Assembly (NCBI GenBank): GCA_964559945.1
Contig: CAZLJY010000003.1
Location: 5,209 to 69,208 of the forward strand
Length of the DNA stretch: 64,000 nucleotides
Reading direction: 5' to 3'
Origin: an uncultured Gammaproteobacteria bacterium
GTDB taxonomy: Bacteria; Pseudomonadota; Gammaproteobacteria; Xanthomonadales; SZUA-38
Shown here: positions 1 through 64,000 of the stretch, one piece after another
Position numbering within the stretch: the stretch's first letter is position 1
How the letters are laid out: the number at the start of each line of letters is the position of its first letter
Notes under the pieces: generated by a model
Databases searched by the model: none
Told to the model about the DNA's origin: nothing
What the model saw: only the letters and a program-made list of their open reading frames with translations
Program-made: the position numbers and the translations under genes

Positions 1-2
1 AA

Positions 3-3000
3 TCGGGCAACGAGCTAGACAGTGAATCGTTACAAGATTTTTTTTCACCCTTGTCACCTCCGACATTCACCTTCGATCCGAAAGTCCTGTTCGACCAATT
101 TGAAAATCGTTTCGTCCTCATCACTTTGGAGCGGGAAGATGTTGCTGAGGGTGCCAGCGACAACGCGTCACGAATCCTTGTTGCGGTAAGCGATACGGAC
201 GACCCCACCGGGTCCTGGTCAGTGACTGACATTGACGGCTTGGAAGTCATTGCTGGGCAGGAGCACTGGGTGGATTTTCCGGGCTTGGCCATTGATGAAG
301 AAGCGGTCTACATCACCGCCAATATGTTTCAATTTTTTGACCAATCCGATGGCGGGTCCTTTGGTGGCGCGCGCGTCTGGATTGTGGACAAAGGCGTCAA
401 CAATGGACTGTATGATGGCGACGACGCAGACGTTGACCGCTTCAACCCTTTTACTAGCGGAACCACAGCAGCGGGCACTCACCAACCCGCTCATATCCTG
501 GGCGCACCACCGCCAGGCAATACCGGTACCTGGATGGTGCTGGCCAGCGGCTTGGGCAGCGGCAACGATCTGGAAGCCCAGGTGGTGAGAATCGACAATC
601 CGCTAGCCAACTCCCCGACCTTCAATTTTGATTTTGTATCCCTAGGAAATATCGATCAAAACCGATTTGACGAACTGGGCAACCTTCCACAAAGTGGCAG
701 CACCTTGGATCCGGACGCTGGCGACCGACGAACACTGGACGCGGTCTGGCGTGATAACTCGTTGTATTTTACTTCGGCCGTCCGCGCTCGAACCGGACCT
801 GACGCGGGAGAAAACACCGCGATTTGGGCTCAGATCAATACCCAGCAAAGCGATGACTTGGTGCAATTGGGTTTTCTGGGTGGAGAGGATATCGATGGCG
901 ATACAGAAACCGCTTATGGTGCGGTTTCCGTGAACGCCGACGGCGTTATTGCCTTAGGTTTCACCAGTGCCAACGACAGCACATTTCTTAGTTCCCATTA
1001 TGCGCTGCATGTACCCGGCGACAGCAGCGGTAGCAACCGTGGTAGCGAATTGATCCGGGAAGGCGAAGACCCTTTTGAGCTCACTTTCGGCGCCAGCGAG
1101 GTTCGCTGGGGAGATTACTCATCGGTAGCCCTGGACCCCAACGGCGTATGTTTCTGGGTGTATAACAAGCACGCCATTGACCAGGGCGGATCACCCATAG
1201 GCGGTGAAGACGGTCGTTGGGGTACCGCGGTTGCGGAAGTTTGCTTGAACCAGGCCCCTACCCCCTTAGCCGACGCGTTAACTGTGGCTGAAGGTGATGA
1301 TGTGAATCGCACCGATGAAGGCGACGATTCGTTGCTAGACAACGACAGCGACCCGGACGGTGATTCACTGGATATCAATCGCACACCGACAACCCTTCCA
1401 GGGGTCGGCACAGTCAGCATTTCGGGCAGCGGCACATTCACCTATACCCACGATGGTAGTGATTCCAGCAACGACCTGTTTCGCTATGAAGTGTGTGATA
1501 ACGGGGAACCGGAGCGTTGCGCTGAGGCCCAGGTCAATGTGGTGATTACCGAGGTCAATGACCCACCGATAGCGAGCGATGACAGCATCGCCAATTTTAC
1601 CGAGGATGACGAGGACACCATTAGCATTGCTGATTTACTGAGTAATGATGATGTAGGCGATGTTGGCACCGGGCAATCGTTGGATATTACTGAGGTGGAT
1701 AACGAGGTGGGTGGAACTGCCCGTGTCCTATCTTCCAGCATTCGCTTTACCCCAGACGACGATTTTTTCGGTCAAGCCAGTTTTCGCTATACCGCTGAAG
1801 ATGACGGCACCACCGATGGCAGCGATGACCCTCTTACCGACACCGCTACCGTGACCTTTATCATCACCGAGATCAACGATGACCCGATTGCCATCGATGA
1901 CCCCATCGATGACATATTGGAGGACACGGTCTACATGATTCCTACGGCACTACTACTGGCCAACGACAGCGCCGGGCCCGCCAACGAATCCAACCAGGCC
2001 TTAGTTATTGATAGTGTTAACAATGATATCGGCGGGAACGTGTCGTTGGATGGCGACATGGTGGTGTTTACCCCTACCAGTGAATTTTCCGGCAACGCCC
2101 GTTTTGATTATCGGATTGAAGACAACGGAACCACTAACGGCGCCGAGGATTTTCTCGACGACGTCGGACGGGCAACCTTCCGCATTATCGAGGTCAACGA
2201 CCCACCCATAGCCGTCACTGATAACTTGCCAGATGTGGAGGAAGACAGCGCGGAAATCAGAATTCCCATTGATGATCTGCTGAGCAATGACAGCGAAGGG
2301 GCCAGCAATGAGTTTACCCAGCAACTAACGCTCACCGAAGTATCCAACCCTATCGGCGGCACTGTCATGCTGGACGGCGATGACGTAGTGTTCACGCTAA
2401 CGCCACAATTCAGCGGCCCCGCCGGGTTCAACTACACCCTGGTTGACGATGGGGAAACCGACGGCCAGCCGGACCCTCAATCGGCAATTGGCATGGTGAC
2501 CTTTAGCATCGTCGGCGATAATGATCCGCCGCTGGCTTTAGCTGACACGATCACGGTAGCCCGAGGTCAACAGGCGGTGATTCTAAGTAGCGGCGCCGTT
2601 AGCCTAACTGACAACGACACAGACCCGGAGAACACCGCCCTTTCCGTGTCTCCAGCACCGATCACAGAACCCGCCAACGGTACGGTAAGTCTTGCAAGCA
2701 ACGGAAATTTTATCTACCAGCATAACGGGTTAGATCTAACCAACGACTCGTTCCAATATGAGGTTTGCGATGAGGGCTCTCCCATCTTATGCGCATCCGC
2801 GCAGGTGACGGTCAATGTGATCGAAATCCCATTCGCTCGCTGCACTGCCACTGGCTCACGAGTAGTGGTGGGGCTGCTGGCCGGGTTATCCAGTGCAGAT
2901 CTGTTCTCTTCGACCCAAGGCGATTTTACCGCAACTGGCCTGCCAAACTCTTTCAGTATTGATGCCGATAGCGGTGTCATTTCCGGCACCCCAACCAGTA

Positions 3001-3128
3001 ATGATCTTAGCGGTTCGCCGTATAACATTAGAATCACCAACAACGGTGTGATCCGACAACTGACATTGACCGTTGATGCATCAACCGATGCTTTGTTTTT
3101 CAGTGGCATAGAAAATGATTGTCTGTAG
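3..3128 (+). CDS. Large secreted repeat adhesin-like protein, 5' partial (cadherin-like / tandem ~106-aa repeats plus C-terminal putative Ig-like segment)
   Basis: The frame is open from nt 3 to the caller's TTG at 51 (no in-frame stop), so the gene most likely continues off the left edge. Residues ~400-915 hold acidic repeats, each ending in (V/I/D)ND(P/D)P, e.g. VNDPPIASDD, INDDPIAIDD, VNDPPIAVTD, DNDPPLALAD. Two flanking domains carry a conserved Cys pair (YEVCDNGEPERCAEAQV and YEVCDEGSPILCASAQV). The C-terminus has GLPNSFSIDADSGVISGTPT, typical of putative Ig (He_PIG-like) domains. Confidence 0.7.
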   Translation, partial: SGNELDSESLQDFFSPLSPPTFTFDPKVLFDQFENRFVLITLEREDVAEGASDNASRILVAVSDTDDPTGSWSVTDIDGLEVIAGQEHWVDFPGLAIDEEAVYITANMFQFFDQSDGGSFGGARVWIVDKGVNNGLYDGDDADVDRFNPFTSGTTAAGTHQPAHILGAPPPGNTGTWMVLASGLGSGNDLEAQVVRIDNPLANSPTFNFDFVSLGNIDQNRFDELGNLPQSGSTLDPDAGDRRTLDAVWRDNSLYFTSAVRARTGPDAGENTAIWAQINTQQSDDLVQLGFLGGEDIDGDTETAYGAVSVNADGVIALGFTSANDSTFLSSHYALHVPGDSSGSNRGSELIREGEDPFELTFGASEVRWGDYSSVALDPNGVCFWVYNKHAIDQGGSPIGGEDGRWGTAVAEVCLNQAPTPLADALTVAEGDDVNRTDEGDDSLLDNDSDPDGDSLDINRTPTTLPGVGTVSISGSGTFTYTHDGSDSSNDLFRYEVCDNGEPERCAEAQVNVVITEVNDPPIASDDSIANFTEDDEDTISIADLLSNDDVGDVGTGQSLDITEVDNEVGGTARVLSSSIRFTPDDDFFGQASFRYTAEDDGTTDGSDDPLTDTATVTFIITEINDDPIAIDDPIDDILEDTVYMIPTALLLANDSAGPANESNQALVIDSVNNDIGGNVSLDGDMVVFTPTSEFSGNARFDYRIEDNGTTNGAEDFLDDVGRATFRIIEVNDPPIAVTDNLPDVEEDSAEIRIPIDDLLSNDSEGASNEFTQQLTLTEVSNPIGGTVMLDGDDVVFTLTPQFSGPAGFNYTLVDDGETDGQPDPQSAIGMVTFSIVGDNDPPLALADTITVARGQQAVILSSGAVSLTDNDTDPENTALSVSPAPITEPANGTVSLASNGNFIYQHNGLDLTNDSFQYEVCDEGSPILCASAQVTVNVIEIPFARCTATGSRVVVGLLAGLSSADLFSSTQGDFTATGLPNSFSIDADSGVISGTPTSNDLSGSPYNIRITNNGVIRQLTLTVDASTDALFFSGIENDCL
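1554..2531 (+). repeat. Three tandem in-frame coding repeats (~318-324 bp each) inside the adhesin gene
   Basis: The NDPP/NDDP-encoding motif recurs at nt 1554, 1872, 2193 and 2517 (periods 318, 321, 324 bp). The repeat bodies share ...LLSNDS/LLANDS...GG(T/N)(A/V)...F(T/R)P...F(S/F)G.A.F.Y...DDG(T/E)TDG. Confidence 0.8.
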
Positions 3129-3284
3129 TTTTCGCTCCATGCTCTGACACAGTTTTAGGGTTGGTACAAAAGACCGAGGTCCAACATGAAGCGCGACTAA
3201 GCTCGCTGGCTACTTGCTTTGGATCTGTTAAGAATTTCCCCCACTGGCCGATAGTTGTCCGAATCACAGGTGGGATGGAAAACC

Positions 3285-3617
3285 ATGGACGACTTGCAAC
3301 TGGAATCTCTAACCACCGTTAAGGACTTATCCTCCTATCAACGCGCACAGCTTCTGGACAACGGCAAGCGCTCAGTGATCCCTAAAGGGACAGTGCTTGA
3401 GCCCTTCGACGAACGCAATTGGTATCTGCACCTGATTGATGGTCGCATTAAATTTTATCCCGGTGAGGGTAAGGCGTTTACCTTCGATGATTCCCATGAG
3501 CGTGCCCTTGAGCCTGTCTTCAGCCATGTCACGGGAAAACAGTCAGCGAAGTTCACCAAAGATTCATTAGTGATTCGGTTTGACCGAAAACAAGTCCAGC
3601 AAACCACCCAGACCTGA
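3285..3617 (+). CDS. Small cyclic-nucleotide-binding-like (beta-barrel) domain protein; may be the N-terminal part of the downstream HDOD protein
   Basis: The ORF runs 3255..3617 and the first ATG is at 3285 (MDDLQLESL...). The segment IPKGTVLEPFDERNWYLHLIDGRIKFYPGEGKAFTF resembles the cNMP-binding beta-roll. It ends at TGA 3615-3617, which is in the same frame as the next ORF. Confidence 0.45.
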   Translation: MDDLQLESLTTVKDLSSYQRAQLLDNGKRSVIPKGTVLEPFDERNWYLHLIDGRIKFYPGEGKAFTFDDSHERALEPVFSHVTGKQSAKFTKDSLVIRFDRKQVQQTTQT

Positions 3618-3641
3618 GACCAACAGGTTGCAGTCCATGAC

Positions 3642-4481
3642 GTGCAAATTACGGAGGTGGGGGCTGGGGTCTTGCGATCACTATTTGAGGATTTTCATTC
3701 CGGTGCCATCAACGTGCCGGCCATGCCAGCGATTGCAGTAAGAGTGCGCGCGCTCATCGATGAGGACGAAACCTCTGCCAAAAAAGTCGCGGAGATGATC
3801 GAACAAGATCCTTCGCTAGCGGGAAAAATGATCGCTACGGCCAATTCAGCATTGATCCGGGGCCGCACAGAAATCGTCTCTGTTGACGATGCCCTGTCTC
3901 GAATGGGTTTGTCACGGGCGGTTAGTCTAGTGATATCGGCTGCGGTCCAACAGATGTTCATTTTCCGCTCTCGGTCTTTATTTTCAGTGGGCTCAAAAAT
4001 TTGGGCTACCGCCACTCAGGTTGCGGCCACCTGTCGGGTGTTGGCCCAACATATGGACCATCCGGGAATAGATGGGGAAAAAGCCTTTATGGTTGGACTT
4101 TTGCACAATGTTGGGGCGGTGGCGGTTTTGGGATACTTAGAAAATGCGGATCTGGAACTTCCCGAGTCCGCCGTGCTTCAAACCTTGCACAATTTATGCG
4201 CCGTGAGCACAACGCTGGTACTCAACAAATGGCAGATGGACGATGATTTTCTCGTCGCCGGAGAAGACGCGGAAACTGAGCAAAGTCGCGCCAACCCCTA
4301 TTTCCCGCTGCTGGAATTGGCCATTGCTCAGGTGCAACTTAACAAGCAGAAAGAACCCCCAGGCGAGGGTTCTACGCTTGCTGGATTGTCCATGCTCGGT
4401 GAACATGGGACCTTAGATCAGGACGGCCGACTAGAGATCTTAAAGGATCACCCTGAGCTGAAAAACACCAGCAAAAAATAA
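3642..4481 (+). CDS. HDOD domain-containing signalling protein
   Basis: LPAMPAIAVRVRALIDEDETSAKKVAEMIEQDPSLAGKMIATANSALIRG...DALSRMGLSRAVSLV is the canonical start of an HDOD domain. The start codon is uncertain: GTG 3642, GTG 3657 or TTG 3672, with GGAGG at 3653-3657. Confidence 0.8.
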   Translation: MQITEVGAGVLRSLFEDFHSGAINVPAMPAIAVRVRALIDEDETSAKKVAEMIEQDPSLAGKMIATANSALIRGRTEIVSVDDALSRMGLSRAVSLVISAAVQQMFIFRSRSLFSVGSKIWATATQVAATCRVLAQHMDHPGIDGEKAFMVGLLHNVGAVAVLGYLENADLELPESAVLQTLHNLCAVSTTLVLNKWQMDDDFLVAGEDAETEQSRANPYFPLLELAIAQVQLNKQKEPPGEGSTLAGLSMLGEHGTLDQDGRLEILKDHPELKNTSKK

Positions 4482-4513
4482 CACCCGAACTTTCGGCAAC
4501 CACCCAGCCAGAG

Positions 4514-5182
4514 CTATACAGAGATATAGCGGGTGGGGTCTGGCTGGCCTGCGGAGGTAAAACCGTCCGCTCGAAGGCGACAGGAATCACAAACTCGGCA
4601 AGCGTCGCCAGTGTCAGAGGGTTGGTAGCAGGAAATGGTTTCGGCGTAGGGCACACCGAGTTTGACCCCTTCGTTGATGATCTCAGCTTTGCTTAAGGCT
4701 TCCAAAGGGGTCTGGATCCGCATCGGCTGGCCTTCGACGCCAGCTTTGGTCGCCAATGTCGCCAGGGCAGCAAACGCGCTAATGAATTCCGGCCGGCAAT
4801 CCGGGTACCCTGAATAATCCACAGCATTAACGCCGATAAAAATATCCCGGGCTTCCAGCACCTCAGCCAGTCCAAGAGCCGTCGACAACATGATGGTGTT
4901 GCGTGCCGGCACGTACGTCACGGGAATACCGTCTGAGGGAGATTCGGGTACGTCGATATCGTCGGTCAATGCGGAACCCCCGATGGCTCGCAGGTCGATA
5001 TTTACCACTCGGTGACTAGCCGCTCCTAGGGCTTCGGCCAAGCGTTTTGCCGCAGTGAGTTCAACGCTGTGGCGCTGGCCGTAGTTGACACTCAGCGCGT
5101 GGCATTCGAACCCTTTGGCCTTCGCCATCGCCAACACTGTGGCTGAGTCCAGCCCACCGGAAAGTAACACCACTGCTTTCAT
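4514..5182 (-). CDS. queC: 7-cyano-7-deazaguanine synthase
   Basis: [17 protein letters not shown]...[10 protein letters not shown]-loop motif and a C-terminal CxxCxxC cluster ([10 protein letters not shown]). ATG 5182 overlaps the queE stop (ATGA). The caller's 5203 start is a 5' extension. Confidence 0.93.
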
Positions 5183-5865
5183 TTGCCGCGCTCGTCGCCC
5201 CACAAAATTTTGTGCAATTGCGGCTGCAGGCGCACATTAAGGCGATCTTTAAGGATCCAGTCGGCCAGTTCCGTTAGGTCTTGTTCTTCAAAACTGGGCG
5301 AAAACAGAATCTCCAAACCTTCAGGCAGCGGGTTGGCGTTCAGGATGGAACAGGCCCATTCGTAATCACCCCGGTTACAGATCACAAATTTGAGCTGATC
5401 ATTGGTCGTCATCTGTTCAAGGTTAGACCACAGATTGCGGTGGCTTTCCCCTGAGGTCGGCGTTTTAAGATCCAGCACTCGGCTGACCCGCGAATCTACC
5501 TCGCTGATGTCCAGCGCGCCGCTGGTTTCCAGCGATACCTGGTAACCCGCATCGCAGAGTCGGGTCAATAAATGCACGCAACGTTTTTGCGCCAGCGGTT
5601 CCCCGCCGGTCACGGTGATGCACCCGGCCTTGTATTGCTCTACCTCTGCCATGATGGCATCAAAGGTGAACCAATCGCCGCCATGGAAGGCATAGGCCGT
5701 GTCACAGTAGGTGCAACGCAGTGGACAGCCGGTGAGACGGATAAACACCGTGGGTTTGCCAAATGTGCGGGACTCACCCTGGATGGAGTAGAAAATTTCT
5801 GTCAGTTTGAGTTGGTCGGTGCGCGGAATCGCTCCGGCCTCAGCGCTGGCGGCAATGGCTGTCAT
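5179..5865 (-). CDS. queE: 7-carboxy-7-deazaguanine synthase (radical SAM)
   Basis: IFYSIQGES...[16 protein letters not shown] radical-SAM CxxxCxxC motif. Its length and its position next to queC both fit. Confidence 0.9.
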
Positions 5866-5909
5866 GGCAAGTCAATACGCCGAAAAATGCGCCAGAGCAA
5901 CAAGCCCCG

Positions 5910-6860
5910 TTAACGGATGTGACCTTCGATGCGCATGGTACGCAGTCGGTTTTCTGCCAGCCTGGCCACCGTCGTGTTGGGGAATTTTTGCAACACTTGA
6001 TTGAGATTTCGCTCAGCCTCATCCCACTGTTTCAGCTCGTAGTAGGTAAACGCTAGCTTCAGCGTCGCGTCCTGGGCTTTGCTACTGTTGGGAAACTTTG
6101 ATGTCAGGGATTGAAACGCATCCAGTGCAACCCGGTAATTACCAGTAACGTAATAGGATTCAGCCAACCAATACTGGGCATTGTCTGCATATTCGCCGTC
6201 AGGAAAGGCTTTTAAAAACTCATCAAAACGCCGCGCAGATTCTGCATACCGACCTTGCTTGAGGGCATCAAAAGCAACATCGTAGGCAGCTTTCTCGGCC
6301 GCCGGATTGACCACCGCCGCGACCGCTTGATTGGGGTCGGCGCCCAGCCCGCTGGTTTGCAATCCTGCATCAATGGGTGCTCGCACCTCAGGGCGCTCAG
6401 ACGAGACGGGTGACCCTTGCGTGTTAGAAGCCCCCAGGTTATTTCCACCGTTGCCCACAACGGTTGTGGGAACCGGCGGCTGGTAGGTTCGAACGTTACT
6501 GCCACCAGCCTGGGTCCCTGCTACTGGATTTCCGACCTGGGACACATCGCTCAAGCGACGATCCAAGTCTAGATATTGATCTTGTTGCTGGGTCTTAATT
6601 TGATCAAGCTCAAAAGACTGGTTTTCCACCAAGCCCCGCAAACTTTGGACCTCGCTTTGCAGATCGTCCAAGCGCAGCAGCAGATCGGACAATGTTCGCT
6701 GGGTTTCCTGGTCACCAGAGCTGGCTGCTTGTTGTTCGAGCCTAGCGACTCGCTCAGCCAAGGTTTCTCTGGCCCGCTGGGCCGATGCAGGCAACACAAA
6801 AACAACGGCAGCCAGAGCGGCTGCCGTCAATGTGACGCTTTTTGAGCTTCGTATCATCAT
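5910..6860 (-). CDS. cpoB: Tol-Pal system protein YbgF/CpoB (coiled coil plus TPR)
   Basis: Signal peptide MMIRSSKSVTLTAAALAAVVFVLPASA, an N-terminal coiled coil and C-terminal TPR repeats (YDVAFDALKQGRYAESARRF..., NAQYWLAESYY...). ATG 6860 overlaps the pal stop. It is the last gene of the tol-pal cluster. Confidence 0.9.
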   Translation of the reverse strand: MMIRSSKSVTLTAAALAAVVFVLPASAQRARETLAERVARLEQQAASSGDQETQRTLSDLLLRLDDLQSEVQSLRGLVENQSFELDQIKTQQQDQYLDLDRRLSDVSQVGNPVAGTQAGGSNVRTYQPPVPTTVVGNGGNNLGASNTQGSPVSSERPEVRAPIDAGLQTSGLGADPNQAVAAVVNPAAEKAAYDVAFDALKQGRYAESARRFDEFLKAFPDGEYADNAQYWLAESYYVTGNYRVALDAFQSLTSKFPNSSKAQDATLKLAFTYYELKQWDEAERNLNQVLQKFPNTTVARLAENRLRTMRIEGHIR

Positions 6861-7405
6861 TGGGTTGAGGTGTAGACAATCTCCACCCGACGATTCTGAC
6901 CCCAGCAACGCTCGGCGCTGCAATTGTTAGCTGGGCGTTCTTCGCCGTAGGACACCACCGACAACTGAGAGGCGCTGGCGCCCTGAGCATCAATGAGATC
7001 TGAGACCGAGTTGCCACGGCTTTCACCTAGGCCCAGGTTGTATTCCCGGGTGCCGCGCTCATCGGCATGGCCTTCCAATGTGATACGGGCACCGCCGTTA
7101 GCACCCAGATAGGTGGCGTGGGCGGCAATAACATCGCGATATTCCTGCTTAATGCGGGATTGATCGAAGTCAAAATAGATCACCCGCGTTGACAACAAGC
7201 TTCTCGGGTTAGTTAAGTTTTCCACTCTCGTGTAGTCGTCATCACGTGTTGAGGACGAAGTCACGGCCGGCGTGTTGTTGGTACTGCTGCTACTTCCGCT
7301 GCTCCTAGGCGTTGGATCTACTTCCGGTTGCTTTTGTTTTCCGCTACAGGCTGCAAGTGCAGCACAAACCGTCACCAGCATGGTGAAACGGGTCAGATTC
7401 TTCAT
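6857..7405 (-). CDS. pal: Peptidoglycan-associated lipoprotein (OmpA family)
   Basis: Lipobox LAACSG and an OmpA-like C-terminus (VIYFDFDQSRI...LEGHADERGTREYNLGLGERR-like...NRRVEI). Confidence 0.95.
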   Translation of the reverse strand: MKNLTRFTMLVTVCAALAACSGKQKQPEVDPTPRSSGSSSSTNNTPAVTSSSTRDDDYTRVENLTNPRSLLSTRVIYFDFDQSRIKQEYRDVIAAHATYLGANGGARITLEGHADERGTREYNLGLGESRGNSVSDLIDAQGASASQLSVVSYGEERPANNCSAERCWGQNRRVEIVYTSTQ

Positions 7406-7436
7406 CGTCTAACTCCCAAGTACATTAGTCGGCGCG

Positions 7437-8771
7437 TTACTGTCGTATTGGCGACCACGCCGGCTCCCGGATGTCGCCGTCCGCAAATATCAACTGGTGA
7501 GCGGTTTGTCCTGCAGCCGCTGCACCAAAGATCGGAACCGCGGATAATACACCCTGCGACCCCCGTCTTGAAGCGTAAAGCACCATTCTTCCGTTTGGTG
7601 CAAAGCTGGGTGACTCATCAAGCGGACCGTCCGATATGGTCCTTAAGAGATTTCGTTCCATGTCCAGCAACGCAATTTTATAGTTATTGTCGTTTCCATG
7701 CACCAACACTAACTGGCTACCATCGGGTGACATGGACGCTCGGGCATTGTACTCGCCCTGGCGAGTTACCCGCTCAGGCTTCGCCCCAGACCGGGCTTCT
7801 ACCTGGTAAATTTGGGGCCGACCGCCACGGTCGGACGTAAACAACACGTATTTGCCGTCAGCACTCCAGGCAGGTTCCGTATCAATCCCAAAATGCTGGG
7901 TCAACTGTATCGTGCGCCGAGTGGCCAGATCCATGACGTAGATCTCAAGATTGCCGCTTCTGGACAGTGCCAGGGCTAATTTTCGGCCATCAGGAGAAAA
8001 AGCGGGCGCTCCATTGATGCCCTTAAAGCTCGATACCAGCTGGCGCTGGCCTGATGCCAATTCCTGGGTATATATCGACGAATTGCCCTTTTCGAAGGAC
8101 ACGTAGGCCACGGTTTTGCCATCGGGCGCCCAGGTCGGCGACAGCAGAGGCTCTTTTGAGCGCACCACAGGCTGTGGTCCGTAGCCATCAGCGTCAGCAA
8201 CCATCAAGGAAAATTCTGTTGAGTCCCCCTCGCCGCTGCGGGTCACGTAGACCAGTCGAGTGCGGAAAAAACCCGGCACATCCAGCAATTTTTCATACAC
8301 GGTGTCAGCGATATGGTGGGACGCGTAGCGAAGCCCCCCGGCCCGGGCAGTGAATTCCAGGCTCAACAAGGCATCGCCGGTGGTCACGTTTAACAGGTGC
8401 ATCCGAATCCGGTAACCCAACGCGTCACCACCGGTCACCTCACCGATAACAATGTAATCCACGTTTAGGCGCCGCCAGGTGCCGTAATTCACATCAGCAA
8501 TTCGGCTGGGACGTTCAATCATGTCTTGCATGGGCAGGGCGCGAAACTGGCCACTGCGAGAAAGATCGTCAGTCACCACCTTGGTCACGTCGGCTTCGCC
8601 AATGGCCGTTTCTGCATTCCAGGCAAACGGCACAACAGCAATGGGCACCGCCGACTCGCCGGACGGGGTAATCACAATGACCACGTCGTCCTGGGACTGG
8701 GCAGGGGCCAACACAAACAGCGCAAGGGCCGCCAGCAGGCTCGTTAGCCATTGTTTACGCAATAAGGTCAT
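7437..8771 (-). CDS. tolB: Tol-Pal system beta-propeller protein TolB
   Basis: Signal peptide, then repeated P.WSPDG / P.FSPDG / P.WSADG beta-propeller motifs. Located between tolA and pal. Confidence 0.95.
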   Translation of the reverse strand: MTLLRKQWLTSLLAALALFVLAPAQSQDDVVIVITPSGESAVPIAVVPFAWNAETAIGEADVTKVVTDDLSRSGQFRALPMQDMIERPSRIADVNYGTWRRLNVDYIVIGEVTGGDALGYRIRMHLLNVTTGDALLSLEFTARAGGLRYASHHIADTVYEKLLDVPGFFRTRLVYVTRSGEGDSTEFSLMVADADGYGPQPVVRSKEPLLSPTWAPDGKTVAYVSFEKGNSSIYTQELASGQRQLVSSFKGINGAPAFSPDGRKLALALSRSGNLEIYVMDLATRRTIQLTQHFGIDTEPAWSADGKYVLFTSDRGGRPQIYQVEARSGAKPERVTRQGEYNARASMSPDGSQLVLVHGNDNNYKIALLDMERNLLRTISDGPLDESPSFAPNGRMVLYASRRGSQGVLSAVPIFGAAAAGQTAHQLIFADGDIREPAWSPIRQ

Positions 8772-8774
8772 ACA

Positions 8775-9635
8775 TCACTCCACCACAAATTCGAAAGTTA
8801 ACTGGCGACGAAACACCCGTTCAAAGCCCTGGTAGGGCAACGGCTCTGAACGCAGTACCGCGTCGACAATTGAGCGTTTGGTTACCTCGTCCACATTGCA
8901 ACCAGGCGCAACTGTGGCGCTAATCACATCACCGCCAGGGAGCTGGCTTACGTTGACCCGGCAGCGTTCACCGGTGCGGGCGGTAGGCGGCTTACGCCAA
9001 TTCTGTCGCACCATAGCGCCGATCAGGCCAACCCACTCTTCCATTTTGGTCATATCTTGATCGTTTTGTCGCTGTTGGTTTTCAATATCCAGCAGCTGTT
9101 GCCGTCGAGCGTCCTCAATGGCGCGCTCTTTGGCCTGGGCGTCGGCTTCACGCTGAGCCTGGATGGCGGCCAAATTTTCCTGCTGCTTTTCCCGTTCAGC
9201 CACCAGTTTCTCCCGCTGAGCCTTAAGATCCGCCTGTTTTTTCGCCAGCTCTTCGTTGCGCTTTCGTTCGTCCGCAAGACGCTGCTGACGGGCATCTTCT
9301 GCCTGTTTTCGCTGGATTTGGGCCTGCTTGACCTTTTCCTGTTCGACTTTTTTGCGCTCAGCTTCAGCTTCGGCGGCGAGCTGGCGATTTTTCTCCTCAC
9401 GACGTCGTGCAGTGGCCGCGTCACGCAATTTCTGAGTGGCCGCCTCTTTCCGCTGTTGTTGGGCCGCTCGTAGAGCACTGGTATCCACCACTACAGCCTG
9501 AATAGCATTGGGAAACTTGGGCTCTATGGTTTCGCTGGTAAAGCGCAGTCCGAACACCATCAGCGCGCCAATCGCCCCATGTAGCAATAACGATTGGGCT
9601 GCCGCTGAACCGTTGTCTAGGACTGCGGTACTCAC
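8775..9635 (-). CDS. tolA: Tol-Pal system protein TolA
   Basis: N-terminal TM helix, a long Lys/Glu/Ala/Gln-rich helical domain, and a C-terminal TolA domain. Located between tolR and tolB. Confidence 0.9.
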   Translation of the reverse strand: MSTAVLDNGSAAAQSLLLHGAIGALMVFGLRFTSETIEPKFPNAIQAVVVDTSALRAAQQQRKEAATQKLRDAATARRREEKNRQLAAEAEAERKKVEQEKVKQAQIQRKQAEDARQQRLADERKRNEELAKKQADLKAQREKLVAEREKQQENLAAIQAQREADAQAKERAIEDARRQQLLDIENQQRQNDQDMTKMEEWVGLIGAMVRQNWRKPPTARTGERCRVNVSQLPGGDVISATVAPGCNVDEVTKRSIVDAVLRSEPLPYQGFERVFRRQLTFEFVVE

Positions 9636-10054
9636 GGCTCTATTTCCAGTGGATCTGACATCAGCCCCACCTTGGGCACACCGGCTTTCTGCAGCGCCAC
9701 CATGGCCTCATAGACCCGACCATAAGGCACCGACCGATCGCCGCCAATGAGCACCGACAAATCCGGGTTATTGCGCACAAAGGCAGACACTTTGGTGATC
9801 AATGTTTCCAGGTCGATCAACTCCACCGCGCCGTCCAGGGACAGGTAAAAATCCCCGTTGGCCATCACGTTCACCACCACCGGTTCGTCACTTTGCTGAT
9901 CCATCGGCGCCGCATCGGCCTCGGGCAGCTCAATTTCCACCCCTAACTGCAATAGCGGCGCAGTAATCATAAAAATGATCAGCAGCACTAACATGACGTC
10001 GATGTACGGAACCACGTTAATTTCCGCCATCTGCTTTCGCTTGCCACGAGCCAT
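9632..10054 (-). CDS. tolR: Tol-Pal system protein TolR (ExbD family)
   Basis: MAEINVVPYIDVMLVLLIIFMITAP is the ExbD/TolR signature. It overlaps the tolA start by 4 nt. Confidence 0.93.
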   Translation of the reverse strand: MARGKRKQMAEINVVPYIDVMLVLLIIFMITAPLLQLGVEIELPEADAAPMDQQSDEPVVVNVMANGDFYLSLDGAVELIDLETLITKVSAFVRNNPDLSVLIGGDRSVPYGRVYEAMVALQKAGVPKVGLMSDPLEIEP

Positions 10055-10090
10055 CAGTCAGCGGCCCGCAAGTGAGTGTGGCCCATGGCG

Positions 10091-10768
10091 TCAGTCATCC
10101 ATATCGGCCTGGCGATGCAGGATGGTAGAAAACTCTTCCTTAAAGGTGTCGTAGCGCCCTTCCAGACGCTCCACCTCGCTGGAGTACTTGTTAAACGCCA
10201 CCACTGCTGGAATCGCCGCGAACAGACCCATGGCCGTCGCAATCAGCGCCTCAGAGATGCCCGGGGCCACCATCGCGATAGTGGCCTGATTGACATTGGA
10301 TAAGGCATGGAAGGAAATCATGATGCCCCAGACGGTGCCAAACAAACCCACATAGGGGCTAGTGCTGCCAACCGTTGCCAAAAAGCTCAGATGGTTTTCC
10401 AAATAATCCAATTCCCGGCTCAGGGCCACACGCATGGCACGTTCAGCGCCTTCCAGCATCCGATCGCCGGCACCCGGTTTGCGTTGGCGGGTGCGCGCAA
10501 ACTCCCGAAAACCGGCCTCAAAAACCGACTCAAGCCCGGCAACCTTGGTGCGTTCTGCGCTGATCTCCCGGAAAAGCGCCGCCAAATCCACGCCCGACCA
10601 AAAGCGCTCTTCAAAATCATCAGCATCTTTACGGGCTCTGGCAATCACTGTGCGCTTGCCAAAAATGATCCACCAAGACGAAATCGACGCTAATAACAAA
10701 ATCGCCATCACGATTTGTACCGGCAAACTGGCAGAGGCAATGAGCTGCAGCGGATTAAAATCATCCAT
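10091..10768 (-). CDS. tolQ: Tol-Pal system protein TolQ (MotA/ExbB family)
   Basis: Three TM segments and the conserved ...LATVGSTSPYVGLFGTVWGIM...PGISEALIATAMGLFAAIPAV motif. Confidence 0.95.
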   Translation of the reverse strand: MDDFNPLQLIASASLPVQIVMAILLLASISSWWIIFGKRTVIARARKDADDFEERFWSGVDLAALFREISAERTKVAGLESVFEAGFREFARTRQRKPGAGDRMLEGAERAMRVALSRELDYLENHLSFLATVGSTSPYVGLFGTVWGIMISFHALSNVNQATIAMVAPGISEALIATAMGLFAAIPAVVAFNKYSSEVERLEGRYDTFKEEFSTILHRQADMDD

Positions 10769-10894
10769 GGGGCTTCAACTCGCGGTGACCTGAACGGTGT
10801 AAAAACGACTCATGGTTGTTCATTATTCGGTATTTCCTGACCATTTTGAGGCAAAAACAGGTGCAAATTATGACAGGGTTAGTATCCCTTGAGT

Positions 10895-11332
10895 TCAAAG
10901 ATTGCGCAGCAGCGGCGGGAATCGGCATGGTGCCCAGCGTTTAGCATCCAAACACGCCGCCTCGCCGGAGCCACGAACCAATAGGGTTTGGTCCGCGCGG
11001 CGCCATATCTGTTGATTGACACTGAAACTGGCGCCTTTGCGGTTGGCAAGGCTAACGGTGACGTCTAATTCATCATCCAGTCGCGCCGGCGCCAAGTAGT
11101 CTGCGTTAATTGAGCGCATCACCATTACCACGCCTTCTTTGGCTTCCAGTTCGCTTTGGACCACCCCCCGTGCTCTCAGCCATTCGGTACGAGCGCGCTC
11201 CATAAACTTTAGATAATTGGCGTAATAAACCACCCCGCCAGCATCAGTATCTTCCCAGTACACCCGCACCGGCCAAACAAAGTCAGCGTCTGAGATGGGC
11301 GGGTCAGCGACCTTAGCCATGGTCCGCGCCAT
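10895..11332 (-). CDS. ybgC: Tol-Pal-associated acyl-CoA thioesterase (4HBT/hotdog fold)
   Basis: [34 protein letters not shown] closely matches the YbgC N-terminus. The start is ambiguous (ATG 11332 or 11320). The caller's 11443 start runs into ruvB. Confidence 0.88.
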
Positions 11333-12377
11333 CGTCAGCTTTTTTAGAGGTGGTCGGTAGATCGCTGAACAGGTCACCGCCAGTGCCCGGCCTGGGCTTA
11401 AGGCCAAAGTGGCGATAGCCTTTGCTGGTGACCATACGGCCACGGGGAGTTCGCATGATAAAGCCCTGTTGAATCAGGTAAGGCTCCAGCACATCCTCAA
11501 CGGTATCGCGCTCCTCGCTGATTGCTGCGGCCAGAGAATCCACCCCCACCGGGCCACCGTCGAAATGTTCGATCATGGTTTTCAGCAGACGTCGATCCTG
11601 AGCATCAAACCCCGCAGCATCCACATCCAACATACCCATGGCTGCAGTGGCGATGGCCTCATCAATGGTGCCGTCACCCTTTACTTGGGCGAAGTCTCGC
11701 ACCCGGCGTAGCAGCCGGTTGGCGATTCGCGGCGTGCCGCGGGAGCGACGAGCCAACTCCTGAGCACCACTATGGTCACACTCAATATTCAGAATGCCAG
11801 CGGATCGTTCGACGATTTGGGTCAGCTCATCAACGCTGTAAAACTCCAACCGCTCCACGATGCCGAATCGATCTCGTAGCGGCGATGTCAGCAGTCCCGC
11901 TCGGGTGGTTGCACCGACCAAGGTGAATGGTGGTAGATCCAGTTGAATGGAACGGGCCGCGGGACCTTCGCCAATCATTAGGTCTAATTTGTAGTCCTCC
12001 ATGGCCGGATACAACACCTCCTCAACCACTGGCGAAAGGCGGTGAATCTCATCCACAAACAAGACATCGTGTTCCTGCAAATTGGTCAGTTGCGCGGCCA
12101 GATCACCGGCGCGCTCTAACACCGGACCGGAGGTAATCTTCAGCGCCGCACCCAGCTCATTGGCGATCACGTGGGCCAAGGTGGTTTTACCCAACCCTGG
12201 CGGGCCATAAATCAGCGTGTGATCCAGCGATTCGCCGCGCCCGCGAGCAGCTTGGATAAATATTTCTAGCTTTTCCTTGACCTGCTCCTGCCCCAGGCAC
12301 TCTTTGAGTGTTTGCGGTCGTAGACTGCGTTCAATGACGTCATCATCACCTTCAGGCCCTACGATACGGTCATCCAT
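11313..12377 (-). CDS. ruvB: Holliday junction branch migration helicase RuvB
   Basis: Walker [18 protein letters not shown], and the overall AAA+ RuvB pattern. Confidence 0.97.
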
Positions 12378-12973
12378 CAGCCGGCCACCTGGGATTTCAA
12401 CGCCTGGCGAATAATCTCCTCGGCGCTCAACCCCTCGCCATCAACCTGTTGCACCATGCGCGAAACCTCAGCCGGCTTGTAACCCAGATTGCGCAGGGCC
12501 GCGGTGGCTTCAGCAGCGGCATCGCCAGCCGATACCGGCGCCCCTGGCGCTGTGTTGGATGCCGCTACACCTTCTGGTAAGCGGTCACGCATCTCAATAA
12601 TCAACCGTTCAGCGGTTTTCTTACCGATACCTGGCAAGCGCGTCAGCGAGACCGGATCGTTGTTATTAACCATCGCCACAAACTCGCCAACACTGACCCC
12701 CGACAAAATAGCCAGCGCAAGTTTCGCTCCAACGCCGCTGACTTTGAGCAGATTGCGAAACAGTTCTCGCTGAACTTCATCGGCAAACCCATATAGAGTG
12801 TGGGAGTCTTCCTTCACCATCAGATGAGTCAGGATCACCACCGGCTCGCCGTCGTGGGGAAGGTCAAAAAACACACTGGTGGGCGCTTCCACCTCGTAAC
12901 CCACACCGCCAACCTCCACCATGAGCAGCGGCGGGCGTTTGTGAATCAAGGTACCTCGCAGTCGGCCGATCAT
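12377..12973 (-). CDS. ruvA: Holliday junction DNA helicase subunit RuvA
   Basis: [28 protein letters not shown] is the classical RuvA N-terminus, followed by HhH motifs ([12 protein letters not shown]). The caller's 13096 start is a 5' extension. Confidence 0.95.
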
Positions 12974-12980
12974 GCTGGGG

Positions 12981-13547
12981 TCATCGTCTGGGTTGCACCG
13001 ATCGACGTCGCCTTCCGGCGCCTGTCGCTGGAATTGTGGCCAAACGGTTTTGGGTCGCCCGATGATGGGCATGACAAATAGCCGCGGCCAATGCATCTGC
13101 AGCGTCGGCCTGCAGGGGCGGCGTCAGCTTTAGCAACATCGCGACCATGTGTTGGACCTGGGTTTTATCTGCGCCACCACCACCTACCAGGGCCTGCTTA
13201 ATGCTGCGCGGCGAATACTCTGCCAATTCGCAAGTTCGCCCGGCGGCGACAATCGCGGCGCCACGAGCCTGGCCGAGTTTCAGCGCCGAATCGGGATTGC
13301 GCGACATAAACACCCGTTCAACAGCCACTTCCTGGGGTTGATGCTCAGCGACAGCTTCGCTGACGCCGTTAAAAATAGCTTGCAGTCGCGAATTCATATC
13401 GCCGCCGCCGGTTTTGATCGGAAAGTGAGCCACGTGACGTAGCTGATTACCTTGGGCATCGATAATGCCAATGCCAGTCACCACCGATCCTGGATCCACA
13501 CCCAGAATTCTCACCGTGCTCGCTGGCTGGCGCTCAGCTTTGGGCAT
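12981..13547 (-). CDS. ruvC: Crossover junction endodeoxyribonuclease RuvC
   Basis: [17 protein letters not shown]... RuvC catalytic N-terminus. The start is either ATG 13547 (overlapping the yebC end) or GTG 13514. Confidence 0.93.
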
Positions 13548-14274
13548 AAGCCTCTTCTGGGATCTGGGCGTTGGAGTAGACCGCCTGGGTGTCATCAAGA
13601 TCTTCCAACATATCCAACATCGCCAACGCTGATTGGCCAGCATCCAGCTCCAGCTCAACCCGTGTATCGGGCTTCATGGTGACTTCAGCATCATCGGGCT
13701 CAAGCCCCGCATCCCTCAAGGCATTTCGTACTGCCTCAAAGTCGTCGGGCTGAGTGATGACCTCCACCGCCCCCTCTTCTTCCAGCACATCCTCTGCGCC
13801 AGCTTCCAGTGCAGCCTCCATGATGGCATCTTCATCCGCACCGGGACCGTAGGTAATCACGCCCAGCTTGTTAAAAAGATACCCCACCGACCCATCAGTG
13901 CCCAGACTGCCGCCGTATTTGGTAAACGCATGGCGGACCTCCGCGACAGTTCGGTTTCGATTATCGGTCAGTGTGTCGACCATCACTGCAACCCCATTGG
14001 GGCCGTAACCTTCATAGCGAATTTCTTCATAGGTCACCCCTTCCAGATCGCCGGTGGCCTTTTTAATGGCACGCTCCAAGGTATCTTTCGGCATATTGGC
14101 CGCGTTGGCCTTATCAATGGCCAATCGCAACCTTGGGTTGGCGTCGGGATCTCCGCCACCCGCTTTGGCGGCCACGGTTACCTCCCGAATGACCCGGGTA
14201 AAGACTTTGCCGCGCTTGCGATCCTGGGCCTTTTTGCGGTGTTGAATGTTGGCCCACTTACTATGTCCTGCCAT
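13534..14274 (-). CDS. yebC: YebC/PmpR family DNA-binding transcriptional regulator
   Basis: [32 protein letters not shown] is the invariant YebC-family N-terminus. Confidence 0.95.
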
Positions 14275-14445
14275 GAATCTTGACTCTGTTTCGCTGAAGC
14301 TTGGTATTTTATCATCGCAGCGGCTCTAGGTATCAGAAATCCTGCGAACCGACCTGCCACATCTGTTGATCGGATCTGATTACGCAGCGCTGGATCACAT
14401 TTTTCCGCGCTACCTGATGGCCATTCAGCTCCGGTTAACTGCACG

Positions 14446-15531
14446 ATGGGAATACTGTCGCCCATGAAATCCGTGGCTATCAATGCTCTAGTTAACCCAG
14501 CAATTACCGAAAAAACGGCTGAACTCACCGAGGCATTTGCAAACACCAAACCCTTTCGCCATGTGGTAATCGATGATTTTTTCCACGCAGAGTTTTGCAC
14601 GCATCTAGTCAATGAATTCCCCCCATTTGACGACAAGTTGGCACTCAATGAAAACGGCCAGGTAGGAGCCAAAGCGGTTCACGAGAAAATACGCGGTCTG
14701 GGCAATGCCTTTGCTCAGTTGGACGCGTTAGTGGCGCAAAAGAATTTTCGTCAGTTGATCGGCGACATTACCGGCATCACCGATCTTCAGTTTGATCCCC
14801 ACTATTTTGGCGGCGGTACTCATGAAAATCGGCACGGTCAGGATCTCGACCCCCATGTGGATTTCAACTATCACCCACGCAACGGCCAACATCGACGGCT
14901 AAACCTTATTGTCTATCTAAACCCCCGCTGGGAAAAAAATTGGGGCGGATGGCTCGACCTGCACGCCGACCCCTATTTACCCGTAGGTGAAGATCGAGTG
15001 ACCCGAATACAGCCATTGATGAATCGGTGCGTGATTTTCGAAACCACGGAAAATTCCTGGCACGGTTTTGAGCGCATTACTCTGCCCAAAGATCAGCGTC
15101 ACTTGTCTCGACGATCCTTTGCGCTCTATTACTATTCGAAAAAGCGCCCAATCCAACAAACGGCGAAACCCCACTCTACTGTGTACGTGGATCGACAATT
15201 GCCAGCACACTTTTGCCCGGGCCTTACGTTAACTGACGCCAACGTCCAGGAACTGGAAATTCTCTTAAAGCGCAGAGACCAACACACCCAGAGGCTCTAT
15301 CGGAACCTACAGGATCTTTCAGCTCAGTTGTCCTCTGCCAGGGGCTATCTGGATTATGTAAAGAACCAAGAAGAGGCTGAAACTCCGGGAAATTTAGATA
15401 CGCATGTTCGGCGCCAGCTGCGACAGCTAGCGATGATGCGTCTTGAGCTGGCTGCCATGCGCGCCTCACTGTCCTGGCGCCTAACCCGGCCATTCCGGAT
15501 CCTGAAGCGCCGGCTGCTAAGGGCTAGCTGA
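14446..15531 (+). CDS. 2OG-Fe(II) oxygenase superfamily protein (prolyl-hydroxylase-like) with C-terminal coiled-coil tail
   Basis: HxD...H facial-triad candidates (LDPHVDFNYH ... NSWHGFERI) and RRSFALYYY. The last ~100 aa are helical and charged. An alternative start is ATG 14464. Confidence 0.6.
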   Translation: MGILSPMKSVAINALVNPAITEKTAELTEAFANTKPFRHVVIDDFFHAEFCTHLVNEFPPFDDKLALNENGQVGAKAVHEKIRGLGNAFAQLDALVAQKNFRQLIGDITGITDLQFDPHYFGGGTHENRHGQDLDPHVDFNYHPRNGQHRRLNLIVYLNPRWEKNWGGWLDLHADPYLPVGEDRVTRIQPLMNRCVIFETTENSWHGFERITLPKDQRHLSRRSFALYYYSKKRPIQQTAKPHSTVYVDRQLPAHFCPGLTLTDANVQELEILLKRRDQHTQRLYRNLQDLSAQLSSARGYLDYVKNQEEAETPGNLDTHVRRQLRQLAMMRLELAAMRASLSWRLTRPFRILKRRLLRAS

Positions 15532-16413
15532 GTACCACTGCTCCAACATAGACAAGGAGATACCGGCTCCGCCACAGGCAATCACCAGCGGCTTGTGAGC
15601 CTCAATCAAGCCGTCATAAACCGCACTGACAACCGCGCCACATGCAGGCTCGACTAAACGTCGGTGTTCGTCAGCAAAACGTCGGCACCCAGCCACCGCC
15701 TGGGCGTCGCTCACAAGTCGGCTGTGGATCAAATGCTCTTGGGTCCATTGCCACGCTCTATCTGCGACCTGATGAGCCCCCATGGTGAGGGCGATGGTAT
15801 TGATGGACTCCAATGCCACCGGTCCACCCGCATCCATGGCCGCCTTCAGGGAGGCTGCCCCGTAGGTTTCGACGGCAAACACCGGCACGTCGACCCAGCC
15901 AGCCCGAGCCATACCTTCGAGCACACCACACATCAAGCCACCACCACCAACGGCCAGCACCACTGCGTCAGGTTCCAGTCCGCTTGCCACGCATTCATCC
16001 ACCAAACTACTATGACCGGTCCAGATTTCCGGGTGATCAAAGGGATGAGCGTATGTGCCACCCAACTGATCGCACAGGTGCCGGGCCACTTGATCGGACT
16101 CACTCCAGTCAACGCCTTCCTGACGTACCTTGGCACCCAGGGCAGTGAGCCGCTCCAAGGTCAATTGGGGGACTGTCTCAGGCACCACCACATGGCATTT
16201 GAGGGCTAATTTTCCAGCTGCGTAAGCCACCGCTAGACCCGCATTTCCGCCGGATGAACTGACAATGGTATCGGCGCCAGCGGCTTTGGCCTGCTGCACC
16301 AACCGTGACATACCCCGAAGCTTAAACGAGCCAGTGGGCTGGTCACATTCCATTTTCAGCCACATCTCGCCCGTTTCGACAGGCTGACGTATCAGTGGAG
16401 TGTTGACGTACAT
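15517..16413 (-). CDS. PLP-dependent serine/threonine dehydratase-like enzyme (tryptophan-synthase-beta fold)
   Basis: PTGSFKLRG lysine motif and the SSSGGNAGLAVAYAA glycine loop. The ~298 aa length is typical of short catabolic serine/threonine dehydratases. Confidence 0.8.
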   Translation of the reverse strand: MYVNTPLIRQPVETGEMWLKMECDQPTGSFKLRGMSRLVQQAKAAGADTIVSSSGGNAGLAVAYAAGKLALKCHVVVPETVPQLTLERLTALGAKVRQEGVDWSESDQVARHLCDQLGGTYAHPFDHPEIWTGHSSLVDECVASGLEPDAVVLAVGGGGLMCGVLEGMARAGWVDVPVFAVETYGAASLKAAMDAGGPVALESINTIALTMGAHQVADRAWQWTQEHLIHSRLVSDAQAVAGCRRFADEHRRLVEPACGAVVSAVYDGLIEAHKPLVIACGGAGISLSMLEQWYSASP

Positions 16414-16565
16414 ACCGCCTCCTTAAGGCAAATTCGGCTAACCTATAGTGAATCACTTGTGTAAGAGAAAACCATAGACAATCAATAATGACGGCCGCAA
16501 TGGATTGTTCATCAAGTCAGAGTTGCACCAAATGCGCTTGATAAATAAACCATCGAGTGCAAATA

Positions 16566-16598
16566 GTTAGGGGGAAAAGGATCTTTTGAACGTCTGCC
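16566..16598 (+). promoter_or_regulatory. Candidate ECF-sigma-type promoter upstream of P1
   Basis: GTTAGGGGG (16566-16574), a 16-nt spacer, then CGTC (16591-16594) inside AACGTCTGCC (16589-16598). The same architecture and the identical 10-mer recur upstream of P2. Confidence 0.4.
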
Positions 16599-16608
16599 AA
16601 CAGAACTT

Positions 16609-18033
16609 ATGAGTAAACAACGACTGATCCATAGTATTGCCATCGCCGCTCTGTTGGCTTGCGCCACCGCCAATGCAGTGCGCCTAAGTCTGGACGATTC
16701 AGGTCAGGTTTTGCTGTTCCCGTTGTTTCTCACTGGCGGCAGTTTTCAGACCATTTTTGAGATTCGCAATCAATCAGATTTGGGCAAGGCTCTGCGTCTG
16801 GTGGTTAAGGACCCGGTCAACGCGCGCCCAACCCTATCATTGAACATTTACCTGGCGCCCGGGGATAGTTGGTCTAGCGCGTTATTTAGCCCCGACCCCG
16901 ATCAACCGGTTCGTACCGCAACCGCGGTTCTCGCCAAATCCGAAGATGCCAGCTGCACCTTTCCCGAGCGCAGTGCAATCCCAGACACGGGAATGACACT
17001 CAGCGAAGCGTTTTTTAGTGAAGACTTGAGTGGCATTGTATTGAGCCAGTCGCGCCGTGCGCTAGGTTTTGTTGAAGTCTATGAGATGGGTGCAATGGAG
17101 CCAGCATTGGCCACCGACTGCGAAGAAATATCCCAGCGCTTCAGTGACGGTGGCATTTGGACCACAACACCGAATCAGGACTTGCTCCCACCGGGGGGCG
17201 GTGTGGAGGGTTACGCCATTTTGGTGGATGTAGACCAGGGACGTGCCCATCAGTACGAGGCACTGGCCCTGGAAGATTTCCGCGACTCAGCCTTACATAC
17301 CCACCCCTTGACCAGCCGTCAGCCCAACCTGATGGACGTCAGTCCGGCCGAGAGTCGGGTGCTGGAAACCGTCGAATTTGGCAATCGAACGCTGCAGGTC
17401 GAACGGGTTTCCAACTGGAGCCAGACCCCGGTGCATGCCGTGGACGCGCTGCTGATGGCCACCGAGGCTCGCACCGACTATTCCGTCGCCGCCAACCTTG
17501 ACGCAACAGTGTTCACTACCCTAAATTTCCCGACCCGGGCCTATCACGCCGATGTGGAAAGGTTTTATCTCGCTCAGGGGCAAGACCGCGTATTAGCCCC
17601 ATTCCAAACCTCCTTGCCACTGGCCGCTGCGGAGAACCTTGAAGCCAACGCCATTGAGGTCACCTCAGTGGACCGAGAAGGCCGCAATTTTACCCTCCAA
17701 CCCTTTTCAGGGCGCGTTAACTGTGATCTGGCCAATAGCGCAGTCACCACCGTATTTATGAGCAACACCATCGGGTTCACTCAGCCTTGTGACTACACCG
17801 AGGGGGAGTTCCGCGTTCCCAACAACGCCATGGAGGGTGAAGTTCGATATCAGTTAAGTGGAGAAATAGTGTCGGATGAAGGTCATGTTTTTTCTGGCTT
17901 ACCCATCGCAGGCTTTGTTATACAAAGCATCCGCAACACTCAGATCGACGTTGCACCTGGGGTTCGAGGCATTGCTGATTACGGTTGGGCCCGAGCACTG
18001 AAAATTGAACGCCAGGTCACAGACCCACAATGA
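16609..18033 (+). CDS. Uncharacterised secreted protein P1 (paralog of 22767..24032)
   Basis: Signal peptide MSKQRLIHSIAIAALLACATANA. No motif that I can assign to a characterised family. Clear paralogy to P2, with four aligned cysteines. The stop overlaps the tonB-like start (ATGA at 18030-18033). Confidence 0.85.
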   Translation: MSKQRLIHSIAIAALLACATANAVRLSLDDSGQVLLFPLFLTGGSFQTIFEIRNQSDLGKALRLVVKDPVNARPTLSLNIYLAPGDSWSSALFSPDPDQPVRTATAVLAKSEDASCTFPERSAIPDTGMTLSEAFFSEDLSGIVLSQSRRALGFVEVYEMGAMEPALATDCEEISQRFSDGGIWTTTPNQDLLPPGGGVEGYAILVDVDQGRAHQYEALALEDFRDSALHTHPLTSRQPNLMDVSPAESRVLETVEFGNRTLQVERVSNWSQTPVHAVDALLMATEARTDYSVAANLDATVFTTLNFPTRAYHADVERFYLAQGQDRVLAPFQTSLPLAAAENLEANAIEVTSVDREGRNFTLQPFSGRVNCDLANSAVTTVFMSNTIGFTQPCDYTEGEFRVPNNAMEGEVRYQLSGEIVSDEGHVFSGLPIAGFVIQSIRNTQIDVAPGVRGIADYGWARALKIERQVTDPQ

Positions 18034-18764
18034 AACAAACCCGTGGCAGACTGATCGCATGTATCGCCGCCTCCATCGTTGTGCAGCTGTTGTTGCTGGC
18101 TTGGTTGGCCCGGCCGGTTTCCTTGCCGCTGTCTTTACCGACGTTGGAAGTACTGCTGGTCAGTCCGCGGGATCTCGATAACCTGTCTGCGGCGAGTTTA
18201 CCGGCTCAAACTCAAGCTACCCAAGCGCCAACACCTTCTCAATCCGGCGATGCGCAAAGCAAGCCACCGCCCGCGCCACTTTCGGACCCACTGGCCGCCA
18301 AATCTGATCGTCAGCCAGTGCCGAACATCCCGCAATCTGGCACTGGAATCACTGCCAGCTCTATCGCTAGCGTGTTGCCGATTGATTTTACTCAAAGCCT
18401 TTCGCCGCCGCAGCCAGCTGGACAAAACCCGGCTAACTCAGTGGACTTCAGAAATCCTGACCCGCACAACGCCGGGGTGGAGCTCGCCATTCGCCAGCGC
18501 CTCGCCCAGTTTCAATCCTATCCTCCCAGCGCCCGCCGCCGGGGGATTGAAGGTGACGTCACAGTGAGATTCGTCATTGGTCAACGAGGCAAAGTGATGG
18601 ACAGTGAACTGATTAAGTCTTCCGGCTCTCGTCATTTGGATCAGGCCGCCCTTAGACTGGTGGCCGATGCGGCACCCTATCCGTCATTACCTGCCAGTAT
18701 TTCCGCCTCCAGACTAGAGGTCAAAATACCCATCGAGTACCGATTGCAGCCTCCAGCCATATAG
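18030..18764 (+). CDS. TonB family energy-transducer paralog
   Basis: N-terminal TM anchor, a Pro/Gln/Ser-rich spacer, and a C-terminal TonB domain (YPPSARRRGIEGDVTVRFVIGQRGKVMDSELIKSSGSRHLDQAALRLV...YP). Confidence 0.85.
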   Translation: MKQTRGRLIACIAASIVVQLLLLAWLARPVSLPLSLPTLEVLLVSPRDLDNLSAASLPAQTQATQAPTPSQSGDAQSKPPPAPLSDPLAAKSDRQPVPNIPQSGTGITASSIASVLPIDFTQSLSPPQPAGQNPANSVDFRNPDPHNAGVELAIRQRLAQFQSYPPSARRRGIEGDVTVRFVIGQRGKVMDSELIKSSGSRHLDQAALRLVADAAPYPSLPASISASRLEVKIPIEYRLQPPAI

Positions 18765-18786
18765 ATTTGGACGCCCTTTTCGCACC

Positions 18787-19290
18787 ATGAATTTGGCCAA
18801 CGCTGCCAACGCCGTTGAGACCCATCGCACTGAGCTCACCGCTTTCGCCGCGGCAATGGTGGGGACTCACCGGGCCGAAGACGTTGTTCAGGACGCCTGT
18901 TTTCGACTGGCCCGGGCATTGGAGCGGCAGCCCGCTGACAAACCCATAGAGAATGTGCGGGCCTATTTGTTTCGCATTACTGCCAACTTGGCGCGAGACC
19001 TGCTACGCCGTGATAAACGCTCAGACCGACATCTAAAAACCTTGGTTGAAGACGATAACAGCCCGGCTGCGGGCGAGGTTGCGGCCCTGGATGAGCAATT
19101 GGTTTTGCTTCGGGAGGCCATTGCCCAACTGCCAACCAAGTGCCGTCGGGCGTTCGTCGCGCGCAAGTATGAGGGACTTTCATACAAGGAAATCTCCGCC
19201 CGCGAGGGAATTACCGAGAAAACCGTCGAAAACCATATTGGGCGCGCACTAAAACTCCTGCGCGAGTCCATGGCCAGGCTAGAACAGTAG
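18787..19290 (+). CDS. ECF (sigma-70 family, FecI-like) RNA polymerase sigma factor
   Basis: Region 2 (VQDACFRL...YLFRITANLARDLLRR) and region 4 (LPTKCRRAFVARKYEGLSYKEISAREGITEKTVENHIGRAL). Length 167 aa. Confidence 0.9.
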   Translation: MNLANAANAVETHRTELTAFAAAMVGTHRAEDVVQDACFRLARALERQPADKPIENVRAYLFRITANLARDLLRRDKRSDRHLKTLVEDDNSPAAGEVAALDEQLVLLREAIAQLPTKCRRAFVARKYEGLSYKEISAREGITEKTVENHIGRALKLLRESMARLEQ

Positions 19291-19324
19291 GCTAGAACAG
19301 TAGGCTAGAACAGTAGGCTAGAAC
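19276..19324. repeat. Perfect 13-bp tandem repeat (AGGCTAGAACAGT x3 plus a 10-nt partial copy)
   Basis: Read directly. Units lie at 19276-19288, 19289-19301 and 19302-19314, with a partial copy at 19315-19324. The sigma-factor stop codon TAG (19288-19290) spans the junction between unit 1 and unit 2. Confidence 0.95.
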
Positions 19325-19357
19325 GGAAGTGTATGAGCCAAGCAAATATTCATTTTT

Positions 19358-19379
19358 CAACGGGTCAGCAGACCCGTTG
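19358..19379 (+). other. Intercistronic stem-loop between the sigma and anti-sigma genes
   Basis: CAACGGGTC-AGCA-GACCCGTTG: a 9-bp perfect stem and a 4-nt loop. No U-tract follows, so it is not a canonical intrinsic terminator. Confidence 0.6.
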
Positions 19380-19400
19380 TCGACCACAACGGACCAGGGC

Positions 19401-19429
19401 GTTGGGGGAATAGGGGTGATTGGAGCGTT
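19401..19429 (+). promoter_or_regulatory. Candidate ECF-sigma-type promoter-like motif upstream of fecR
   Basis: GTTGGGGG (19401-19408), a 17-nt spacer, then CGTT (19426-19429). It resembles the motifs before P1 and P2 but lies only a few nt from ATG 19433, which would imply a near-leaderless transcript. Confidence 0.25.
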
Positions 19430-19432
19430 GCT

Positions 19433-20374
19433 ATGAATACGACACAGGACAATACGACGCCAATGGAACAGGCCGCACAGTGGATGAGCCGTTTGGGAGC
19501 AACAGAAACGCCCGACTGGAACGACCCGGAATTTGCCGTTTGGCTGGATCAATCGACCCGGCATCGGGAAGCGTTTGCCGAAGTCAGCGCCCTGTGGTTT
19601 GCGGCCGAACAAATTGCGCCGGGCGACGATCTAAAGCCCCCTTCCCTGGATCACCAATGGAACCCTTTGGCAACTTCCAATCGGCGAACCTCCCGTTGGC
19701 GCATCGGTGCTGGCTTTGCGGTGGCCTTGACGGCCCTAATGTTACTACCCAATGTGCTGCAGCGCTGGACGGCGTCGCAATCAGAGTTCCTCACCCAACG
19801 AGGCGAAACCGCAAACATCACACTGGCTGACGGCTCAACGATTCAAATGGCTGGTCTCAGTGCGTTCAGTTCTTTGAGCGACGGGCGCGGCATTGAACTG
19901 CACTACGGCGAAGTTTTCCTGCAGGTTACCCATGACCCGCAAGATCCATTTGTGGTCTCTGCTGGAGATAATGAAGTCACGGTGCTGGGCACCCAGTTTG
20001 GTGTTGCATGGCGGGACGGCGAGCACCGCGCTGGCGTGGTTAGCGGTCGGGTTTCCGTGTCCTCAGGAACGGGGCCTTTAATTCAGCTGGGGCCCGGCGA
20101 GCTTGCCGTCAACGGCACCCAGAGCCGGCAGCCGGGCCAGGATTTTTTCGCCTGGCGCTCGGGCAATCTGGTGTTTACCGAGACACCACTGAGCCAAGTG
20201 ATCGATCAATTGGCCCCTTTCCTCTCTCAGCGAATTATCCGGGTACCCGGCGCTAAGGACCCCATGGTTAGCGCTGTGGTTAATCTTCGTGTTGGCGACC
20301 AAATGCTTGAAACCCTGGCCCAAAGTACGGGTATGCAGATACTGACCGCCGGGCCGGTTACACTGCTGTACTGA
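19433..20374 (+). CDS. FecR-like transmembrane anti-sigma factor / sensor
   Basis: N-terminal anti-sigma segment (AAQWMSRL...FAVWLDQSTRHREAFAEV), a single TM (IGAGFAVALTALMLL), and a periplasmic FecR domain (GEVFLQVTHDPQDPFVVSAGDNEVTVLGTQFGV). SD GGAG lies 8 nt upstream. Confidence 0.88.
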   Translation: MNTTQDNTTPMEQAAQWMSRLGATETPDWNDPEFAVWLDQSTRHREAFAEVSALWFAAEQIAPGDDLKPPSLDHQWNPLATSNRRTSRWRIGAGFAVALTALMLLPNVLQRWTASQSEFLTQRGETANITLADGSTIQMAGLSAFSSLSDGRGIELHYGEVFLQVTHDPQDPFVVSAGDNEVTVLGTQFGVAWRDGEHRAGVVSGRVSVSSGTGPLIQLGPGELAVNGTQSRQPGQDFFAWRSGNLVFTETPLSQVIDQLAPFLSQRIIRVPGAKDPMVSAVVNLRVGDQMLETLAQSTGMQILTAGPVTLLY

Positions 20375-22704
20375 TGAATGCAAAAACCCGCCGATGCGGG
20401 CTGCTGGCCCTGTTCATGGCTGGAACGCTGGTGGCTCTATCTAGTCAGGCGCAAACCCTGGAGGAGGCGCTGCGCCGCATTAGCGAACAGCAGAGCTGGA
20501 ATTACCTGCTGGGACCTGGGGTCGATCTATCCCTGCCTGTTAGTACGGATATTTTGACCGAGGCCGCGCTTGAGCAGTTCCTGCAACGATCGGCCATTAC
20601 CATCCATGTTTTGCCAACAGGCGATCGACAACTGCGCCGAGACAACCTGGCACAAGTCAGCTTGGACGCATTGCCTGTGACAGCAGCCTCATTGGCTGGA
20701 GGCGGGCCGCCACTGCGTAACGGTGTCAGCGGCACCCAGATCAGCGCGCAGGATATGGAAAATTTAAACGACACCCAGCTCGATCAACTATTCACCCGAG
20801 CTGCTAACGTTTTTGGCAGCGGTGATGAGTACTATGTTCGCGGAGTGGCCAGTGGCGGCGACCTCAATACCCTGGGCAACGCCGCGGCCGTTGTGGGTAA
20901 AGCGCCTCTGCCCAATGCCGTACTGGGAAATCTACCCTTAAGCACCTGGGATGTGGCGAGTGCCGGATTTGAGCGAGGCACCCGCAGCGCCAGCGAGGCT
21001 GGACCGTTTAGCAGTTTTGCCGGGCGCATCAGCATCCGACCCAAGGCACCGGGGTTTGCCAATGAGCATCGGTTCCGGTTAGGCCTAACCGAGCTGGGTG
21101 ATTCGCAAATTTCACTGTTGGCCAATACGGTCTTCATCGATGAAGAACTGGCAATGCGGGTTAGCGTAGATCGCCAATCCCTTGCCGGCACACTCACCGA
21201 CCCGGGCACATCCCGTTCCACGGGACTCGGGGAGGATTTTGATTTTCGCCGAAGCACCACCGCACGTGCCGCGCTATCGTGGGAACCTGCGGCCCTGCCC
21301 GCGCTGCGTGTCTCCTTGGACCTCATTGGCATTGACGGCAGTGCCGGACCCCAGCGAATAACGGCAACCAACCCCTTTGATCGGGTTGGTCGAGGACCGC
21401 CATTTTTACAGCAAGATGTCAGCGGCGAGTTGGCGACCTTAAGTGGCATCGTTGAAAGCACCAACATGGGAAATTTCAGCATCGACGTGGTGGCCTCTCG
21501 AGGTACCGCAGAGCTGGTACCCAGCCGGGTTCTAGCCAATGATCTAGACCCAGCCGACCCCTTAGTGGACGAAGAACGCGACCGCCTCCTATTCAGTCAC
21601 CTTAATTGGACTAAGACTTGGAATCACTCGACTCTCGGCATTGGTCTGAGCGCAGGACAGAATTCGCACCAGGATGGCTATTTGCGCGAGCAGCGAGACT
21701 GGCGGTTACGCAGCCGCCTACGTCGCAACACCCTCGCCTTAACTCTAGATACTGCGTTAACGAAAGCTTGGCGGTTGCAGGCTGGATTGCGCTACACCAA
21801 AGATCAATTGCGGCGCAGTTGCAGTAGCACGGCGCTGGGATCGCCTTCTTCTCAGCCCAGTGACTGTTTGCAAGTTCTAGGGCTACTACTGATTCCATTG
21901 GATGGACAATTTGAACGGTTCAGTCAACGTTATGACAACCTCAGCCCCGAACTAGCGCTGGCCTATAAGCCCTCCGCCAACAGCGAGTATTACCTGCGCT
22001 TGGCCGAAGGGTTTAACAGCGGCGGCGCTGTTTCCGACGCCACCTTTGATGGCTTACCCCAATGGATTTTCTATGAGCCAGAACGCTCTCGCGGCGCTGA
22101 GCTTGGCTGGCGCGGGCAACTTGGGAGTTTAACCGTCAACGCAACCGCATTTCACACGCAGTTAGATCAACAATGGCAGGTGATACAAGGCAATGTGGGG
22201 CTAGGAGACATCATTAACGTTGGTAATTCTAAAAGCCGTGGCCTGGAATTGGATGGGCGTTGGCAATTGTCTCCAGACCACCAGCTAGCGTTTAGCTTGG
22301 GCTGGCTCAATACGCGATTCGAAAACTTTCTGCCCTTCGAAGCCGATGCCCGGCTTGAACCTGCTGGCGGCAATCAGTTTCCCGGTGCACCGGATTTTTC
22401 CGGTTCACTGAACTGGCGCTCTAGCCTAGGGGCTGGCTGGCAAATCGGTGCTGGATTGACCTTTCACGACGCTGTACAGGCCAACGCTAACAATCCGGAT
22501 TCAGCCGAAATCCCCGCCGTTGCCTTGGCTGACTTGCGAGTCGCTTGGCAGCGCGGATCGATCACCGTGGCGTTGACGGCGCGCAACCTGTTTGACCGCG
22601 ATTATCAACAAACCACGCCCAACGTCATTCGTCGCAACCAACGCATTGATTATTTGCCTGGGCGTCCACGCAATATCGGTCTGACCCTTCAGTATGATTT
22701 TTAA
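20374..22704 (+). CDS. TonB-dependent transducer (TonB-dependent receptor with N-terminal STN signalling domain)
   Basis: Signal peptide ...LSSQAQ and an STN-like N-terminal extension (LEEALRRISEQQSWNYLL...). The body is beta-barrel-like and the terminus (RPRNIGLTLQYDF) ends in the aromatic residue typical of TBDRs. The start overlaps the fecR stop (TGATG). Confidence 0.8.
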   Translation: MNAKTRRCGLLALFMAGTLVALSSQAQTLEEALRRISEQQSWNYLLGPGVDLSLPVSTDILTEAALEQFLQRSAITIHVLPTGDRQLRRDNLAQVSLDALPVTAASLAGGGPPLRNGVSGTQISAQDMENLNDTQLDQLFTRAANVFGSGDEYYVRGVASGGDLNTLGNAAAVVGKAPLPNAVLGNLPLSTWDVASAGFERGTRSASEAGPFSSFAGRISIRPKAPGFANEHRFRLGLTELGDSQISLLANTVFIDEELAMRVSVDRQSLAGTLTDPGTSRSTGLGEDFDFRRSTTARAALSWEPAALPALRVSLDLIGIDGSAGPQRITATNPFDRVGRGPPFLQQDVSGELATLSGIVESTNMGNFSIDVVASRGTAELVPSRVLANDLDPADPLVDEERDRLLFSHLNWTKTWNHSTLGIGLSAGQNSHQDGYLREQRDWRLRSRLRRNTLALTLDTALTKAWRLQAGLRYTKDQLRRSCSSTALGSPSSQPSDCLQVLGLLLIPLDGQFERFSQRYDNLSPELALAYKPSANSEYYLRLAEGFNSGGAVSDATFDGLPQWIFYEPERSRGAELGWRGQLGSLTVNATAFHTQLDQQWQVIQGNVGLGDIINVGNSKSRGLELDGRWQLSPDHQLAFSLGWLNTRFENFLPFEADARLEPAGGNQFPGAPDFSGSLNWRSSLGAGWQIGAGLTFHDAVQANANNPDSAEIPAVALADLRVAWQRGSITVALTARNLFDRDYQQTTPNVIRRNQRIDYLPGRPRNIGLTLQYDF

Positions 22705-22707
22705 ATC

Positions 22708-22741
22708 GTTTGGGGGGCAGCGTTGTTGGCAAACGTCTGCC
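22708..22741 (+). promoter_or_regulatory. Candidate ECF-sigma-type promoter upstream of P2
   Basis: GTTTGGGGGG (22708-22717), 16 nt counted from the last five Gs, then CGTC (22734-22737) inside AACGTCTGCC (22732-22741). That 10-mer is identical to the one upstream of P1. Confidence 0.4.
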
Positions 22742-22766
22742 CGACATAGAACAACGGAGTTTAACC

Positions 22767-24032
22767 ATGAAGATTCGCTTTTTGATGATAGCCCTAATAT
22801 TGAGCTTGCCGGTTTGCACTGTGCAAGCAGTCAGCTTAGATACCAGCGGCCGCAACGCCCAGGTGCTGATATTTCCGGTGTTCACAACCCAAGGCGCCTT
22901 TGAGACCGATTTCACCATTCGAAATAACACCGACCAAGGTAAAGCACTGAGGGTCGTTACCAAAGACGCATTGGCCGGCCGCCCCACCATCAGCGTCAAT
23001 GTATACCTAAAACCCGGTGATGCCTGGAACGCGCGATTAATCGGACAGCCTGCATTCTCAGCAACGCTGGTCAGCAATGACGAAAGTTGCAGCGTACCGC
23101 GCCTCGCCTCACCGCGGGCAACCGCCGCGCAGTTAGACGCTAACCTGGATGGCGGACGTTTGCCTCGCTCCCAGCTCGTTACCGGTTATATCGAGGTGTT
23201 CGAAATGGGAGAAATCAGTCCGGAGTTGGCTGCTGACTGCGATGAGATTGATAGTCGGTTCGCCGATGGCGTGTGGTCAACTGGCGAGGTGTTGGTCAAC
23301 GACGGGGTCAGTGCTCCTGGAGGCGGCTTGTCTGGCATCTCCTATGTTCGTGACACTGCTCGCGGCAACACATTGGCGTTTCGGCCGACCGGGCTTGCCG
23401 ATTTCAGTAACGTGCCCAATCACACGGTCCGCCAACGGGCAGGCCGGCCTTCCCTGGGTAACGTTGCACCGGCGCAAGCAGAGATTGATGGACAGACCTT
23501 TGGTTTTTCCTCCAGCCCAATCAATGCCGTTGAAGCGGTTTTGATGACTCAGCAGCTATCCGCTGAGTACCATAGCCAAGAGGGCACACAGGCCTTTGCC
23601 ACGGCGATGGTCCTGCTGCCTACTCGGCCCTTTCATGCCAACCCGGGCTTTTATCGACCCTTCAACGCATCACCGTTTGACCCAGCTAACAATCAGGTTG
23701 TTGGCAACATTGTTGACAACAAAGGAGATCGGTTGAACAACTTATCTACGCCTGCGGCAGGCGAGTTGTGTGACCGCTACACTGGCGCGCTAAATTTTGT
23801 GTCGTTGATCAATTTTCTGGCGTTTAGCGCCATTTGCGATTTCGGTGAAGCCCAGCTGTTTTTGTTCAATGACGATTTTCGCGGTGTCGTGGAACTGCCA
23901 CTGACTGGCAGCGTAACGGCCGATGACGGCACATCATTCAATGGTCTTCCCGCGGTTGGTCATCTGTTGCAAACCACCCTCAATAACACCGATGAATTGG
24001 GTGTATATGCCATACCCATGAGACGGCAGTAA
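22767..24032 (+). CDS. Uncharacterised secreted protein P2 (paralog of 16609..18033)
   Basis: ATG 22767 has GGAG 8-11 nt upstream; the caller's 22710 start is a 5' extension. Signal peptide MKIRFLMIALILSLPVCTVQA. Alignable to P1 along its whole length. Confidence 0.85.
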   Translation: MKIRFLMIALILSLPVCTVQAVSLDTSGRNAQVLIFPVFTTQGAFETDFTIRNNTDQGKALRVVTKDALAGRPTISVNVYLKPGDAWNARLIGQPAFSATLVSNDESCSVPRLASPRATAAQLDANLDGGRLPRSQLVTGYIEVFEMGEISPELAADCDEIDSRFADGVWSTGEVLVNDGVSAPGGGLSGISYVRDTARGNTLAFRPTGLADFSNVPNHTVRQRAGRPSLGNVAPAQAEIDGQTFGFSSSPINAVEAVLMTQQLSAEYHSQEGTQAFATAMVLLPTRPFHANPGFYRPFNASPFDPANNQVVGNIVDNKGDRLNNLSTPAAGELCDRYTGALNFVSLINFLAFSAICDFGEAQLFLFNDDFRGVVELPLTGSVTADDGTSFNGLPAVGHLLQTTLNNTDELGVYAIPMRRQ

Positions 24033-24059
24033 GCACTAAGCCAACTGCCGCGCCCTGTT

Positions 24060-24088
24060 GCGGCCCCATTTCTGGGGCCGCTTTTTTT
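24060..24088 (+). terminator. Rho-independent terminator ending the P1...P2 operon
   Basis: GCGGCCCCA-TTTC-TGGGGCCGC followed by TTTTTTT. Confidence 0.85.
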
Positions 24089-24135
24089 CACACCAACAAA
24101 GGCGCAGCCTGACTTAGACTAACCCGTCTAACATT

Positions 24136-24840
24136 TTACCGGCGCTCGTCCCATGAGCAGGCAACAACCACCAGCACGTAAACGCATTTCACTTCCAAAC
24201 CAAAACTCGTGACAAACCCAAATTCCGGGGTGATTTTGTCGAAACCCCGCTCTAACTTCCCACGAAAACCTGCTGAATAGAACCGAAGACCCATTTCACC
24301 AGGTTCAAAAGGCAGTTGTGGCAGCGGTCGATCGAGGGTTGTGAGCATGTTCGTTTGGTCGGCAAGCCCCAGTAGCATTGGTGGTATCTGGGGTTCAGGA
24401 GCGATATCAAGCTGGGACTGTCCATCCAGGCGGTATCGCGCCATTTGATTGAGCAAGTCATCTGCCGTCGGCCCAGCAACCTCCTCTGCGACTGGCTGCA
24501 CCGAGGGCTCTGGCATGTCCCGAGTTTCAATGGGGTCTGATTTTGGTGTATCAGGGGTAACGGGTATTTCTTCAGGCTCGGCTGGCGCGAGCTGTTCCCG
24601 CTCCAGCAGCGGTGCAGGTTCTGGACGTGCTATCGGCTCGGGAGGGGCGATTACAGGGGATATCAACTCCACCTCCAAGGCGGGTTGACGCACAGGCGCA
24701 GGCAACGGCTGGAGGCTCAACCACCACAGCACAGCGCAATGCACCAATGTAGCGATAACGAGCCAAACCGGTGCCGATAACCGCGGCCACTTTACCGCCG
24801 GCCACTGTGGACCATCCACAGCAACAACCAGAGTACCCAT
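24136..24840 (-). CDS. Membrane-anchored proline-rich protein (TonB-N-terminus-like, no recognisable TonB C-terminal domain)
   Basis: TM helix (VWLVIATLVHCAVLWWLSL), then PxP/EP-rich spacers (PPEPIARPEPAPLLEREQLAPAEPEEIPVTP). The C-terminal ~90 aa are unlike TonB_C. It lies directly downstream of ppc on the same strand. Confidence 0.55.
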   Translation of the reverse strand: MGTLVVAVDGPQWPAVKWPRLSAPVWLVIATLVHCAVLWWLSLQPLPAPVRQPALEVELISPVIAPPEPIARPEPAPLLEREQLAPAEPEEIPVTPDTPKSDPIETRDMPEPSVQPVAEEVAGPTADDLLNQMARYRLDGQSQLDIAPEPQIPPMLLGLADQTNMLTTLDRPLPQLPFEPGEMGLRFYSAGFRGKLERGFDKITPEFGFVTSFGLEVKCVYVLVVVACSWDERR

Positions 24841-24884
24841 TACCCTAGGATATAGGGCCGCTGTTGGAAGTTTGTTAAGGGCGC

Positions 24885-27590
24885 TTAGCCGGTATTTTGG
24901 ATGCCGCGGGCGATGCCGTTCACCGTGTCAAACAGCTTACTGAGCAGTTCATCATCTTTACACTCACCCTCTCGCCACTGTCTTAGGAGGCGAATCTGAA
25001 TCAGATTTAACGGATCCACGTAAGGGTTGCGCAGGCGAATGGCGCGACTGAGGGTGACCTCATCGTCGAGCAAGGTATCGCTTCCACGAAGGGTCTGAAT
25101 CCAATGGCGAGTGAGATTGATCTCAGCGCAAATCCCTTCAAATACCGGCCTAATATCAGGGTCAGCCAGCAGGCTATACTGACGACCAATTTCCAAGTCT
25201 GATTTAGCCAGCACCATTTCAACGTCTTTTATAAAACTGCGAAAGAAGGGCCAACGCATCATGTCGGCAACATCGTCCTGGCCGAACTGCTGTATCGCGG
25301 CTTCAAGCCCGCTGCCAAATCCCAAAATCCCGGGCAAATTTATCCGCGTCTGACCCCAAGAAAACACCCATGGAATGGCGCGCAAATTCTCAATGCCCTT
25401 CTGGCTGCGCCGAGCGCTAGGTCTTGATCCTATGGCCAGTCGTTGAATGACATCGATCGGCGTTGCCTGGCGGAAAAAGGGCTCAAAATTCGGATCGTCA
25501 TAAACCATCGATCGATATTTTTTTCGGGCACTGGCGGCGATCACGTCCATACGCTCCGACCATTGCTGAGTCTCGGGTGCAGACTGACGCAAAGTGGCCG
25601 TTAACGTTGCCCCGGTCATCTGTTCCAAGTTGCGCAAAGCTAGTGGTCGAATACCGTATTTCTGATGGATGACCTCCCCCTGTTCGGTCACCCGCAGATA
25701 GCCACGCACGCTGCCCGAGGGCGCCGCCAGAATGCCGTCCACCGTGTTGCCGCCGCCGCGACTGACCGTTCCCCCTCGACCGTGGAAAAACCCGATATTG
25801 AGTCCAAGTTCGTCGGCCACATCGGTTAGCTGGCGTTGGGTTCGTTGCAGTGCCCAGCGCGCCGCAGCAATGCCGCTGTCTTTATTGCTGTCTGAATACC
25901 CAATCATCACCAACTGCCTATCGCCGCGATGACTCAAATGAGCACGATAGCTATCCTCAGCGGCCAGGCCGCGAACAATACCTTCGCCAGCGGTTAGGTC
26001 ATCAACGGTTTCCAGCAGCGGAGCGATATCCAGCGGCACCTGATTATCGTCCTCCACCAACCCTGCGGCGCCGGCCAGCAAAAGCACACTGAGAACATCA
26101 TCGGCACCCTGGGCCATACTGATAATGAAACAACCGATGGCTGAGGACCCATAGGTCTTTCGTGCATCTGCAATAGCGCGAAAAACCGCCAGTACTTTTT
26201 CCAATGATTGAGGCACATCGTCCGGCAGCGGCGGCGGCTCAGCCAGCCACTGGGTCAGAATTTGCGTTCGTTCAGCTGAGTCTCGTGATATCCATTGATC
26301 GTCACCGCTCCAGGCGGAAATAGCCTGACGTAGTTCCATCGCGTCCTGGCGAACGTCCAGGGTCGCCAAATGAAAGCCAAACGTGCGCACCCGCCACATC
26401 AACCGCTTGACCAGGAACAATCCCGCCTTGCCGCCACGGTTCTGCTCAAGGGAGGTGCGAATCGTTTGTAAGTCAGCCAACAACTCGGTGCTGCTGGAGT
26501 AACCACTTTGACCACCTTTAAGCACCTGCAGGAGACGGGTAGTCATGAAGGTCAGCAGCCTTCGGTAAGGCATATCGTCGTAGCGATCGGGAATGCTGGC
26601 GCCGGTGTCTGGCAACATCCGTTCGTACTTTGTCACCCGATGCAATACCGCCTCGTTGATCTCAGTTTGCCCTATGGACTGGGATAGATCTCGAGCCAAC
26701 TTGCGTACTTCCGGCAGGTAACGGGTCACAATCAACTGGCGATGATCAGCCAGACTGTCTCCTATCGTTTTGTGATCCACATTGGGATTGCCGTCCATGT
26801 CTCCGCCAACCCAGGAGCCAAATTTCAATACACTGGGCAAGCGGCCTTCAGCGAAAGCCTCTGGGAAATATTTATCCAACGAGCGCCGAAATGATTCATA
26901 AAACGCCGGCACGATCTGATAAAGCACTTCAGTGACGTAAAACATTACGTGCTCACGTTCGGTAGCAACCGTGGGCCGGGCCGCCGAGTAGGCGCGGGTT
27001 TGCCAAGCAGAGGTCATTGCCTGTCGGATCCTTTGCAACGCCATGTCTTCTTCTTCCGGCGTGCGGTCCGGGTCAAACCTTTCCACCATGCGTATCACCA
27101 TGGAGCGGTCTTTTTCTAACAGTGTTCGCCGGGTTGCTTCGGTTGGATGGGCGGTCATTACCGGTTCTATCTGGGTGCTCTGCAACAACTCACGCAACCG
27201 CTCATCGCTGGTACCAGCATCTCGCAGCTGAGCCAACGCCTGGTCTAAGGAATCGGCCATCAGCGAGCTCTCGCGCTGGTAATCACGGATGCGCCGCACC
27301 CGATGGACCTTTTCGGCCAGATTGACCGCTTGAAAATAGGCTGAGAAGCCGCGCACCACCAAGGCAAGAGAGTCTTCACTGGCTTGGCTGATCCGATCCC
27401 ACAGCTTTTCCGTGGACCCATCTGTCGCTTCGCGTCGCGCAATGGCCTCTAGACGAACGGCCTCAACCAACGCGTATAGTTCGCCGCCACACTGTTCTTC
27501 CAGCACCTCCCCAACCATCGCACCCAATAGGCTGACGTCTTCTTTTAGTGCTAGGTCCTTGTCGGGAAACGAAATTTCTCTTGGGCTCAT
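24885..27590 (-). CDS. ppc: Phosphoenolpyruvate carboxylase
   Basis: Conserved VMTAHPTE, GYSDSNKDSG, FHGRGGTVSRGGG and a C-terminal ...NTG. ATG 27590 (MSPREISFPDKDLALKEDVSLLG) fits the family N-terminus. The caller's 27779 start is a 5' extension. Confidence 0.96.
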   Translation of the reverse strand: MSPREISFPDKDLALKEDVSLLGAMVGEVLEEQCGGELYALVEAVRLEAIARREATDGSTEKLWDRISQASEDSLALVVRGFSAYFQAVNLAEKVHRVRRIRDYQRESSLMADSLDQALAQLRDAGTSDERLRELLQSTQIEPVMTAHPTEATRRTLLEKDRSMVIRMVERFDPDRTPEEEDMALQRIRQAMTSAWQTRAYSAARPTVATEREHVMFYVTEVLYQIVPAFYESFRRSLDKYFPEAFAEGRLPSVLKFGSWVGGDMDGNPNVDHKTIGDSLADHRQLIVTRYLPEVRKLARDLSQSIGQTEINEAVLHRVTKYERMLPDTGASIPDRYDDMPYRRLLTFMTTRLLQVLKGGQSGYSSSTELLADLQTIRTSLEQNRGGKAGLFLVKRLMWRVRTFGFHLATLDVRQDAMELRQAISAWSGDDQWISRDSAERTQILTQWLAEPPPLPDDVPQSLEKVLAVFRAIADARKTYGSSAIGCFIISMAQGADDVLSVLLLAGAAGLVEDDNQVPLDIAPLLETVDDLTAGEGIVRGLAAEDSYRAHLSHRGDRQLVMIGYSDSNKDSGIAAARWALQRTQRQLTDVADELGLNIGFFHGRGGTVSRGGGNTVDGILAAPSGSVRGYLRVTEQGEVIHQKYGIRPLALRNLEQMTGATLTATLRQSAPETQQWSERMDVIAASARKKYRSMVYDDPNFEPFFRQATPIDVIQRLAIGSRPSARRSQKGIENLRAIPWVFSWGQTRINLPGILGFGSGLEAAIQQFGQDDVADMMRWPFFRSFIKDVEMVLAKSDLEIGRQYSLLADPDIRPVFEGICAEINLTRHWIQTLRGSDTLLDDEVTLSRAIRLRNPYVDPLNLIQIRLLRQWREGECKDDELLSKLFDTVNGIARGIQNTG

Positions 27591-27827
27591 GGGAATTACC
27601 GAGGCGAATAGATCGCCCTGCCTTACTCTAAATGAGGGCCGACTATAGACCAAATGGCCGGCTAATTTCAGCAATGATCGCGACTTGCGAAAAGTCCCGC
27701 CTTTGGGCAACATAGCGTCCCCGAATCGCCCCGCAGCGTCCGCGGACTCGGTCAATTGGATATTCCAGCCAGCAGGCACAGACCTGGGTGGGCGGCTGGA
27801 CCACTTTCGACAGCAGCAGAGTTGACG

Positions 27828-29432
27828 ATGGACGCTAAAACATTCGATTACATTATTGTCGGTGCCGGATCAGCTGGTTGTGTGCTGGCCAATCGCTTAA
27901 GTGAGGATCCCAGCATCAGCGTTCTTTTGCTGGAAGCTGGCGGCCGAGACTGGCATCCGTTCATTCACATGCCTGCAGGCTTGGCCAAGTTGGTCAATGT
28001 GCGCTGGCTCAATTGGGGTTACCAAACTGAACCTGAAGCAAAGCTGGATGGGCGACGCCTCTACTGGCCTCGAGGTAAAGTGCTTGGCGGATCCAGTTCC
28101 ATCAACGCCATGTGTTATGCCCGCGGTCATCGGGCCGACTATGACCACTGGGCAGACCTGGGCAACAAGGGCTGGAGCTATTCAGACGTTTTGCCGTTTT
28201 TCGTTAAGGCCGAGAATCAGGAGCGGGGAGCTTCCCAATATCACGGAAAAGACGGGCCCTTAAACGTCCAGGATTTGCGTCATCACAATCCACTTAGCGA
28301 GATCTTTCTTGAGGCAGCCCAGGAATGCGGTTTTTCGCGCAATGACGATTTCAATGGCCCGACTCAGCGAGGGTTTGGGTATTACCAAGTGACCCAGAAG
28401 GGTGGCGCACGCTGGAGTACGGCGGCGGGTTATTTGAATCCAGCGAAGGGGCGCCCAAATCTCACTATCATCACCAAAGCGCTGACCCATCGGGTATTGA
28501 TGGAAGGCAATCAAGCGGTTGGCGTTGAGTACTTCAAGGGACGTTATCTGCAAACCGCGAGAGCAGATCGAGAAGTCTTGCTTAGTGCGGGCGCCATCAA
28601 TTCTCCTCAATTGCTGATGCTATCAGGCATTGGCCCCGCACAAGTCATCACCCGCGCCGGCTTAAAGGTGGTCCATGAACTGCCAGGAGTAGGACGCAAC
28701 CTGCAGGATCACCTGGACGTTTGCACTCTGAACCACAGCCACTCCAACGATACCTACGATAAAACTAATGACCTGGCTGTGGGTCTTAAGTACCTGCTGT
28801 TTCATCGCGGCGTTGGTACCTCCAATATCGCGGAGACCGGTGGCTTTGTGGTCAGTGACCTGGCCGAAGACGATCGCCCGGATCTGCAATTTCACTTCGT
28901 TCCAGCCATGTTAGATGACCACGGCCGAAACCGCCTTGATGGCGCTGGAGTCACACTGCATTGTTGTGCCTTGAGGCCTGATAGCCGCGGACACATCGAA
29001 ATTGTTAGCAGTGACCCGAAGAAATATCCGGCAATCCATGCCAACTATCTATCCGCGCCCCAGGATATGGATTTGATGATTGAAGGCATTCGTCTGTCGC
29101 GAAAAATTCTCGCATCCAATGCCTTTAAGTCCTCCCTTGGAGATGAAATTTTTCCAGGATCTGAGGTGACAACCCGAAAAGACCTTGAGGCCTTTGTTCG
29201 ACGCAAATCGGAGACGATTTATCATCCGGTAGGGACCTGCAAAATGGGCGACGACGAACTCTCAGTGGTCGATGATCAACTGCGGGTTCGCGGTCTCGAT
29301 GGACTGCGGGTGATTGATGCATCGGTTATGCCAACCCTAGTGAGCGGCAACACCAATGCACCCACCGTGATGATTGCCGAGCGGGCCAGCGCGCTGATCA
29401 GAAATATCAACGGCTTATCAGATCGGCCCTAA
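27828..29432 (+). CDS. GMC family FAD-dependent oxidoreductase (choline/alcohol dehydrogenase-like)
   Basis: FDYIIVGAGSAGCVLANRLSED Rossmann motif, GGSSSINAM, and a C-terminal HPVGTCKMG...VDASVMP signature. Confidence 0.9.
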   Translation: MDAKTFDYIIVGAGSAGCVLANRLSEDPSISVLLLEAGGRDWHPFIHMPAGLAKLVNVRWLNWGYQTEPEAKLDGRRLYWPRGKVLGGSSSINAMCYARGHRADYDHWADLGNKGWSYSDVLPFFVKAENQERGASQYHGKDGPLNVQDLRHHNPLSEIFLEAAQECGFSRNDDFNGPTQRGFGYYQVTQKGGARWSTAAGYLNPAKGRPNLTIITKALTHRVLMEGNQAVGVEYFKGRYLQTARADREVLLSAGAINSPQLLMLSGIGPAQVITRAGLKVVHELPGVGRNLQDHLDVCTLNHSHSNDTYDKTNDLAVGLKYLLFHRGVGTSNIAETGGFVVSDLAEDDRPDLQFHFVPAMLDDHGRNRLDGAGVTLHCCALRPDSRGHIEIVSSDPKKYPAIHANYLSAPQDMDLMIEGIRLSRKILASNAFKSSLGDEIFPGSEVTTRKDLEAFVRRKSETIYHPVGTCKMGDDELSVVDDQLRVRGLDGLRVIDASVMPTLVSGNTNAPTVMIAERASALIRNINGLSDRP

Positions 29433-29443
29433 CCAGGCCGAAT

Positions 29444-30913
29444 TCAGCCTCCAATAGCGGCAACCTGGACTTGATTTCGACCCTCTCGTTTTGCCTGCAG
29501 CAACGCATGATCAGCCCGAGCGATTGCATGATCAACGTCTTCGCCGCCGGACAGCTCAACAGCGCCAAAGCTGCAACTTAGAGGATCCATAAGATCGTTA
29601 TTGATGGCGGCCACGGCGCCTCGCATACGTTCAGCGGTTAACGCGGCACGTTCAAGATTTGCGCCCGGCAAAAATACGACAAACTCATCGCCGCCATATC
29701 GGCCCAGCAAATCGGTTTTTCGCAACACTGATGCGGCGGCTTGAGCAACCTGCCGCAAGGCTAAATCGCCAGCCGCATGCCCCTGACGGTCGTTGACTGT
29801 CTTAAAATGATCAATATCAAACATGAGTATCGATGATTTGGAGGTTGGCGCCTGAACTCTTAGTCGACTGACCTGCTCGCTAAGACTTTCCCGGGTCAAC
29901 AATCCGGTCAGCTGATCGGTGGCGATTTTTTTCTCTAGGGCCTGATTGGCAGCCATCAACCCTGGCACCGCCATGCCAAAATACGCACTGGCAGCGGTAA
30001 CCGTGACAACAAATTGATAAACCAGGGCCTGCTCATAGAGGTTAAGAACAGAGACTAACAGCGCGGTGGTGGTGCCAAACCAAGCAACACTGAAGGCCGC
30101 CCTGAATGGCGATTCGGTGTAGACCAACCACATCTGTGGAATGATCAGAAAAAACGCCGCAAAAGCCGCCTCAGGCCTGGAAGAATAATAGGCCAAGCTG
30201 ATGGCCAAAAGCTGCATCAGGGTAAGACAGAGCATCTTCAGAGTGAACTCGCGCCAGGATCGCTGATTGGATTGCACGCGAAACAAATCCAACCAGGGCG
30301 CTGGGATAGACAGCAAACGTACCATTGCTGCGGCACACGCTGGCGCCAGCACAATGGCCCCACCCATGTCACCGATCCACCAGGGCAGCCAAACCAGGTC
30401 GTTATTGTCCGATGACAAAGTACCGCCAAGTTTTAACGCAGCCACGCCAACTACAGAGGCCAGCAGCGAGGAGACCGCCGCAATGACCAGAAAGGCGACG
30501 ATGGTTCGGGGAATGGTGATGGCGGTCGCTTTGTCGAACACCCGGCGGATCAAAAGCCCACCCAGGCCATAGGAAAAACAATGACCGGCGCCAAACAGGA
30601 TGCCTGCTAGCAGGAGTTGTGACCAGGGTGTTGCCTCACCGTAGATGGCATCAATCCAGAATGTAGCGATCACTGCGCAAACTAGCACCGGCGGCAAGGC
30701 GCGCCAGCCAGCCACAAAAAATGCCGCCAGACTCAATCCCGCCGGCGGAAACCAGATGCTGGCATGGGGTAGGTATTCCAGCAGCACGGCGGCTCGCCAA
30801 GTGAGCAGCCATAGGGCGCAAAACAACAGCGCCATTCCGGGCGTTAGCATGGGATGACGACGCACCAATGGGTCATTTTCTGGCAATTGTGGAACAGCGC
30901 GCTTGATTGGCAT
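29444..30913 (-). CDS. Diguanylate cyclase with N-terminal MASE1-like integral membrane sensor domain
   Basis: About 300 aa of polytopic membrane domain (IWFPPAGLSLAAFFVAGWRALP...), then a GGDEF domain with an intact RYGGDEFVVFL active site. Confidence 0.85.
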   Translation of the reverse strand: MPIKRAVPQLPENDPLVRRHPMLTPGMALLFCALWLLTWRAAVLLEYLPHASIWFPPAGLSLAAFFVAGWRALPPVLVCAVIATFWIDAIYGEATPWSQLLLAGILFGAGHCFSYGLGGLLIRRVFDKATAITIPRTIVAFLVIAAVSSLLASVVGVAALKLGGTLSSDNNDLVWLPWWIGDMGGAIVLAPACAAAMVRLLSIPAPWLDLFRVQSNQRSWREFTLKMLCLTLMQLLAISLAYYSSRPEAAFAAFFLIIPQMWLVYTESPFRAAFSVAWFGTTTALLVSVLNLYEQALVYQFVVTVTAASAYFGMAVPGLMAANQALEKKIATDQLTGLLTRESLSEQVSRLRVQAPTSKSSILMFDIDHFKTVNDRQGHAAGDLALRQVAQAAASVLRKTDLLGRYGGDEFVVFLPGANLERAALTAERMRGAVAAINNDLMDPLSCSFGAVELSGGEDVDHAIARADHALLQAKREGRNQVQVAAIGG

Positions 30914-31020
30914 TCAGCCGACAGGATCTAATTCGCCCATTTTGGTGGAAAAATCTACAGATGTTAAGGGGGTTTTGGCAGAATAGTATTCCAGCACCAA
31001 ACCAAATTGGAGATAGCCTG

Positions 31021-32187
31021 ATGACCGAAGCGCCCCTTAGCTGGAGTTTCAAACCCAATAAAGCGCCTTACTACATCAATACCGTAGCCCTTAGCGCCGG
31101 TGGCGAAAAGGTCATCACGGGTACGTTCTTCCATCAATATAGCCGACGTAAGGCCAGCAAACCCGCGGTCTCCGAAAAGCTTGGCAGTTACTGTCTGGAC
31201 GCCAGTGGCGCTTTGCTGTGGAAAGATGAATTCACCAACTACGAGGGGGTTTATTGGGCCGCAATAACGCCGGCGGCGGATTTTGCTGCAACCTGCGGCT
31301 GGTATAGCAACAACCCCTATCAAGGTTTTGTGTTCATTTATGACGCCAACACCGGCCAACGGTTGGTGTCCTACACCGACACGCCCCATCGAGTCAGCGT
31401 CTGCGCCTTCTCAGGCAGCGCTAACGTGTTAGCCGCAGCTGGCTCCAGCGTGATGGTGTTTCGCCAATCCGGCGCTAGCTATGAGTCCGAGCCATTAGTC
31501 GTTGATTTGCCGGCCAGTTCTCCATCCGACCCAGATAGCGCACAGGGACTCGCCATTGATGTCACTGGGCGGTGGATTGCGGTAGGCACCTACCAAGGCA
31601 ACATCCACCTCATTGATACCGCGGACGGTAAGGCAACCATCGTCGCCAGTTATAACAGCGGCGAAAGCGTTCATGCCGTATCCATGGACTGGGGCGGCAG
31701 CACCTTTATTGCTGGCGCCAGTGGTGGGCATCTCTATCATTTCACCACCGAAGATTTTCTATCCACGAGCCAACCCGACTGGCGGGTGCTGCTATCCAGC
31801 GGCGGAATTTGCGCCGAATCAGTTTACGGGGTCGCCTTAAGTGAGGATGGATCGACCGCGACCGCAGTTGGAAATATTGGTCAGGGCGGTCAGCTAGGCT
31901 TGCTGAAGATCAACAGCGACGGGGGCCAATGGCAATGGTTCAGTGCCACAGCACACAACCCCAATTCAACCAGCATGACGGGTTCTGGCAATTTTCTGAC
32001 TGTGGCAGACGGCCACCCGGATGGAACACCCGGCGAGTTTTATTACTATTCAGCGGAATCCAATACACCACTTTGGACCTATCCCACCAGCAATATGAGC
32101 TGGCCCATGCAGATTGCCTCTGGCGGCCAGGCCGCGGTGGCCGGCAGTGATGATGGCCACGTTTATTATTTCGCGCCTTTGTCTTAA
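31021..32187 (+). CDS. Beta-propeller repeat protein (WD40/PQQ-like), apparently cytoplasmic
   Basis: Recurrent G.(I/L/V)(H/Y).(I/F/Y) strand motifs (GNIHLIDTADG, GHLYHFTTEDF, GHVYYFAPL) and no signal peptide. ATG 31021; the caller's 30907 start overlaps the divergent GGDEF gene. Confidence 0.55.
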   Translation: MTEAPLSWSFKPNKAPYYINTVALSAGGEKVITGTFFHQYSRRKASKPAVSEKLGSYCLDASGALLWKDEFTNYEGVYWAAITPAADFAATCGWYSNNPYQGFVFIYDANTGQRLVSYTDTPHRVSVCAFSGSANVLAAAGSSVMVFRQSGASYESEPLVVDLPASSPSDPDSAQGLAIDVTGRWIAVGTYQGNIHLIDTADGKATIVASYNSGESVHAVSMDWGGSTFIAGASGGHLYHFTTEDFLSTSQPDWRVLLSSGGICAESVYGVALSEDGSTATAVGNIGQGGQLGLLKINSDGGQWQWFSATAHNPNSTSMTGSGNFLTVADGHPDGTPGEFYYYSAESNTPLWTYPTSNMSWPMQIASGGQAAVAGSDDGHVYYFAPLS

Positions 32188-32252
32188 ACCATCTTCGGAG
32201 TTTTCGTATCTAGCCCATCAGTGGGCGCCGAAAAAAATAGGGCACTCGGTGA

Positions 32253-33098
32253 TTAGATATTGCTGCGCAAGGCCAGCAGCTCAGGGAAAAAACTGGTATC
32301 CAGGGCTTTGCGTAGAAAGCCGACGCCGCTGGACCCGCCGGTGCCGCGCTTGAAACCGATAATTCGCTGCACGGTATACATGTGCCGAAATCGCCAATTT
32401 TGGAACGCGTCTTCTATGTCCACTAGCGTCTCAGCAAGCTCGTAAAGGTCGTAAAATCGTTCACTGAACCGATAAACCTTAGTCCAAGCGGCCTCAACCG
32501 AACCATTGTGCTGATAGGGTTGGGTAAGGTCCCGGGTTGAAAGCTCAGCATCGATGGAAAACCCAGCTCTCTCAAGCTGTCGGATAGACACATCGTAGAG
32601 ACTGGGTTTTTGTAACTGCTGTTCCAGCTTGGCCATATCCACTGGACGGTCCTTGTGGACCTTCACAACACCAGCATTCTTGTTTCCCAGCATAAATTCC
32701 AAGGCTCGGTAACCCACCGATTGAAACCCTGAGGCGTTACCTAGACTATCGCGAAACTTCAGATAGTCCACCGGCGTCATGGTGGCCAAAATGGACCAGG
32801 ACTGCTTCATCTGCTCGAGAATCTGGCGCACCCGGGCCAACACCCGAAACGATGGCCGGAACTTTCCTTCGTCAATCAATGCTATTGCAGCATTGACCTC
32901 GTGACCGGCAAGTTTTAGCCACAACTCACTGGCCTGATGAATGACCACAAACAACATCTCATCGTGCTCATCAGTGCGCATTTCTTGGGCAGACAACACC
33001 TTGTCCAGGTGGAGGTAGTCACCGTAGGCCATACTGTCTTTGAAGTCGGTACGAATGTCAGACTCAACTTCACGGTAGTTGCTATCAAAAGATTTCAC
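32253..33098 (-). CDS. kynA: Tryptophan 2,3-dioxygenase
   Basis: YGDYLHLDKVLSAQ...DEMLFVVIHQASELWLK...RFRHMYTVQRIIGFKRGTGGSSG are TDO family signatures. Confidence 0.92.
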   Translation of the reverse strand: MKSFDSNYREVESDIRTDFKDSMAYGDYLHLDKVLSAQEMRTDEHDEMLFVVIHQASELWLKLAGHEVNAAIALIDEGKFRPSFRVLARVRQILEQMKQSWSILATMTPVDYLKFRDSLGNASGFQSVGYRALEFMLGNKNAGVVKVHKDRPVDMAKLEQQLQKPSLYDVSIRQLERAGFSIDAELSTRDLTQPYQHNGSVEAAWTKVYRFSERFYDLYELAETLVDIEDAFQNWRFRHMYTVQRIIGFKRGTGGSSGVGFLRKALDTSFFPELLALRSNI

Positions 33099-33137
33099 GA
33101 GGTCTACTCCGAAACGCGTAAAACACAGAATTTCCTA

Positions 33138-34499
33138 TCAATCAGAGAGCTTGGGTCGCTCGTTGACAAGATCAAGCAACGATTGTTGAACATCAGCATA
33201 ACGGTCGGGATCAGCAACAAAGGGTAGTGCCATAATTTGATCCATAACGATCTGTTGCGCGTCACCGTTAGCTAGCGCCTGCTGATAGCTGACCTCCGGC
33301 AGAAAAGTCACCTGGGAATACAACGGCGCCCATAGCTCCGGGTGAGCCTGATGAAAATCTCTTTCGATACGTTTTTGCAAAAGAAAACTTTCTCGGCCGG
33401 ACAACTCACTCATTTCGCGAAAATTGCGCATGGCCAAAACGGATAATGCGTCCGCGTTGGGTTTGCGCTCAGCCTGATAAGCCGGCATCACCGTCTGCCA
33501 ATTGTCGCCATGGGAATTAAGCAAATCAGCAAAGGTCTGACAATCCTCAAAACCACAGTTCAGCCCCTGTCCGTAGAACGGTACGATGGCGTGAGCGGCA
33601 TCTCCGATAAGGATCGCGCGCTGATCAAAAACCCATTGCGAAACCTTCGCCAGGGCTAGTGACGACGGGCGTGTTTTCGCAAACCGCTGCAGCGGTCGCT
33701 CAAGAAGCGGCAACGCATCAGCAAAATTTGCAGTCAGAAAGGCCTGAATGTCTGACTCGGTAGATAAACTGGCAAAGGAGTTATCGCCCTCATCGGGTAG
33801 AAACGCTGTTGCCGTCATCGACCCATCCGGGTTGGGCAATGCAATCAACATGTAATTGCCACGAGGCCAAATATGTAGAGAGTCCCTAGCGATGGCATGC
33901 TCTCCACCGGGCAACGCCGGAATGTTGAGCTCAATATAGCTGTGGCCCATTTTGCGCACATCAACCATCGCGCCTGAACACTCCGCTAATAGTTGGCGAA
34001 CTTTGGAGTTGGCCCCATCGGCACCAAACAGGTAATCGAACTCTATGTGCAAATCGCAGTCTTCCGGTCGCGTAAAATGGGCGCGGTTTTCGGCCAGATT
34101 AATGCCCGCTAGTACTGCCTCAAAATGCAAAGTAATACCGGCTTGCTGATCGGCAATGTCGAGCAAGACCTCATTCACCGACGCCCGGGATACCGACCAG
34201 ATAGCCTGTCCGTTCTGACCATAAGGCTGATGGGTAATTTCGCCATCAAGACTGTGCATTGCACGGGTAAACATGGGCAAGGAACGGGCTCTGACCGCCC
34301 TATCGGCCTGTACATATTCGAGTGCGCGCCAGCCCCGCTCAGACAAGGCGATATTGATTGAGCGCCCTTCATAAACGTCATGAATACGTGAGTCTGTACG
34401 CGCCTCTAGAAGATCTACGCGATAACCATGGCGAGCCAGCATAATGGCCAGCAAAGTTCCTACTGGCCCTGCCCCTACCACCGCAATTCGGGTACTCAC
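33138..34499 (-). CDS. kmo: Kynurenine 3-monooxygenase (FAD-dependent)
   Basis: [28 protein letters not shown] dinucleotide fold and [27 protein letters not shown] start overlaps the kynU stop (GTGA). Confidence 0.88.
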
Positions 34500-35779
34500 T
34501 GGCGCGTAGCCAACAGTTCACCAATGGTGTCGCCAAGGCGCCAAACGTCTTCGAAACTGTTGTAAAACGGCACCGGTGCAAATCGCATGACGTCCGGGGC
34601 GCGAAAATCTGCGCTGACTCCGCGCTCACACAGGGCGTTGAAAAACGACTTGTCAGCACCGCCTAATCTGACCGACAGCTGGCACCCACGCTGCATAGGA
34701 TCTGCGGGTGTAATGCACTCCAAGCCCAAACCCGGTTGGCGAGAAAAGGCGGCTTGCAGCACATGTAACAGGTACGCCGTCAACTTCAGGCTCTTGGCCC
34801 TGAGCGCCGCAAGGCCCGCTGCATCGAACAGCTGTAAGGAAGCGTAGAGCATGGCCACCTCCACCGCAGGAGGATTACTCAACTGCCAACCCTGGGCACC
34901 CGGCATAGGGGTGAAACCCGGCTGCATCTCAAAACGGCGAGCTTCGTCATGCCCCCACCAGCCAGCAAACCTGGGACCCTCAAACCCCTCCCCGTATCGC
35001 TCGTGCACATAGGCACCGCCAATGTTCCCAGGGCCGCCATTGAGGTATTTATAGGAACACCAGGCGGCGAAATCCACACCATCATCGTGCAAGGACAAAG
35101 GCACATTCCCCACCGCATGGGCCAGATCGAAACCCGCCTTCGCACCAACCCCATGGGCGGCGCGGGTTAAATCGGCAATATCAAACAACTGGCCGTTGAA
35201 ATAATTGATCCCACCCAGAAAGACCAATGCCAATTGATCACCGCACTGGGCGATCGCGTCTAATAGGTCTTCATGACGAATGATATGTTCACCGGGCCGC
35301 GGGCCAACCTCAACGATGGCTTGTTCGGGAGTGAAACCATGAAAACCCACCTGGGTCTCCAATAGATACCGATCAGAAGGAAACATGCCGGCTTCGCTGA
35401 TGATCTTAAAACGATGTTGGGTAGGACGATAAAAGGACACGAATAGCAAATGAAGGTTGGTGGTCAGAGAGTTCATACACACCACTTCGCTTTCCATCGC
35501 TCCCACTAGCCTTGCGCTTGGGCCAGCCAGTTTTCGGTGACAAGTGAACCATGGGTCTTGGTCTGAAAAATGCCCTTCTACGCCCAGCGCGGCCCAGCGG
35601 GATAGCTCATGGTCCACCGCACTGCGAGCAGTGACCGGCTGCAAGCCCAAGGAATTGCCAGTGAAATACAAAAGCTCTTTGCCTGCATGCTCAGGGCGAT
35701 GAAATTGATCCCTGAAAGGCGCTAATGGGTCCGCCTTATCGCATTGGCGGGCGAAGGTCAGTGTGTTCTCAAAATTCAT
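34496..35779 (-). CDS. kynU: Kynureninase (PLP-dependent)
   Basis: [28 protein letters not shown] (PLP lysine region) and WWGH are typical kynureninase motifs. Confidence 0.92.
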
Positions 35780-35821
35780 CGATTAGCGTCCGTTTAGATC
35801 GCGATAAAGCGCTGACTAGTC

Positions 35822-36439
<618 letters not shown>

Positions 36440-36532
36440 CTAAGCAATTGGCCCCATCAAGCCATTGCATGGCGCTGTTGATCACGCCACTATCGGGGCA
36501 GGATTAATCGCTTATCTTAAGGAATCGTTCCC

Positions 36533-37354
36533 ATGTCCAGCCAACCAGCCGCCCCTGCTCGCAAGCCCGTCACCATCAACACGCTGCAAAACATGAAAGG
36601 TAAGGAGCGATTTTCCAGCCTTACTGCTTATGGATACAGCGAGTCTTATGCGGTCAGCGATGCCGGCGTTGAGGTGATTTTGATTGGCGATTCTCTGGGG
36701 ATGGTAATTCAGGGCCACGATAACTCGCTGCCTGTGACCATTGACGATGTGGCGTATCACATCCGCTGCGTTCAGCGCGGTAACCAGGGCTCCCTGTTAA
36801 TGGGCGATCTACCTTTCATGACCTTTTATTCTGAGCAGGTCACCTTAGAAAGCGCGGCAACATTGATGCGCGAGGGTGCCCAAATCGTCAAGCTCGAAGG
36901 CGGCGCTTGGTTAGCAGAAACCACTCGCCTACTCACTCAGCGAGGCATTCCGGTCTGCTGCCACATGGGCCTGATGCCCCAATCGGTCAATCACCTGGGC
37001 GGCTTCCGAGTCCAAGGTCGTGACCCGGATAAGGCCCAATCCATCATTGACGAGGCTCTGGTCCTGCAAGATGCTGGCGCTAGCGTTATTCTTCTGGAAT
37101 GTGTGCCAGCGGAGCTCGGCGGCAGAGTCACCCAGGCTCTCGATATTCCGGTCATTGGGATTGGAGCCGGACCGGAGACTGACGGTCAAATCATGGTTTT
37201 GCAGGACCTGTTAGGGCTGTATCCCGGCCGGCCGGCAAAATTCGTCAAGAACTTCCTAGCCGGTCATGACGATGGCATCCAGGGCGCTATCGCGCGCTAC
37301 GCTGGAGCTGTGAGAGACGGTTCATTTCCTGCCCAAGAGCATTGCTATCAATGA
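36533..37354 (+). CDS. panB: 3-methyl-2-oxobutanoate hydroxymethyltransferase
   Basis: LTAYGYSESY...ILIGDSLGMVIQGHDNSLPVT...VKLEGG...GHMGLMPQS are PanB signatures. Confidence 0.93.
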   Translation: MSSQPAAPARKPVTINTLQNMKGKERFSSLTAYGYSESYAVSDAGVEVILIGDSLGMVIQGHDNSLPVTIDDVAYHIRCVQRGNQGSLLMGDLPFMTFYSEQVTLESAATLMREGAQIVKLEGGAWLAETTRLLTQRGIPVCCHMGLMPQSVNHLGGFRVQGRDPDKAQSIIDEALVLQDAGASVILLECVPAELGGRVTQALDIPVIGIGAGPETDGQIMVLQDLLGLYPGRPAKFVKNFLAGHDDGIQGAIARYAGAVRDGSFPAQEHCYQ

Positions 37355-39051
37355 GCGCAATTCGCCCTGTGCGCATCGTCCTCGCCCTGGCGACGGTTCT
37401 ACTGGCCGGGTGCGCCTCTCAGCCCCAAAAACCTTTCGACACCCTGATTACCGGTGGGCAAGTTTATGACGGTAGCGGGTCTGAGCCCCAGGTGTTGGAT
37501 ATCGGCATCATTGATGATCGCATCGCTGCCATTGGGCAGCTGGACCGCAGCCAAGCAACGATGGTGGTGGATGCCAGCGGCCAGGCCGTTGCCCCCGGAT
37601 TTATCAATATGCTGAGCTGGGCCAGCGATACCCTACTTCACGATGGCCGGGGGCTGTCGGATATCCATCAAGGCGTCACTCTGGAGGTGTTTGGTGAAGG
37701 CTGGTCGATGGGGCCGTGGAACCCATCGATGAAAGCCCAGGATCTAGCCCAACAGGGCGACATCCAGTACGCCATTGAATGGACCAGCTTGGGTGACTAC
37801 TTGGAACACCTTGAACGCACAGGTGTCTCTCCTAACGTCGCCTCATTTGTCGGCGCCACCACAGTGCGTATTCACGAATTGGCGGAAGAAAACCGCGCCC
37901 CTAACGCTGAAGAGCTGGAGCGAATGCGTGAGTTGGTCCGCACTGCCATGAAACAAGGCGCAATGGGATTGGGATCTTCCCTGATTTACGCGCCAGGTTT
38001 TTACGCCTCTACCGAGGAACTCATTGCCTTGGTGGATGTTGTGGAGGACTTTGGCGGCTCCTATATCAGCCACCTGCGCTCCGAAGGCAATCAATTGCTG
38101 CAGGCGGTCGATGAGATTTTGGAAATCGCCAACGCAACGGGCGCTGCGGTGGAGATTTACCACCTAAAAGCCGGCGGCAAGGAAAACTGGCCTAAGATGG
38201 ATAAAGCCATTGCCAAAATCGAGGCTGCACGAAAGGCTGGAATCGATATTCGGGCAAACATGTATACCTACACCGCAGGCGCGACCGGCTTAGATGCCGC
38301 CATGCCGCCCTGGGTCCAGGAGGGTGGCCTTGATGCTTGGGTCCAACGACTGCAAGACCCCGCCATACGGGCCAAAGTCAAAGAGGAAATTGAAACGCCA
38401 ACCAATGAATGGGAGAACCTTTATTTGGCGGCCGGCGACCCCAGCAAATTGCTGCTGATTGGTTTTCGCAGTGACGCTCTGAAACCGTTAACCGGAAAAA
38501 CCCTGGCCGAAGTTGCCGCCCAGCGCGGAACCAGCGCCGCGGACACGATGATGGATTTGGTGATCGAGGATCATAGCCGTGTGGGCACAGTGTATTTTTT
38601 GATGTCGGAGGAAAACGTGGCGAAACAGATGGCACTGCCTTGGATGAGTTTTGGCTCGGACGGCGGCGCCATGGCCCCTGAAGGGGTTTTTCTACGCTCC
38701 AGCACCCACCCTCGGGCTTATGGGAATTTCGCCAGAGTATTGGGGAAATACGTCCGCGATGAGCAAGTCTTGAGCTTAAGCGAGGCGGTGAGAAAACTGA
38801 CATCCCTGCCCGCCCAACATTTGAAAATTAGGCAGCGTGGCGAACTCAAAGTTGGCAACTATGCTGACATCGTGGTGTTTGACCCCGAAACGGTCACCGA
38901 TCACGCTACCTTTGTTGAACCCCACCGCCTTGCTACTGGCATCAACCATGTGTGGGTCAATGGCCAACAGGTTCTCGCCAACGGTGTGCATACCGGCGCA
39001 ACCCCTGGGCGGGTCGTTCGAGGTCCGGGCTGGACTGGCTGGCAGCAATAA
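37342..39051 (+). CDS. N-acyl-D-amino-acid deacylase (D-aminoacylase) family amidohydrolase, lipoprotein
   Basis: Lipobox LLAGCAS, VAPGFINMLSW, a ...HLRSEG... metal-site region, and a C-terminal ADIVVFDPETV...GINHVWVNG. Confidence 0.8.
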   Translation: MLSMSAIRPVRIVLALATVLLAGCASQPQKPFDTLITGGQVYDGSGSEPQVLDIGIIDDRIAAIGQLDRSQATMVVDASGQAVAPGFINMLSWASDTLLHDGRGLSDIHQGVTLEVFGEGWSMGPWNPSMKAQDLAQQGDIQYAIEWTSLGDYLEHLERTGVSPNVASFVGATTVRIHELAEENRAPNAEELERMRELVRTAMKQGAMGLGSSLIYAPGFYASTEELIALVDVVEDFGGSYISHLRSEGNQLLQAVDEILEIANATGAAVEIYHLKAGGKENWPKMDKAIAKIEAARKAGIDIRANMYTYTAGATGLDAAMPPWVQEGGLDAWVQRLQDPAIRAKVKEEIETPTNEWENLYLAAGDPSKLLLIGFRSDALKPLTGKTLAEVAAQRGTSAADTMMDLVIEDHSRVGTVYFLMSEENVAKQMALPWMSFGSDGGAMAPEGVFLRSSTHPRAYGNFARVLGKYVRDEQVLSLSEAVRKLTSLPAQHLKIRQRGELKVGNYADIVVFDPETVTDHATFVEPHRLATGINHVWVNGQQVLANGVHTGATPGRVVRGPGWTGWQQ

Positions 39052-39211
39052 CTATCGGTTCTGCATCAAAGTTGGCGAACCCGTCTCTGGCGCAGAAGAT
39101 TGGCAGGCTAAGTACAGTTTTCTAGGTTACAGTCTAGGGACCCTGTGTAATGGCCGTACTGCCATTGTTGGCAACGGTCGCCGGCACTGGCCGGCCCGAT
39201 TGGAGATATTC

Positions 39212-40183
39212 ATGACTCGATATTCAACAACCCCTCTTGCAGCAACCATCACCTGTGTGTTGGCACTTAGCGGGTGCGCAAGTTTGCCACCGACTCATTC
39301 AACCTCTATAGGGTCCGAATTTCGCGATTGTGATACCTGTCCAGTCATGAAGGCCTTACCTGCTGGCGAGTACCTCATGGGCTCAGCGGAGTCTGAAGAG
39401 GGGCGCTTGGACCACGAAGGACCACAGCATACGGTAACCATCCAACGGCCATTTGCGATTTCTAAATTCGAAGTTACGGTGGGACAGTATCGCGCCTTTA
39501 TTGCCGCCAGCGGTCATGATTCAGGAAACCATTGCACCGTATGGACGGGAAAGCGGCCTGGGGAAACGGTCCCGGGCAAGGGGTGGCAAGATCCCAATTT
39601 CCCACAGACCGATGCTGAACCCGTGGTCTGTATCAATTGGCGGGACGCCAAAGCTTATGTCGCCTGGCTAAGCCAACACACCGGCCAATCCTATCGACTG
39701 TTAACCGAGGCGGAGTGGGAATATGCCGCGCGCGGCGGCACGACAACGCGGTATTACTTTGGCGATGACGCGACACCCATTTGCGATTACGCCAATGTGC
39801 CCGATCAGTCAGCGAAAGCGGACATCGGCGACGAGGTTTGGAAGTATGCCGGCTGCGACGATGGCTATGGTTTTGCAACCGCCCCCGTAGGGTCGTTCAA
39901 ACCCAATCCATTCGGCCTGTATGACATGCACGGAAACGTCTGGGAATGGACCGAGGATTGCTACCACCCCAATTTCATCGACGCGCCCACCGATGGCTCT
40001 GCTTGGATCTCCGAGCCTTGTAAAGCGCACGTCGTCAAGGGTGCCAGCCTCAGTGCACCCATTCGCCATTCACGCTCAGCATCCCGTTATCTGGGCATCG
40101 TTGAAATTCCGGATGCACCGCCTGACGACGGCGAGTCTTATCACAACTTTAACCTTGGCCTGCGGATAGCAAGAGACTTATGA
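39212..40183 (+). CDS. Formylglycine-generating-enzyme (SUMF1/FGE) family lipoprotein
   Basis: Lipobox LALSGCAS, YRLLTEAEWEYAARGG and GLYDMHGNVWEWTEDCY. The caller's 38837 start overlaps the previous gene and is rejected. Confidence 0.85.
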   Translation: MTRYSTTPLAATITCVLALSGCASLPPTHSTSIGSEFRDCDTCPVMKALPAGEYLMGSAESEEGRLDHEGPQHTVTIQRPFAISKFEVTVGQYRAFIAASGHDSGNHCTVWTGKRPGETVPGKGWQDPNFPQTDAEPVVCINWRDAKAYVAWLSQHTGQSYRLLTEAEWEYAARGGTTTRYYFGDDATPICDYANVPDQSAKADIGDEVWKYAGCDDGYGFATAPVGSFKPNPFGLYDMHGNVWEWTEDCYHPNFIDAPTDGSAWISEPCKAHVVKGASLSAPIRHSRSASRYLGIVEIPDAPPDDGESYHNFNLGLRIARDL

Positions 40184-40222
40184 ATCACCGGTGCTAGTCC
40201 GGTCCATTACCCAGTTAAAACC

Positions 40223-40258
40223 AAAAAAAAAACCGCACCCCCAATATAAGGGGTGCGG
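40223..40258 (-). terminator. Rho-independent terminator for the minus-strand TonB-dependent receptor
   Basis: CCGCACCC-CCAATATAAG-GGGTGCGG stem-loop at 40233-40258. On the minus strand it is followed by a T10 run (A10 on plus at 40223-40232). Confidence 0.8.
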
Positions 40259-40273
40259 CTTCTAATACCGTAT

Positions 40274-40297
40274 ATGAATGACCCTAGGGTCATTCAT
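40274..40297. repeat. Perfect 24-bp palindrome ATGAATGACCCTAGGGTCATTCAT
   Basis: Read directly. It is self-complementary over all 24 nt and centred on CCTAGG. It lies 13 nt beyond the TBDR stop codon and upstream of the terminator. Confidence 0.95.
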
Positions 40298-40310
40298 GAA
40301 TTTCCTAACT

Positions 40311-42722
40311 TTAGAATTCAGCTCTTAAGCGAACACCCCATTCAGCACCACGAACAGGTGTAGCGAATATCTTACGGTCAATACCGTCAGACGTTGTTCC
40401 ACCATTGGTGCCCAAGTTTCTGTTGTCGGTGATGTTGATGCCGAAAAGCTCTGCACTAAAGATATCGTTGATTTGAACGCCAGCACGCAGGTTCAATCTC
40501 GTCGCCGCATCCACTTCGTTAAATTCCGCATTATCGATAAAGAACGAACCGGTATAGATCGCGTCCAATCGCACGTAGGCATCACGACCCAAAAGATTCG
40601 TTAGGTCAAAGTCAGCGGACAGACTGCCTTCGGTCTCAGGAATGTAGCGGGGACGATTTCCACTAGCATCGATTTGAGTACCGCCGGTGATCAGTCCCGG
40701 GGCAAGAACGGCACCGGCGATAGACCCTGCCAAACCGAACGAAGTCAACTCAGCATCGACATATGTAAAGCCACCGGACAACACGATTGAATCGTTAACG
40801 TTGAATACACCTTCAAGCTCTATGCCTGTGTACTCGGAATCACCCGGCAAGAAAACCGAAGCAAAAATCGGCGCTGGCGAAAGATCGAAGAACACCTGAT
40901 TGTCCCAATCCATGTTGTAGACGGCTGCGGCGTAAGAGAATCGATCATTAACCCGTTGCTTAATACCCAACTCAAAAGCGAGCAGTTCCTGCACTGGGGT
41001 AAAAAATCCTACCGTCGAAGCATCGATACCGCCTTCGGGTACAAACGCAGCATAAGCCTCTGCGCCCGTAGGATTGCCCTGCAGAAAGCTCTTAGACACA
41101 CTACCGTAGATATTCATGTCCAAGTCCGCAGGCTGGTAACTCAAAATCAGCCGCGGCATGAAGTCGTCGTATTGCTGCTCACGTCGATCAGCAGGCACAT
41201 TCTGGGGGCCATTGCGCAGCTGAGTCTGCGTGTCATCATGCCATCGGCCTTCAACGGACAGGGTTAGCTGATCGGTAAGGTCGTAGTCGATCGAGCCGAA
41301 AACACCAAAGTTTTCACCTTCCTCAAAAATCAGATTAGGAATGGGACCAAAACTGAACTGGGTCAGGAATGTGTCTTGTTGGAAATAACTCAGACCCACC
41401 GAATATCGAAAACGATCGGAGGATATCGGTGAAGTCAGGCGAATCTCCGCAGATTTATCTTCTGCATTGGACACAAAGCCGGTGTAGAAAATGTCACCGA
41501 AGCCCGGAGAACCATAGTTCTGATCAAAAATACCCCAAAACTCGCTATCGCCCATGGAATAGAACGCTTTCAAGTTGTGACCGCTGGCCAACTCGGCATC
41601 GATTGACAGGTGATGACGGGACACTTCATAGGTATTACCCAGACCGTCCGGCGGACTGAGAACACTGCCCATCTCAACCGGCGCGGTTCGTGGGTAGTCG
41701 AAGCCCCCTAAACCGAAGAAACCCACGTTAGCACCCTCAGGTGGTCGTTGACCGAAGAATGACGGGTTGATGTTTTCATCGGTCCACTCGGGAACCGAGC
41801 CGCAGAATGTGGCTCGAGTCGACTGGGACAAGTCAGTTTCGAAGGAACCGACAATCGCACCGGTGCCAACTTGACGCAAATTGCCACTGAAGGTGCGGTT
41901 ACACTCGCCAGCGGGTGTGGTTGCGCTGATGGACTGAAGCACCGAGGTGTCCTCAGAGTCAACATAAAAACCCGAATACTTGAGGGTCACATTTTCTGTG
42001 GCATCAAACTCCAAAGACCCCTGTATCGCATTTGTTTGCTCATCGCCTTGGGTTTGACCGTCACGAAACTCATATTGCCCGGGCCGATCTTCGCTAGAAA
42101 GTGTTACCCGTCCGCGAAATCGATCACCCAGCGGGCCGCTAACGGTGGCTGAAATATTGTAGCCTTCATCGGCGTCCGTTCTTGTTCCGGCAGCATTGAT
42201 GATGAACTCCAGCTCCTCGGAAGCCTTGCCTGGAATAAAGTTAACCGCGCCGGCAAAGGTATTGCGTCCAAAAAACGCCGTTTGAGGGCCTTTAATGACT
42301 TCCGTTTGGGAAAGATCGATGAGAGGCAGTACACCTACACCGTCCGCTATGTAAGCACCATCCCAGAACAGCGCACCAGCGCGGGACGCGGCGCTTCCGA
42401 CCTGGACACCAATGCCTCGAAATCGAATGGACGGATTGGTTCGACCGCTAAAGCCGCCTTGACCAGTGGTCTCAAAGGTGAAGCCCGGGACGAAATCGCC
42501 CAGTGTTTCAGCCGTATTGATGCCACGAGCGTCTAGATCGGCCTGTGAAAAGGCCGCAACAGACACCGGAATTTCCAACTGTGTCTCATCACGCTTTCGA
42601 GCCGTGACGTAGATGACATCCAAAATGTCATCATTTGAATCGCTTTGCGCTATTGCGCTCTGCGGACTTGCTAGCGCCAGCGCCAATGCGCTCATGCCAC
42701 CGATTGCCGAAACTGTTTTCAT
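40311..42722 (-). CDS. TonB-dependent outer-membrane receptor
   Basis: Signal peptide MKTVSAIGGMSALALALASPQSAIAQ and a TonB-box-like DVIYVTA. Plug motifs (EVIKGPQTAFFGRNTFAGAVNFI) and a C-terminal ...GVRLRAEF. ATG 42722; the caller's 42845 start is a 5' extension. Confidence 0.9.
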   Translation of the reverse strand: MKTVSAIGGMSALALALASPQSAIAQSDSNDDILDVIYVTARKRDETQLEIPVSVAAFSQADLDARGINTAETLGDFVPGFTFETTGQGGFSGRTNPSIRFRGIGVQVGSAASRAGALFWDGAYIADGVGVLPLIDLSQTEVIKGPQTAFFGRNTFAGAVNFIPGKASEELEFIINAAGTRTDADEGYNISATVSGPLGDRFRGRVTLSSEDRPGQYEFRDGQTQGDEQTNAIQGSLEFDATENVTLKYSGFYVDSEDTSVLQSISATTPAGECNRTFSGNLRQVGTGAIVGSFETDLSQSTRATFCGSVPEWTDENINPSFFGQRPPEGANVGFFGLGGFDYPRTAPVEMGSVLSPPDGLGNTYEVSRHHLSIDAELASGHNLKAFYSMGDSEFWGIFDQNYGSPGFGDIFYTGFVSNAEDKSAEIRLTSPISSDRFRYSVGLSYFQQDTFLTQFSFGPIPNLIFEEGENFGVFGSIDYDLTDQLTLSVEGRWHDDTQTQLRNGPQNVPADRREQQYDDFMPRLILSYQPADLDMNIYGSVSKSFLQGNPTGAEAYAAFVPEGGIDASTVGFFTPVQELLAFELGIKQRVNDRFSYAAAVYNMDWDNQVFFDLSPAPIFASVFLPGDSEYTGIELEGVFNVNDSIVLSGGFTYVDAELTSFGLAGSIAGAVLAPGLITGGTQIDASGNRPRYIPETEGSLSADFDLTNLLGRDAYVRLDAIYTGSFFIDNAEFNEVDAATRLNLRAGVQINDIFSAELFGINITDNRNLGTNGGTTSDGIDRKIFATPVRGAEWGVRLRAEF

Positions 42723-42976
42723 ACCCACCTGAGCTTCTCCCCGCATTAATATGATTGGAATATTAAGACAAACTTTTAGCACTATTCGGACGCCCAGTGC
42801 ATATGGATTTCCTATAGCTGCTATCGCGAAATGCGTAACGACCATTTATTTGCTTAGTCGTGCCTCTGATCATACCAATAACGGCGAGACAATATCGGGA
42901 CAAAATCGTGACATTTGGTTACCGTTACACGATCAATAAAGGCATAGCCCAGGTCGAATTTATCCAGGTTCAGAGG

Positions 42977-44782
42977 TCAAATCGGTGACCCGCCAGACTC
43001 CGCATCGCCGGCGCGCTCACGAAAGGCAGTAAACAGCTCTCGACCCATGCCAAAAACGTCATCGCAATCCACGATTGCCGGCTCCCGCTCATCGAGCTGA
43101 GCCTGATCCAGAAAAACCTCAAGCACACCGTTTTCGCCGTCCAAACGAACCACATCACCATCGCGCAATCGGCCAATGTTTCCCTCACAAATCGCTTCTG
43201 GGTGAACATGAATCGCTGCTGGGACTTTTCCTGACGCACCGGACATCCGCCCGTCAGTCACCAAGGCCACCTTGAAACCTCGGTCCTGGAGCACCCCGAG
43301 CACGGGGGTTAACTTATGCAATTCGGGCATACCGTTTGCTCGGGGGCCCTGATGGGTCACGACAACGATCACATCACGCTCAAGCTCTCCGGCCTCAAAC
43401 GCGCCAACCACCTGGGACTGATCTTGAAATACTCTAACTGGCGCCTCAACCACTCGATGCTCCGGTTTCACTGCCGATACTTTGATGGCACCGCGCCCCA
43501 GATTCCCTCGCAGCACTACCATGCCGCCGCTGGTATCAAACGGGTCGTTACAACCACGCAATATTTCCAGGTCATGGCTGGCACTGGCACCGTCTTTCCA
43601 GACCACTCCACCATCGACCAGAAACGCTTCCTGGCGATAACGATCAAGCCCAGTGCCGGCGACGGTCTCCACGTCCCCGTGGAGCAAACCTGCGTCTAAC
43701 AACTCGCCAATCATAAATTGGACACCACCGGCAGCATGGAAGTGGTTCACATCAGCCTGACCGTTGGGATACACCCTGGCCAGCAATGGCACCGCGGCGG
43801 ACAGGGCGTCAAAATCGTCCCAATCAATCACTATGCCGGCTGCCTTGCCGATGGCAACCAGATGAATCAAATGATTGGTGCTGCCGCCGGACGCCAGCAA
43901 TCCGACAATGGCGTTGATAAGGGATTTTTCACTCACCACATTGGCCAACATTTGGGGCTGCTCGCCATTGGCGCTGACAGTGACCGCGCGGGCAGTGGCA
44001 GCCCGGGTCAGCGCTTCGCGAAGCTCGGTTGCAGGGTTCACAAAGGACGACCCGGGCAACTGCAAGCCCATAAACTCCATCATCAGCTGATTGGTATTGG
44101 CGGTACCATAGAAAGTGCAAGTTCCGGCAGAGTGGTAAGACGCCGATTCCGATTTCAACAGCTCGTCCCGACCAATTTTCCCTTCCGCATAGAGCTGGCG
44201 CACCCGGGCTTTTTCCGCGTTAGGAATTCCACTGGGCATGGGTCCAGCCGGAATCAACATCAACGGTAGGTGACCAAAGGCCAGCGACCCAATCAGAAGC
44301 CCAGGGACAATTTTATCGCAGATACCCAAGGCCACGACTGCATCAAACATGTTGTGGCTTAACGACACCGCCGTTGCCATCGCAATGACGTCTCGGCTGA
44401 ACAGGGATAGCTCCATTCCCGGCTGACCCTGGGTGACACCATCGCACATGGCGGGCACGCCGCCCGCGACCTGAGCCACGCCGCCAGCCTGCCAGGCCGC
44501 CGACTTAATAATATCGGGGTAACGGCCATAGGGCTGATGGGCCGACAGCATGTCGTTGAAGGCGGTGATAATGCCGATATTAGAGCGCCTAACTGATGAT
44601 AGCGCCTGTTTCGCTGAGGTCTCCTCTGCGGCGATGCCGTGGGCCAAATTGCCGCAGGAAAGACTGCCACGACCACTGCCTTTGTCTGCTGCCAGCTGCA
44701 TCCGACGCAGATAGTCGGCACGGGTATCAGTGCTTCGTGTGCTAACGCGTTCAGTCACGCGTTCAAGGATTGGATTGATCAT
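42977..44782 (-). CDS. edd: Phosphogluconate dehydratase (Entner-Doudoroff)
   Basis: [13 protein letters not shown]...YLRRM N-terminus and IlvD/Edd family motifs ([29 protein letters not shown]). Confidence 0.93.
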
Positions 44783-44811
44783 GGCTTCAGAACCTAGCTA
44801 TCAAGAGGTGT

Positions 44812-45477
44812 TTAGGCGGACCAGTAAACATCAACTGGCGCTCGTTGCTGATGGAGAATGGCCCGGACCGGGAACTGCTCCACCGGACCTGCTGTCATGG
44901 CCTGGTCAAATACCGCACGTTTGTCCTCGCCAAAAATCAGCAGACTGATTCGTTGGCTGTCTAGCAACTTGTCAGCAGTCAGGGTAATGCGCTGGTGCTG
45001 AGCTTCCGGCGGTGACATATCCATCAACGGCGCACGGCTCTGCAAGGCCTGGCCTAGCTGGGGGGCGGTAGGAAAAAGCGAGGCGGTATGGCCATCGGCC
45101 CCCATCCCCAATAGGGTATGGACGGTGGGTGACGGCAATTGGCGGAGTTGCCGCTCAGCACTTTCGCTTTGAAGGTCGAAAATATTGGCCAGTGCACCGC
45201 GATTGACCGCTAATTCCCGGCGAATCATGCCCAGATTGCTTGCCGGGTCTGTCGGTTGCACTTTTCGCTCATCGCTGGGCAGTACATGCACACGATCCCA
45301 AGCAAGCGGCGTTTTAGACAAGTAATCAAACACCTCCAGTGGTGAAGTGCCACCGCTGACGATCAGCGTCGCTGAATCATGGATGCCAAGATGTTGGTGC
45401 AGCTGGCGAGTAATGGACAGGGCCAAGGCTAAGCTTGCCTGAGTTCGGTTGGCGAAACTATGCAGACTAACGGGCAT
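44812..45477 (-). CDS. pgl: 6-phosphogluconolactonase
   Basis: ATLIVSGGTSP...VLPSDERKV...LGMGADGHTASLFP motifs. ATG 45477 overlaps the zwf end by 11 nt. The caller's 45630 start is a 5' extension. Confidence 0.88.
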   Translation of the reverse strand: MPVSLHSFANRTQASLALALSITRQLHQHLGIHDSATLIVSGGTSPLEVFDYLSKTPLAWDRVHVLPSDERKVQPTDPASNLGMIRRELAVNRGALANIFDLQSESAERQLRQLPSPTVHTLLGMGADGHTASLFPTAPQLGQALQSRAPLMDMSPPEAQHQRITLTADKLLDSQRISLLIFGEDKRAVFDQAMTAGPVEQFPVRAILHQQRAPVDVYWSA

Positions 45478-46951
45478 CAGGTTCACGCCAACTTCGTCCG
45501 TCCCTATCCAACAGCAACGAGGCATCCGACGGACCCCAGGTACCGGCGACATAGGGTGAAACCCGAGTGTCACTCTCCTTCCACCCATCACGAATTGCAT
45601 CAACCCAAGTCCAGGCGGCCTCCACTTCATCGCGCCGCATGAACAACGCAGGGTTGCCGCGAAGCACCTCCATCAACAGACGCTCATAGGCATCGGGATA
45701 GCGCGCCGAATAGGCTTCAGAGAAGCTCAAATTGAGCGGTAGAGAGCGCAGTTGAAATCCGCCGGGCCCTGGCTGCTTAGTTACCAAGCTTAAGGTCACG
45801 CCTTCATCGGGTTGCAGCCGAATGATGAGCCGATTGGCCTCTAACTCACCTGAGGCCTGGGGGAAAATACTGTGGGCCACCGGGCGAAACTGCAGCACAA
45901 TTTCCGAGAACTTATGGGCCAGTCTTTTACCGGTGCGCAGATATATAGGCGTGCCGCTCCAGCGCCAGTTGTCCACCTCAGCCTTGATTGCGACAAAGGT
46001 TTCCGTGACGCTGCTTTCACCTTCGGCCCCAAGCTCCTGAAGATATCCCGGAACTGCCTCACCGCTGATCGCGCCTGCGCCATACTGACCCCGGACTGTG
46101 ACCTGGCTGACGTTGCTGGCATCGATGGGACGCAACGAGCGCAGGACCCGCAGTTTTTCGTTGCGCAAATCGTCATGGTGCATGCTGATGGGAGGCTCCA
46201 TCGCCACCAGACACAGCAATTGCAACATATGGTTCTGGACCATATCTCGGAGTGCTCCAGTACCATTGTAAAAGCCTGCTCGATTGCCAACACCAAGACT
46301 TTCAGCCACCGTAATTTGAATATGATCCACGCACGTCCGTTGCCAAAGCGGCTCGAACAACGAGTTGGCAAATCTCAGAGCGGCCAAATTCTGCACCGTC
46401 TCTTTTCCCAGATAATGATCGATCCGGTAGACGTTGGCCTCAGCAAATACAGCGCCGACCCCATCGTTGATCTGGCGCGCTGTGGCCAAGTCTGTTCCCA
46501 CCGGTTTTTCCAGCACGATGCGAGATCGATCATCTTTTAGTCCGAACTCACCCAAACGCGCGGCGATGGCGGTGAATAGATTAGGTGCCGTTGCCAGATA
46601 AAACACCCGAATTCGCTCGCCACTGGCATCCAGAGTGTGGGCAAAGTCCTCCCACCCTTGGGCCGTCATGATGTCCAGTTGACTATGGTGGAGACGGCTG
46701 GAAAACCGCGCCCATACGGTCTCATCAAGCTGCCCTTCTGACAGGTGAGTTTCCAACGCTTCACGAACCAGGGAAACGAATTGTTGCTGATCAATTTGCG
46801 ACCGCGACACCGCGACAATGCGACTATCGTCAGTGAATTGCGCATCCTTATCTCGGTGATAAAGCGCCGGCAGAAGCTTGCGCTTGGCCAGATCCCCCGT
46901 GCCCCCAAAAATCACCAGATCAAACGGGTCTACCGGAACAAACTCAGCCAT
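45467..46951 (-). CDS. zwf: Glucose-6-phosphate 1-dehydrogenase
   Basis: FGGTGDLAKRKLLPALY, RIDHYLGKE and MVQNHMLQLL are G6PDH signatures. Confidence 0.96.
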   Translation of the reverse strand: MAEFVPVDPFDLVIFGGTGDLAKRKLLPALYHRDKDAQFTDDSRIVAVSRSQIDQQQFVSLVREALETHLSEGQLDETVWARFSSRLHHSQLDIMTAQGWEDFAHTLDASGERIRVFYLATAPNLFTAIAARLGEFGLKDDRSRIVLEKPVGTDLATARQINDGVGAVFAEANVYRIDHYLGKETVQNLAALRFANSLFEPLWQRTCVDHIQITVAESLGVGNRAGFYNGTGALRDMVQNHMLQLLCLVAMEPPISMHHDDLRNEKLRVLRSLRPIDASNVSQVTVRGQYGAGAISGEAVPGYLQELGAEGESSVTETFVAIKAEVDNWRWSGTPIYLRTGKRLAHKFSEIVLQFRPVAHSIFPQASGELEANRLIIRLQPDEGVTLSLVTKQPGPGGFQLRSLPLNLSFSEAYSARYPDAYERLLMEVLRGNPALFMRRDEVEAAWTWVDAIRDGWKESDTRVSPYVAGTWGPSDASLLLDRDGRSWREPDAR

Positions 46952-47055
46952 TGGCCAGGTCCCTGTTCAGGGCTAGGCTCAACGAGCGCTCGAGGTTTTT
47001 GTATATCCATGTTTGGGTCATAGTGATATCTCTTACTGTCCTTAAAGACTTAGGT

Positions 47056-48057
47056 TTATGAGTTCGAAAGAACCTCTTGATAACCGGCTGCCGCGCCTAG
47101 CAATCCTAGTTGGTCGAATCGGGCCAGCTGGACGGGAATATCCGTCATGACGGATTGATAACGGCCTTTGGCACAAAATCGCCGGGAGAAATGAGAGTCA
47201 CGAAGGTAGCCGGCCAGTCGCTGAGTCAGCCCGCCAACTAAGACTACCCGGGATGCTCCGGTTGCCAATGCCAAATCGCCAGCCACCGATCCATAGCTCA
47301 TACAAAAGCGCTGCAATGCCTGGTCCAATAAATCGTCATTGCAATCCGAATCAAGGGCCTGCCGCCAAAGGGTTGGATCATCTAGCGGGGTAAATTCGCG
47401 TTGCTCAATGTGAGCAATACACTGGACCAAATTATTGAGGCCTGGACCGGAAACAATACGTTCAACCGATACCCGCTGGAACTGCTCGCGCAGGCGATTT
47501 AACACCGCCGCTTCAAACCTATCAAGGGGAGCGAAATCCACATGCCCGCCCTCGGTTTCTATCACTTGGAACTGACCACAGCCCCGACTCAGCATGGCCA
47601 CGCCCAGGCCCGTGCCAGGGCCAATCACTGTGGTGATTTCGCTTTTGGACTTAGCCGACCATTGAGGGCCGCAAACCGTCTCTAGCTCCTCTTCACCAAG
47701 CAATGCCACACCATGGGCCATGGCGCCGAAATCGTTCATCAAATAAACCGTCTTAAGGCCCAATTCGGCAGCCAGTGTGCACCGGTTCAAAACCCAATGG
47801 CTGTTGGTCGCCTGGAGGGTTTCGCCTCTGACCGGCCCAGCGAAACTGATCGACAGGGTATCGGGCACACTCGCATCAAGATTCTGCGTATAGGCTTTCC
47901 AAGCTGAAGAAAAACCACTGTAACTGGCGGTTTTTAGCACCACCGGCTGTCCAAGAACCGGCCGCCGCCCAGGCTCAACAGTGGCCTTCGCGAACCTCAC
48001 ATGAGTGCCACCGATATCCGCAGCGGTCAGCGTAACCGCTGATGTTGACTCAGCCAT
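47056..48057 (-). CDS. glk: Glucokinase
   Basis: AADIGGTHVRFA ATP-binding N-terminus, ...NDFGAMA..., GPGTGLG, and a ROK-less Glk-family length of 333 aa. Confidence 0.88.
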   Translation of the reverse strand: MAESTSAVTLTAADIGGTHVRFAKATVEPGRRPVLGQPVVLKTASYSGFSSAWKAYTQNLDASVPDTLSISFAGPVRGETLQATNSHWVLNRCTLAAELGLKTVYLMNDFGAMAHGVALLGEEELETVCGPQWSAKSKSEITTVIGPGTGLGVAMLSRGCGQFQVIETEGGHVDFAPLDRFEAAVLNRLREQFQRVSVERIVSGPGLNNLVQCIAHIEQREFTPLDDPTLWRQALDSDCNDDLLDQALQRFCMSYGSVAGDLALATGASRVVLVGGLTQRLAGYLRDSHFSRRFCAKGRYQSVMTDIPVQLARFDQLGLLGAAAGYQEVLSNS

Positions 48058-48955
48058 TAGAGTCGAAATCTACCGCTGCAGTGCGCCGTTTCGAGGCCTG
48101 CCAAAAGGTACCCAACAATCGGCCTTGAAGGCGGCTTTCGAGGGCAAACAATCCAATTTCGATATGTCCTAGTGGGGCGGCCAAGGGCAGCACTCGAACC
48201 TGCTGCGCAAGAGGACTGTTATCCAGCACAATTTGCGGCACCACACCCAGTCCCCGCCCCAGACTCACCATGCTGACAATGGCTTCGTTCCCCGCCACCT
48301 GGGCACCCACGGTTGGTGTGACCCGATGTTCCTTCATCCATCGGTCCACCCGGCTTCTGCCGACCCCCCGCTCCGGTAAAATCAGCGGCTGGTCTTCCAG
48401 CATCTTAGGCACAATGGCCTCATCACTGGAAATGTCTGCGGCGGAGCCGATGAGTTGCAACGCAGATTGAGAAATGGGTCGAAAAGCTAAGCCCGAAGGT
48501 AATCGCGAGGGCCGGACGCCGATCGCAATTTCTTCCTGCCCAGCCCGGACTCGATCCGGCGCCAGATCCGGATCTCCCGTCCTCAAACTGATTTTCACCC
48601 TTGGGTGATCGTCCAGGAAGTCAGTAAGTAAACGGTGCAAATAACTGTAGCTGGCGGTCACTGAACAATAGATACGAATTTCTCCGTCCAAAGAACTGGC
48701 GCCTTCGCGCAAATCCTGACGCACAGCATCCCACTGGGCGAGCGTCTCCTGAGCATACTGTTGGAATCGCTCTCCGGCAGGGGTAAGCACCACCCGTCGA
48801 TTGTTTCGCTCCATCAACTGGGCCCCCACAACTTCCTCAAGTTGCGCGATACTGCGGCTTAAGGTGGAGGGGCTGATATTCAATTCACTGGCCGCCCTAC
48901 CAAAATGCAGGGTACGAGCCAATGCCGAAAAACTGGTTAAGTGACGAAAATCCAT
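48050..48955 (-). CDS. ilvY: LysR-type transcriptional activator of ilvC
   Basis: It is divergent from ilvC. It shows strong motif-level resemblance to E. coli IlvY (SPSTLSRSI..LEE, NRRVVLTPAGE, IYCSVTASYSYL, GNEAIVSMVSLGRGLGVVPQIVLDNSP). Its stop overlaps the glk start by 8 nt. Confidence 0.85.
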   Translation of the reverse strand: MDFRHLTSFSALARTLHFGRAASELNISPSTLSRSIAQLEEVVGAQLMERNNRRVVLTPAGERFQQYAQETLAQWDAVRQDLREGASSLDGEIRIYCSVTASYSYLHRLLTDFLDDHPRVKISLRTGDPDLAPDRVRAGQEEIAIGVRPSRLPSGLAFRPISQSALQLIGSAADISSDEAIVPKMLEDQPLILPERGVGRSRVDRWMKEHRVTPTVGAQVAGNEAIVSMVSLGRGLGVVPQIVLDNSPLAQQVRVLPLAAPLGHIEIGLFALESRLQGRLLGTFWQASKRRTAAVDFDSNG

Positions 48956-48983
48956 TGTTGCTCAATTTGGCATATTACGATGA

Positions 48984-49002
48984 TTATATTTCATTTTTAT
49001 AA
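48984..49002. promoter_or_regulatory. Candidate LysR/IlvY operator in the ilvY-ilvC divergent region
   Basis: TTATA-N9-TATAA dyad (TTATATTTCATTTTTATAA) in the AT-rich 101-bp intergenic region. It is compatible with the generic LysR T-N11-A box. No experimental support. Confidence 0.35.
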
Positions 49003-49020
49003 CTAATGTGAGTACCGTAA

Positions 49021-50082
<1,062 letters not shown>

Positions 50083-50086
50083 AAAA

Positions 50087-50122
50087 CTGGCCGGGTCACC
50101 CATCCATGGGCGACCCGGCCAG
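50087..50122 (+). terminator. Stem-loop terminator after ilvC
   Basis: CTGGCCGGGTC-N14-GACCCGGCCAG: an 11-bp perfect stem. The downstream T-tract is weak (CGTTCTTCC). Confidence 0.6.
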
Positions 50123-50147
50123 CGTTCTTCCGTGATCGGTAAAGCGG

Positions 50148-50321
50148 TTACAGCGCGAGGTGTTTAATCGCACTCTCAAGCTTGGTGCGCTTGGCCAGCA
50201 ACGTCTGATCGATGTTAGCTTCTCCCTGGTTTTCAACCAGGATTTCGATTCTGCCCAGCTCCACTGAAAGATCGTGGTACATGGCGACTCGGTTGGTGCG
50301 TTTCGTTTTAGCTTGGGTCAT
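50148..50321 (-). CDS. Small (57 aa) hypothetical helical protein
   Basis: ATG 50321 is preceded by a strong SD (AAGGAGAG, 7 nt spacing). Product: MTQAKTKRTNRVAMYHDLSVELGRIEILVENQGEANIDQTLLAKRTKLESAIKHLAL. The caller's 50384 start is a 5' extension. Confidence 0.5.
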   Translation of the reverse strand: MTQAKTKRTNRVAMYHDLSVELGRIEILVENQGEANIDQTLLAKRTKLESAIKHLAL

Positions 50322-50459
50322 GGCGATCTCTCCTTGCGTTGCTGCCGTTTCCATGGACGCAATGTACCCAAAGCCCGGGCCCAAGTGTTTGAAGAAATGT
50401 TACGTGGGCCTTTTTTCCGTTAACGAATGTAAACCGGAGGGGTAAAAAACGCTTCTGCG

Positions 50460-51740
50460 TCACTTTGTGACGTTTTCAGACAGCAATGACAGCACCTCAG
50501 ACTCAAGTTCTGCCACCATTTCCGTATGGTGGCTACCGGTTCCAGGGCCAGAAAACCCGCTATGGATTTTTTGAATGGTGTGATTGCGATCCAGAAAAAT
50601 GGTGGTTGGATAGGCAATGATGTTGTCAATAAAGTCCAATGTGGCCGCGGCATCACTTTTATCGTAAGTACCCACCAACAGAAGTTCATAGTCAATATTG
50701 TGGCGGGCTTTAAAGCGACCGATCATTTCCCGATCCCGCTCAACATTACCGGTGTACTCATACGCCAGGCCGATAATTTCCAGCCCTTGGTCTTTATATT
50801 CTGTGTACCAGCGGCTCAGAATCGGCGCCTCGTCATTGCAATTTGGGCACCAGCTTCCAAACAAATTTAGGAGTACCGGCTTACCGGCAAATCGTGGGTC
50901 GTCCAAAGAGACCGTTTGCCCTTTCAGGTTTTCAAAAGAAAAATGCACACCCTCAACGCCATCGGTCTGACTGACCTGGGCCCAGGCGTCCGGCAAAATC
51001 TGCTGGCCTTCGCTGGCGCGGGACGCCTGCCAGGTGGCGTGATAAGTCTCCCGAGACCAAAAATCACCGACCAAACGGCCATCCGCAGTGAGCGCCGCGT
51101 CAAACAAAAACACATGGCCACCGTCAAACGCGGATAAACGCAATCGATCCTGTTCAAAGGAACCAGCCAGGAACCGGTAATCACCGGTGGGGGTCAGGAA
51201 GGTACCGCTAACACGATTGCCAATCTGAACAAACTCACCTTGGGCAGGTTCACTGCCGTCCTCATCAGAAAACTCCACCGCCCAGGTACCACTAATATCT
51301 TTCGCAGCAGATTGTCCTGGCAACGGCAAGAAACGCACCGCCATGCCGCGAGTTGCACTAAACGGGAGACTTGAGTCAACACCATCTTGATGAGTCTTTC
51401 GCCAGCGCCCGCGCATCACAGCACCATCAGCAGAAATCTCTGCGGTGATTTCCGAGTCATACCACCGGTAGTTCATCTCCACCTGCTGGCCGTCGCGGGT
51501 GACCTCGCTAAAGGGAACAATTTCCTCCCCATTAAGCACGTGCCCACTGCGCTGGTCATCGCCAATGACCAGCTCAAAGGGCAGCTCACCACCCGGAGAC
51601 GCCAGCACTGCTCGCCACTGGCCCGCAATAGAAACCGCCGGCGTTGGGGCCGACTTATTGCCAGCGCCTGGACCATCATCCTCTGAGGTACAACCTAGGA
51701 TGCTAAGGATAACCACTAGCACAACGACTCTGACGCTCAT
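50460..51740 (-). CDS. TlpA/ResA-like thiol:disulfide oxidoreductase lipoprotein with a ~270-aa N-terminal domain of unknown function
   Basis: Lipobox ILGCTS and a C-terminal thioredoxin fold with WCPNC (LLNLFGSWCPNCNDEAPIL). The N-terminal part contains two related modules (IAGQWRAVL... and ISGTWAVEF...). Confidence 0.75.
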   Translation of the reverse strand: MSVRVVVLVVILSILGCTSEDDGPGAGNKSAPTPAVSIAGQWRAVLASPGGELPFELVIGDDQRSGHVLNGEEIVPFSEVTRDGQQVEMNYRWYDSEITAEISADGAVMRGRWRKTHQDGVDSSLPFSATRGMAVRFLPLPGQSAAKDISGTWAVEFSDEDGSEPAQGEFVQIGNRVSGTFLTPTGDYRFLAGSFEQDRLRLSAFDGGHVFLFDAALTADGRLVGDFWSRETYHATWQASRASEGQQILPDAWAQVSQTDGVEGVHFSFENLKGQTVSLDDPRFAGKPVLLNLFGSWCPNCNDEAPILSRWYTEYKDQGLEIIGLAYEYTGNVERDREMIGRFKARHNIDYELLLVGTYDKSDAAATLDFIDNIIAYPTTIFLDRNHTIQKIHSGFSGPGTGSHHTEMVAELESEVLSLLSENVTK

Positions 51741-52996
51741 GAAAACTCCTCAATTCTGGCTTTCACCAGCTCAATATGACTGCGCAGATGGTAAAGCTCA
51801 TCGGCATAAGACAGCGGTGTTTCCACCTGTTTTACTTCCTGCTCAAGACGCAATATCCCCGCTTTGAGTTCTTCGCTCAGACCGCTGAGATCCAATTGCG
51901 CTTCGAGCTTACGCAGATCTTCATACCACCGATAGATTCGAGATCGGACTCGCCAACGGTAGACCGGAGGAAATACTCGCATCAATGGCAACACCAGCGC
52001 CAGCAGTGGGACCAGCATGACGATCAAGCGATCAATAAGCGTGGCGGCCCAGAACGGCAGGATACTTTGTAAAAATGATGGGCCCCGTTCATGAAAGCGT
52101 CGAGCCTCGTCAGCCAAAGGCAAGGATAAAAACTGCGCTGACGGAAACGTACCAGGTTCATGAAATAACCCGGCCTGTCCAACGATGCGCGGCGAGGCCA
52201 TCAACAACAGGTCGATCAATGCCGGGTGTAAGTCTTCCTGGGCAACCAGCATGGCGGCCACACCCACCAAGTGCTTTCGTTCATCGGGTCGATCATTGGC
52301 CAGATCAATCGCGCCGGCAGGCAGGGAAAGGGCCGAAAGATAGGTTTTGTGCAGGGGATAAGCGGACGCCCGAGGCAGATGCATCAACGCCACGTTCGGC
52401 ATCGCCAGCATCTGACGAACCTTCGGCGATGATGCGCCGGCAACGGTCATCACTGCGTCCAGCTGGCCTTGGCCTAATAAGGTGGCAGAATTTTCCGACG
52501 CATAGTTTTCCATTTCCGAGATATCTATGCCGTTAAGTTGAAACAGCTCATCCACCAATGTCCGAGTGCCACTGCCTTGTGCACCATGATCCACTCGAAG
52601 TGCAGCGAGATCGCCTAACTGTTCTGCCGGCAATCCCTCGCGAAGAAAAATCCACAGCGCCTCAAAATACAAACTGGCCAATCCACGAAACTGCCGATCT
52701 TCGGTAACCGGTAATTGGGTACCACCCTGCAAGAGAGCAAGATCCACACTGCCATTGGCTAACATTTCAGCGTTGTCCTGGCTGCCAGCGGTGGTTTTTA
52801 GAATCAGCTCAATACCGTTATTGGCCAGCTCTTTTTGCATGGCCAGACCAAACTGGTGATAAGCACCATCAACGCCACCGGTCGCCATTACTACCGTTTT
52901 TGGCGGTGCCGGCTCAACAAACTGATAGGCCAGTAAAAAACCGCCAATCGCCAGCGCAAGAGCGAGCGCGGTACTTCCTAATAATGGTCGGTTCAT
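51737..52996 (-). CDS. TAXI-family (TRAP-type) solute-binding protein homolog with C-terminal TM segment and coiled-coil tail
   Basis: TVVMATGGVDGAYHQFGLAMQKEL...AGSQDNAEMLANGSVDLALLQGG matches the TAXI/Imp signature. An extra ~100 aa follows (FWAATLIDRLIVMLVPLLALVLPL TM plus a helical YRWYEDLRKLEAQL...). The stop overlaps the next gene's start (ATGA). Confidence 0.7.
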   Translation of the reverse strand: MNRPLLGSTALALALAIGGFLLAYQFVEPAPPKTVVMATGGVDGAYHQFGLAMQKELANNGIELILKTTAGSQDNAEMLANGSVDLALLQGGTQLPVTEDRQFRGLASLYFEALWIFLREGLPAEQLGDLAALRVDHGAQGSGTRTLVDELFQLNGIDISEMENYASENSATLLGQGQLDAVMTVAGASSPKVRQMLAMPNVALMHLPRASAYPLHKTYLSALSLPAGAIDLANDRPDERKHLVGVAAMLVAQEDLHPALIDLLLMASPRIVGQAGLFHEPGTFPSAQFLSLPLADEARRFHERGPSFLQSILPFWAATLIDRLIVMLVPLLALVLPLMRVFPPVYRWRVRSRIYRWYEDLRKLEAQLDLSGLSEELKAGILRLEQEVKQVETPLSYADELYHLRSHIELVKARIEEFS

Positions 52997-53247
52997 CCCA
53001 CTTCCTTTTCGTTTGATCCCAAGCTAGTCAAAAGGCCAGCAACGCTGATCAACAGCCAACAGACCTCAATCACAAAGGCGGACAAATTAAAATCAACCCA
53101 GAGCGACACCAAAATCAATAGCGCCCCCAAGGCATTGGCGGCGTAATATCGCCAGTCCTGGGCGCTCAACCAACCTTGTTGCAAGGACCCAAAAGCCACT
53201 AACAGGGAAATCACTCCGCAAATTCCCAATACATCATGAATTGCCAT
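52993..53247 (-). CDS. Small (84 aa) three-TM membrane protein
   Basis: Hydrophobic segments GICGVISLLVAFGSL, ANALGALLILVSLWV and VIEVCWLLISVAGLL. It overlaps the TAXI gene start by 4 nt. Confidence 0.6.
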   Translation of the reverse strand: MAIHDVLGICGVISLLVAFGSLQQGWLSAQDWRYYAANALGALLILVSLWVDFNLSAFVIEVCWLLISVAGLLTSLGSNEKEVG

Positions 53248-53368
53248 TTTGTTTCAGCCCGTTTAGCCTGCATAGAGCCACCTGACTAACCCGCAAGGCA
53301 GAGAAAACATTGCCTCATTCTATCCCACCATTCTGGATCCCACGACCTTACAAGGCGCTCCGATTCGC

Positions 53369-55411
53369 GTGATGAAACCCCTCGCTCACTCGACCAAGCT
53401 TTTGACTCGCGCTGCGGCGACGATTTTCCTCGCCCTATTGACCATTGCTGACGTATCGGCCCGAGTTGATAGCCTGCGGATTCGTGAACGGGTGACCATA
53501 GAGGCCACCGCACAGTATCCCGCTTACGAACGACTGTCCGGTACTGTGCGTTTCAGCATCGACCCGGCCTTGCCAGTGAACCGGCGCATCAGTGACATCT
53601 CCTTGGCAGAAACCACCCACCCCCACGGCTGGGTCATGGCCAGTGCAAACTTCATGATCCTGCGTCCGGCAACGGCGCCCGCCAATCCGGTGGCCCTACT
53701 TGAGATTTCTAATCGCGGAGGCAAAGCGGCGCTTAGATTGTTTCAACATGCCACACGCTCTTTGACCCCCAATTTGCCCGCACACTTTGGCGACGGGTTG
53801 CTGATGCGCGAAGGAATAACCTTGGTATGGGTAGGCTGGCAGTGGGACGTGCCGGATGATGACCCGGCGAAACTGCGCCTGGATGTGCCCAAAGCACCCA
53901 GCCGCGACCCCGTCAATTACGGCTTAGTTCGATCCGACTGGGTGGTTGATGAAGCCACGGAACTGCTGCCACTGTCCCACCGCAATCATTTGGCCTATCG
54001 ACCCGCCCGATCGGTGGACCCACGGAATGTACTGACACGCCGCACCAGTCGAACAGGCCCAAGGGAGATTGTGCCGCGGAATCAGTGGGACTTTGTTTTC
54101 GAACGCAACCCGTTGGGAGTAAAATCTCCTCACTTGAAAATTGATGGTGGTGCTCAGGCTGGATTCATCTATGAGCTGACCTATGTGGCCAAAGATCCAA
54201 AATTGGCTGGCATGGGACTGGCTGCCATCCGAGATGTGGCCAGCTGGCTCAAACATGGTGCCGACAAAGAACTGAGAGTCAATCACGTCATGGGTTTTGG
54301 GGTCAGCCAAACCGGTCGTTTTGCCCGCCACTTTCTTTACCAGGGTTTTAACGAAGACGAGCAAGGTCGCCGGGTATTCGACGGGTTGCTGATTCATACA
54401 GCAGGAGCTGGGCGCGGCAGCTTCAACCATCGTTTTGCTCAGCCATCTCGGGACGGCCACCGATTCTCGGCGTTTTTCTATCCCACCGATGTGTTTCCCT
54501 TTACCAGTGCCAGTCAAACCGATCCCATCAGCGGCCATCGCGACGGACTGCTAGCGGCCTACGAAAACGCGGATCTACTGCCTAAAATTTTCTATACCAA
54601 TAGTGGTTATGAGTACTGGGGTCGCGCCGCCGCCCTGATTCATACCCATGTGGATGGCAATTCCGATATCGCGCCGCTGCCCAACGAGCGCATCTACCAT
54701 CTCGCGTCTGGCCAGCATTACGTCGGCTCTGGGCAAGATCTTGACGACCCTCCAGCAGATCGGGTCTGGCGACACAACTCGCTCAATTACCTTGTCAATT
54801 TGCGCGCCCTGATCATTCGCCTTGGCAAGTGGGTCAGTGAAGATACCTCACCGCCCGACAGTAAATACCCTCGGTTGGACGATGGCACCTTGGTGAGCTT
54901 TGACCGGTTTTCGTTTCCCAAAATCCCAGGGGTTCGCCCTCCAATGGCACCCCATGTTGCCTATCGACCCGATTATGGACGGCGCTGGCCCCAGGGCATC
55001 ATTGATCGACAGCCACCCATGCTCGGCCCGGCGTTTCTAGCACATGTGCCAGCCGTTGATGACTACGGCAATGAGCTTGGCGGCATCCGCAATCTAGAGG
55101 TTGCCCTGCCCGCCGCAACCTTTATTCCCTGGTCGCTGCGCAAGGGCCTGCCAAACCCAACGGAAATGAAGGATTTTTCAGGCTTGCTGGTACCCCTTCG
55201 CAGCTGCGAGGTCGACGGCGATACCCGGCCGCTGATTGATGAGCAGCTAACTGACCAAGACTTTCGCGAGGCCGCCAACGCGTTGATCAGCGACGGCTAT
55301 CTGCTGGCGGAAGACTTAGAGCCAGTGGTGGCCCGCGCACGTATTCTCCATGATTGGGCTAGGTCTTTGGACTGCGAGCCGTCCAAGGCAGCGGTCAGCG
55401 GAGTGAACTAA
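53369..55411 (+). CDS. Uncharacterised 680-aa secreted protein (possible alpha/beta-hydrolase-like fold)
   Basis: Signal peptide ...FLALLTIADVSA. GFGVSQTGRF resembles a nucleophile-elbow-like motif, but the assignment is weak. No other diagnostic motif recognised. Confidence 0.6.
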   Translation: MMKPLAHSTKLLTRAAATIFLALLTIADVSARVDSLRIRERVTIEATAQYPAYERLSGTVRFSIDPALPVNRRISDISLAETTHPHGWVMASANFMILRPATAPANPVALLEISNRGGKAALRLFQHATRSLTPNLPAHFGDGLLMREGITLVWVGWQWDVPDDDPAKLRLDVPKAPSRDPVNYGLVRSDWVVDEATELLPLSHRNHLAYRPARSVDPRNVLTRRTSRTGPREIVPRNQWDFVFERNPLGVKSPHLKIDGGAQAGFIYELTYVAKDPKLAGMGLAAIRDVASWLKHGADKELRVNHVMGFGVSQTGRFARHFLYQGFNEDEQGRRVFDGLLIHTAGAGRGSFNHRFAQPSRDGHRFSAFFYPTDVFPFTSASQTDPISGHRDGLLAAYENADLLPKIFYTNSGYEYWGRAAALIHTHVDGNSDIAPLPNERIYHLASGQHYVGSGQDLDDPPADRVWRHNSLNYLVNLRALIIRLGKWVSEDTSPPDSKYPRLDDGTLVSFDRFSFPKIPGVRPPMAPHVAYRPDYGRRWPQGIIDRQPPMLGPAFLAHVPAVDDYGNELGGIRNLEVALPAATFIPWSLRKGLPNPTEMKDFSGLLVPLRSCEVDGDTRPLIDEQLTDQDFREAANALISDGYLLAEDLEPVVARARILHDWARSLDCEPSKAAVSGVN

Positions 55412-55489
55412 CCGCGTTACCTGAATGGCTGGAAACGAAAAACCTTCTGCCCCTGTGATTCTCGCTGAGCGCCAGTTCAATCCAATGAA

Positions 55490-57412
55490 TTAGCGCCCGG
55501 TGAGGCTTGGGGGCATCGGGCAATGGAGCGCCGCACAGACTGCCCGAAGAAGCTCCACTTCTTCTAACGTGACCTGGCCGTCATGAGCCAGAGTCGTTAT
55601 GGCCGCTTCTATTAATGCCTGTTTGAACATGGGTTTCAACTCATCAACCTCAGCCAGACTTGCATCCAATGCGGCGACCCATTGGGAAGGCGCGGCATAA
55701 GTGCTGGAATCCATGGGAAACAAATGATTGATGCCAGATTGGTAGGCCCGACGCGCAGCACTTTCCTGCTCATGACCAGCATCGGCTAACACAGCTAACA
55801 ACTGCGACACCGCCTCGCGGCACTGTTTCAAGCTGGCTTGTCCGCGATCAACCGTGTCAGGTCGGATGGATTCTTCAAGATATTGACTGATCACTTTAGA
55901 CAGTGCGTACTCAAATACCGAGACTTCACCATCGGCACGGATTAACCTGCCAATAACCGCTAAATAGGTTCTGATGGCTTGCCGTGGGCGGCGCTTAACC
56001 GCCGGAAATGCCAATTCCACTAGCGGCAATCGATGCAGCGCAGGCAGCGCATCGGTAGCGCTCAAATTTTCCTCAACCCGCAGGCGATGATTGGCACCCA
56101 TTCCCGATTCGATAATCTCCAACTGGTGACGGCGCATGGTCGGATCGGTATCCAGTAACAGCGCAAGTACCACATCAACTGCGTTCTGCACCGAGCGCGC
56201 ACGTTCCAACAGTTCAGCTGGCAGGTGGTCAATGAGCCGCTCCGCGTACGCCACGTGATCCCAGCTCGGATTGCCGACTTCTGCCATCAACTCCTGAGGC
56301 TGGGCAGCCACCGTCGTTTCTCCGGCAAAACCCATAGCGCCAATTGCCTGGGCAGGCGCAGGGCCTGCATCCATTGGCGGCGGCTCTAACGCGATCCTGG
56401 CCGCTAACTGGCGAATTTCACTGGGATCAAAGCGGGAATCAATGGCCCGAATGCGATCTTCTAGATCAGGATGGGTGGCGAACATCCGCCGACCGACACC
56501 GTCGGCAAACAACATGTGGCCCACCTCTTCTGGATCAGCGGCCTCGAGCCGTCCGTGCTGTGATACTGCGGCGATTTTCTTTAATGCACCGCTGATGCCG
56601 TCCGGGTCACGGGTGAACTGCACTGCGGAAGCGTCAGCCAGATATTCTCGTTGCCGGGACACAGCCGCCTGGATCAAGCGGCCAAAAAACAAACCCACAA
56701 ACCCAATAATCATCAACGACCCACCCACAAATACCAGTGGCGCACCGTCTTTCTTTGATCCGCCACGATAGGTCGCTCGCAATATCTGGCGCCCGGCAAG
56801 ACCAATCACCAAAATGCCGAACAACACGCCCATCAGGCGGATATTCATACGCATATCGCCATTAAAAATATGGCTGAACTCATGGGCAATGACGCCCTGC
56901 AATTCACTGCGCGTGAGGGTCTCAAGACAGCCTCGGGACACCGCAACAGCAGCGTCACCGGGAGCATAGCCCGCGGCAAAGGCGTTGATGCCGCTTTCCG
57001 CTTCCAGCACATAGACTTCCGGTACCGGAACACCTGAAGCCAGGGCAATTTCTTCGACCACGTTACACAGCTGACGGCGTTTCGGGCCGGTGGCATCTGG
57101 CGAAATTAACGTGCCTCCCATAGAGCGTGCCACCACGCCGCCTCCGCCACGAAGCACAGCCATCTTGAATAGGGTTGCACCTCCAATGGCACCAATAACC
57201 ATCAACGATGACCACACTAAAACCATGGGGTTTTGGCTCACCCATTGGAATGTCGGCAGGGCCATATCGCGCTCGGAGCTACTGACACTGGCCGCAACCA
57301 CCAACACCACCAGATCCACTGCCAAAACAATCGCCACCACGGCTAGCAGGAACATGGCGATTAGACCTCGCGTCTTGGTCCGTGCCTTGTCCTGCTGCTC
57401 AAAGAAATTCAT
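55490..57412 (-). CDS. M48 family zinc metallopeptidase (HtpX-like) with long C-terminal extension
   Basis: N-terminal TM helices and the HEFSHIFNGD HExxH motif. The ~300-aa C-terminal region carries two ADG/HDG-x-V-x-x-x-E motifs reminiscent of TerB-like domains. It is adjacent to lemA. Confidence 0.8.
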   Translation of the reverse strand: MNFFEQQDKARTKTRGLIAMFLLAVVAIVLAVDLVVLVVAASVSSSERDMALPTFQWVSQNPMVLVWSSLMVIGAIGGATLFKMAVLRGGGGVVARSMGGTLISPDATGPKRRQLCNVVEEIALASGVPVPEVYVLEAESGINAFAAGYAPGDAAVAVSRGCLETLTRSELQGVIAHEFSHIFNGDMRMNIRLMGVLFGILVIGLAGRQILRATYRGGSKKDGAPLVFVGGSLMIIGFVGLFFGRLIQAAVSRQREYLADASAVQFTRDPDGISGALKKIAAVSQHGRLEAADPEEVGHMLFADGVGRRMFATHPDLEDRIRAIDSRFDPSEIRQLAARIALEPPPMDAGPAPAQAIGAMGFAGETTVAAQPQELMAEVGNPSWDHVAYAERLIDHLPAELLERARSVQNAVDVVLALLLDTDPTMRRHQLEIIESGMGANHRLRVEENLSATDALPALHRLPLVELAFPAVKRRPRQAIRTYLAVIGRLIRADGEVSVFEYALSKVISQYLEESIRPDTVDRGQASLKQCREAVSQLLAVLADAGHEQESAARRAYQSGINHLFPMDSSTYAAPSQWVAALDASLAEVDELKPMFKQALIEAAITTLAHDGQVTLEEVELLRAVCAALHCPMPPSLTGR

Positions 57413-57476
57413 GGTGTGAGCCTTGCCATCTCAATGACATCGGTTGGTCGGCAGCCGGGCGCCGTTGCTGGGAAGA

Positions 57477-58058
57477 TCAAAATTCGACTTTGGGTGCCTC
57501 CCGCACTACGGGGTCTTCGATTTCCAGCAAATTCGCTGCGTCAAAATTGAACGAGCCGGCAATCAGGTTGCTGGGGAAGGTTTCCCGCGCATTGTTGTAA
57601 TTCATGACCGAATCGTTAAACGCCTGACGAGAAAAGGCGACCTTGTTTTCCGTTGTGGTGAGCTCTTCGGTCAGCTGCATCATGTTTTCGTTGGCCTTGA
57701 GGTCGGGATAACTTTCGACCAATGCGAATAATTTGCCTAGGGCGCCGCTCAACATGTTTTCCGAACCCGCCAACTGCTGCATGGCACCAGCGTCGCCCGG
57801 GTTGTTGGTGGCACCTTTCAAACCCGTGACGGCTTGATTCCTGGCTTGTATCACCGCTTCCAGGGTTTCCTTTTCGTGCTTCATGTACCCTTTGGCGGTT
57901 TCCACCAAGTTGGGGATCAAGTCGTGGCGGCGGGTCAGCTGCACATCAATTTGGGCAAACGCGTTTTTGTAGCGATTGCGTTTGGTCACCAGTCCGTTGT
58001 AAAGCGAAATAGCAAACACAATTGCCGCGATGATCAAGCCGAAAAAAATCCACCCCAT
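57477..58058 (-). CDS. lemA: LemA family protein
   Basis: N-terminal TM, then YNGLVTKRNRYKNAFAQIDVQLTRRHDLIPNLVETAKGYMKHEKETL, a canonical LemA sequence. Confidence 0.92.
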   Translation of the reverse strand: MGWIFFGLIIAAIVFAISLYNGLVTKRNRYKNAFAQIDVQLTRRHDLIPNLVETAKGYMKHEKETLEAVIQARNQAVTGLKGATNNPGDAGAMQQLAGSENMLSGALGKLFALVESYPDLKANENMMQLTEELTTTENKVAFSRQAFNDSVMNYNNARETFPSNLIAGSFNFDAANLLEIEDPVVREAPKVEF

Positions 58059-58187
58059 AAGGTTTCTCCCAAGAGAATAAAGATACGATTATGCCAGAAT
58101 TTTCAGTAGCTTGAGTGAGGCCATAGTCATGTTTCGGCAAATAATATGGGTGGCAGCAACGCCGTTTGCCCGGTAAGCTGCTGGACG

Positions 58188-59450
58188 ATGTTTGTCGTAC
58201 ATACTCCTTGCCGCCCATTTAAACGCCTGATCCTTCGGGGGCCCAGGCTGTGCTGCATCGTGGGTCTGGCCCTAAGCCTGTTGATCGGCCCGTCGTTTGT
58301 CATCGCTGGCGAGCTTTCCTCTGCCTTGGCTAAGCTCAATAACGATCTAGAAAGCCTGAGTACCGCGCCCAACATGATGGGCTTGGGTGTCTGCGTCATC
58401 GACAACAAAGCAACCCGCCTTTTGAAGGTTCAAGGAAAGCGGGTAATTGGCGGCAGTCCGATCAACGCTGAGACCCGTTTTCGCCTGGCATCGGTATCTA
58501 AGGGTTTTGCCGCAACCACGGCCGTATTGCTAAACCAACAAGGCAAACTTGATCTCAATACCAAAGTTCGCTCTGTAGTGCCCTACTTCACTCTCCCTAA
58601 TGCGACAGAGGTGAGCAAGGTCACCTTGACTCACTTATTGAGTCATCGCCTAGGGTTACCACCCAACGCCTATGACAATTTGCTCGAAGCTGGCCGAAAA
58701 CCCCGCGACATCGTGCCGAGATTTTCCGAGGTTAAAGCGTTGTGCCCAGCGGCCGGCTGTTACGGATACCAAAACGTCGGCTTCAATTTGATCGCGGAGG
58801 CCATCGAGTCGCAAACCGGCGTCACTTATCAGGAACAGGTGGAACATCGCCTGCTGCAGCCGCTCGCAATGGCGGACTCTGGCTTCGGACAGGACCATCT
58901 AAAACACGATGACAACTGGGCCAGACCCCATCGGGGCCGCGGTCGGTTTCTGCGTCGCAGTTCGGTTAACGATAATTACTACCGGGTTCCTGCTGCCGCC
59001 GGCCTGAACGCCAGCACCCAAGATTTGTGCCGCTGGCTTGAAGCGCAACTCGGCGCTCACCCTGAAGTGATCAGTGCTCAAACTCTGGACCAACTGCGCG
59101 CTCCGCAGGTCTTCACCCGCGCCGAGATGAATCGCGGTCGCTGGAGGCGCACACGGCTCAAAAGCGCCCACTATGGACTGGGCTGGCGGCTGTACGACTA
59201 CGCCGGGCATTCCATTGTGTTTCACGCCGGGTCAGTCAGCGGCTTCGGGGCGGTCATCGCCATACTACCCGACGACCAAGTGGGCCTTGCGGCGGTCTGG
59301 AACTCGGAAAGCACTCGACCCTGGGGATTATTGCCCAGCTTCTTAGATTCCTATTTTGACCTGGCAGAACAGGACTGGATGAAACTGAAAAGCCTCAAAC
59401 TCAGCGGCGCGCCAGCCGCCTCCAGCGGCACCCTGGCACCCGAGCCCTAA
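58188..59450 (+). CDS. Serine hydrolase, beta-lactamase/transpeptidase-like (class C/esterase family)
   Basis: SxxK motif (FRLASVSKGFAATT), YxN-like (NAYDN) and a late HAGSVSGFG. A signal-like N-terminus follows ATG 58188 (alternative start 58146). Confidence 0.8.
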   Translation: MFVVHTPCRPFKRLILRGPRLCCIVGLALSLLIGPSFVIAGELSSALAKLNNDLESLSTAPNMMGLGVCVIDNKATRLLKVQGKRVIGGSPINAETRFRLASVSKGFAATTAVLLNQQGKLDLNTKVRSVVPYFTLPNATEVSKVTLTHLLSHRLGLPPNAYDNLLEAGRKPRDIVPRFSEVKALCPAAGCYGYQNVGFNLIAEAIESQTGVTYQEQVEHRLLQPLAMADSGFGQDHLKHDDNWARPHRGRGRFLRRSSVNDNYYRVPAAAGLNASTQDLCRWLEAQLGAHPEVISAQTLDQLRAPQVFTRAEMNRGRWRRTRLKSAHYGLGWRLYDYAGHSIVFHAGSVSGFGAVIAILPDDQVGLAAVWNSESTRPWGLLPSFLDSYFDLAEQDWMKLKSLKLSGAPAASSGTLAPEP

Positions 59451-59598
59451 ACAGGGCTTATCACTAAAACGCGTTAAACACCGCCGGTCTTGTCGTCCAA
59501 GGCCGCCAAGTAAACTGAATGCCGCCTAGATTGTTTGCTCTAGCTAGTGGATGGAACATCGTATTCATAGACCACTAATTCACTGGAGTACAGTCTCG

Positions 59599-60039
59599 AT
59601 GAAAACCACCAACACCTCATTAACCCAATCCATTCAAAAGGCCAATACTGCCGCTCGCGAACTGCGCTTAGCCGGCCTGGGCATCATTTCACGAGTCCGC
59701 AGCAATGCCAGCTCGCTGTTTGCCGACCTAGTAGACGAAGGTCAGGACGTGCAAGACAAGGCAGCTCAAGCGCTGTCCGGCTCGGTCCAAAAACTGCGTC
59801 AGGAAATCGATAGCCGAGTGAACATTCGGTCAACGGTTCAGCAAGCCCGAAGCCAGGCAGTGGCGGCGGTCAGCAAGAACACCGAACGCTTGGAAACACT
59901 GGTGCAAAGTCAATTAAGCAAAGTGCTCAACGTGGCCGGCATCCCCAGCAAGTCAGAACTGAAAAAGCTGGATTCACGGGTCACCACGCTGCGTCGTGAA
60001 ATTCGCAGCATCACACCCAAAAGAGCAAAAGCGGCCTGA
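59599..60039 (+). CDS. Phasin-family polyhydroxyalkanoate granule-associated protein
   Basis: ARELRLAGLGIISRVRSNASSLFADLVDEGQ...GIPSKSELKKLDSRVTTLRREI fits the PHA-granule-associated (PhaF/PhaI N-terminal type) pattern. SD GGAG lies 10 nt upstream of ATG 59599. Confidence 0.7.
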   Translation: MKTTNTSLTQSIQKANTAARELRLAGLGIISRVRSNASSLFADLVDEGQDVQDKAAQALSGSVQKLRQEIDSRVNIRSTVQQARSQAVAAVSKNTERLETLVQSQLSKVLNVAGIPSKSELKKLDSRVTTLRREIRSITPKRAKAA

Positions 60040-60076
60040 ACATTGGCCTTATGAGATAAGCCCGAAGGGCCATCAA

Positions 60077-60104
60077 TGGTCGCGGCGAACGCCGCGACCA
60101 TTTT
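60077..60104 (+). terminator. Rho-independent terminator after the phasin gene
   Basis: TGGTCGCGGC-GAAC-GCCGCGACCA followed by TTTT. Confidence 0.8.
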
Positions 60105-60106
60105 GG

Positions 60107-60994
60107 TTATAGGGAGTTGTAGATAAAGGTCACGATTTGCGCTGGCTTAATAAAAGTGGCGCCCCAGCTTGCGTCCCATTGTGCGCCCGGCTTCGCGTCA
60201 ATCGCTTCCTGTAAGGTTTTACCGCTAGTTTTCAATTCGGCAACCCGATCTCTTAACGCTACCAGCATGTCACGGTAAGCCTGCAGATCGTCTCGAGTGG
60301 ACAGGCCACCATGGCCTGGAATAATGCGGGTCTGCGCGTTGGCCAACATCAAGCCTTTGTTAACCGCATCAATGAGTCCGCCGATACTGCCCCCGGAATC
60401 CAGGTCAATAAAGGGATACATGCCATTGAAAAATGTGTCACCCATGTGCAAAACATTGGCGGTGGCAAAGTAAATTAACGCATCGCCATCGGTATGGGCG
60501 TTGGGGGCGTGGATTGCATGCACGCCGCCGTTCATCTGCAAGGTGACACGCTCAGTAAAGGTCACTCGCGGCAACGCAGCCGCAGGTGAGGCCGGGATGG
60601 TGCGGTTAAACATGGTGGAAACGTGTTCCGCCGACATGCGTTTATGCACATTATCGTGGGCAACGATCACGCTGCCAGCTTCACCAAATGCCTCGTTACC
60701 GCCGGAATGGTCTCCATGCCAATGGGTGTTGATCACAAAACTCACCGGATGCTCAGTAATGTCCCCAATGGCTGCACGAATCTTGTCGGCCAGCGGCGCA
60801 TATTGATCATCAACGATAAAGGCGCCGTCATCGCCTACTGAAAGACCAATATTGCCCCCAGCCCCCTGCAACATGTAAACACCGTCAGTCACCTTGATGG
60901 TGGAAATTTCAACTTTGGAAAAATCCTGCGCCCCGGCTGTCAGGGCGAAAAAGGCGGTAAAAAGTCCTACTACTGATCTTAAGGGTTGATTCAT
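60107..60994 (-). CDS. MBL-fold metallo-hydrolase, secreted
   Basis: Signal peptide MNQPLRSVVGLFTAFFALTAGAQ and the HxHxDH motif (NTHWHGDHSGGN), with downstream His/Asp ligands. Confidence 0.85.
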   Translation of the reverse strand: MNQPLRSVVGLFTAFFALTAGAQDFSKVEISTIKVTDGVYMLQGAGGNIGLSVGDDGAFIVDDQYAPLADKIRAAIGDITEHPVSFVINTHWHGDHSGGNEAFGEAGSVIVAHDNVHKRMSAEHVSTMFNRTIPASPAAALPRVTFTERVTLQMNGGVHAIHAPNAHTDGDALIYFATANVLHMGDTFFNGMYPFIDLDSGGSIGGLIDAVNKGLMLANAQTRIIPGHGGLSTRDDLQAYRDMLVALRDRVAELKTSGKTLQEAIDAKPGAQWDASWGATFIKPAQIVTFIYNSL

Positions 60995-61091
60995 AGCGTT
61001 TTCCCGTTGGCGATTCAGGCTCAGATTATGACAATCCACCCGCCAGCGCGCCATGGCTTATAATGGGCTCTGAACCGCACTGAGTAGCACA

Positions 61092-62402
61092 ATGACAGAT
61101 TCAAGTCCTCTAGGTGGCGCCCTTACTCGCCGAATTATCATCGGCATGGTCATTGGCGTGGTGATTGGAACGGCAATCAACGTCAGCGGCTGGCAATGGG
61201 GCGAACAGACCCTAGCACTGGGATTTTTCGACCTACTAGGACAACTGTTTTTAAAGCTTCTGATGATGCTAATGGTGCCGGTAGTACTGGTATCCCTGGT
61301 CTGCGGCGTCAGCTCACTGGCAGATCCCAAAGAACTTGGACGGCTGGGAGGCAAGGCCGTTGGCCTGTACATGCTCACCACCGGCCTTGCCATTGCCCTG
61401 GCAATCACCGTTGCCAGCATCGTTGGACCTGGACAGGGCTTTTCTCCGCCAGAGGTTTCCTATACGCCTCCGCCAAGTCAGTCACTTAGCCAAGTGATTC
61501 TGGGGATGGTGCCGCAAAACCCGATCAACGCCATGGCTGAGGCAAAAATGCTGCAGCTCATCATGTTTGCTGTGCTATTTGGTCTTGCAATATCCCTGGC
61601 CGGTGAATCCGGTCGTCGGATTAGAAATATTTTTTCTGACCTCAATGAAGTCGTAATGATGCTGGTTACGATGGTGATGCAGGTTGCACCGATAGGCGTC
61701 CTGGCCCTGATGGCAAAATTGTGCGCTACCTTAAATCTGCAGGAATTCGCCGAGGTATTGACCTATTTCCTGACCGTCGCATTTGTGTTGGCAGCCCATG
61801 GGCTGGTCACATACCCCCTGCTATTGAAACTGACAACCGGCCTTAACCCACTAACGTTCTTGAGCAAAATGCGCACGGTCATGACGTTTGCTTTCAGCAC
61901 CTCTTCCAGCAACGCTACCTTGCCGGTCACATTGCGCACCGCTGAGGAACGCCTCGGGGTGAATAAATCCGTGGCCTCTTTTACTGTTCCGCTGGGTGCC
62001 ACAATCAACATGGATGGCACCGCAATCATGCAAGGTTGCGCCACCATCTTTATCGCCAATGCTTACGGCATCGAGCTGACAATCGTGCAACTAATGACCG
62101 TCGTGTTGATGGCGGTACTAGCCTCGGTAGGCGCTGCCGGCGTACCCGGTGTAGGGATCATTTTGCTGGCCACAGTACTCGAGCAGGTTGGATTACCCGT
62201 TGAGGGTATTGCCTTAATACTCGGCGTTGACCGGTTACTGGATATGATGCGCACTGTCGTTAATGTCACCGGCGATGCCGCAGTAACCACCGTGGTTGCG
62301 CACTCCGAAAGTGAGATGGACATTGATCGATTTAACGATCCTGGGGCAGGCGTGCTAGTGGTGGACTCACCATCGCCGGAAACAGCGAACGCCGGCTCCT
62401 GA
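61092..62402 (+). CDS. Dicarboxylate/amino acid:cation symporter (DAACS/GltP family)
   Basis: Polytopic membrane protein with conserved SSSNATLP, ...GATINMDGTA..., and VDRLLDMMRTVVNVTGD motifs. Confidence 0.9.
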   Translation: MTDSSPLGGALTRRIIIGMVIGVVIGTAINVSGWQWGEQTLALGFFDLLGQLFLKLLMMLMVPVVLVSLVCGVSSLADPKELGRLGGKAVGLYMLTTGLAIALAITVASIVGPGQGFSPPEVSYTPPPSQSLSQVILGMVPQNPINAMAEAKMLQLIMFAVLFGLAISLAGESGRRIRNIFSDLNEVVMMLVTMVMQVAPIGVLALMAKLCATLNLQEFAEVLTYFLTVAFVLAAHGLVTYPLLLKLTTGLNPLTFLSKMRTVMTFAFSTSSSNATLPVTLRTAEERLGVNKSVASFTVPLGATINMDGTAIMQGCATIFIANAYGIELTIVQLMTVVLMAVLASVGAAGVPGVGIILLATVLEQVGLPVEGIALILGVDRLLDMMRTVVNVTGDAAVTTVVAHSESEMDIDRFNDPGAGVLVVDSPSPETANAGS

Positions 62403-62403
62403 T

Positions 62404-63288
62404 GTGCGTCGCCAGCTGCCGCACCTAAACCTGCTGCTGGCATTTGAACGTGCGGCGTACCATCGTAGTTTCAAACTGGCCGCCGCAGAGTTGCATGTCA
62501 CCCCGTCGGCGGTTAGTCACCGAATCCGCCAGTTGGAAGAAGATCTGGGTATCCCACTGTTTCAGCGCCTGCCGCGCTCGATTCGCCTAACGCCAGCTGG
62601 CCAAGCCTACTTTCGCGATGTACACCGGGCCTTCGCCAGGATAGAAAGCGGCACCGAGAAGCTCACCCACAGCTTTGGCCGCCAAGTACTCAGATTGCAC
62701 CTATTACCGTTTTTCGCCACAGAAATTCTGGTACCTAGGCTGCAGAGTTTTCAGGCTCAGCATCCCGAAATTGACTTGCACCTGGAGTCCTCCTTTGGCC
62801 GCAGCGAAACCCACCCAGACCATGCGGACATCTCAATCGGGTTGGGACAGGGCAGCTGGCCAGGCTTAGTCTCCAAACCGCTGATGGAGTTGGAACTGCA
62901 AGCGGTGTGTGCGCCTCAGCTTGCACAGTCCATTCGCCCCGATCACATCCAAGATATCAACCAACACCATGTGATCTATTTTGAAAGCAAGCTGGATGCT
63001 TGGGAGTTATGGGCCAGAGGGGTTGGCCTGAAAAAATTTGAGCCAGCGGGCACCATCACCATGGATAGCGTTTTCTCAGCCTTGCAGGCCGCTGAGCAGG
63101 GTTTGGGCATCGTCACCGCCGCACTGCCACTGACTGCGCAATGGCTACAACGGTCCCACCTGGTTCCTGCCTTTGAGCAGCGGGTCAAGATTCCCGATCG
63201 ATATTACGTGCTGTATCGCAAGGGGGATGACGTCCGTCCGACCGTGCAACGTTTCCTAGAATGGATTACCGAGGAATTCCGCCAATAA
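62404..63288 (+). CDS. LysR family transcriptional regulator (GcvA-like)
   Basis: LPHLNLLLAFERAAYHRSFKLAAAELHVTPSAVSHRIRQLEEDLG HTH region, followed by a LysR substrate-binding domain. GTG start 1 nt after the transporter stop. Confidence 0.88.
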   Translation: MRRQLPHLNLLLAFERAAYHRSFKLAAAELHVTPSAVSHRIRQLEEDLGIPLFQRLPRSIRLTPAGQAYFRDVHRAFARIESGTEKLTHSFGRQVLRLHLLPFFATEILVPRLQSFQAQHPEIDLHLESSFGRSETHPDHADISIGLGQGSWPGLVSKPLMELELQAVCAPQLAQSIRPDHIQDINQHHVIYFESKLDAWELWARGVGLKKFEPAGTITMDSVFSALQAAEQGLGIVTAALPLTAQWLQRSHLVPAFEQRVKIPDRYYVLYRKGDDVRPTVQRFLEWITEEFRQ

Positions 63289-63335
63289 ATTTCACCAACG
63301 ATCAGCCGGCATCTTTTCGCCAGTATCGAGATTGA

Positions 63336-64000
63336 CTAATGACCATCGGGTAATAGGCGTCGAAGCAGGCTTGACGTGTCCCAGCGGCCGCCGCCCACCT
63401 CTTGAAGTTCGCCGTAGAACTGATCAACCAGGGCCGCAACTTCCAATCGTGACCCATTGCGAGCGGCCTCCTCCAGGGCAATACCTAAATCTTTCCGCAT
63501 CCAGTCCACTGCAAAACCGAAGTCGTACTCGTCAGCCATCATGGTTTGACCCCGGTTATCCATTTGCCAGGACTGAGCCGCGCCTTTGGAAATAACCTCT
63601 AACACCTGGGCCTGGTCAAGGCCCGCATTGCCAGCGAACTGCAAACCTTCGGCAAGCCCTTGGATGAGTCCAGCCAGGCAGACCTGGTTCACCATTTTGC
63701 ATAGTTGGCCTGCTCCGCTATCGCCCAGGCGACGCACACTGCGCGAATAGCAATCCAAGATGGGTTTGGCCTTCTCAAATGCCGTTGCTTCACCACCAAC
63801 CATGACTGTCAGCTGGCCGTTTTCCGCGCCAGCCTGGCCACCCGACACGGGTGCATCCAAAAACGTTACTTGCAACTCGGCGCCCGCAATGGCCATTTCC
63901 CGTGCCACGGTGGCCGAAGTGGTGGTGTGATCAACCACAATGCCGCCGGCTTTCATTCCCGCCAAAATCCCACCGTTGCCCAACACCACCTGGCGAACAT
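63336..64000 (-). CDS. 3-hydroxyisobutyrate dehydrogenase-like NAD(P)-dependent oxidoreductase, 5' partial (runs off the right edge)
   Basis: GGIVVDHTTTSATVAREMA..., GAELQVTFLDAPVSGGQAGAENGQLTVMVGG, and ...KMVNQV.. motifs of the HIBADH/6-PGDH NAD-binding family. The frame stays open upstream of the caller's GTG at 63989 to the window end. Confidence 0.85.
   Translation of the reverse strand, partial: VRQVVLGNGGILAGMKAGGIVVDHTTTSATVAREMAIAGAELQVTFLDAPVSGGQAGAENGQLTVMVGGEATAFEKAKPILDCYSRSVRRLGDSGAGQLCKMVNQVCLAGLIQGLAEGLQFAGNAGLDQAQVLEVISKGAAQSWQMDNRGQTMMADEYDFGFAVDWMRKDLGIALEEAARNGSRLEVAALVDQFYGELQEVGGGRWDTSSLLRRLLPDGH

Follow-up and report, generated by a model that had tools for sequence, protein, structure and literature searches.

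A six-gene operon in the window (the whole 64-kb stretch of DNA analysed here) combines a TonB paralog, an ECF sigma factor, a FecR-type anti-sigma factor and a TonB-dependent receptor with two secreted proteins, P1 and P2, which by sequence are diverged homologs of the NpdA surface-layer protein family. We propose, tentatively and with a probability of about 0.4, that the unit is a self-activating surface-signalling cassette in which the NpdA-like proteins would be both the outputs and the extracellular partners of the transducer. The pairing of NpdA-type surface proteins with TonB signalling has not been described previously, and both parts are of known kinds.

Organization of the six-gene unit

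The genes and associated signals are all on the + strand, as follows:

16568-16594 (+), putative promoter before P1, TAGGGGG-N16-CGTC, with the -10-like CGTC ending 14 nt before the ATG
16609-18033 (+), P1, 474 aa, diverged NpdA-family (surface-layer protein) paralog, predicted to be Sec-exported
18030-18764 (+), TonB paralog with a TonB_C domain, 244 aa
18787-19290 (+), ECF sigma factor, 167 aa
19402-19429 (+), variant promoter before fecR, TTGGGGG-N17-CGTT, read from the sequence
19433-20374 (+), FecR/DUF4880 anti-sigma factor, 313 aa, start codon ambiguous
20374-22704 (+), TonB-dependent receptor/transducer, 776 aa
22709-22737 (+), third putative promoter copy, before P2, TTTGGGGGG-N16-CGTC
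22767-24032 (+), P2, 421 aa, second NpdA-family paralog
24060-24088 (+), intrinsic terminator at the end of the unit, with a stem of 9 pairs (8 G-C), a 4-nt loop and a T7 run

The initial annotation had described one compact cell-surface-signalling operon with a dedicated TonB, bracketed by two paralogous Sec-exported proteins and closed by a strong terminator. The unit is real and these descriptions are supported; its interpretation is partly supported. All six ORFs were found with one correction, the P2 ATG being at 22767 rather than 22768, and the overlaps of P1 with tonB (ATGA, 18030-18033) and of fecR with the receptor gene (TGATG, 20372-20376) agree with the ORF coordinates. It was also correct that ExbBD, ABC importer, siderophore and haem genes are missing at the locus; a periplasmic binding protein gene is likewise absent there. 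There is no Fur box, and so no sign of the customary iron-dependent control. The neighbours of the module in the window are cysteine synthase, 2OG oxygenase, yebC, ruvAB, tol-pal, PEP carboxylase and GMC oxidoreductase genes.

The TonB paralog (Pfam TonB_C, 4.9e-18; TIGR01352, 2.5e-19) has an N-terminal transmembrane helix, a Pro-rich linker and the TonB_C domain, and is encoded at every one of the 10 module loci; the motif in the transmembrane helix is SxxxH in five orthologs and SxxxQ in the window and in locus L096. The sigma factor matches Sigma70_r2 (1.5e-12), Sigma70_r4_2 (1.2e-17) and TIGR02937 (2.1e-22), and the anti-sigma factor matches Pfam FecR (9.1e-17), DUF4880 (6.2e-06) and NF007296 FecR (9e-17, below the cutoff). 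Because a promoter-like site ends 4 nt upstream of the fecR ATG at 19433, translation more likely begins at codon 11 (19463) or at codon 18.

The receptor has a Pfam barrel match (8.9e-31), a Plug match below the Pfam threshold (E 0.013-0.069) and none to STN. The STN domain proposed at first is thus not recovered by Pfam; both it and the Plug emerge only at the level of remote homology, in profile-profile alignment and structure prediction. With hhalign the receptor aligns end-to-end (99.6% probability) with P0178, which has STN at 54-104 and Plug at 136-240, and the AF2 N-terminal domain is beta-alpha-beta / beta-alpha-beta-beta (pLDDT 70-81) in a model that is poor overall (pLDDT 53) and leaves the plug unmodelled. 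A signalling-type domain would occupy approximately residues 27-90, followed by a TonB-box-like LxALPVTA at 97-104, an atypical plug and a 22-strand-type barrel; the TonB box and the atypical plug region are conserved among module receptors. Foldseek ranks FyuA, Fiu, YncD, FoxA, PqqU, FecA and FpvA as the top matches. There are only 8 close homologs, then a gap down to 28% identity, and this tiny clade is confined to the module. Sequence and model together suggest a divergent TonB-dependent transducer with an N-terminal signalling-type domain.

P1 and P2 as diverged homologs of NpdA

P1 and P2 are paralogs, as first annotated, with 34% identity over 443 columns (E 2e-71). Neither has a match in Pfam or NCBIfam searches, and the family had been considered unplaceable. 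However, a profile built from the P1/P2 clade gives 71.7 bits against the experimentally proven NpdA of P. citrulli and 160 bits against the gammaproteobacterial ortholog in Neptunomonas, to which P2 is 28% identical over residues 22-415 (E 5e-27). The NpdA surface-layer proteins, a family for which no Pfam or NCBIfam model exists, were described recently (PMC10765051) and are reported in Delftia acidovorans Cs1-4 and Paracidovorax citrulli (AAVE_RS20655 / WP_011797163; PMC3110197, PMC10765051); this match to a family with a known role counts in part against the initial interpretation. The characterised relatives are lattice-forming structural proteins only, not ligand binders.

P1 and P2 are homologous to NpdA along their full length and share the motifs GQVL(L/I)(F/Y)P.(F/Y), xRN/VNT, KA(L/V)(R/K), Y(L/M)xPxDxW, SCT.P, EG..E(V/I).EMG, FPT(R/K) and GLP..GF, conserved Cys residues, a Sec signal peptide, a mature size of ~45-52 kDa, the lack of a Pfam domain and a 'hypothetical' annotation. 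Four Cys, all present in P1, are invariant across the P1/P2 clade and probably form two disulfides. The P1 signal peptide ends ANA|V, and P2 has a Sec signal peptide and a GGAG ribosome-binding site 8 nt upstream of its ATG. The AF2 model of P1 (pLDDT 80.6, pTM 0.84) is rich in beta structure and has no structural match in the PDB.

The 80 genome loci retrieved with the family alignment come from the taxa listed in PMC10765051; two of these loci (L009 and L021) encode the Nitrincola and Pseudoteredinibacter NpdA orthologs of that report at 96-97% identity. In a tree the P1 and P2 types form a monophyletic clade apart from canonical NpdA, and they are only 25-28% identical to canonical members in the same genomes. 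A dedicated type II secretion (T2SS) cluster precedes npdA in 71 of the 80 canonical loci, and none of the 80 has TonB, sigma, FecR or receptor genes adjoining npdA, a single receptor gene lying 5 kb away in L021. P1 and P2, by contrast, are not downstream of a gsp T2SS cluster, are not beside the usual npdA followers (a 144-aa protein, PpiC isomerase, Wzm/Wzt exporter and glycosyltransferases), and lie inside a TonB/sigma/FecR/receptor operon with putative ECF promoters. The linkage of P1/P2 homologs to TonB-dependent transducer, ECF and FecR genes therefore holds within the P1/P2 clade and fails outside it, where the homologs follow the T2SS cluster; it characterises a single small, diverged subfamily and not the family as a whole.

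Two module genomes also have a canonical T2SS-npdA locus (L040 with L090, and L052 with L007), so that the L090 and L007 genomes have P1 and P2 on top of an ordinary S-layer gene, together with a secretion system that would suit them. Several npdA paralogs per genome also occur (e.g. six in tandem in L081). The S-layer loci for VapA/AhsA in Aeromonas and Slr4 in Pseudoalteromonas have a dedicated T2SS (as cited in PMC10765051; PMC4483657; PMC7821379). They exemplify a rule for Gram-negative bacteria, whose S-layer genes lie next to the machine that carries the products across the outer membrane; O-antigen ABC-exporter genes are often there as well. The pattern recurs in the 80 canonical npdA loci. 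In the window the adjoining outer-membrane machine is a TonB-dependent transducer and not a secretion system.

Conservation of the module and its promoters

The P1 type always occurs as P1-TonB-sigma-FecR-receptor (10/10 independent loci), with P2 and/or a PF09826 beta-propeller protein downstream of the receptor. The linkage is conserved and not accidental, and because the order is kept while P1 identities range from 44% to 79% and at least three different chromosomal neighbourhoods are involved, the module travels as a unit. The window and its close relatives L096, L090 and L095 have a common neighbourhood of PALP, yebC and ruvABC; L004, L006/L091, L007 and the P0007 contig have the same gene order with different flanks. 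P1 and the sigma factor (45-82% identity between loci) are the most conserved proteins of the module, and P1 is better conserved than the receptor in all comparisons (44% versus 29% at the deepest split). P2 evolves more quickly than P1 and can be dispensed with, being missing in L095 and L007, where the PF09826 protein takes its position; replacement by an unrelated protein fits 'cargo' better than an obligatory partner.

A motif TTGGGGG-N16-CGTC with fixed spacing and unconserved spacer sequence is upstream of P1 in 8/8 orthologous loci. The site before P1 is the single match to TWRGGGG-N16-CGTC in the window. N16 sites precede fecR in 6/8 loci, with CGTC in L091, L006 and L007 and CGTT in L096, L090 and L095; the window's fecR copy (N17, CGTT), with one additional spacer base, may be weaker. 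Sites orthologous to that before P2 precede P2 in L096, L090 and L006; in L007 the gene that follows is that of the beta-propeller protein, and in L092 it is the P0016 gene. Across 169 kb of module loci the strict motif has 19 matches, which all fall between genes, on the gene strand, and precede P1, fecR, P2 or the propeller gene; 1.35 Mb of non-module loci has none. This exclusive co-occurrence suggests that the module sigma factor reads the motif, and the earlier suggestion that P1 and P2 are its regulon output is directly supported by the conserved ECF-type promoter that precedes both. Co-inheritance and co-regulation would be equally expected if P1 and P2 were mere outputs.

A proposed signalling circuit

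In the proposed circuit the outer-membrane transducer (20374-22704), energised by the module's own TonB, would sense an extracellular ligand and act through its N-terminal signalling domain on the FecR-type anti-sigma factor, which would free the ECF sigma factor. The latter would fire three copies of the TTGGGGG-N16-CGTC promoter to express P1-tonB-sigma, fecR-receptor and P2, with positive feedback because the sigma gene sits behind its own type of promoter. We infer that P1 and P2 then reach the cell surface, most plausibly via the type II secretion system dedicated to NpdA, whose genes lie at another locus in genomes of this kind, and cooperate physically with the receptor; at the surface layer they would capture or present ligand as its extracellular partners, and would be output and co-inducer at once, after the logic of Serratia Has (hasISRADEB). 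P1 and P2 may capture ligand in a hemophore-, SusD- or HxuA-like way, as originally suggested. The conserved gene order, the module-restricted promoter motif, the separate canonical npdA loci of two module genomes, the coupling of P1 to tonB and its slow evolution, the transducer character of the receptor and the Has precedent favour this reading. Against it count the structural, lattice-forming nature of the characterised relatives, the replaceability of P2, the imperfect fecR promoter copy of the window, the STN and Plug regions below Pfam thresholds with a poor receptor model, and the missing Fur box.

The module resembles FecIRA, FpvAIR and FoxAIR in its ECF sigma factor, FecR-type anti-sigma factor (DUF4880 plus FecR), transducer with N-terminal extension and TonB box, and a barrel closest to siderophore receptors. 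It differs in having its own TonB and S-layer-family genes, in lacking a Fur box, periplasmic binding protein and ABC importer, and in the divergence of STN and Plug beyond Pfam recognition. Its sigma gene also has the same type of promoter as the genes that the factor presumably controls, which implies autoregulation; fecIR and hasI differ in having none (PMC9249621). The Serratia marcescens Has operon (hasI-hasS-hasR-hasA-hasD-hasE-hasB) includes its own TonB paralog HasB and secreted partner HasA (PMC9249621, PMC9008036, PMC3602595). In both systems one operon encodes sigma and anti-sigma factors, a transducer with a TonB paralog specific to it, and a secreted protein, with the sigma factor controlling the anti-sigma gene (putatively so in the module). 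However, P1 and P2 are unrelated to HasA, the gene order is not the same, the module has no type I secretion genes, haem/iron signature or Fur site, and its sigma factor, unlike hasI, is probably autoregulated. Ralstonia PrhA/PrhR/PrhI is a non-iron cell-surface signalling system. P. aeruginosa VreAIR is another (PMC2729926). In both, as here, a receptor-like sensor, anti-sigma factor and ECF sigma factor govern functions of the surface or of virulence and not an iron importer, but those operons are not known to have NpdA-like genes or a dedicated TonB, and VreA lacks a barrel.

Alternative interpretations

It is quite possible, if somewhat doubtful, that the sensor triad and TonB are a pure signalling device, like PrhA/PrhR/PrhI or VreAIR, and that P1, P2 and the beta-propeller protein of relatives are cargo. 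These would be alternative or accessory S-layer subunits, induced by a cue, with which the cell remodels its surface without receptor cooperation. Full-length homology to a lattice-forming S-layer protein with Cys pairs and motifs kept, a separate ECF promoter copy before each of P1 and P2, the interchangeability of P2 and the PF09826 protein, the existence of multi-npdA genomes and the lack of importer genes accompanying the receptor all favour this. Yet P1 is never apart from the receptor and TonB genes, and its translational coupling to tonB (the ATGA overlap) and slower evolution than the receptor are unusual for an exposed structural S-layer subunit; furthermore, the conserved TonB box and atypical plug suggest real transport or gating, and both testable genomes already have a separate canonical npdA.

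A TonB-powered outer-membrane channel could instead replace the npdA-associated T2SS, with the receptor and TonB exporting P1 and P2, but this is improbable. The only known precedent is the Myxococcus TonB-dependent transporter Oar, needed for PopC secretion. Although the receptor and TonB genes occupy the position held by the T2SS at canonical loci, and the receptor clade is tiny, module-restricted and strongly conserved in a plug too atypical for Pfam, an N-terminal signalling domain together with FecR and an ECF sigma factor is the signature of importers that sense a ligand. A large beta-rich body with two Cys pairs would also pass with difficulty through a 22-strand barrel, and the npdA-linked T2SS is retained in both testable genomes.

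That P1 and P2 are functionally unconnected to the signalling genes and adjacent by chance or mere synteny is hardly credible: the common PALP, yebC and ruvABC flanks make conservation among the window and its close relatives partly plain synteny, but the neighbourhood survey, in which the order persists despite different flanks, and a promoter motif common to P1, fecR and P2 contradict it, as does the gene overlap coupling P1 to tonB.

Organization of the six-gene unit

All six forward-strand ORFs that the initial annotation read as a self-contained signalling operon are present in the window with the coordinates it gave, other than the start of P2, which was off by one base.

Genes and terminator of the six-gene unit (window coordinates)
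16609-18033, +, P1, ORF of 474 aa
18030-18764, +, TonB_C protein, ORF with a TonB_C domain
18787-19290, +, ECF sigma factor, Sigma70_r2 and r4_2 domains
19433-20374, +, FecR/DUF4880 anti-sigma factor, FecR and DUF4880 domains
20374-22704, +, TonB-dependent receptor, PF00593 barrel
22767-24032, +, P2, ORF of 421 aa
24060-24088, strong terminator closing the unit

The unit is a compact 7.5 kb cassette bounded by P1 and P2, which are paralogs (34% identity, E 2e-71). It lies among housekeeping genes: cysteine synthase, 2OG oxygenase, yebC, ruvAB and tol-pal upstream, and PEP carboxylase and GMC oxidoreductase downstream. The reported absence of importer genes from the locus holds, with no binding-protein or ABC genes found in the ORFs scanned; no Gsp genes are found among the scanned window ORFs, the neighbors being housekeeping genes, and there are no ABC or MFP genes for type I secretion within the unit itself. 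Rfam and tRNA scans of the window give no matches, and a scan for sigma-70 promoters is at background level. The host organism is uncultured and known solely from metagenome assemblies.

A leftwards-transcribed ORF without a Pfam match (24136-24840, minus strand, 234 aa) is separated from the unit by the terminator and probably lies outside the module. Similar-sized minus-strand ORFs, also without Pfam matches, are located near the downstream end of the module at four related loci (L096, L090, L095 and L004).

P1 and P2 are relatives of the NpdA surface-layer protein

The N-termini of P1 and P2 are Sec signal peptides with AxA|V cleavage motifs, and both proteins have conserved Cys pairs. A lipoprotein reading of P1 (LLAC) is rejected because the Cys is not conserved across relatives whereas the AxA|V site is. 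Pfam and NCBIfam searches with P1, P2 and 9 + 4 distant relatives match no family. AlphaFold2 models P1 confidently (pLDDT 80.6, pTM 0.84), but a Foldseek comparison of this model with the PDB gives no match below E 0.001, only fragments of galectin- or eqolisin-like sandwiches with TM below 0.2, and a profile search of PDB sequences finds nothing (best E 0.9). P1 thus has no solved structural relative.

The family at first seems tiny, with a word-indexed protein search returning 15 relatives for P1 and six for P2; those of P1 are all labelled "hypothetical" and all derive from marine Xanthomonadales- or Lysobacterales-type MAGs. A metagenome scan with the clade alignment gives two loci only, one a duplicate. 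An exhaustive profile search with the P1/P2 clade recovers at least 2,695 cluster representatives (50% identity) at E ≤ 1e-3, of which 665 reach E ≤ 1e-30.

The initial annotation could not place this family, but P1 and P2 are homologs of NpdA, the surface-layer protein described in Delftia acidovorans and Paracidovorax citrulli (PMC10765051). With a profile built from the P1/P2 clade alone, the score is 71.7 bits for the experimentally verified NpdA of P. citrulli and 160 bits for the Neptunomonas ortholog, with which P2 aligns over almost its full length. Together with the identification of published orthologs among the loci analyzed below, these profile comparisons place P1 and P2 in the NpdA superfamily. 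NpdA is described as having a signal peptide, a 52-kDa mature form and no conserved domains (PMC10765051); P1 and P2 likewise have a signal peptide, a mature size of ~50 kDa and no recognized conserved domain, and typical family members are secreted proteins of 450–540 aa. However, P1 and P2 are not encoded directly behind a dedicated ~12-gene gsp cluster. In a neighbor-joining tree of 117 sequences (no bootstrap) they do not group with canonical NpdA; the P1 and P2 types cluster with P0016 and P0020 in a clade that excludes the 80 canonical proteins.

The superfamily also contains larger architectures. Some members are tandem doubles of ~950 aa and others have two NpdA units fused to long DUF285/BspA-type repeats (up to 1,647 aa), both kinds being represented among P0021–P0035, P0029 and P0036, and an Ahniellaceae MAG has six NpdA paralogs in tandem (L081, 2982-13654).

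Canonical npdA loci

A genome scan with an alignment of the distant members gives at least 595 matches, of which 80 loci were kept for analysis. These are from Neptunomonas, Nitrincola, Halioglobus, Pseudoteredinibacter, Gilvimarinus, Wenzhouxiangella, Chiayiivirga, Rudaea, Nitrotoga, Usitatibacter and many Lysobacterales. The canonical neighborhood was defined by de novo clustering of neighboring genes and by Pfam searches on one clean example (L008, 901-21435; L040 and L052 are further examples within L008–L087). It begins with gspF-G-H-I-J-K-L-M-C-D, followed by a 144-aa ORF and the npdA-family gene; next comes a secreted protein of variable type (Ig/cadherin or other), and after it a PpiC isomerase, a Wzm/Wzt ABC exporter, a methyltransferase and glycosyltransferases. 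Of the 80 loci, 71 have type II secretion genes, 60 PpiC and 53 Wzm/Wzt.

This is the published npdA neighborhood. The sections of PMC10765051 dealing with the locus place npdA downstream of 12 gsp genes and report orthologs in the same genera as the loci kept here; L009 and L021 correspond to the published Nitrincola and Pseudoteredinibacter orthologs at 96–97% identity, the remainder being OCR noise. Aeromonas VapA/AbcA was the first lead for these loci and was given up when the literature led to NpdA, an identification then confirmed by sequence. The description of the locus in those sections of PMC10765051 covers the gsp linkage and none of the other neighbors; the extended operon suggests that the S-layer has a dedicated glycan (for anchoring or glycosylation) and a dedicated foldase.

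A Big_9 and cadherin-like domain family encoded directly after canonical npdA in L008 and 12 other loci also occurs in the window, in a 1,025-aa protein of Big_9 and cadherin-like repeats (51-3128, plus strand).

The module is conserved as a unit

The order P1-TonB-sigma-FecR-receptor is conserved in every P1-type locus (L001, the window itself; L096, L090, L095, the P0007 contig, L004/L005, L091, L006 and L007), with P1 identities between 44% and 74%. The partial locus L092 fits this order, and the locus tags of P0002 and P0167 point to it in a further locus with a P1 at 79%. Linkage of this family to signalling genes, which the initial annotation made a test of its reading, is therefore kept in all P1-type loci but does not extend to the 80 canonical npdA loci, none of which (0/80) has TonB, sigma, FecR or receptor genes adjoining npdA; only L021 has a receptor gene, 5 kb away. 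The window's chromosomal position is shared by four close relatives, whereas the flanks differ in L004, L006/L091, L007 and the P0007 contig, and the module therefore moves as a unit. With the same gene order recurring in these different settings, chance adjacency of P1 and P2 to the signalling genes is unlikely.

The loci vary in what follows the receptor gene. P2 is present alone in the window, L096 and L090, is accompanied by a ~900-aa PF09826 beta-propeller protein in L004, L006 and the P0007 contig, and is replaced by the propeller protein in L095 and L007.

Genes for the PF09826 "Beta_propel" protein
L004, 17490-20207
L095, 15966-18623
L006, 11531-14272
L007, 7532-8269
L092, 2558-4837

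The gene for the PF09826 protein (760–913 aa, E 1e-95) often comes last in the module, alternating with P2 or accompanying it, and is absent from the window. L006 has a P2 gene split into two ORFs (9651-11501; 147 and 311 aa), as well as a short additional ORF, receptor-like, behind the receptor gene; these may reflect a frameshift, decay or an assembly error.

In the two genomes that could be checked, the module coexists with a canonical T2SS-npdA locus in the same assembly (JANQOZ01, L090 and L040; CAZVYE01, L007 and L052). There P1 and P2 are extra paralogs, at 25–28% identity to the resident canonical NpdA, and an NpdA-type secretion system is available. Receptor-mediated export of P1 and P2 is unlikely.

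Receptor, TonB and signalling components

The receptor belongs to a very small clade, with eight close homologs before identity falls to 28%. The barrel is clear (PF00593, 8.9e-31), and its resemblance to siderophore-type receptors extends to the transducers FoxA, FecA and FpvA (Foldseek E 1e-21 to FyuA and others). The Plug scores 16.4 bits, under the Pfam cutoff of 23.9, and the STN domain assigned in the initial annotation is undetected by Pfam even on the isolated N-terminus. Remote profile alignment nonetheless fits an STN region: hhalign aligns the receptor end-to-end with P0178, a bona fide STN-Plug-barrel protein, at 99.6% probability, placing residues 28–95 on its STN region (54–104) and residues ~120–230 on its Plug. 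AlphaFold2 gives a beta-alpha-beta / beta-alpha-beta-beta unit at residues 27–89 (pLDDT 70–81), although the whole receptor model is poor and the plug unmodelled (pLDDT 20–27). An invariant LxALP(V/I)xA at residues 97–104 is a plausible TonB box. The window also encodes a second TonB-dependent receptor (40311-42845, minus strand, 844 aa) with a normal Plug score (9.5e-11), unlike the atypical receptor of the module.

All 10 module loci contain the TonB paralog gene, whose product is probably specific for the module's receptor. Its transmembrane motif (residues 15–19) is SxxxQ in the window and L096, and SxxxH is kept in L090, L095, L004, L091 and L006. The paralog must depend on ExbBD or TolQR encoded elsewhere; a TolQ gene is located 6 kb upstream as part of tol-pal.

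A conserved promoter motif

When eight loci are aligned over the 220 nt preceding P1, one conserved element emerges, TTTGGGGG(A/T)A...CGTC, in which the G-run and CGTC are separated by exactly 16 nt of unconserved sequence. Because the spacing is fixed while the spacer varies, the element has the signature of an ECF-type -35/-10 pair. The strict pattern TWRGGGG-N16-CGTC has a single match in the window (chance expectation 0.13), and across all 96 fetched loci it is confined to the 13 module loci, with 19 matches in 169 kb of module DNA and none in 1.35 Mb of non-module DNA.

Motif sites in the window
16568-16594, single strict match
19402-19429, variant (N17/CGTT) before fecR
22709-22737, before P2 (also in L096, L090 and L006)

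Every module site lies between genes and on their strand. The motif precedes P1 at 8/8 loci and fecR at 6/8; in L007 it precedes the propeller gene and in L092 the P0016 gene. The sigma factor of the module probably recognizes TTGGGGG-N16-CGTC, and because its gene belongs to the P1-tonB-sigma transcription unit, positive autoregulation is the simplest reading of the circuit. A Fur box is not apparent upstream of P1 at the eight loci, the best matches (9–13 of 19) being within the random background (8–14). Two other GGGG-N16-CGTC matches in the window (46007, minus; 58933, plus) are within ORFs, are without the TT prefix and are taken as chance. A match in the T2SS region of L052 was likewise dropped as a sign that the canonical locus belongs to the regulon, because it has no TT prefix and is not conserved in L040.

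CGTC is only 9–18 nt from the P1 start codon in the window (16591-16611) and at the orthologous sites of L090, L095, L096 and L004, with no Shine-Dalgarno sequence in the gap; should this promoter be correctly assigned, P1 would be translated from a leaderless or almost leaderless mRNA. The called P1 start of L007 overlaps the motif, and the true start is thus downstream. A perfect 13-bp tandem repeat (AGGCTAGAACAGT x 3.8; 19276-19324) begins within the final codons of the sigma gene, occupies part of the sigma-fecR spacer, and is followed by a hairpin-like sequence (CAACGGGTC...GACCCGTTG) at ~19358-19380.

Proposed roles of P1 and P2

The module is a conserved cassette that combines NpdA-like proteins with a sensor, an anti-sigma factor, a sigma factor and a TonB, and has one promoter type before three transcription units. 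It shares with FecIR-type signalling an ECF sigma factor followed by a FecR-type anti-sigma factor, but differs from FecIR-type iron control with linked importer genes in that Fur matches are at background and binding-protein and ABC genes are lacking. The one well-studied precedent that combines sigma, anti-sigma, transducer, secreted partner and private TonB in a single operon is Has (PMC9249621). The module resembles it in having a putatively transducer-specific TonB paralog in one operon with these signalling genes; it differs in lacking a HasA hemophore and type I secretion genes, P1 and P2 being NpdA homologs without a Pfam match.

Ligand binding and TonB action would cause the receptor to relieve inhibition by FecR, and the cassette's sigma factor, reading the shared promoter, would increase expression of the whole cassette including P1 and P2, which would leave the periplasm through the NpdA-type T2SS. 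In a Has-like version, P1 and P2 would then act at the surface with the receptor, as both output and co-inducer. The alternative that P1, P2 and the propeller protein are output only, merely inducible surface-layer cargo, is nearly as likely. The Has-like version is preferred because P1 always occurs together with the receptor and TonB genes, with translational coupling to tonB, and is better conserved than the receptor in every comparison, and because the ordinary S-layer does not need P1.

More specifically, a marine Xanthomonadales-like lineage may have made duplicated S-layer subunits into extracellular receptor components, such that P1 (with P2 or the propeller protein) captures a ligand in or on the lattice, hands it to the transducer and, with the ligand, induces its own synthesis. 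We regard this as tentative, with a probability of roughly 0.3. If true, it would amount to a counterpart of a hemophore system that is integrated into the S-layer, and would show how cells behind a closed protein lattice can arrange to sense or take up nutrients.

The NpdA S-layer family and FecIR-type cell-surface signalling are already known. Their fusion into one conserved cassette appears new, as do its private TonB, the autoregulatory promoter layout and the very divergent receptor clade, and a literature search found no paper tying NpdA-like proteins to TonB-dependent signalling. S-layer genes are usually tied to a secretion system, but in this module a diverged pair is built into a TonB-dependent signalling circuit. 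Should P1 and P2 cooperate with the receptor, a surface lattice would be coupled in a new way to uptake or sensing; should they serve as cargo only, the module would be a rare Gram-negative example of S-layer remodelling under signal control. The TTGGGGG-N16-CGTC promoter and the 7.5-kb cassette make heterologous testing possible in principle, even with hosts that are uncultured. Neither Pfam nor NCBIfam has a model for the NpdA family, which is labelled "hypothetical" nearly everywhere; a model would name thousands of genes.

Follow-up and report, generated by a model that had tools for sequence, protein, structure and literature searches.

Three copies of a conserved G-tract motif as probable ECF-type promoters in a locus encoding a sigma factor, a FecR-type protein and a TonB-dependent receptor

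A six-gene locus, located within the window (the whole stretch of 64,000 nucleotides analysed here), contains three copies of a bipartite motif, which are very probably ECF-type promoters read by the sigma factor encoded in the locus itself (18787-19290), as judged by sequence comparison. Each predicted promoter would consist of a -35 element TTTGGGGG(A) and a -10 element CGT(C/T)TG, set 16 +/- 1 nt apart by a non-conserved spacer; by its sequence, the motif would be a known kind of switch, featuring an unusual recognition element made of a run of Gs. The pattern TTTGGGGG(A)-N15-17-CGT(C/T)TG is found at 29/29 testable homologous positions in 10 loci, i.e. the window and nine related loci (L001-L009), contained in MAGs of uncultured Lysobacterales and other Gammaproteobacteria. 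The elements of the locus are the following.

16566-16574, + strand: G-run block GTTAGGGGG of the P1 copy, as read in the sequence
16567-16574, + strand: -35-like element TTAGGGGG of the candidate P1 promoter, a T-run then a G-run, found upstream of P1 in 10/10 loci
16591-16598, + strand: -10-like element CGTCTGCC of the candidate P1 promoter, with CGTC invariant across loci, 15-16 nt past the last G
16609-18033, + strand: P1, an ORF for a secreted protein of 474 aa from an uncharacterised family, first gene of the P1-tonB-sigma unit
18030-18764, + strand: dedicated TonB paralogue (TonB_C, E 4.9e-18)
18787-19290, + strand: ECF sigma factor (Sigma70_r2 and r4_2 domains), presumed reader of the three promoters
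19401-19408, + strand: G-run block GTTGGGGG of the fecR copy, as read in the sequence
19402-19408, + strand: -35-like element TTGGGGG of the candidate fecR promoter, directly past the sigma stop codon, in 10/10 loci
19426-19429, + strand: -10-like element CGTT of the candidate fecR promoter, after a spacer of 17 nt in the window and 16-17 nt across loci
19433-20374, + strand: FecR-type anti-sigma factor or sigma regulator (FecR and DUF4880 domains)
20374-22704, + strand: TonB-dependent receptor (barrel domain matches), with an N-terminal extension of ~65 aa
22708-22717, + strand: G-run block GTTTGGGGGG of the P2 copy, with six Gs
22709-22717, + strand: -35-like element TTTGGGGGG of the candidate P2 promoter, past the receptor gene, kept in all 9 loci reaching there
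22734-22741, + strand: -10-like element CGTCTGCC of the candidate P2 promoter, with CGTCT invariant in nine sites
22767-24032, + strand: P2, a P1 paralogue of 421 aa (34% identity), with a GGAG Shine-Dalgarno sequence at 22756-22759
24060-24091, + strand: intrinsic terminator closing the locus, a stem of 9 bp, 8 of them G-C, ahead of a T-run

P1 extends 4 nt into tonB, 22 nt lie between tonB and the start of the sigma gene, and one base is common to fecR and the receptor gene; the only strong terminator of the locus is the one past P2. Pfam and NCBIfam comparisons of the six-gene locus revealed no regulator besides the sigma factor and the FecR-type protein, and no ABC or MFP genes of a type I exporter are found in it. 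The FecR-type protein matches PF04773 (FecR, E 9e-17) and PF16220 (DUF4880, E 6e-06), as well as the NCBIfam FecR model (E 9e-17), the latter below the equivalog cut-off. In the receptor, a weak Plug match at residues 119-165 is preceded by the ~65-aa extension, which is a candidate signalling domain: its alignment with the signalling domain of FecA is collinear but weak (E 0.017), its predicted topology is beta-alpha-beta-beta-alpha-beta-beta (pLDDT 70-81), and DALPV of the receptor is aligned to DALTV, the TonB box of FecA; Pfam STN was not matched in the receptor. For P1 and P2 no Pfam or NCBIfam family was matched; both carry predicted Sec signal peptides, with an AxA|V cleavage site in P1. 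The structure model of P1 is mostly beta-strand (pLDDT 80) and gave no match against the PDB, and P1 belongs to a large family of unnamed proteins, which form over 2,600 clusters when grouped at 50% identity.

The three copies, claimed by an earlier sequence-only reading, were all located at the coordinates given upon re-reading the sequence. In the P1 copy, a spacer of 16 nt leads to CGTC (16591-16594), and the P1 ATG is found at 16609. In the P2 copy, the -35-like element begins 5 nt past the receptor stop codon, CGTC is located at 22734-22737, and the P2 ATG is found at 22767, after the GGAG sequence. A distance of exactly 16 nt from a run of five Gs to CGTC had been described for both; the distance holds, but the P2 run is made of six Gs and the 16 nt are counted from the last one. 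The 10-mer AACGTCTGCC, reported as common to the two copies (16589-16598 and 22732-22741), has no further occurrence in the window; its AA is coincidental, and the conserved -10 block is CGTCTG(C/T)(C/T). Similarly, of the proposed GTT prefix, TT is conserved in the related loci and the leading G is not. Within the window, GGGGG-N16/17-CGTY has 4 matches vs. 3.15 expected, and 39/100 shuffles reach 4. At this chance frequency the window alone proves nothing, and the significance of the motif comes from the comparison of related loci.

The sites occupy three conserved places, the first upstream of P1, the second in the interval from the sigma gene to fecR and the third just past the TonB-dependent receptor. 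The coding strand carries all 29 of them, and the genes that follow are P1-tonB-sigma, fecR-receptor, or P2/beta-propeller genes. P1 identity among the loci is 44-79%, and two of the loci have different flanking genes. Phylogenetic footprinting of orthologous loci had been suggested as a check, and the motif passes it, both blocks being kept while spacer and flanks are randomised: in the alignments upstream of P1 and of P2, invariance between the genes is limited to the columns T, GGGG, A and CGTC(T). The -35 element can be described as TT(T/A/G)GGGG(G), in which a run of Ts precedes an invariant G4-G6 tract, and an AAC core of the GGAAC/TGAAAC type, typical of ECF promoters, is absent from it. 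The G-run had already been pointed out as unusual for a -35, which is confirmed. In the -10 element, the core CGT is present in 29/29 sites, followed by C in 23 and by T in 6; the fecR copy has CGTT in the window and in L001-L005, and CGTC in L006-L009. A spacer of 16 nt is the commonest (21 sites), with 5 sites at 17 nt and 3 at 15 nt, and spacers have an information content of ~0.06-0.5 bit per position vs. 2 bits in the blocks. The A residues past the G-tract are only 59-66% conserved, and a spacer measured from them would be of 13 nt. Further downstream, a pyrimidine-purine step is kept 7-8 nt past CGTC in the sites upstream of P1, and a conserved CA is found 8-9 nt downstream of the -10 in the nine P2 sites.

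Two loci (L008 and L009) were held out and fetched once the pattern was fixed: it matches at their 5 testable positions and nowhere else. A 5-mer test, unbiased in that the regions were set by gene coordinates alone, detected GGGGG in 25/29 regions (control mean 1.6, maximum 6) and CGTCT in 18/29 (control mean 2.1). When both strands of 190.6 kb were scanned with TTNGGGG-N15-17-CGTY, 24 of the 27 matches were found at homologous positions, and the 3 located elsewhere compare with 3.2 expected by chance. No clustering was observed near distant ECF sigma genes, with 3 scattered matches in 419 kb around 80 relatives.

The sigma gene is the only ECF sigma gene of the window. Against NCBIfam it is closest to FecI-like or Bacteroides-type families, namely TIGR02985 (Bacteroides type) and PRK12527, and scores below the cut-off of each. 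Orthologues with at least 54% identity are found only in loci of the same type; the next relatives, at most 43% identical, are mostly encoded beside FecR genes. The motif co-occurs with this small, isolated clade in all 10 loci, from which we infer that the locus sigma is the factor reading it.

A real ECF-type promoter motif might instead be read by another sigma factor encoded elsewhere, the locus sigma having other targets. The link between sigma and motif is indeed one of co-occurrence, and FecI-type sigmas are usually not autoregulated; however, the narrow clade and the motif are found together in 10/10 loci, including the two with different flanking genes, and the window holds no second ECF sigma. 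In addition, a further cluster (L012), whose sigma is 40% identical and whose tonB-sigma-fecR-receptor core lacks P1, carries TGGGGGA-N16-CGTC on both flanks. A different reader is therefore considered improbable. The blocks might also be sites for a DNA-binding regulator, repressing or activating, or have a function in the RNA, as conservation alone is silent on the binding factor and a G-tract is no classical -35. Against this, the two blocks show neither dyad nor direct-repeat symmetry, and their fixed separation of 16 +/- 1 nt, across a free spacer and always on the coding strand, is the geometry of a promoter, as is their location 13-40 nt upstream of start codons; no other regulator is encoded in the locus, and a role in RNA is unlikely because the blocks are upstream of the predicted transcript start. 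Such a function appears very improbable. Chance resemblance, or a relic of the P1/P2 duplication, would fit with the chance frequency of the loose pattern in the window, but conservation extends to all the homologous positions, with no excess elsewhere, and the probability left to it is negligible. With the P1 and P2 proteins no more than 34% identical, neutral upstream DNA would have been randomised. Within the reach of computation, the comparative data refute both chance and duplication relic.

The fecR copy deserves separate consideration. It had been regarded as the weaker of the three, which is not reflected in its conservation, as it is kept as well as the other two. Its -10 lies 3 nt before the annotated fecR ATG (19433), a distance found in five loci; a transcript from this promoter would need the downstream in-frame ATG at 19463 (M11), which is likely to be the functional start for such transcripts in place of 19433. 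Conservation of the FecR-type protein begins at M/V-E/I-QAAQWMSRL. The copy would work as a fecR promoter only with the downstream start codon, and this counts against that role. It may be proposed that the P1 and P2 copies are promoters, and that the fecR copy is unused, being kept for some other reason, e.g. because it binds sigma weakly, serves as a decoy or belongs to the translation-initiation region of fecR. In favour of this, the -10 is CGTT, 3 nt before a conserved in-frame ATG, in five loci, and in the window GGAG just upstream of CGTT takes the Shine-Dalgarno place for that ATG. On the other side, G-tract and CGTY are found in 10/10 loci around a free spacer of 16-17 nt, a start codon lies 24-38 nt past CGTY in every locus, the site is at an ordinary distance from a start codon in L005-L009, and the Has system provides a precedent for an anti-sigma gene driven by its sigma. 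An unused fecR copy is thus held to be unlikely, although some weight is left to it.

If all three copies are promoters read by the locus sigma, promoter 1 (16567-16598) would drive P1-tonB-sigma and would probably read on into fecR and the receptor gene, as there is no terminator in between. Promoter 2 (19402-19429), directly past the sigma stop codon, would drive fecR-receptor, and promoter 3 (22709-22741) would drive P2, with transcription ending at the terminator at 24060. Since the sigma gene is part of the promoter 1 unit, sigma would amplify its own synthesis, resulting in positive autoregulation. Autoregulation through a P1-tonB-sigma operon and a separate P2 promoter had both been proposed from the sequence: the former is consistent with the 4-nt overlap and the 22-nt gap, and the latter is likewise in line with the results. 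In the proposed cell-surface signalling, the receptor with its N-terminal extension would act on the FecR-type membrane protein, by which sigma would be released or activated; active sigma would then raise the whole uptake module, anti-sigma included, combining feed-forward and feedback.

According to known ECF promoter geometry, transcription would start ~8-10 nt past CGTY, with predicted starts at ~16602-16604 for P1 and ~22745-22747 for P2. The P1 leader would be of ~5-7 nt, with no Shine-Dalgarno sequence; a very short leader of this kind had been anticipated, and a CGTC-ATG distance of 13-17 nt in 7/10 loci is in line with it. Such a leader is unusual in Gammaproteobacteria, and this, like a -35 devoid of the typical AAC core, speaks against the promoter reading. 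According to published work (PMC9249621; PMC12772443), sigmas of the FecI type do not control their own genes, which counts against autoregulation. No Fur box was found at the locus, the best match being 9-12/19 positions, and no basal or Fur-controlled promoter able to prime the positive loop was identified there.

An AAC core in the -35 is used by nearly all characterised ECF sigmas, and known promoters include TGAAAC-N16-CGTA for sigma-W, GGAACTT-N16-TCAAA for sigma-E and GGAAC-N16-CGTT for EcfG. Like ECF promoters in general, and as the earlier reading had noted for spacer and -10, the motif has two parts, separated by 16 +/- 1 nt, and its -10 contains a CGT(C/T) core; it is located upstream of the operon of the sigma itself, as in autoregulation, and of co-encoded targets. 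In place of the AAC-containing -35, a T-run and the invariant G4-G6 tract are found here. No ECF group with a -35 of this type was found in literature, which is weak evidence, the ECF Hub tables being outside the scope of the search.

The Has system of Serratia marcescens (hasI, hasS, hasR, hasA, hasB) has a comparable set of parts, with a FecI-like sigma, a FecR-like anti-sigma, an extended receptor, a dedicated TonB paralogue (hasB) and a secreted accessory protein (the hasA hemophore). In Has, expression of the anti-sigma gene hasS is driven by HasI, and the -35 proposed for HasI, TTTACGGGTTT, is T-rich then G-rich, like that of the locus (PMC9249621). The anti-sigma gene has thus its own sigma-dependent promoter; here the motif is found upstream of fecR in 10/10 loci, where it would act in the same way. 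The two systems differ in gene order; Has includes HasA and a type I exporter, whereas P1 and P2 match no Pfam or NCBIfam family, that of HasA included, and carry Sec signal peptides. Moreover, Fur controls hasI, which lacks autoregulation; in the locus, sigma is downstream of what appears to be its own promoter type, with no Fur box found. The E. coli FecI-FecR-FecA system, which signals ferric citrate at the cell surface, shares an ECF sigma and a TonB-dependent receptor, together with a FecR-type protein in which FecR and DUF4880 domains are found; it is the signalling domain of FecA that aligns, weakly, with the receptor extension. In E. coli, fecIR is read by sigma-70, Fur-repressed and not autoregulated, and the sole target is the fecA promoter, GGAAAA...TGTCCTTT (PMC9249621). 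By contrast, three targets are predicted here, including the operon of the sigma itself and the anti-sigma gene, with a different -35. Control by Fur and sigma-70 without autoregulation is not matched, as a predicted sigma-type motif lies upstream of both the sigma operon and fecR.

As a whole, a joint reading can be advanced only tentatively, in which a small sigma clade reads a G-tract -35 (TTTGGGGG) instead of the AAC core and controls an autoregulated module, with P1 and P2 as cargo. If true, the positive autoregulation of this cell-surface-signalling module would set it apart from the FecI paradigm, which is Fur-primed and not autoregulated, and the mRNA from one of its three promoters would be nearly leaderless. 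P1 and P2 belong to a large, wholly uncharacterised secreted family, mostly beta-strand; in that case they could represent a new class of proteins that capture substrates together with a TonB-dependent receptor.

The three sites lie in a locus whose genes, all on the forward strand, are the following.

Genes of the locus (window positions)
16609-18033, forward strand: P1, a secreted protein of 474 aa with a signal peptide and no matching Pfam or NCBIfam family
18030-18764, forward strand: tonB, coding for a TonB paralogue
18787-19290, forward strand: sigma, coding for an ECF sigma factor
19433-20374, forward strand: fecR, coding for a FecR-type protein with DUF4880
20374-22704, forward strand: receptor, coding for a TonB-dependent receptor
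22767-24032, forward strand: P2, a secreted protein of 421 aa, 34% identical to P1

Neighboring genes overlap or lie at most 22 nt apart, the exceptions being the two gaps that contain the internal motif copies. A scan of positions 16300-24200 revealed only one convincing intrinsic terminator, at 24060, after P2, and four sigma-70 promoter-like sites against 3.5 expected, a chance level. The window contains a single ECF sigma gene, that of the locus, whose product has the region 4.2 sequence ITEKTVENHIGRALKLL. The receptor carries an extension of about 65 aa before a weakly detected plug; this extension aligns collinearly but weakly with the signalling domain of FecA (E 0.017), the receptor DALPV being aligned with the FecA TonB box DALTV, and is predicted to adopt a beta-alpha-beta-beta-alpha-beta-beta order (pLDDT 70-81), the rest of the model being poor. 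The full-length model (pLDDT 53) was too poor for a fold search, and only its N-terminal secondary structure was used. On gene content and receptor extension, the locus thus resembles a module for cell-surface signalling, with a TonB of its own and two secreted proteins whose function is uncharacterised. The receptor itself is very divergent: known families were matched by its C-terminal barrel part only, the plug was barely detected (E 0.017), and residues 91-229 have a pLDDT of about 22 in the AlphaFold model.

The sequence-only reading had placed three copies of a promoter-like motif, a G-tract -35 and a CGT(C/T) -10, within this locus, and all three were found where it had put them.

Motif copies in the window
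16566-16574, forward strand: P1 copy, GTTAGGGGG, followed after 16 nt by CGTC at 16591-16594; P1 ATG at 16609
19401-19408, forward strand: fecR copy, GTTGGGGG, followed after 17 nt by CGTT at 19426-19429; annotated fecR ATG at 19433
22708-22717, forward strand: P2 copy, GTTTGGGGGG, with six Gs and 16 nt from the last G to CGTC at 22734-22737; P2 ATG at 22767, with GGAG ahead

The 10-mer AACGTCTGCC, described as identical in the P1 and P2 copies, has exactly these two occurrences in the window. The loose pattern GGGGG-N16/17-CGTY is matched four times in the window, against 3.15 expected, and at least four matches were obtained in 39 of 100 shuffles, so that the window alone is no proof.

Phylogenetic footprinting of orthologous loci, which had been suggested as a check, was therefore decisive. 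Close relatives of P1 are few (15 proteins in a collection of 5.8 billion). Seven loci were taken from GTDB genomes, all MAGs of uncultured Lysobacterales or other Gammaproteobacteria, with P1 identities of 44%-79%; they have the gene order in common and, for the most part, the flanking cysK and PEP carboxylase genes. The motif is kept at the same three positions in 7/7 of them: ahead of P1, between sigma and fecR immediately past the sigma stop codon, and immediately past that of the receptor. MAFFT alignments of the intergenic regions revealed invariant columns only at T, GGGG, A and CGTC(T), spacer and flanks being scrambled. The pattern TTNGGGG-N15-17-CGTY, searched on both strands of 190.6 kb, gave 27 matches, 24 of which fall at the three homologous positions; the three off-position matches, one of them a terminator, compare with 3.2 expected from block shuffles. 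Two metagenome loci (L008 and L009; P1 identity 48-50%) with other flanks (succinate dehydrogenase, DoxX) were fetched after the pattern had been fixed, and contain it at all five testable positions and nowhere else. The MAGs behind the loci include JBGCET01, JBCDKA01, JANQOZ01 and JASJDM01. In a 5-mer test on regions set by gene coordinates alone (n=29), the top ranks were taken by GGGGG, TTGGG, TGGGG, TTTGG, CGTCT and GGGGA; GGGGG is present in 25 of the 29 regions (control mean 1.6, maximum 6) and CGTCT in 18 (2.1 in the control). Over the 29 sites the spacer measures 16 nt in 21, 17 nt in five and 15 nt in three, and the consensus is T-T-T-G-G-G-G-G-A-A/C-A ... C-G-T-C/T-T-G-C/T-C. Of the motif as originally written, TT, the G-tract and CGTCTG thus correspond to conserved cores, the remaining letters lying outside them, and the fecR copy, which had been called weaker, is fully conserved.

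The possibility that the copies are a remnant of a P1/P2 duplication was rejected, since the paralogues are only 34% identical. Footprinting supports the interpretation originally proposed, refined at the fecR copy and in the conserved cores: the three copies are very probably ECF-type promoters for the locus sigma. The sigma factor would read all three, that of its own operon included, resulting in positive autoregulation, and the fecR copy would put the anti-sigma gene under sigma control. A Fur box was searched upstream of P1 in the ten loci, where the best match covers just 9-12 of 19 positions, and Fur control of this region is not supported; nor did the sigma-70 scan of the window yield a convincing promoter ahead of P1.

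In known ECF promoters of the sigma-E type the C of GTC lies near -10, so that transcription is expected to start some 8-10 nt past CGTY, in the window at about 16602-16604, 19436-19439 and 22745-22747; a pyrimidine-purine step is conserved at this distance. Upstream of P1, CGTC and ATG are 13-17 nt apart in seven of the ten loci (27-38 nt in L007-L009), from which a P1 leader of about 5-7 nt, devoid of a Shine-Dalgarno sequence, is predicted for those seven; the very short leader proposed by the sequence-only reading fits these distances. For P2 they are 29-30 nt apart, and GGAG is conserved. At fecR, CGTT is located 3 nt ahead of the annotated ATG in five loci, which leaves that codon outside any transcript from the fecR promoter. 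In 10/10 loci there is a start codon 24-38 nt beyond CGTY, and it is from this later start (M11 in the window, at 19463) that the FecR protein is conserved and matches DUF4880. For these reasons 19463 is likely the functional fecR start, at least for the predicted fecR-promoter transcript.

The region between sigma and fecR shows two further features. A perfect tandem repeat of the 13-nt unit AGGCTAGAACAGT (19276-19324; 3.8 copies, 100% identity) duplicates the last codons of sigma and its TAG stop, and brings the spacer to 142 nt, compared to about 27-95 nt in related loci; since it was found in none of the latter, it is a recent slippage duplication. A 9-bp hairpin, CAACGGGTC-AGCA-GACCCGTTG (19360-19381), was rejected as a terminator, being without a U-run, located in a region with a z-score of -1.6, and found in the window only.

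Orthologues of the sigma factor at 54% identity or more are confined to loci of this type, the next relatives, at no more than 43%, being mostly Bacteroidota-type FecI-like sigmas. Among loci with such relatives, the motif is not present in L011 and L013. A third one, L012, from a genome of 72% G+C, contains a sigma 40% identical and the tonB-sigma-fecR-receptor core, without P1. Here TGGGGGA-N16-CGTC is found immediately past the receptor, where a Ser/Thr kinase-like gene follows, and again on the opposite strand, in divergent orientation, upstream of tonB, while GAGGGAA-N14-CGTC is located between sigma and fecR.

Motif sites in L012 (locus positions)
7150-7185, minus strand
8560-8600
11863-11895

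This single case is suggestive of a motif following the sigma, not P1; as the motif accompanies a sigma of 40% identity in a locus without P1, the G-tract promoter may extend to a wider sigma clade. A metagenome scan with the sigma alignment yielded only ECFs at 27-38% identity (and one 54-residue fragment at 54%), and no new members of the clade. Around distant ECFs, used as a negative control (80 metagenome loci, 419 kb), three scattered matches to the motif were detected, and no locus contained two.

FecI-like sigmas are the ECF class hardest for promoter prediction, and make up a disproportionate share of the ECFs for which no promoter can be predicted (Todor et al. 2020, PMC7776599). FecI-type sigmas are reported neither to be autoregulated nor to drive anti-sigma genes, Has being the exception: HasI drives hasS, with a proposed -35 TTTACGGGTTT, and the system has a dedicated TonB paralogue, HasB (PMC9249621). 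The Stenotrophomonas HemI operon likewise shows no autoregulation (PMC12772443). The E. coli fecA promoter is GGAAAA...TGTCCTTT. The architecture is alike in ECF promoters and here, but the AAC core is missing from the -35. Has is the closest system in logic; it differs from this locus in gene order, the latter lacking HasA and a type I exporter, having no Fur box that could be found, and being predicted to autoregulate its sigma. In the literature searched, nothing relevant turned up on ECF promoters whose -35 is a G-tract. The sites would represent promoters of this kind, used by a FecI-like clade that is undescribed and apparently autoregulated; the prediction is bioinformatic and of a familiar type, and the mechanism is not new.

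P1 and P2 are members of a large secreted family, typically about 470 aa long and covered by no Pfam or NCBIfam model (2,684 clusters at 50% identity, E <= 0.001, by exhaustive profile search). Some of its proteins reach about 950 aa, roughly double length, and others carry fused DUF285 repeats. The members looked up are 'hypothetical', 'uncharacterized' or nameless, and no Pfam or NCBIfam family was matched that would indicate a function for P1. The AlphaFold model of P1 (pLDDT 80, pTM 0.83) is for the most part beta-strand, and had no match in the PDB. Speculatively, P1 and P2 may act as substrate-capture proteins serving the receptor. Most loci have P2 as the first gene beyond the third site; an 885-aa beta-propeller protein takes its place in L005 and L007 and follows P2 in L006, while in L008 a split P2 homologue (147 + 311 aa) precedes the beta-propeller gene.

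Secreted beta-propeller proteins (885-913 aa, PF09826) downstream of the third predicted promoter
15954-18608 in L005
17431-20144 in L006
7533-8269 in L007
11531-14272 in L008

The beta-propeller protein is probably a further regulon member; its gene is lost from the window and L001.

Other features were noted at the flanks. A conserved block, CTAACCTATAGTGAA or CTGACGTATACTGA, is found at 16440-16460 and at homologous sites in L001-L005, about 30-45 nt ahead of the start of the divergently oriented cysK; on its minus strand the block contains TATAGGT or TATACGT, resembling a -10 element of the cysK promoter. On the other side, a syntenic gene (24136-24840, minus strand) codes for a 234-aa protein with no Pfam or NCBIfam match. 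In its L004 orthologue a hydrophobic segment at the N-terminus precedes a proline-rich stretch (PEPEP), an arrangement that recalls envelope proteins of the TonB or TolA kind. In L002-L005 (e.g. L004, 17439-19886) three additional genes separate this gene from P2 or the beta-propeller gene. Their products are two membrane proteins, one small and one of 241 aa (Lgt-like by eye), and a protein whose cysteine motifs look radical-SAM-like. All three genes are missing from the window and L001, which suggests that the window's lineage has undergone a deletion.

With three sites per locus in ten loci, the set is a clean case from which a -35/-10 pair is obtained for an undescribed sigma clade. This new, predicted orthogonal sigma-promoter pair, with its unusual G-tract -35, may be useful for probing the rules of region-4 specificity, and the likely fecR start codon is corrected. 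For a FecR/receptor system, the sites predict that the sigma promotes its own synthesis and also controls its anti-sigma gene; of the two, only control of the anti-sigma gene has been documented so far, in Has. The sites mark P1 and P2 as the regulon, joined in related genomes by the beta-propeller protein, and would provide a regulatory handle on a large secreted family of uncharacterised function.

Follow-up and report, generated by a model that had tools for sequence, protein, structure and literature searches.

Gene content and layout of the locus

The locus lies in a 64-kb window (the whole stretch of DNA that was analysed) and combines the genes for two exported proteins, P1 and P2, with those for a dedicated TonB paralogue, an ECF sigma factor, a FecR-type anti-sigma factor and a divergent TonB-dependent receptor (Table 1). 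The start of tonB overlaps the stop codon of P1 by 4 nt, and the overlap is kept in the related loci L001 and L003. The gene order P1-tonB-sigma-fecR-receptor-(P2) is kept in L001, L003–L008 and L010. The locus can do without P2, which is missing from L008 and L010 and carries a frameshift in L003. Neither type II secretion genes nor O-antigen genes were found within the window, and Pfam analysis of the locus revealed neither an ABC importer nor a periplasmic binding protein. No Zur box was found either, and no match to a Fur box rose above background.

The receptor carries an N-terminal extension of ~70 residues, followed by a TonB-box-like DALPVTA at residues 98–104. Its Plug match is weak (Pfam E 0.02), its best PDB matches are FyuA, YncD and PqqU (E 2e-6 to 3e-5), and no signalling-domain homology was detected in the N-terminal extension.

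Table 1. Genes and sequence features of the P1/P2 locus
Feature	Position	Strand	Description
ECF-type promoter-like motif upstream of P1	16571..16594	+	GGGGAAAAGGATCTTTTGAACGTC; strict match
P1	16609..18033	+	474 aa; exported-protein gene, first of the gene set
Dedicated TonB paralogue	18030..18764	+	244 aa; Pfam TonB_C 4.9e-18
ECF sigma factor	18787..19290	+	167 aa; Pfam Sigma70_r2 1.5e-12, Sigma70_r4_2 1.2e-17, Sigma70_ECF 3.8e-5
Hairpin between sigma gene and fecR	19358..19379	+	9-bp stem, without T-run; direct sequence reading
Promoter motif variant before fecR	19405..19429	+	GGGGAATAGGGGTGATTGGAGCGTT; spacer longer by 1 base; ends CGTT rather than CGTC
FecR-type anti-sigma factor	19433..20374	+	313 aa; Pfam FecR 9.1e-17, DUF4880 6.2e-6
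Divergent TonB-dependent receptor	20374..22704	+	776 aa; Pfam barrel 8.9e-31 (clear)
ECF-type promoter-like motif upstream of P2	22714..22737	+	GGGGCAGCGTTGTTGGCAAACGTC; strict match
P2	22767..24032	+	421 aa; trimmed P1 paralogue
Intrinsic terminator after P2	24060..24088	+	GC-rich 9-bp stem, then T7

P1 and P2 are diverged paralogues

The sequence-only reading had taken P1 and P2 for diverged paralogues with a conserved N-terminal block, and pairwise BLASTP of the two coding spans (16609-18030 and 22767-24029) bore this out, with 152/443 identities (34%), 51% positives and an E value of 2e-71. The match covers residues 7–443 of P1 and 3–406 of P2 and is thus near full-length, showing that the similarity is not limited to signal or low-complexity regions. 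The N-terminal block is indeed the best conserved part, with 43% identity over residues 1–40 and 55% over residues 41–80; among the other 40-residue blocks, identity is 42% at 161–200 and 12–32% elsewhere. All of the shared motifs listed in the earlier reading were found in the alignment. P2 is the shorter of the two: the C-terminal tail of P1, a hairpin of 12 residues and a segment of 15 residues have no counterpart in it. The longest ORF of P2 begins at TTG 22710, and the likely start is ATG 22767 because an AACGGAG ribosome-binding site precedes it and orthologues begin there. Both copies have been retained, as had been suggested: proteins at the P1 position and at the P2 position form separate sister clades across related genomes, indicating that the duplication is older than the divergence of those genomes.

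Signal peptides and cysteine residues

P1 has a signal peptide of residues 1–23 (...ANA|VRLSLD), leaving a mature protein of 451 aa (49.2 kDa, pI 4.5), and P2 one of residues 1–21 (...VQA|VSLD), leaving 400 aa (42.6 kDa, pI 4.7). An alternative reading of the signal regions as lipoboxes was not supported, as Cys18 of P1 and Cys17 of P2 are not kept among orthologues; what is kept instead is A-x-A|V (Ala23 in 124/133 and Val24 in 112/133 homologues), which fits cleavage by signal peptidase I.

Mature P1 contains exactly four cysteine residues (C116, C171, C372 and C394), as does mature P2 (C108, C158, C335 and C357), and the two sets pair up one-to-one in the alignment, as had been noted. Across 133 diverse homologues, C116 is present in 133/133, C171 in 132/133, C372 in 81% and C394 in just 12/133. 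For the majority (71/133), it is a cysteine near P1 position 346 that accompanies the third cysteine, and 131/133 have an even number of cysteines in the mature protein. The aligned cysteine residues, the even counts and the conserved signal-peptidase-I site fit the proposed extracytoplasmic, disulfide-bonded protein. However, the two disulfides proposed are not supported for the family as a whole, in which only C116 and C171 are invariant and the partner of C372 varies by clade.

A shared ECF-type promoter motif

The pattern GGGGNA-N14-CGTC has only two matches on both strands of the 64-kb window (0.39 expected), directly before P1 and P2, and AACGTCTGCC is common to the two sites. Twenty sites from 10 loci gave the consensus TTTGGGGGaAa-N13-gCGTCtgcc. 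The motif upstream of P1 is kept in all the loci with the conserved gene order, which represent eight related genomes, amid otherwise diverged intergenic DNA, and that upstream of P2 in L004, L005, L006 (as a variant) and L007. At fecR, L001, L003 and L010 have the canonical motif in the corresponding position; the copy in the window is degenerate and, with just 3 nt between it and the annotated ATG, too close to that start, which casts doubt on either the fecR start or the motif site itself. Unlinked P2-like genes of two operon-owning genomes also carry the motif (L011, in the genome of L008, and L022, in that of L010), and a PF09826 beta-propeller protein belongs to the regulon in relatives. 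The motif was not found at seven standalone distant family members examined. We reasoned that the motif before P1 and P2 probably belongs to the locus's own sigma factor, on which both genes would then depend.

P1 and P2 had been placed at opposite ends of one operon. This was not supported: ECF-type motifs precede both P1 and P2, a variant precedes fecR and a hairpin lies 3′ of the sigma gene, and the locus looks like three co-regulated units more than one simple operon.

The wider protein family

P1 and P2 belong to a large and widespread family of 3,244 clusters at 50% identity, with no match in Pfam, NCBIfam or PDB. A confident AlphaFold2 model of P1 (pLDDT 86, pTM 0.87) is beta-strand for the most part, and a Foldseek comparison of this model with the PDB gave no significant match, only a sub-threshold resemblance to jelly rolls of the galectin-like kind. 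At ~25% identity, polar residues are conserved at D86, D113, S115, R149, E156, E159 (the last two in an EVxEMG motif), T309 and R356; strictly invariant are only C116, P308 and P432, which are structural residues.

Elsewhere, most family members are encoded where a dedicated type II secretion cluster ends, and genes for an O-antigen exporter are often close by. Type II secretion neighbours were found at 32/59 informative metagenome loci, where the order is secretin, a ~150-aa lipoprotein, the family member, a ~300–400-aa protein and PpiC. On a Comamonas plasmid, a family member annotated as 'cell surface protein' is encoded together with gspE-M, gspD, PpiC and an ABC-2 exporter. Fusions to DUF285 (BspA-type LRR) repeats occur in some members. 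Distant members adjoin a TonB-dependent receptor, TonB or FecR in L024, L027, L064 and L068. Many members of the family are encoded far from any TonB system. Judged from these gene neighbourhoods, the family elsewhere appears to be typically exported by a dedicated type II system to the cell surface or the medium. For P1 and P2 themselves, we infer export past the outer membrane only from these relatives, because the window holds no type II secretion genes.

The sequence-only reading had also raised the idea of a heteromer. Natural fusions of two full modules (about 950 aa) are common and arose from a duplication independent of that of P1 and P2; a model of one fusion reached pTM 0.80 over 954 residues, and tandem full-length gene pairs occur at 11 metagenome loci. 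These fusions, the model and the frequent tandem pairs favour the idea circumstantially and, by analogy, P1 and P2 probably touch each other in a pair.

Comparison with known systems

A close counterpart in layout is the Has operon of Serratia marcescens and Pseudomonas (hasI-hasS-hasR-hasA-hasDE-hasB), which has a secreted hemophore, a dedicated TonB paralogue and a sigma-dependent anti-sigma promoter (PMC9249621). Both loci unite an ECF sigma factor, an anti-sigma factor, a transducer-type receptor, a TonB paralogue and a secreted accessory protein, and in both the sigma factor drives promoters within the locus, including one before the anti-sigma gene (PMC9249621), as we infer for the window. 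However, HasA is small and leaves by type I export via the operon-encoded HasDE, whereas P1 and P2 are Sec-dependent proteins of 43–49 kDa, mostly beta-strand, that match no PDB chain in sequence and no solved structure significantly in Foldseek. The window locus differs further in that it encodes two paralogues, has no genes for type I secretion and lacks a Fur box above background, and its sigma gene itself appears to stand behind a sigma-type promoter.

The FecI-like ECF clade ECF239-243 is associated with TonB-dependent receptors (PMC7826278). What the window shares with FecI/FecR/FecA is a sigma factor of the ECF type, an anti-sigma factor whose FecR domain is accompanied by DUF4880, and a receptor in which a TonB box follows an N-terminal extension. 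Unlike that system, its gene order opens with an accessory protein and a TonB paralogue, its receptor is diverged in Plug and has no signalling-domain match, no iron-regulation box was found at the locus, and the regulon includes two exported paralogues and, in relatives, the beta-propeller protein.

In the Aeromonas A-layer locus (vapA/ahsA, Sps type II), the surface protein gene and its dedicated type II cluster are surrounded by the O-antigen exporter genes wzm/wzt and a gene for a sulfotransferase (PMC4483657). Here the likeness in layout is to the wider family and not to the window: a ~500-aa Sec-signal surface-protein gene ends the type II cluster, and wzm/wzt with sulfo- or methyltransferase genes adjoin the family loci L016, L018 and L105. 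The window locus, in contrast, is without secretion or O-antigen genes, and P1 and P2 are linked instead to the regulon of a receptor. Bilobed TbpB and SusE/SusF are beta-rich lipoproteins, duplicated internally or as paralogues, which work with a TonB-dependent receptor at the cell surface. P1 and P2 resemble them as duplicated beta-rich accessories of such a receptor; no sequence or fold relationship was detected, and P1 and P2 conserve the signal-peptidase-I site rather than a lipobox cysteine.

Proposed role of P1 and P2

P1 and P2 flank the receptor gene set, each preceded by the motif that the set's own sigma factor probably recognizes, and are thus probably helper proteins for uptake. 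By analogy with the Has hemophore, we propose, at a probability of about 0.45, that they are an exported, disulfide-bonded surface or extracellular pair recruited to capture or process the ligand of the receptor. The loss of P2 from some relatives, the lack of signalling-domain homology in the receptor's extension and the degenerate fecR motif of the window speak against this reading.

It is also conceivable, though rather unlikely, that both proteins are enzymes secreted to break down an extracellular substrate, perhaps a glycan or another polymer, and that the receptor takes up and senses the small product thus freed, much as happens in carbohydrate-utilization loci with TonB-dependent receptors. 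The polar residues kept family-wide would be as much in keeping with an enzyme as with a binder, hydrolases are the typical cargo of the type II secretion to which the family is tied, a weak Foldseek likeness extends to concanavalin/galectin-type jelly rolls and neprosin and, with no Fur or Zur box, the system need not handle metal. However, no enzyme family was matched even weakly in Pfam, NCBIfam or PDB, the Foldseek matches are all below significance and the strictly invariant residues are structural. Moreover, with a spacing of three residues on a single strand of the model, E156 and E159 would be expected to face opposite sides.

A periplasmic P1, and perhaps P2, is improbable. In that location it might serve the dedicated TonB or the receptor, perhaps by taking over ligand that the receptor delivers or by influencing FecR signalling. 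Translational coupling through the conserved P1/tonB overlap could point to the periplasm, both proteins have Sec signal peptides with no secretion genes in the locus or window, and the role of a binding protein is vacant there. Against this, the dominant context of the family is the cargo position of type II clusters, some members are fused to surface LRR repeats, numerous members are encoded remote from TonB systems, and periplasmic binding rarely needs two paralogues or tandem fusions. We give slightly less credence still to structural coat proteins of the S-layer kind, akin to the type-II-linked branch of the family, under incidental sigma control and with no handling of the receptor's ligand, even though the layout of the Aeromonas A-layer locus (PMC4483657) is echoed in the main loci of the family, one member is annotated as a surface protein, the mature proteins are acidic and about 43–49 kDa, and the conserved N-terminal block with a variable remainder recalls anchoring plus lattice domains. 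In every genome examined, the genes of this clade sit in, and are co-regulated with, the receptor/TonB/sigma module; ligand-induced sigma control and translational coupling to TonB have no obvious rationale for a coat protein, and the window is without the secretion or O-antigen genes of such loci.

In the proposed capture or processing of ligand by a P1–P2 pair, the locus's own sigma factor would transcribe both P1 and P2, and probably fecR and the receptor gene too. Ligand sensed at the receptor would release the sigma factor, leading to more P1-tonB-sigma, a positive feedback, and to more fecR-receptor and P2. P1 and P2, exported presumably beyond the outer membrane, would work as a pair at the cell surface or in the surroundings, probably touching each other, and may capture, present or process ligand for the receptor much as HasA serves HasR in hasI-hasS-hasR-hasA-hasB. 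Thus, in this lineage, a duplicated pair would have been recruited into a cell-surface-signalling uptake module with an ECF sigma factor, FecR, a transducer-type receptor and a TonB paralogue of its own.

P1 and P2 are diverged paralogues with conserved cysteine residues

The sequence-only reading had taken the exported proteins P1 and P2 to be diverged paralogues with a conserved N-terminal block and four aligned cysteine residues, and each of these observations was confirmed. The alignment of P1 with P2 extended over nearly the whole length of both proteins, with 34% identity and 51% positives (E 2e-71). Identity was highest over residues 1–80 (43–55%; P1 numbering is used throughout), 42% at residues 161–200 and 12–32% elsewhere. 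Mature P1 and mature P2 have exactly four cysteine residues each, aligned pairwise. Conservation was then counted in an alignment of 133 diverse homologues. Cys116 was invariant (133/133) and Cys171 was present in 132/133, whereas Cys372 was found in 81% of the homologues and Cys394 was restricted to the P1/P2 clade (12/133). In most other members the third cysteine residue is partnered by one near position 346, and the number of cysteine residues in the mature protein was even in 131/133 homologues. This pattern fits with disulfide bonds and export, and the pairings suggested by the alignment would give one disulfide common to the family and a second one with a movable partner.

Both proteins start with an N-terminal Sec signal peptide, and the signal-peptidase-I site A-x-A↓V was conserved among the same homologues (Ala23 in 124/133, Val24 in 112/133). 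It had been proposed that LLAC in P1 and LPVC in P2 could be weak lipoboxes. This was not borne out, as the lipobox cysteine is not conserved and the A-x-A↓V site is conserved instead: Cys18 of P1 is missing in several P1 orthologues, including P0007, P0008 and P0010, and LPVC of P2 has a valine residue at position −1. In lacking a conserved lipobox cysteine, P1 and P2 differ from the surface lipoprotein partners TbpB and SusD/E/F.

The locus encodes a probable TonB-dependent cell-surface-signalling module

The genes between and including P1 and P2 are listed in the table together with the other mapped features. The longest open reading frame for P2 begins at a TTG codon at 22710; we took P2 to start at the later ATG because an AACGGAG ribosome-binding site precedes it and the orthologues begin there.

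Features of the P1/P2 locus and of related loci (window coordinates unless another locus is named)
Feature	Locus	Coordinates	Strand	Description
P1	window	16609–18033	+	474 aa; mature protein 49.2 kDa, pI 4.5
TonB paralogue	window	18030–18764	+	TonB_C 4.9e-18; start overlaps P1 stop codon
ECF sigma factor	window	18787–19290	+	Sigma70_r2 1.5e-12, Sigma70_r4_2 1.2e-17, Sigma70_ECF 3.8e-5
FecR-type anti-sigma factor	window	19433–20374	+	FecR 9.1e-17, DUF4880 6.2e-6; adjoins sigma gene
TonB-dependent receptor	window	20374–22704	+	barrel 8.9e-31
P2	window	start ATG 22767	+	421 aa; mature protein 42.6 kDa, pI 4.7
Strict promoter motif	window	16571–16594		ends 14 nt before P1 start codon
Strict promoter motif	window	22714–22737		ends 29 nt before P2 start codon
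Hairpin	window	19358–19379		3′ of sigma gene
Intrinsic terminator	window	24060–24088		strong; 3′ of P2
PF09826 beta-propeller gene	L001	17490–20207
PF09826 beta-propeller gene	L003	11531–14272
PF09826 beta-propeller gene	L008	~15957–18608
PF09826 beta-propeller gene	L010	7532–8269
Type II secretion locus with family member	L105	301249–326661		Comamonas odontotermitis plasmid NZ_CP083452.1

The receptor is a genuine TonB-dependent receptor, although a diverged one. It matched TIGR01783 at 2e-38, below the curated cut-off, its Pfam Plug match was weak (E 0.02), and its best relatives in the PDB were FyuA, YncD and PqqU. Its signal peptide is followed by an extension of ~70 residues and then by DALPVTA, which resembles a TonB box, and this is the layout of signalling receptors; a signalling (STN) domain was not detected in the extension by Pfam at E≤10 or by PDB profile search. 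The orthologous receptor in the related locus L001 had zero precomputed Pfam hits. With an ECF sigma factor, an adjoining FecR-type anti-sigma factor and a TonB-dependent receptor, as in Fec/Has-type systems, the locus appears to be of a known kind, a TonB-dependent cell-surface-signalling module.

Several further elements were seen at the locus. A 13-bp tandem repeat, AGGCTAGAACAGT, with 3.8 copies and 100% matches (19276–19324), starts in the final codons of the sigma gene and duplicates the context of its stop codon. Between P2 and a PEP carboxylase gene lies a gene (24136–24840, minus strand) whose 234-aa product has a membrane anchor and an N-terminal half that is rich in proline and resembles TonB/TolA; the product had no Pfam match. 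The gene is a conserved neighbour of the locus in L001 and L004–L008, even with other genes inserted between. Upstream of P1 (14446–16413) are a 2OG-Fe(II) oxygenase gene on the plus strand and a PLP-dependent dehydratase-like gene on the minus strand. The PLP gene neighbours the locus in L004–L008 and the oxygenase gene in L007; neither does so in L001, where a UbiA gene is found instead. A conserved GCTGACGTATACTGA element is present in the shared intergenic region. No RNA family of Rfam was found in the window.

The gene order is conserved and the duplication precedes the divergence of the related genomes

The order P1–tonB–sigma–fecR–receptor was kept in every related genome found (L001, L003–L008 and L010; L002 and L009 are L001 again). 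In the window, L001 and L004–L007 the receptor gene is followed by P2; in L003, P2 is frameshifted. In L008 and L010 the locus is without P2 and a PF09826 beta-propeller gene comes directly after the receptor gene; both genomes have a P2-like gene at another site (L011 and L022). In L001 and L003 the beta-propeller gene comes after P2, and none is present in the window. Its product in the related genomes has 905 aa and an LVIVD repeat. A rough neighbour-joining tree of the homologues, the analysis that had been proposed for dating the duplication, separated the proteins at the P1 position from those at the P2 position as sister clades; thus the duplication predates the divergence of these genomes.

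A shared promoter-like motif suggests three co-regulated units in the locus

A bipartite element emerged when the otherwise diverged DNA upstream of P1 was aligned. In its strict form, GGGGNA-N14-CGTC, it had two matches on both strands of the 64-kb window, with 0.39 expected, and these are the sites before P1 and P2; AACGTCTGCC is also common to both. The consensus from 20 sites in 10 loci was TTTGGGGGaAa-N13-gCGTCtgcc. The motif precedes P1 in all of the operon-bearing loci, P2 in L004–L007 and fecR in L001, L003 and L010. In L008 and L010 it also lies immediately in front of the beta-propeller gene, and in L011 and L022 it stands before the unlinked P2-like gene; it was absent from seven standalone distant family members. 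ECF promoters have a general architecture of a G-rich −35 element and a CGTC −10 element. We infer that the sigma factor of the locus itself reads the motif.

The fecR-proximal copy in the window is a variant with a spacer one base longer and with CGTT. Because it lies 3 nt before the annotated ATG, fecR may start instead at the methionine codon of residue 11, or the site may have decayed. The motifs before P1 and P2, the fecR variant and the hairpin 3′ of the sigma gene together make the locus look like three co-regulated units, namely a self-activating P1–tonB–sigma unit, fecR–receptor, and P2, rather than the one operon of the sequence-only reading.

Just upstream of the motif before P1 there is a sigma-70-like match, TTGATA-18-AATAGT (9/12; 16538–16567), which could be a source of basal expression; the number of sigma-70-like matches in the region was not above chance. 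Regulation by iron or zinc was considered and rejected. Upstream of P1 the best score for a Fur box was 10/19, which is the mode of random 200-nt windows, and neither a Fur nor a Zur box stood above background there in the window or the orthologous loci; thus there was no sign of iron or zinc as the ligand.

P1 and P2 belong to a large family without annotation

Two word-indexed searches for homologues yielded 15 and 6 hits, confined to metagenome-assembled genomes of Lysobacterales, Xanthomonadales or Pseudomonadota, and a third with a broad alignment gave nothing further. The contig scan returned only close relatives, because the chosen pattern was clade-specific. This picture of a tiny family was overturned by an exhaustive profile search, in which the representative clusters numbered 3,244 at E≤1e-3 and 1,099 at E≤1e-30. 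Pfam gave nothing for P1, P2, 19 aligned close relatives and 10 distant relatives, and NCBIfam at E≤1 gave no family among the members examined. The source names were 'hypothetical protein', except for one 'cell surface protein', and literature searches did not find a description of the family.

Structure searches gave a similar result. Except for one chance ferritin hit, no PDB chain matched P1 or P2 by phmmer or profile search at E≤10. Foldseek at E≤1e-3 found nothing for the P1 model (PDB and BFVD) or for the model of a fused family protein (PDB); its weak hits were to galectin, laminin-G and neprosin jelly-roll folds, with a probability of at most 0.66.

Family members occur with type II secretion genes and, repeatedly, with receptors

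A metagenome scan added 80 further loci, in which open reading frames were called, profiles built and examples checked against Pfam. The dominant context was a complete type II secretion cluster, found in 32 of the 59 informative metagenome loci, a 54% that describes the main clade because the scan pattern (…YPYYT) favours it. The order in these clusters is GspH/I/J pseudopilins, GspK, GspL, GspM, a lipoprotein secretin, a ~150-aa lipoprotein and then the family member, with a secreted protein of ~300–400 aa and a PpiC-type isomerase 3′ of it. The ~150-aa lipoprotein, as the sole shared neighbour of five distant members, had been a candidate for a conserved partner and was set aside as part of the cluster.

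In L016, L018 and the Comamonas odontotermitis plasmid (L105), the cluster has rfbC upstream and runs into ABC-2 (Wzm/Wzt-type) exporter genes, and sulfo-, methyl- and glycosyltransferase genes are also found in the continuation. On the plasmid the order is rfbC, gspE–M, a gspC-like gene, gspD, a small hypothetical gene, the 'cell surface protein' family member, PpiC, the ABC-2 exporter, and methyltransferase and glycosyltransferase genes. By hhalign this 'cell surface protein' matched the P1/P2 alignment with a probability of 98.6% over the N-terminal ~190 columns. These three loci have the same layout as the A-layer locus of Aeromonas salmonicida, in which the order is wzm, spsE-L, vapA, wzt and a sulfotransferase gene (PMC4483657); the likeness is one of gene order.

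Other members are standalone genes or parts of giant proteins with DUF285 (BspA-type LRR) repeats and two family modules. L023 encodes two such proteins of ~1,650–1,700 aa next to each other (91–5229 and 5344–10287), and in each of them two tandem modules come after the DUF285 repeats. Neighbourhoods with TonB, FecR or a receptor recur independently in L024, L027, L064 and L068. Taken together, the type II secretion, DUF285 and receptor contexts point to a family of exported surface or extracellular proteins whose coupling to TonB-dependent uptake has occurred in more than one lineage.

Family modules recur in pairs

Approximately 20 of the top 150 representatives were natural fusions of two complete modules, roughly 950 aa in length. 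Their N- and C-terminal halves formed two sister clades apart from P1 and P2, so the duplication in the fusions was independent of that of P1/P2. The model of one fusion had a pTM of 0.80 over 954 residues and a pLDDT of 77, an indirect hint that the two modules may adopt a defined arrangement rather than that of beads on a string. In addition, family genes stood side by side in twos or threes in 11 metagenome loci, and the majority of these genes were full-length. That modules have repeatedly been duplicated, placed next to each other and fused fits with a unit that functions in pairs. The observations of the sequence-only reading were sound, and its interpretation was supported in part.

Possible function of P1 and P2

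The account best supported by these results, which we put forward tentatively, makes P1 and P2 exported accessories, with disulfide bonds, of a cell-surface-signalling uptake system; both would belong to the regulon of its sigma factor and would probably be paired outside the cell, where they may capture, present or process the ligand of the receptor. The Has system is the nearest precedent in function; its sigma and anti-sigma factors, receptor, secreted hemophore and dedicated TonB paralogue are likewise encoded in one locus (PMC9249621). P1 and P2 differ from the hemophore HasA, however, in that neither PDB phmmer/profile searches nor Foldseek gave sequence or fold homology, and in that no type I secretion genes are among the six genes of the locus, the signals of P1 and P2 being N-terminal and of the Sec type.

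Three rival roles have to be weighed with this proposal. P1 and P2 may be exoenzymes. They may be structural proteins of a surface coat, a role to which the A-layer-like gene order of some distant loci is relevant; type II secretion and O-antigen exporter genes, which are present for many distant members, were not found by profiles beside P1 and P2 in the window. They may also act in the periplasm, which the Sec signal peptides would allow, and here the secretion contexts of the wider family bear on the other side.

On a bolder reading, P1 and P2 would define a new class of receptor partner: exported, not lipoproteins, with a fold unseen in solved structures, and drawn from a type-II-secreted, possibly S-layer-like, surface family. 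The proteins would be held at the surface by the conserved N-terminal block, and the rest of each, which has diverged, would combine into a heterodimeric ligand trap to feed the receptor and co-induce signalling. This would be a hemophore-like principle with an evolutionary origin separate from that of HasA and of the lipoprotein partners. We give this reading, with all of its parts taken jointly, a chance of approximately one in five. What is new at the locus is the accessory pair from a large unannotated family; its promoter motif is sharply defined, and the link to type II secretion and O-antigen loci was unexpected. Such recruitment of the family as receptor partners appears to have occurred in several lineages.

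If the main proposal is right, a family of more than 3,000 clusters without annotation, domain model or structure would gain a function and a test system, and TonB-dependent uptake and cell-surface signalling would gain a new kind of accessory protein. The motif would define a testable regulon comprising P1, fecR with the receptor gene, P2 and, in the relatives, the beta-propeller protein. The S-layer-like type II secretion/O-antigen loci would then offer a route to study how coat proteins are re-used for nutrient capture.
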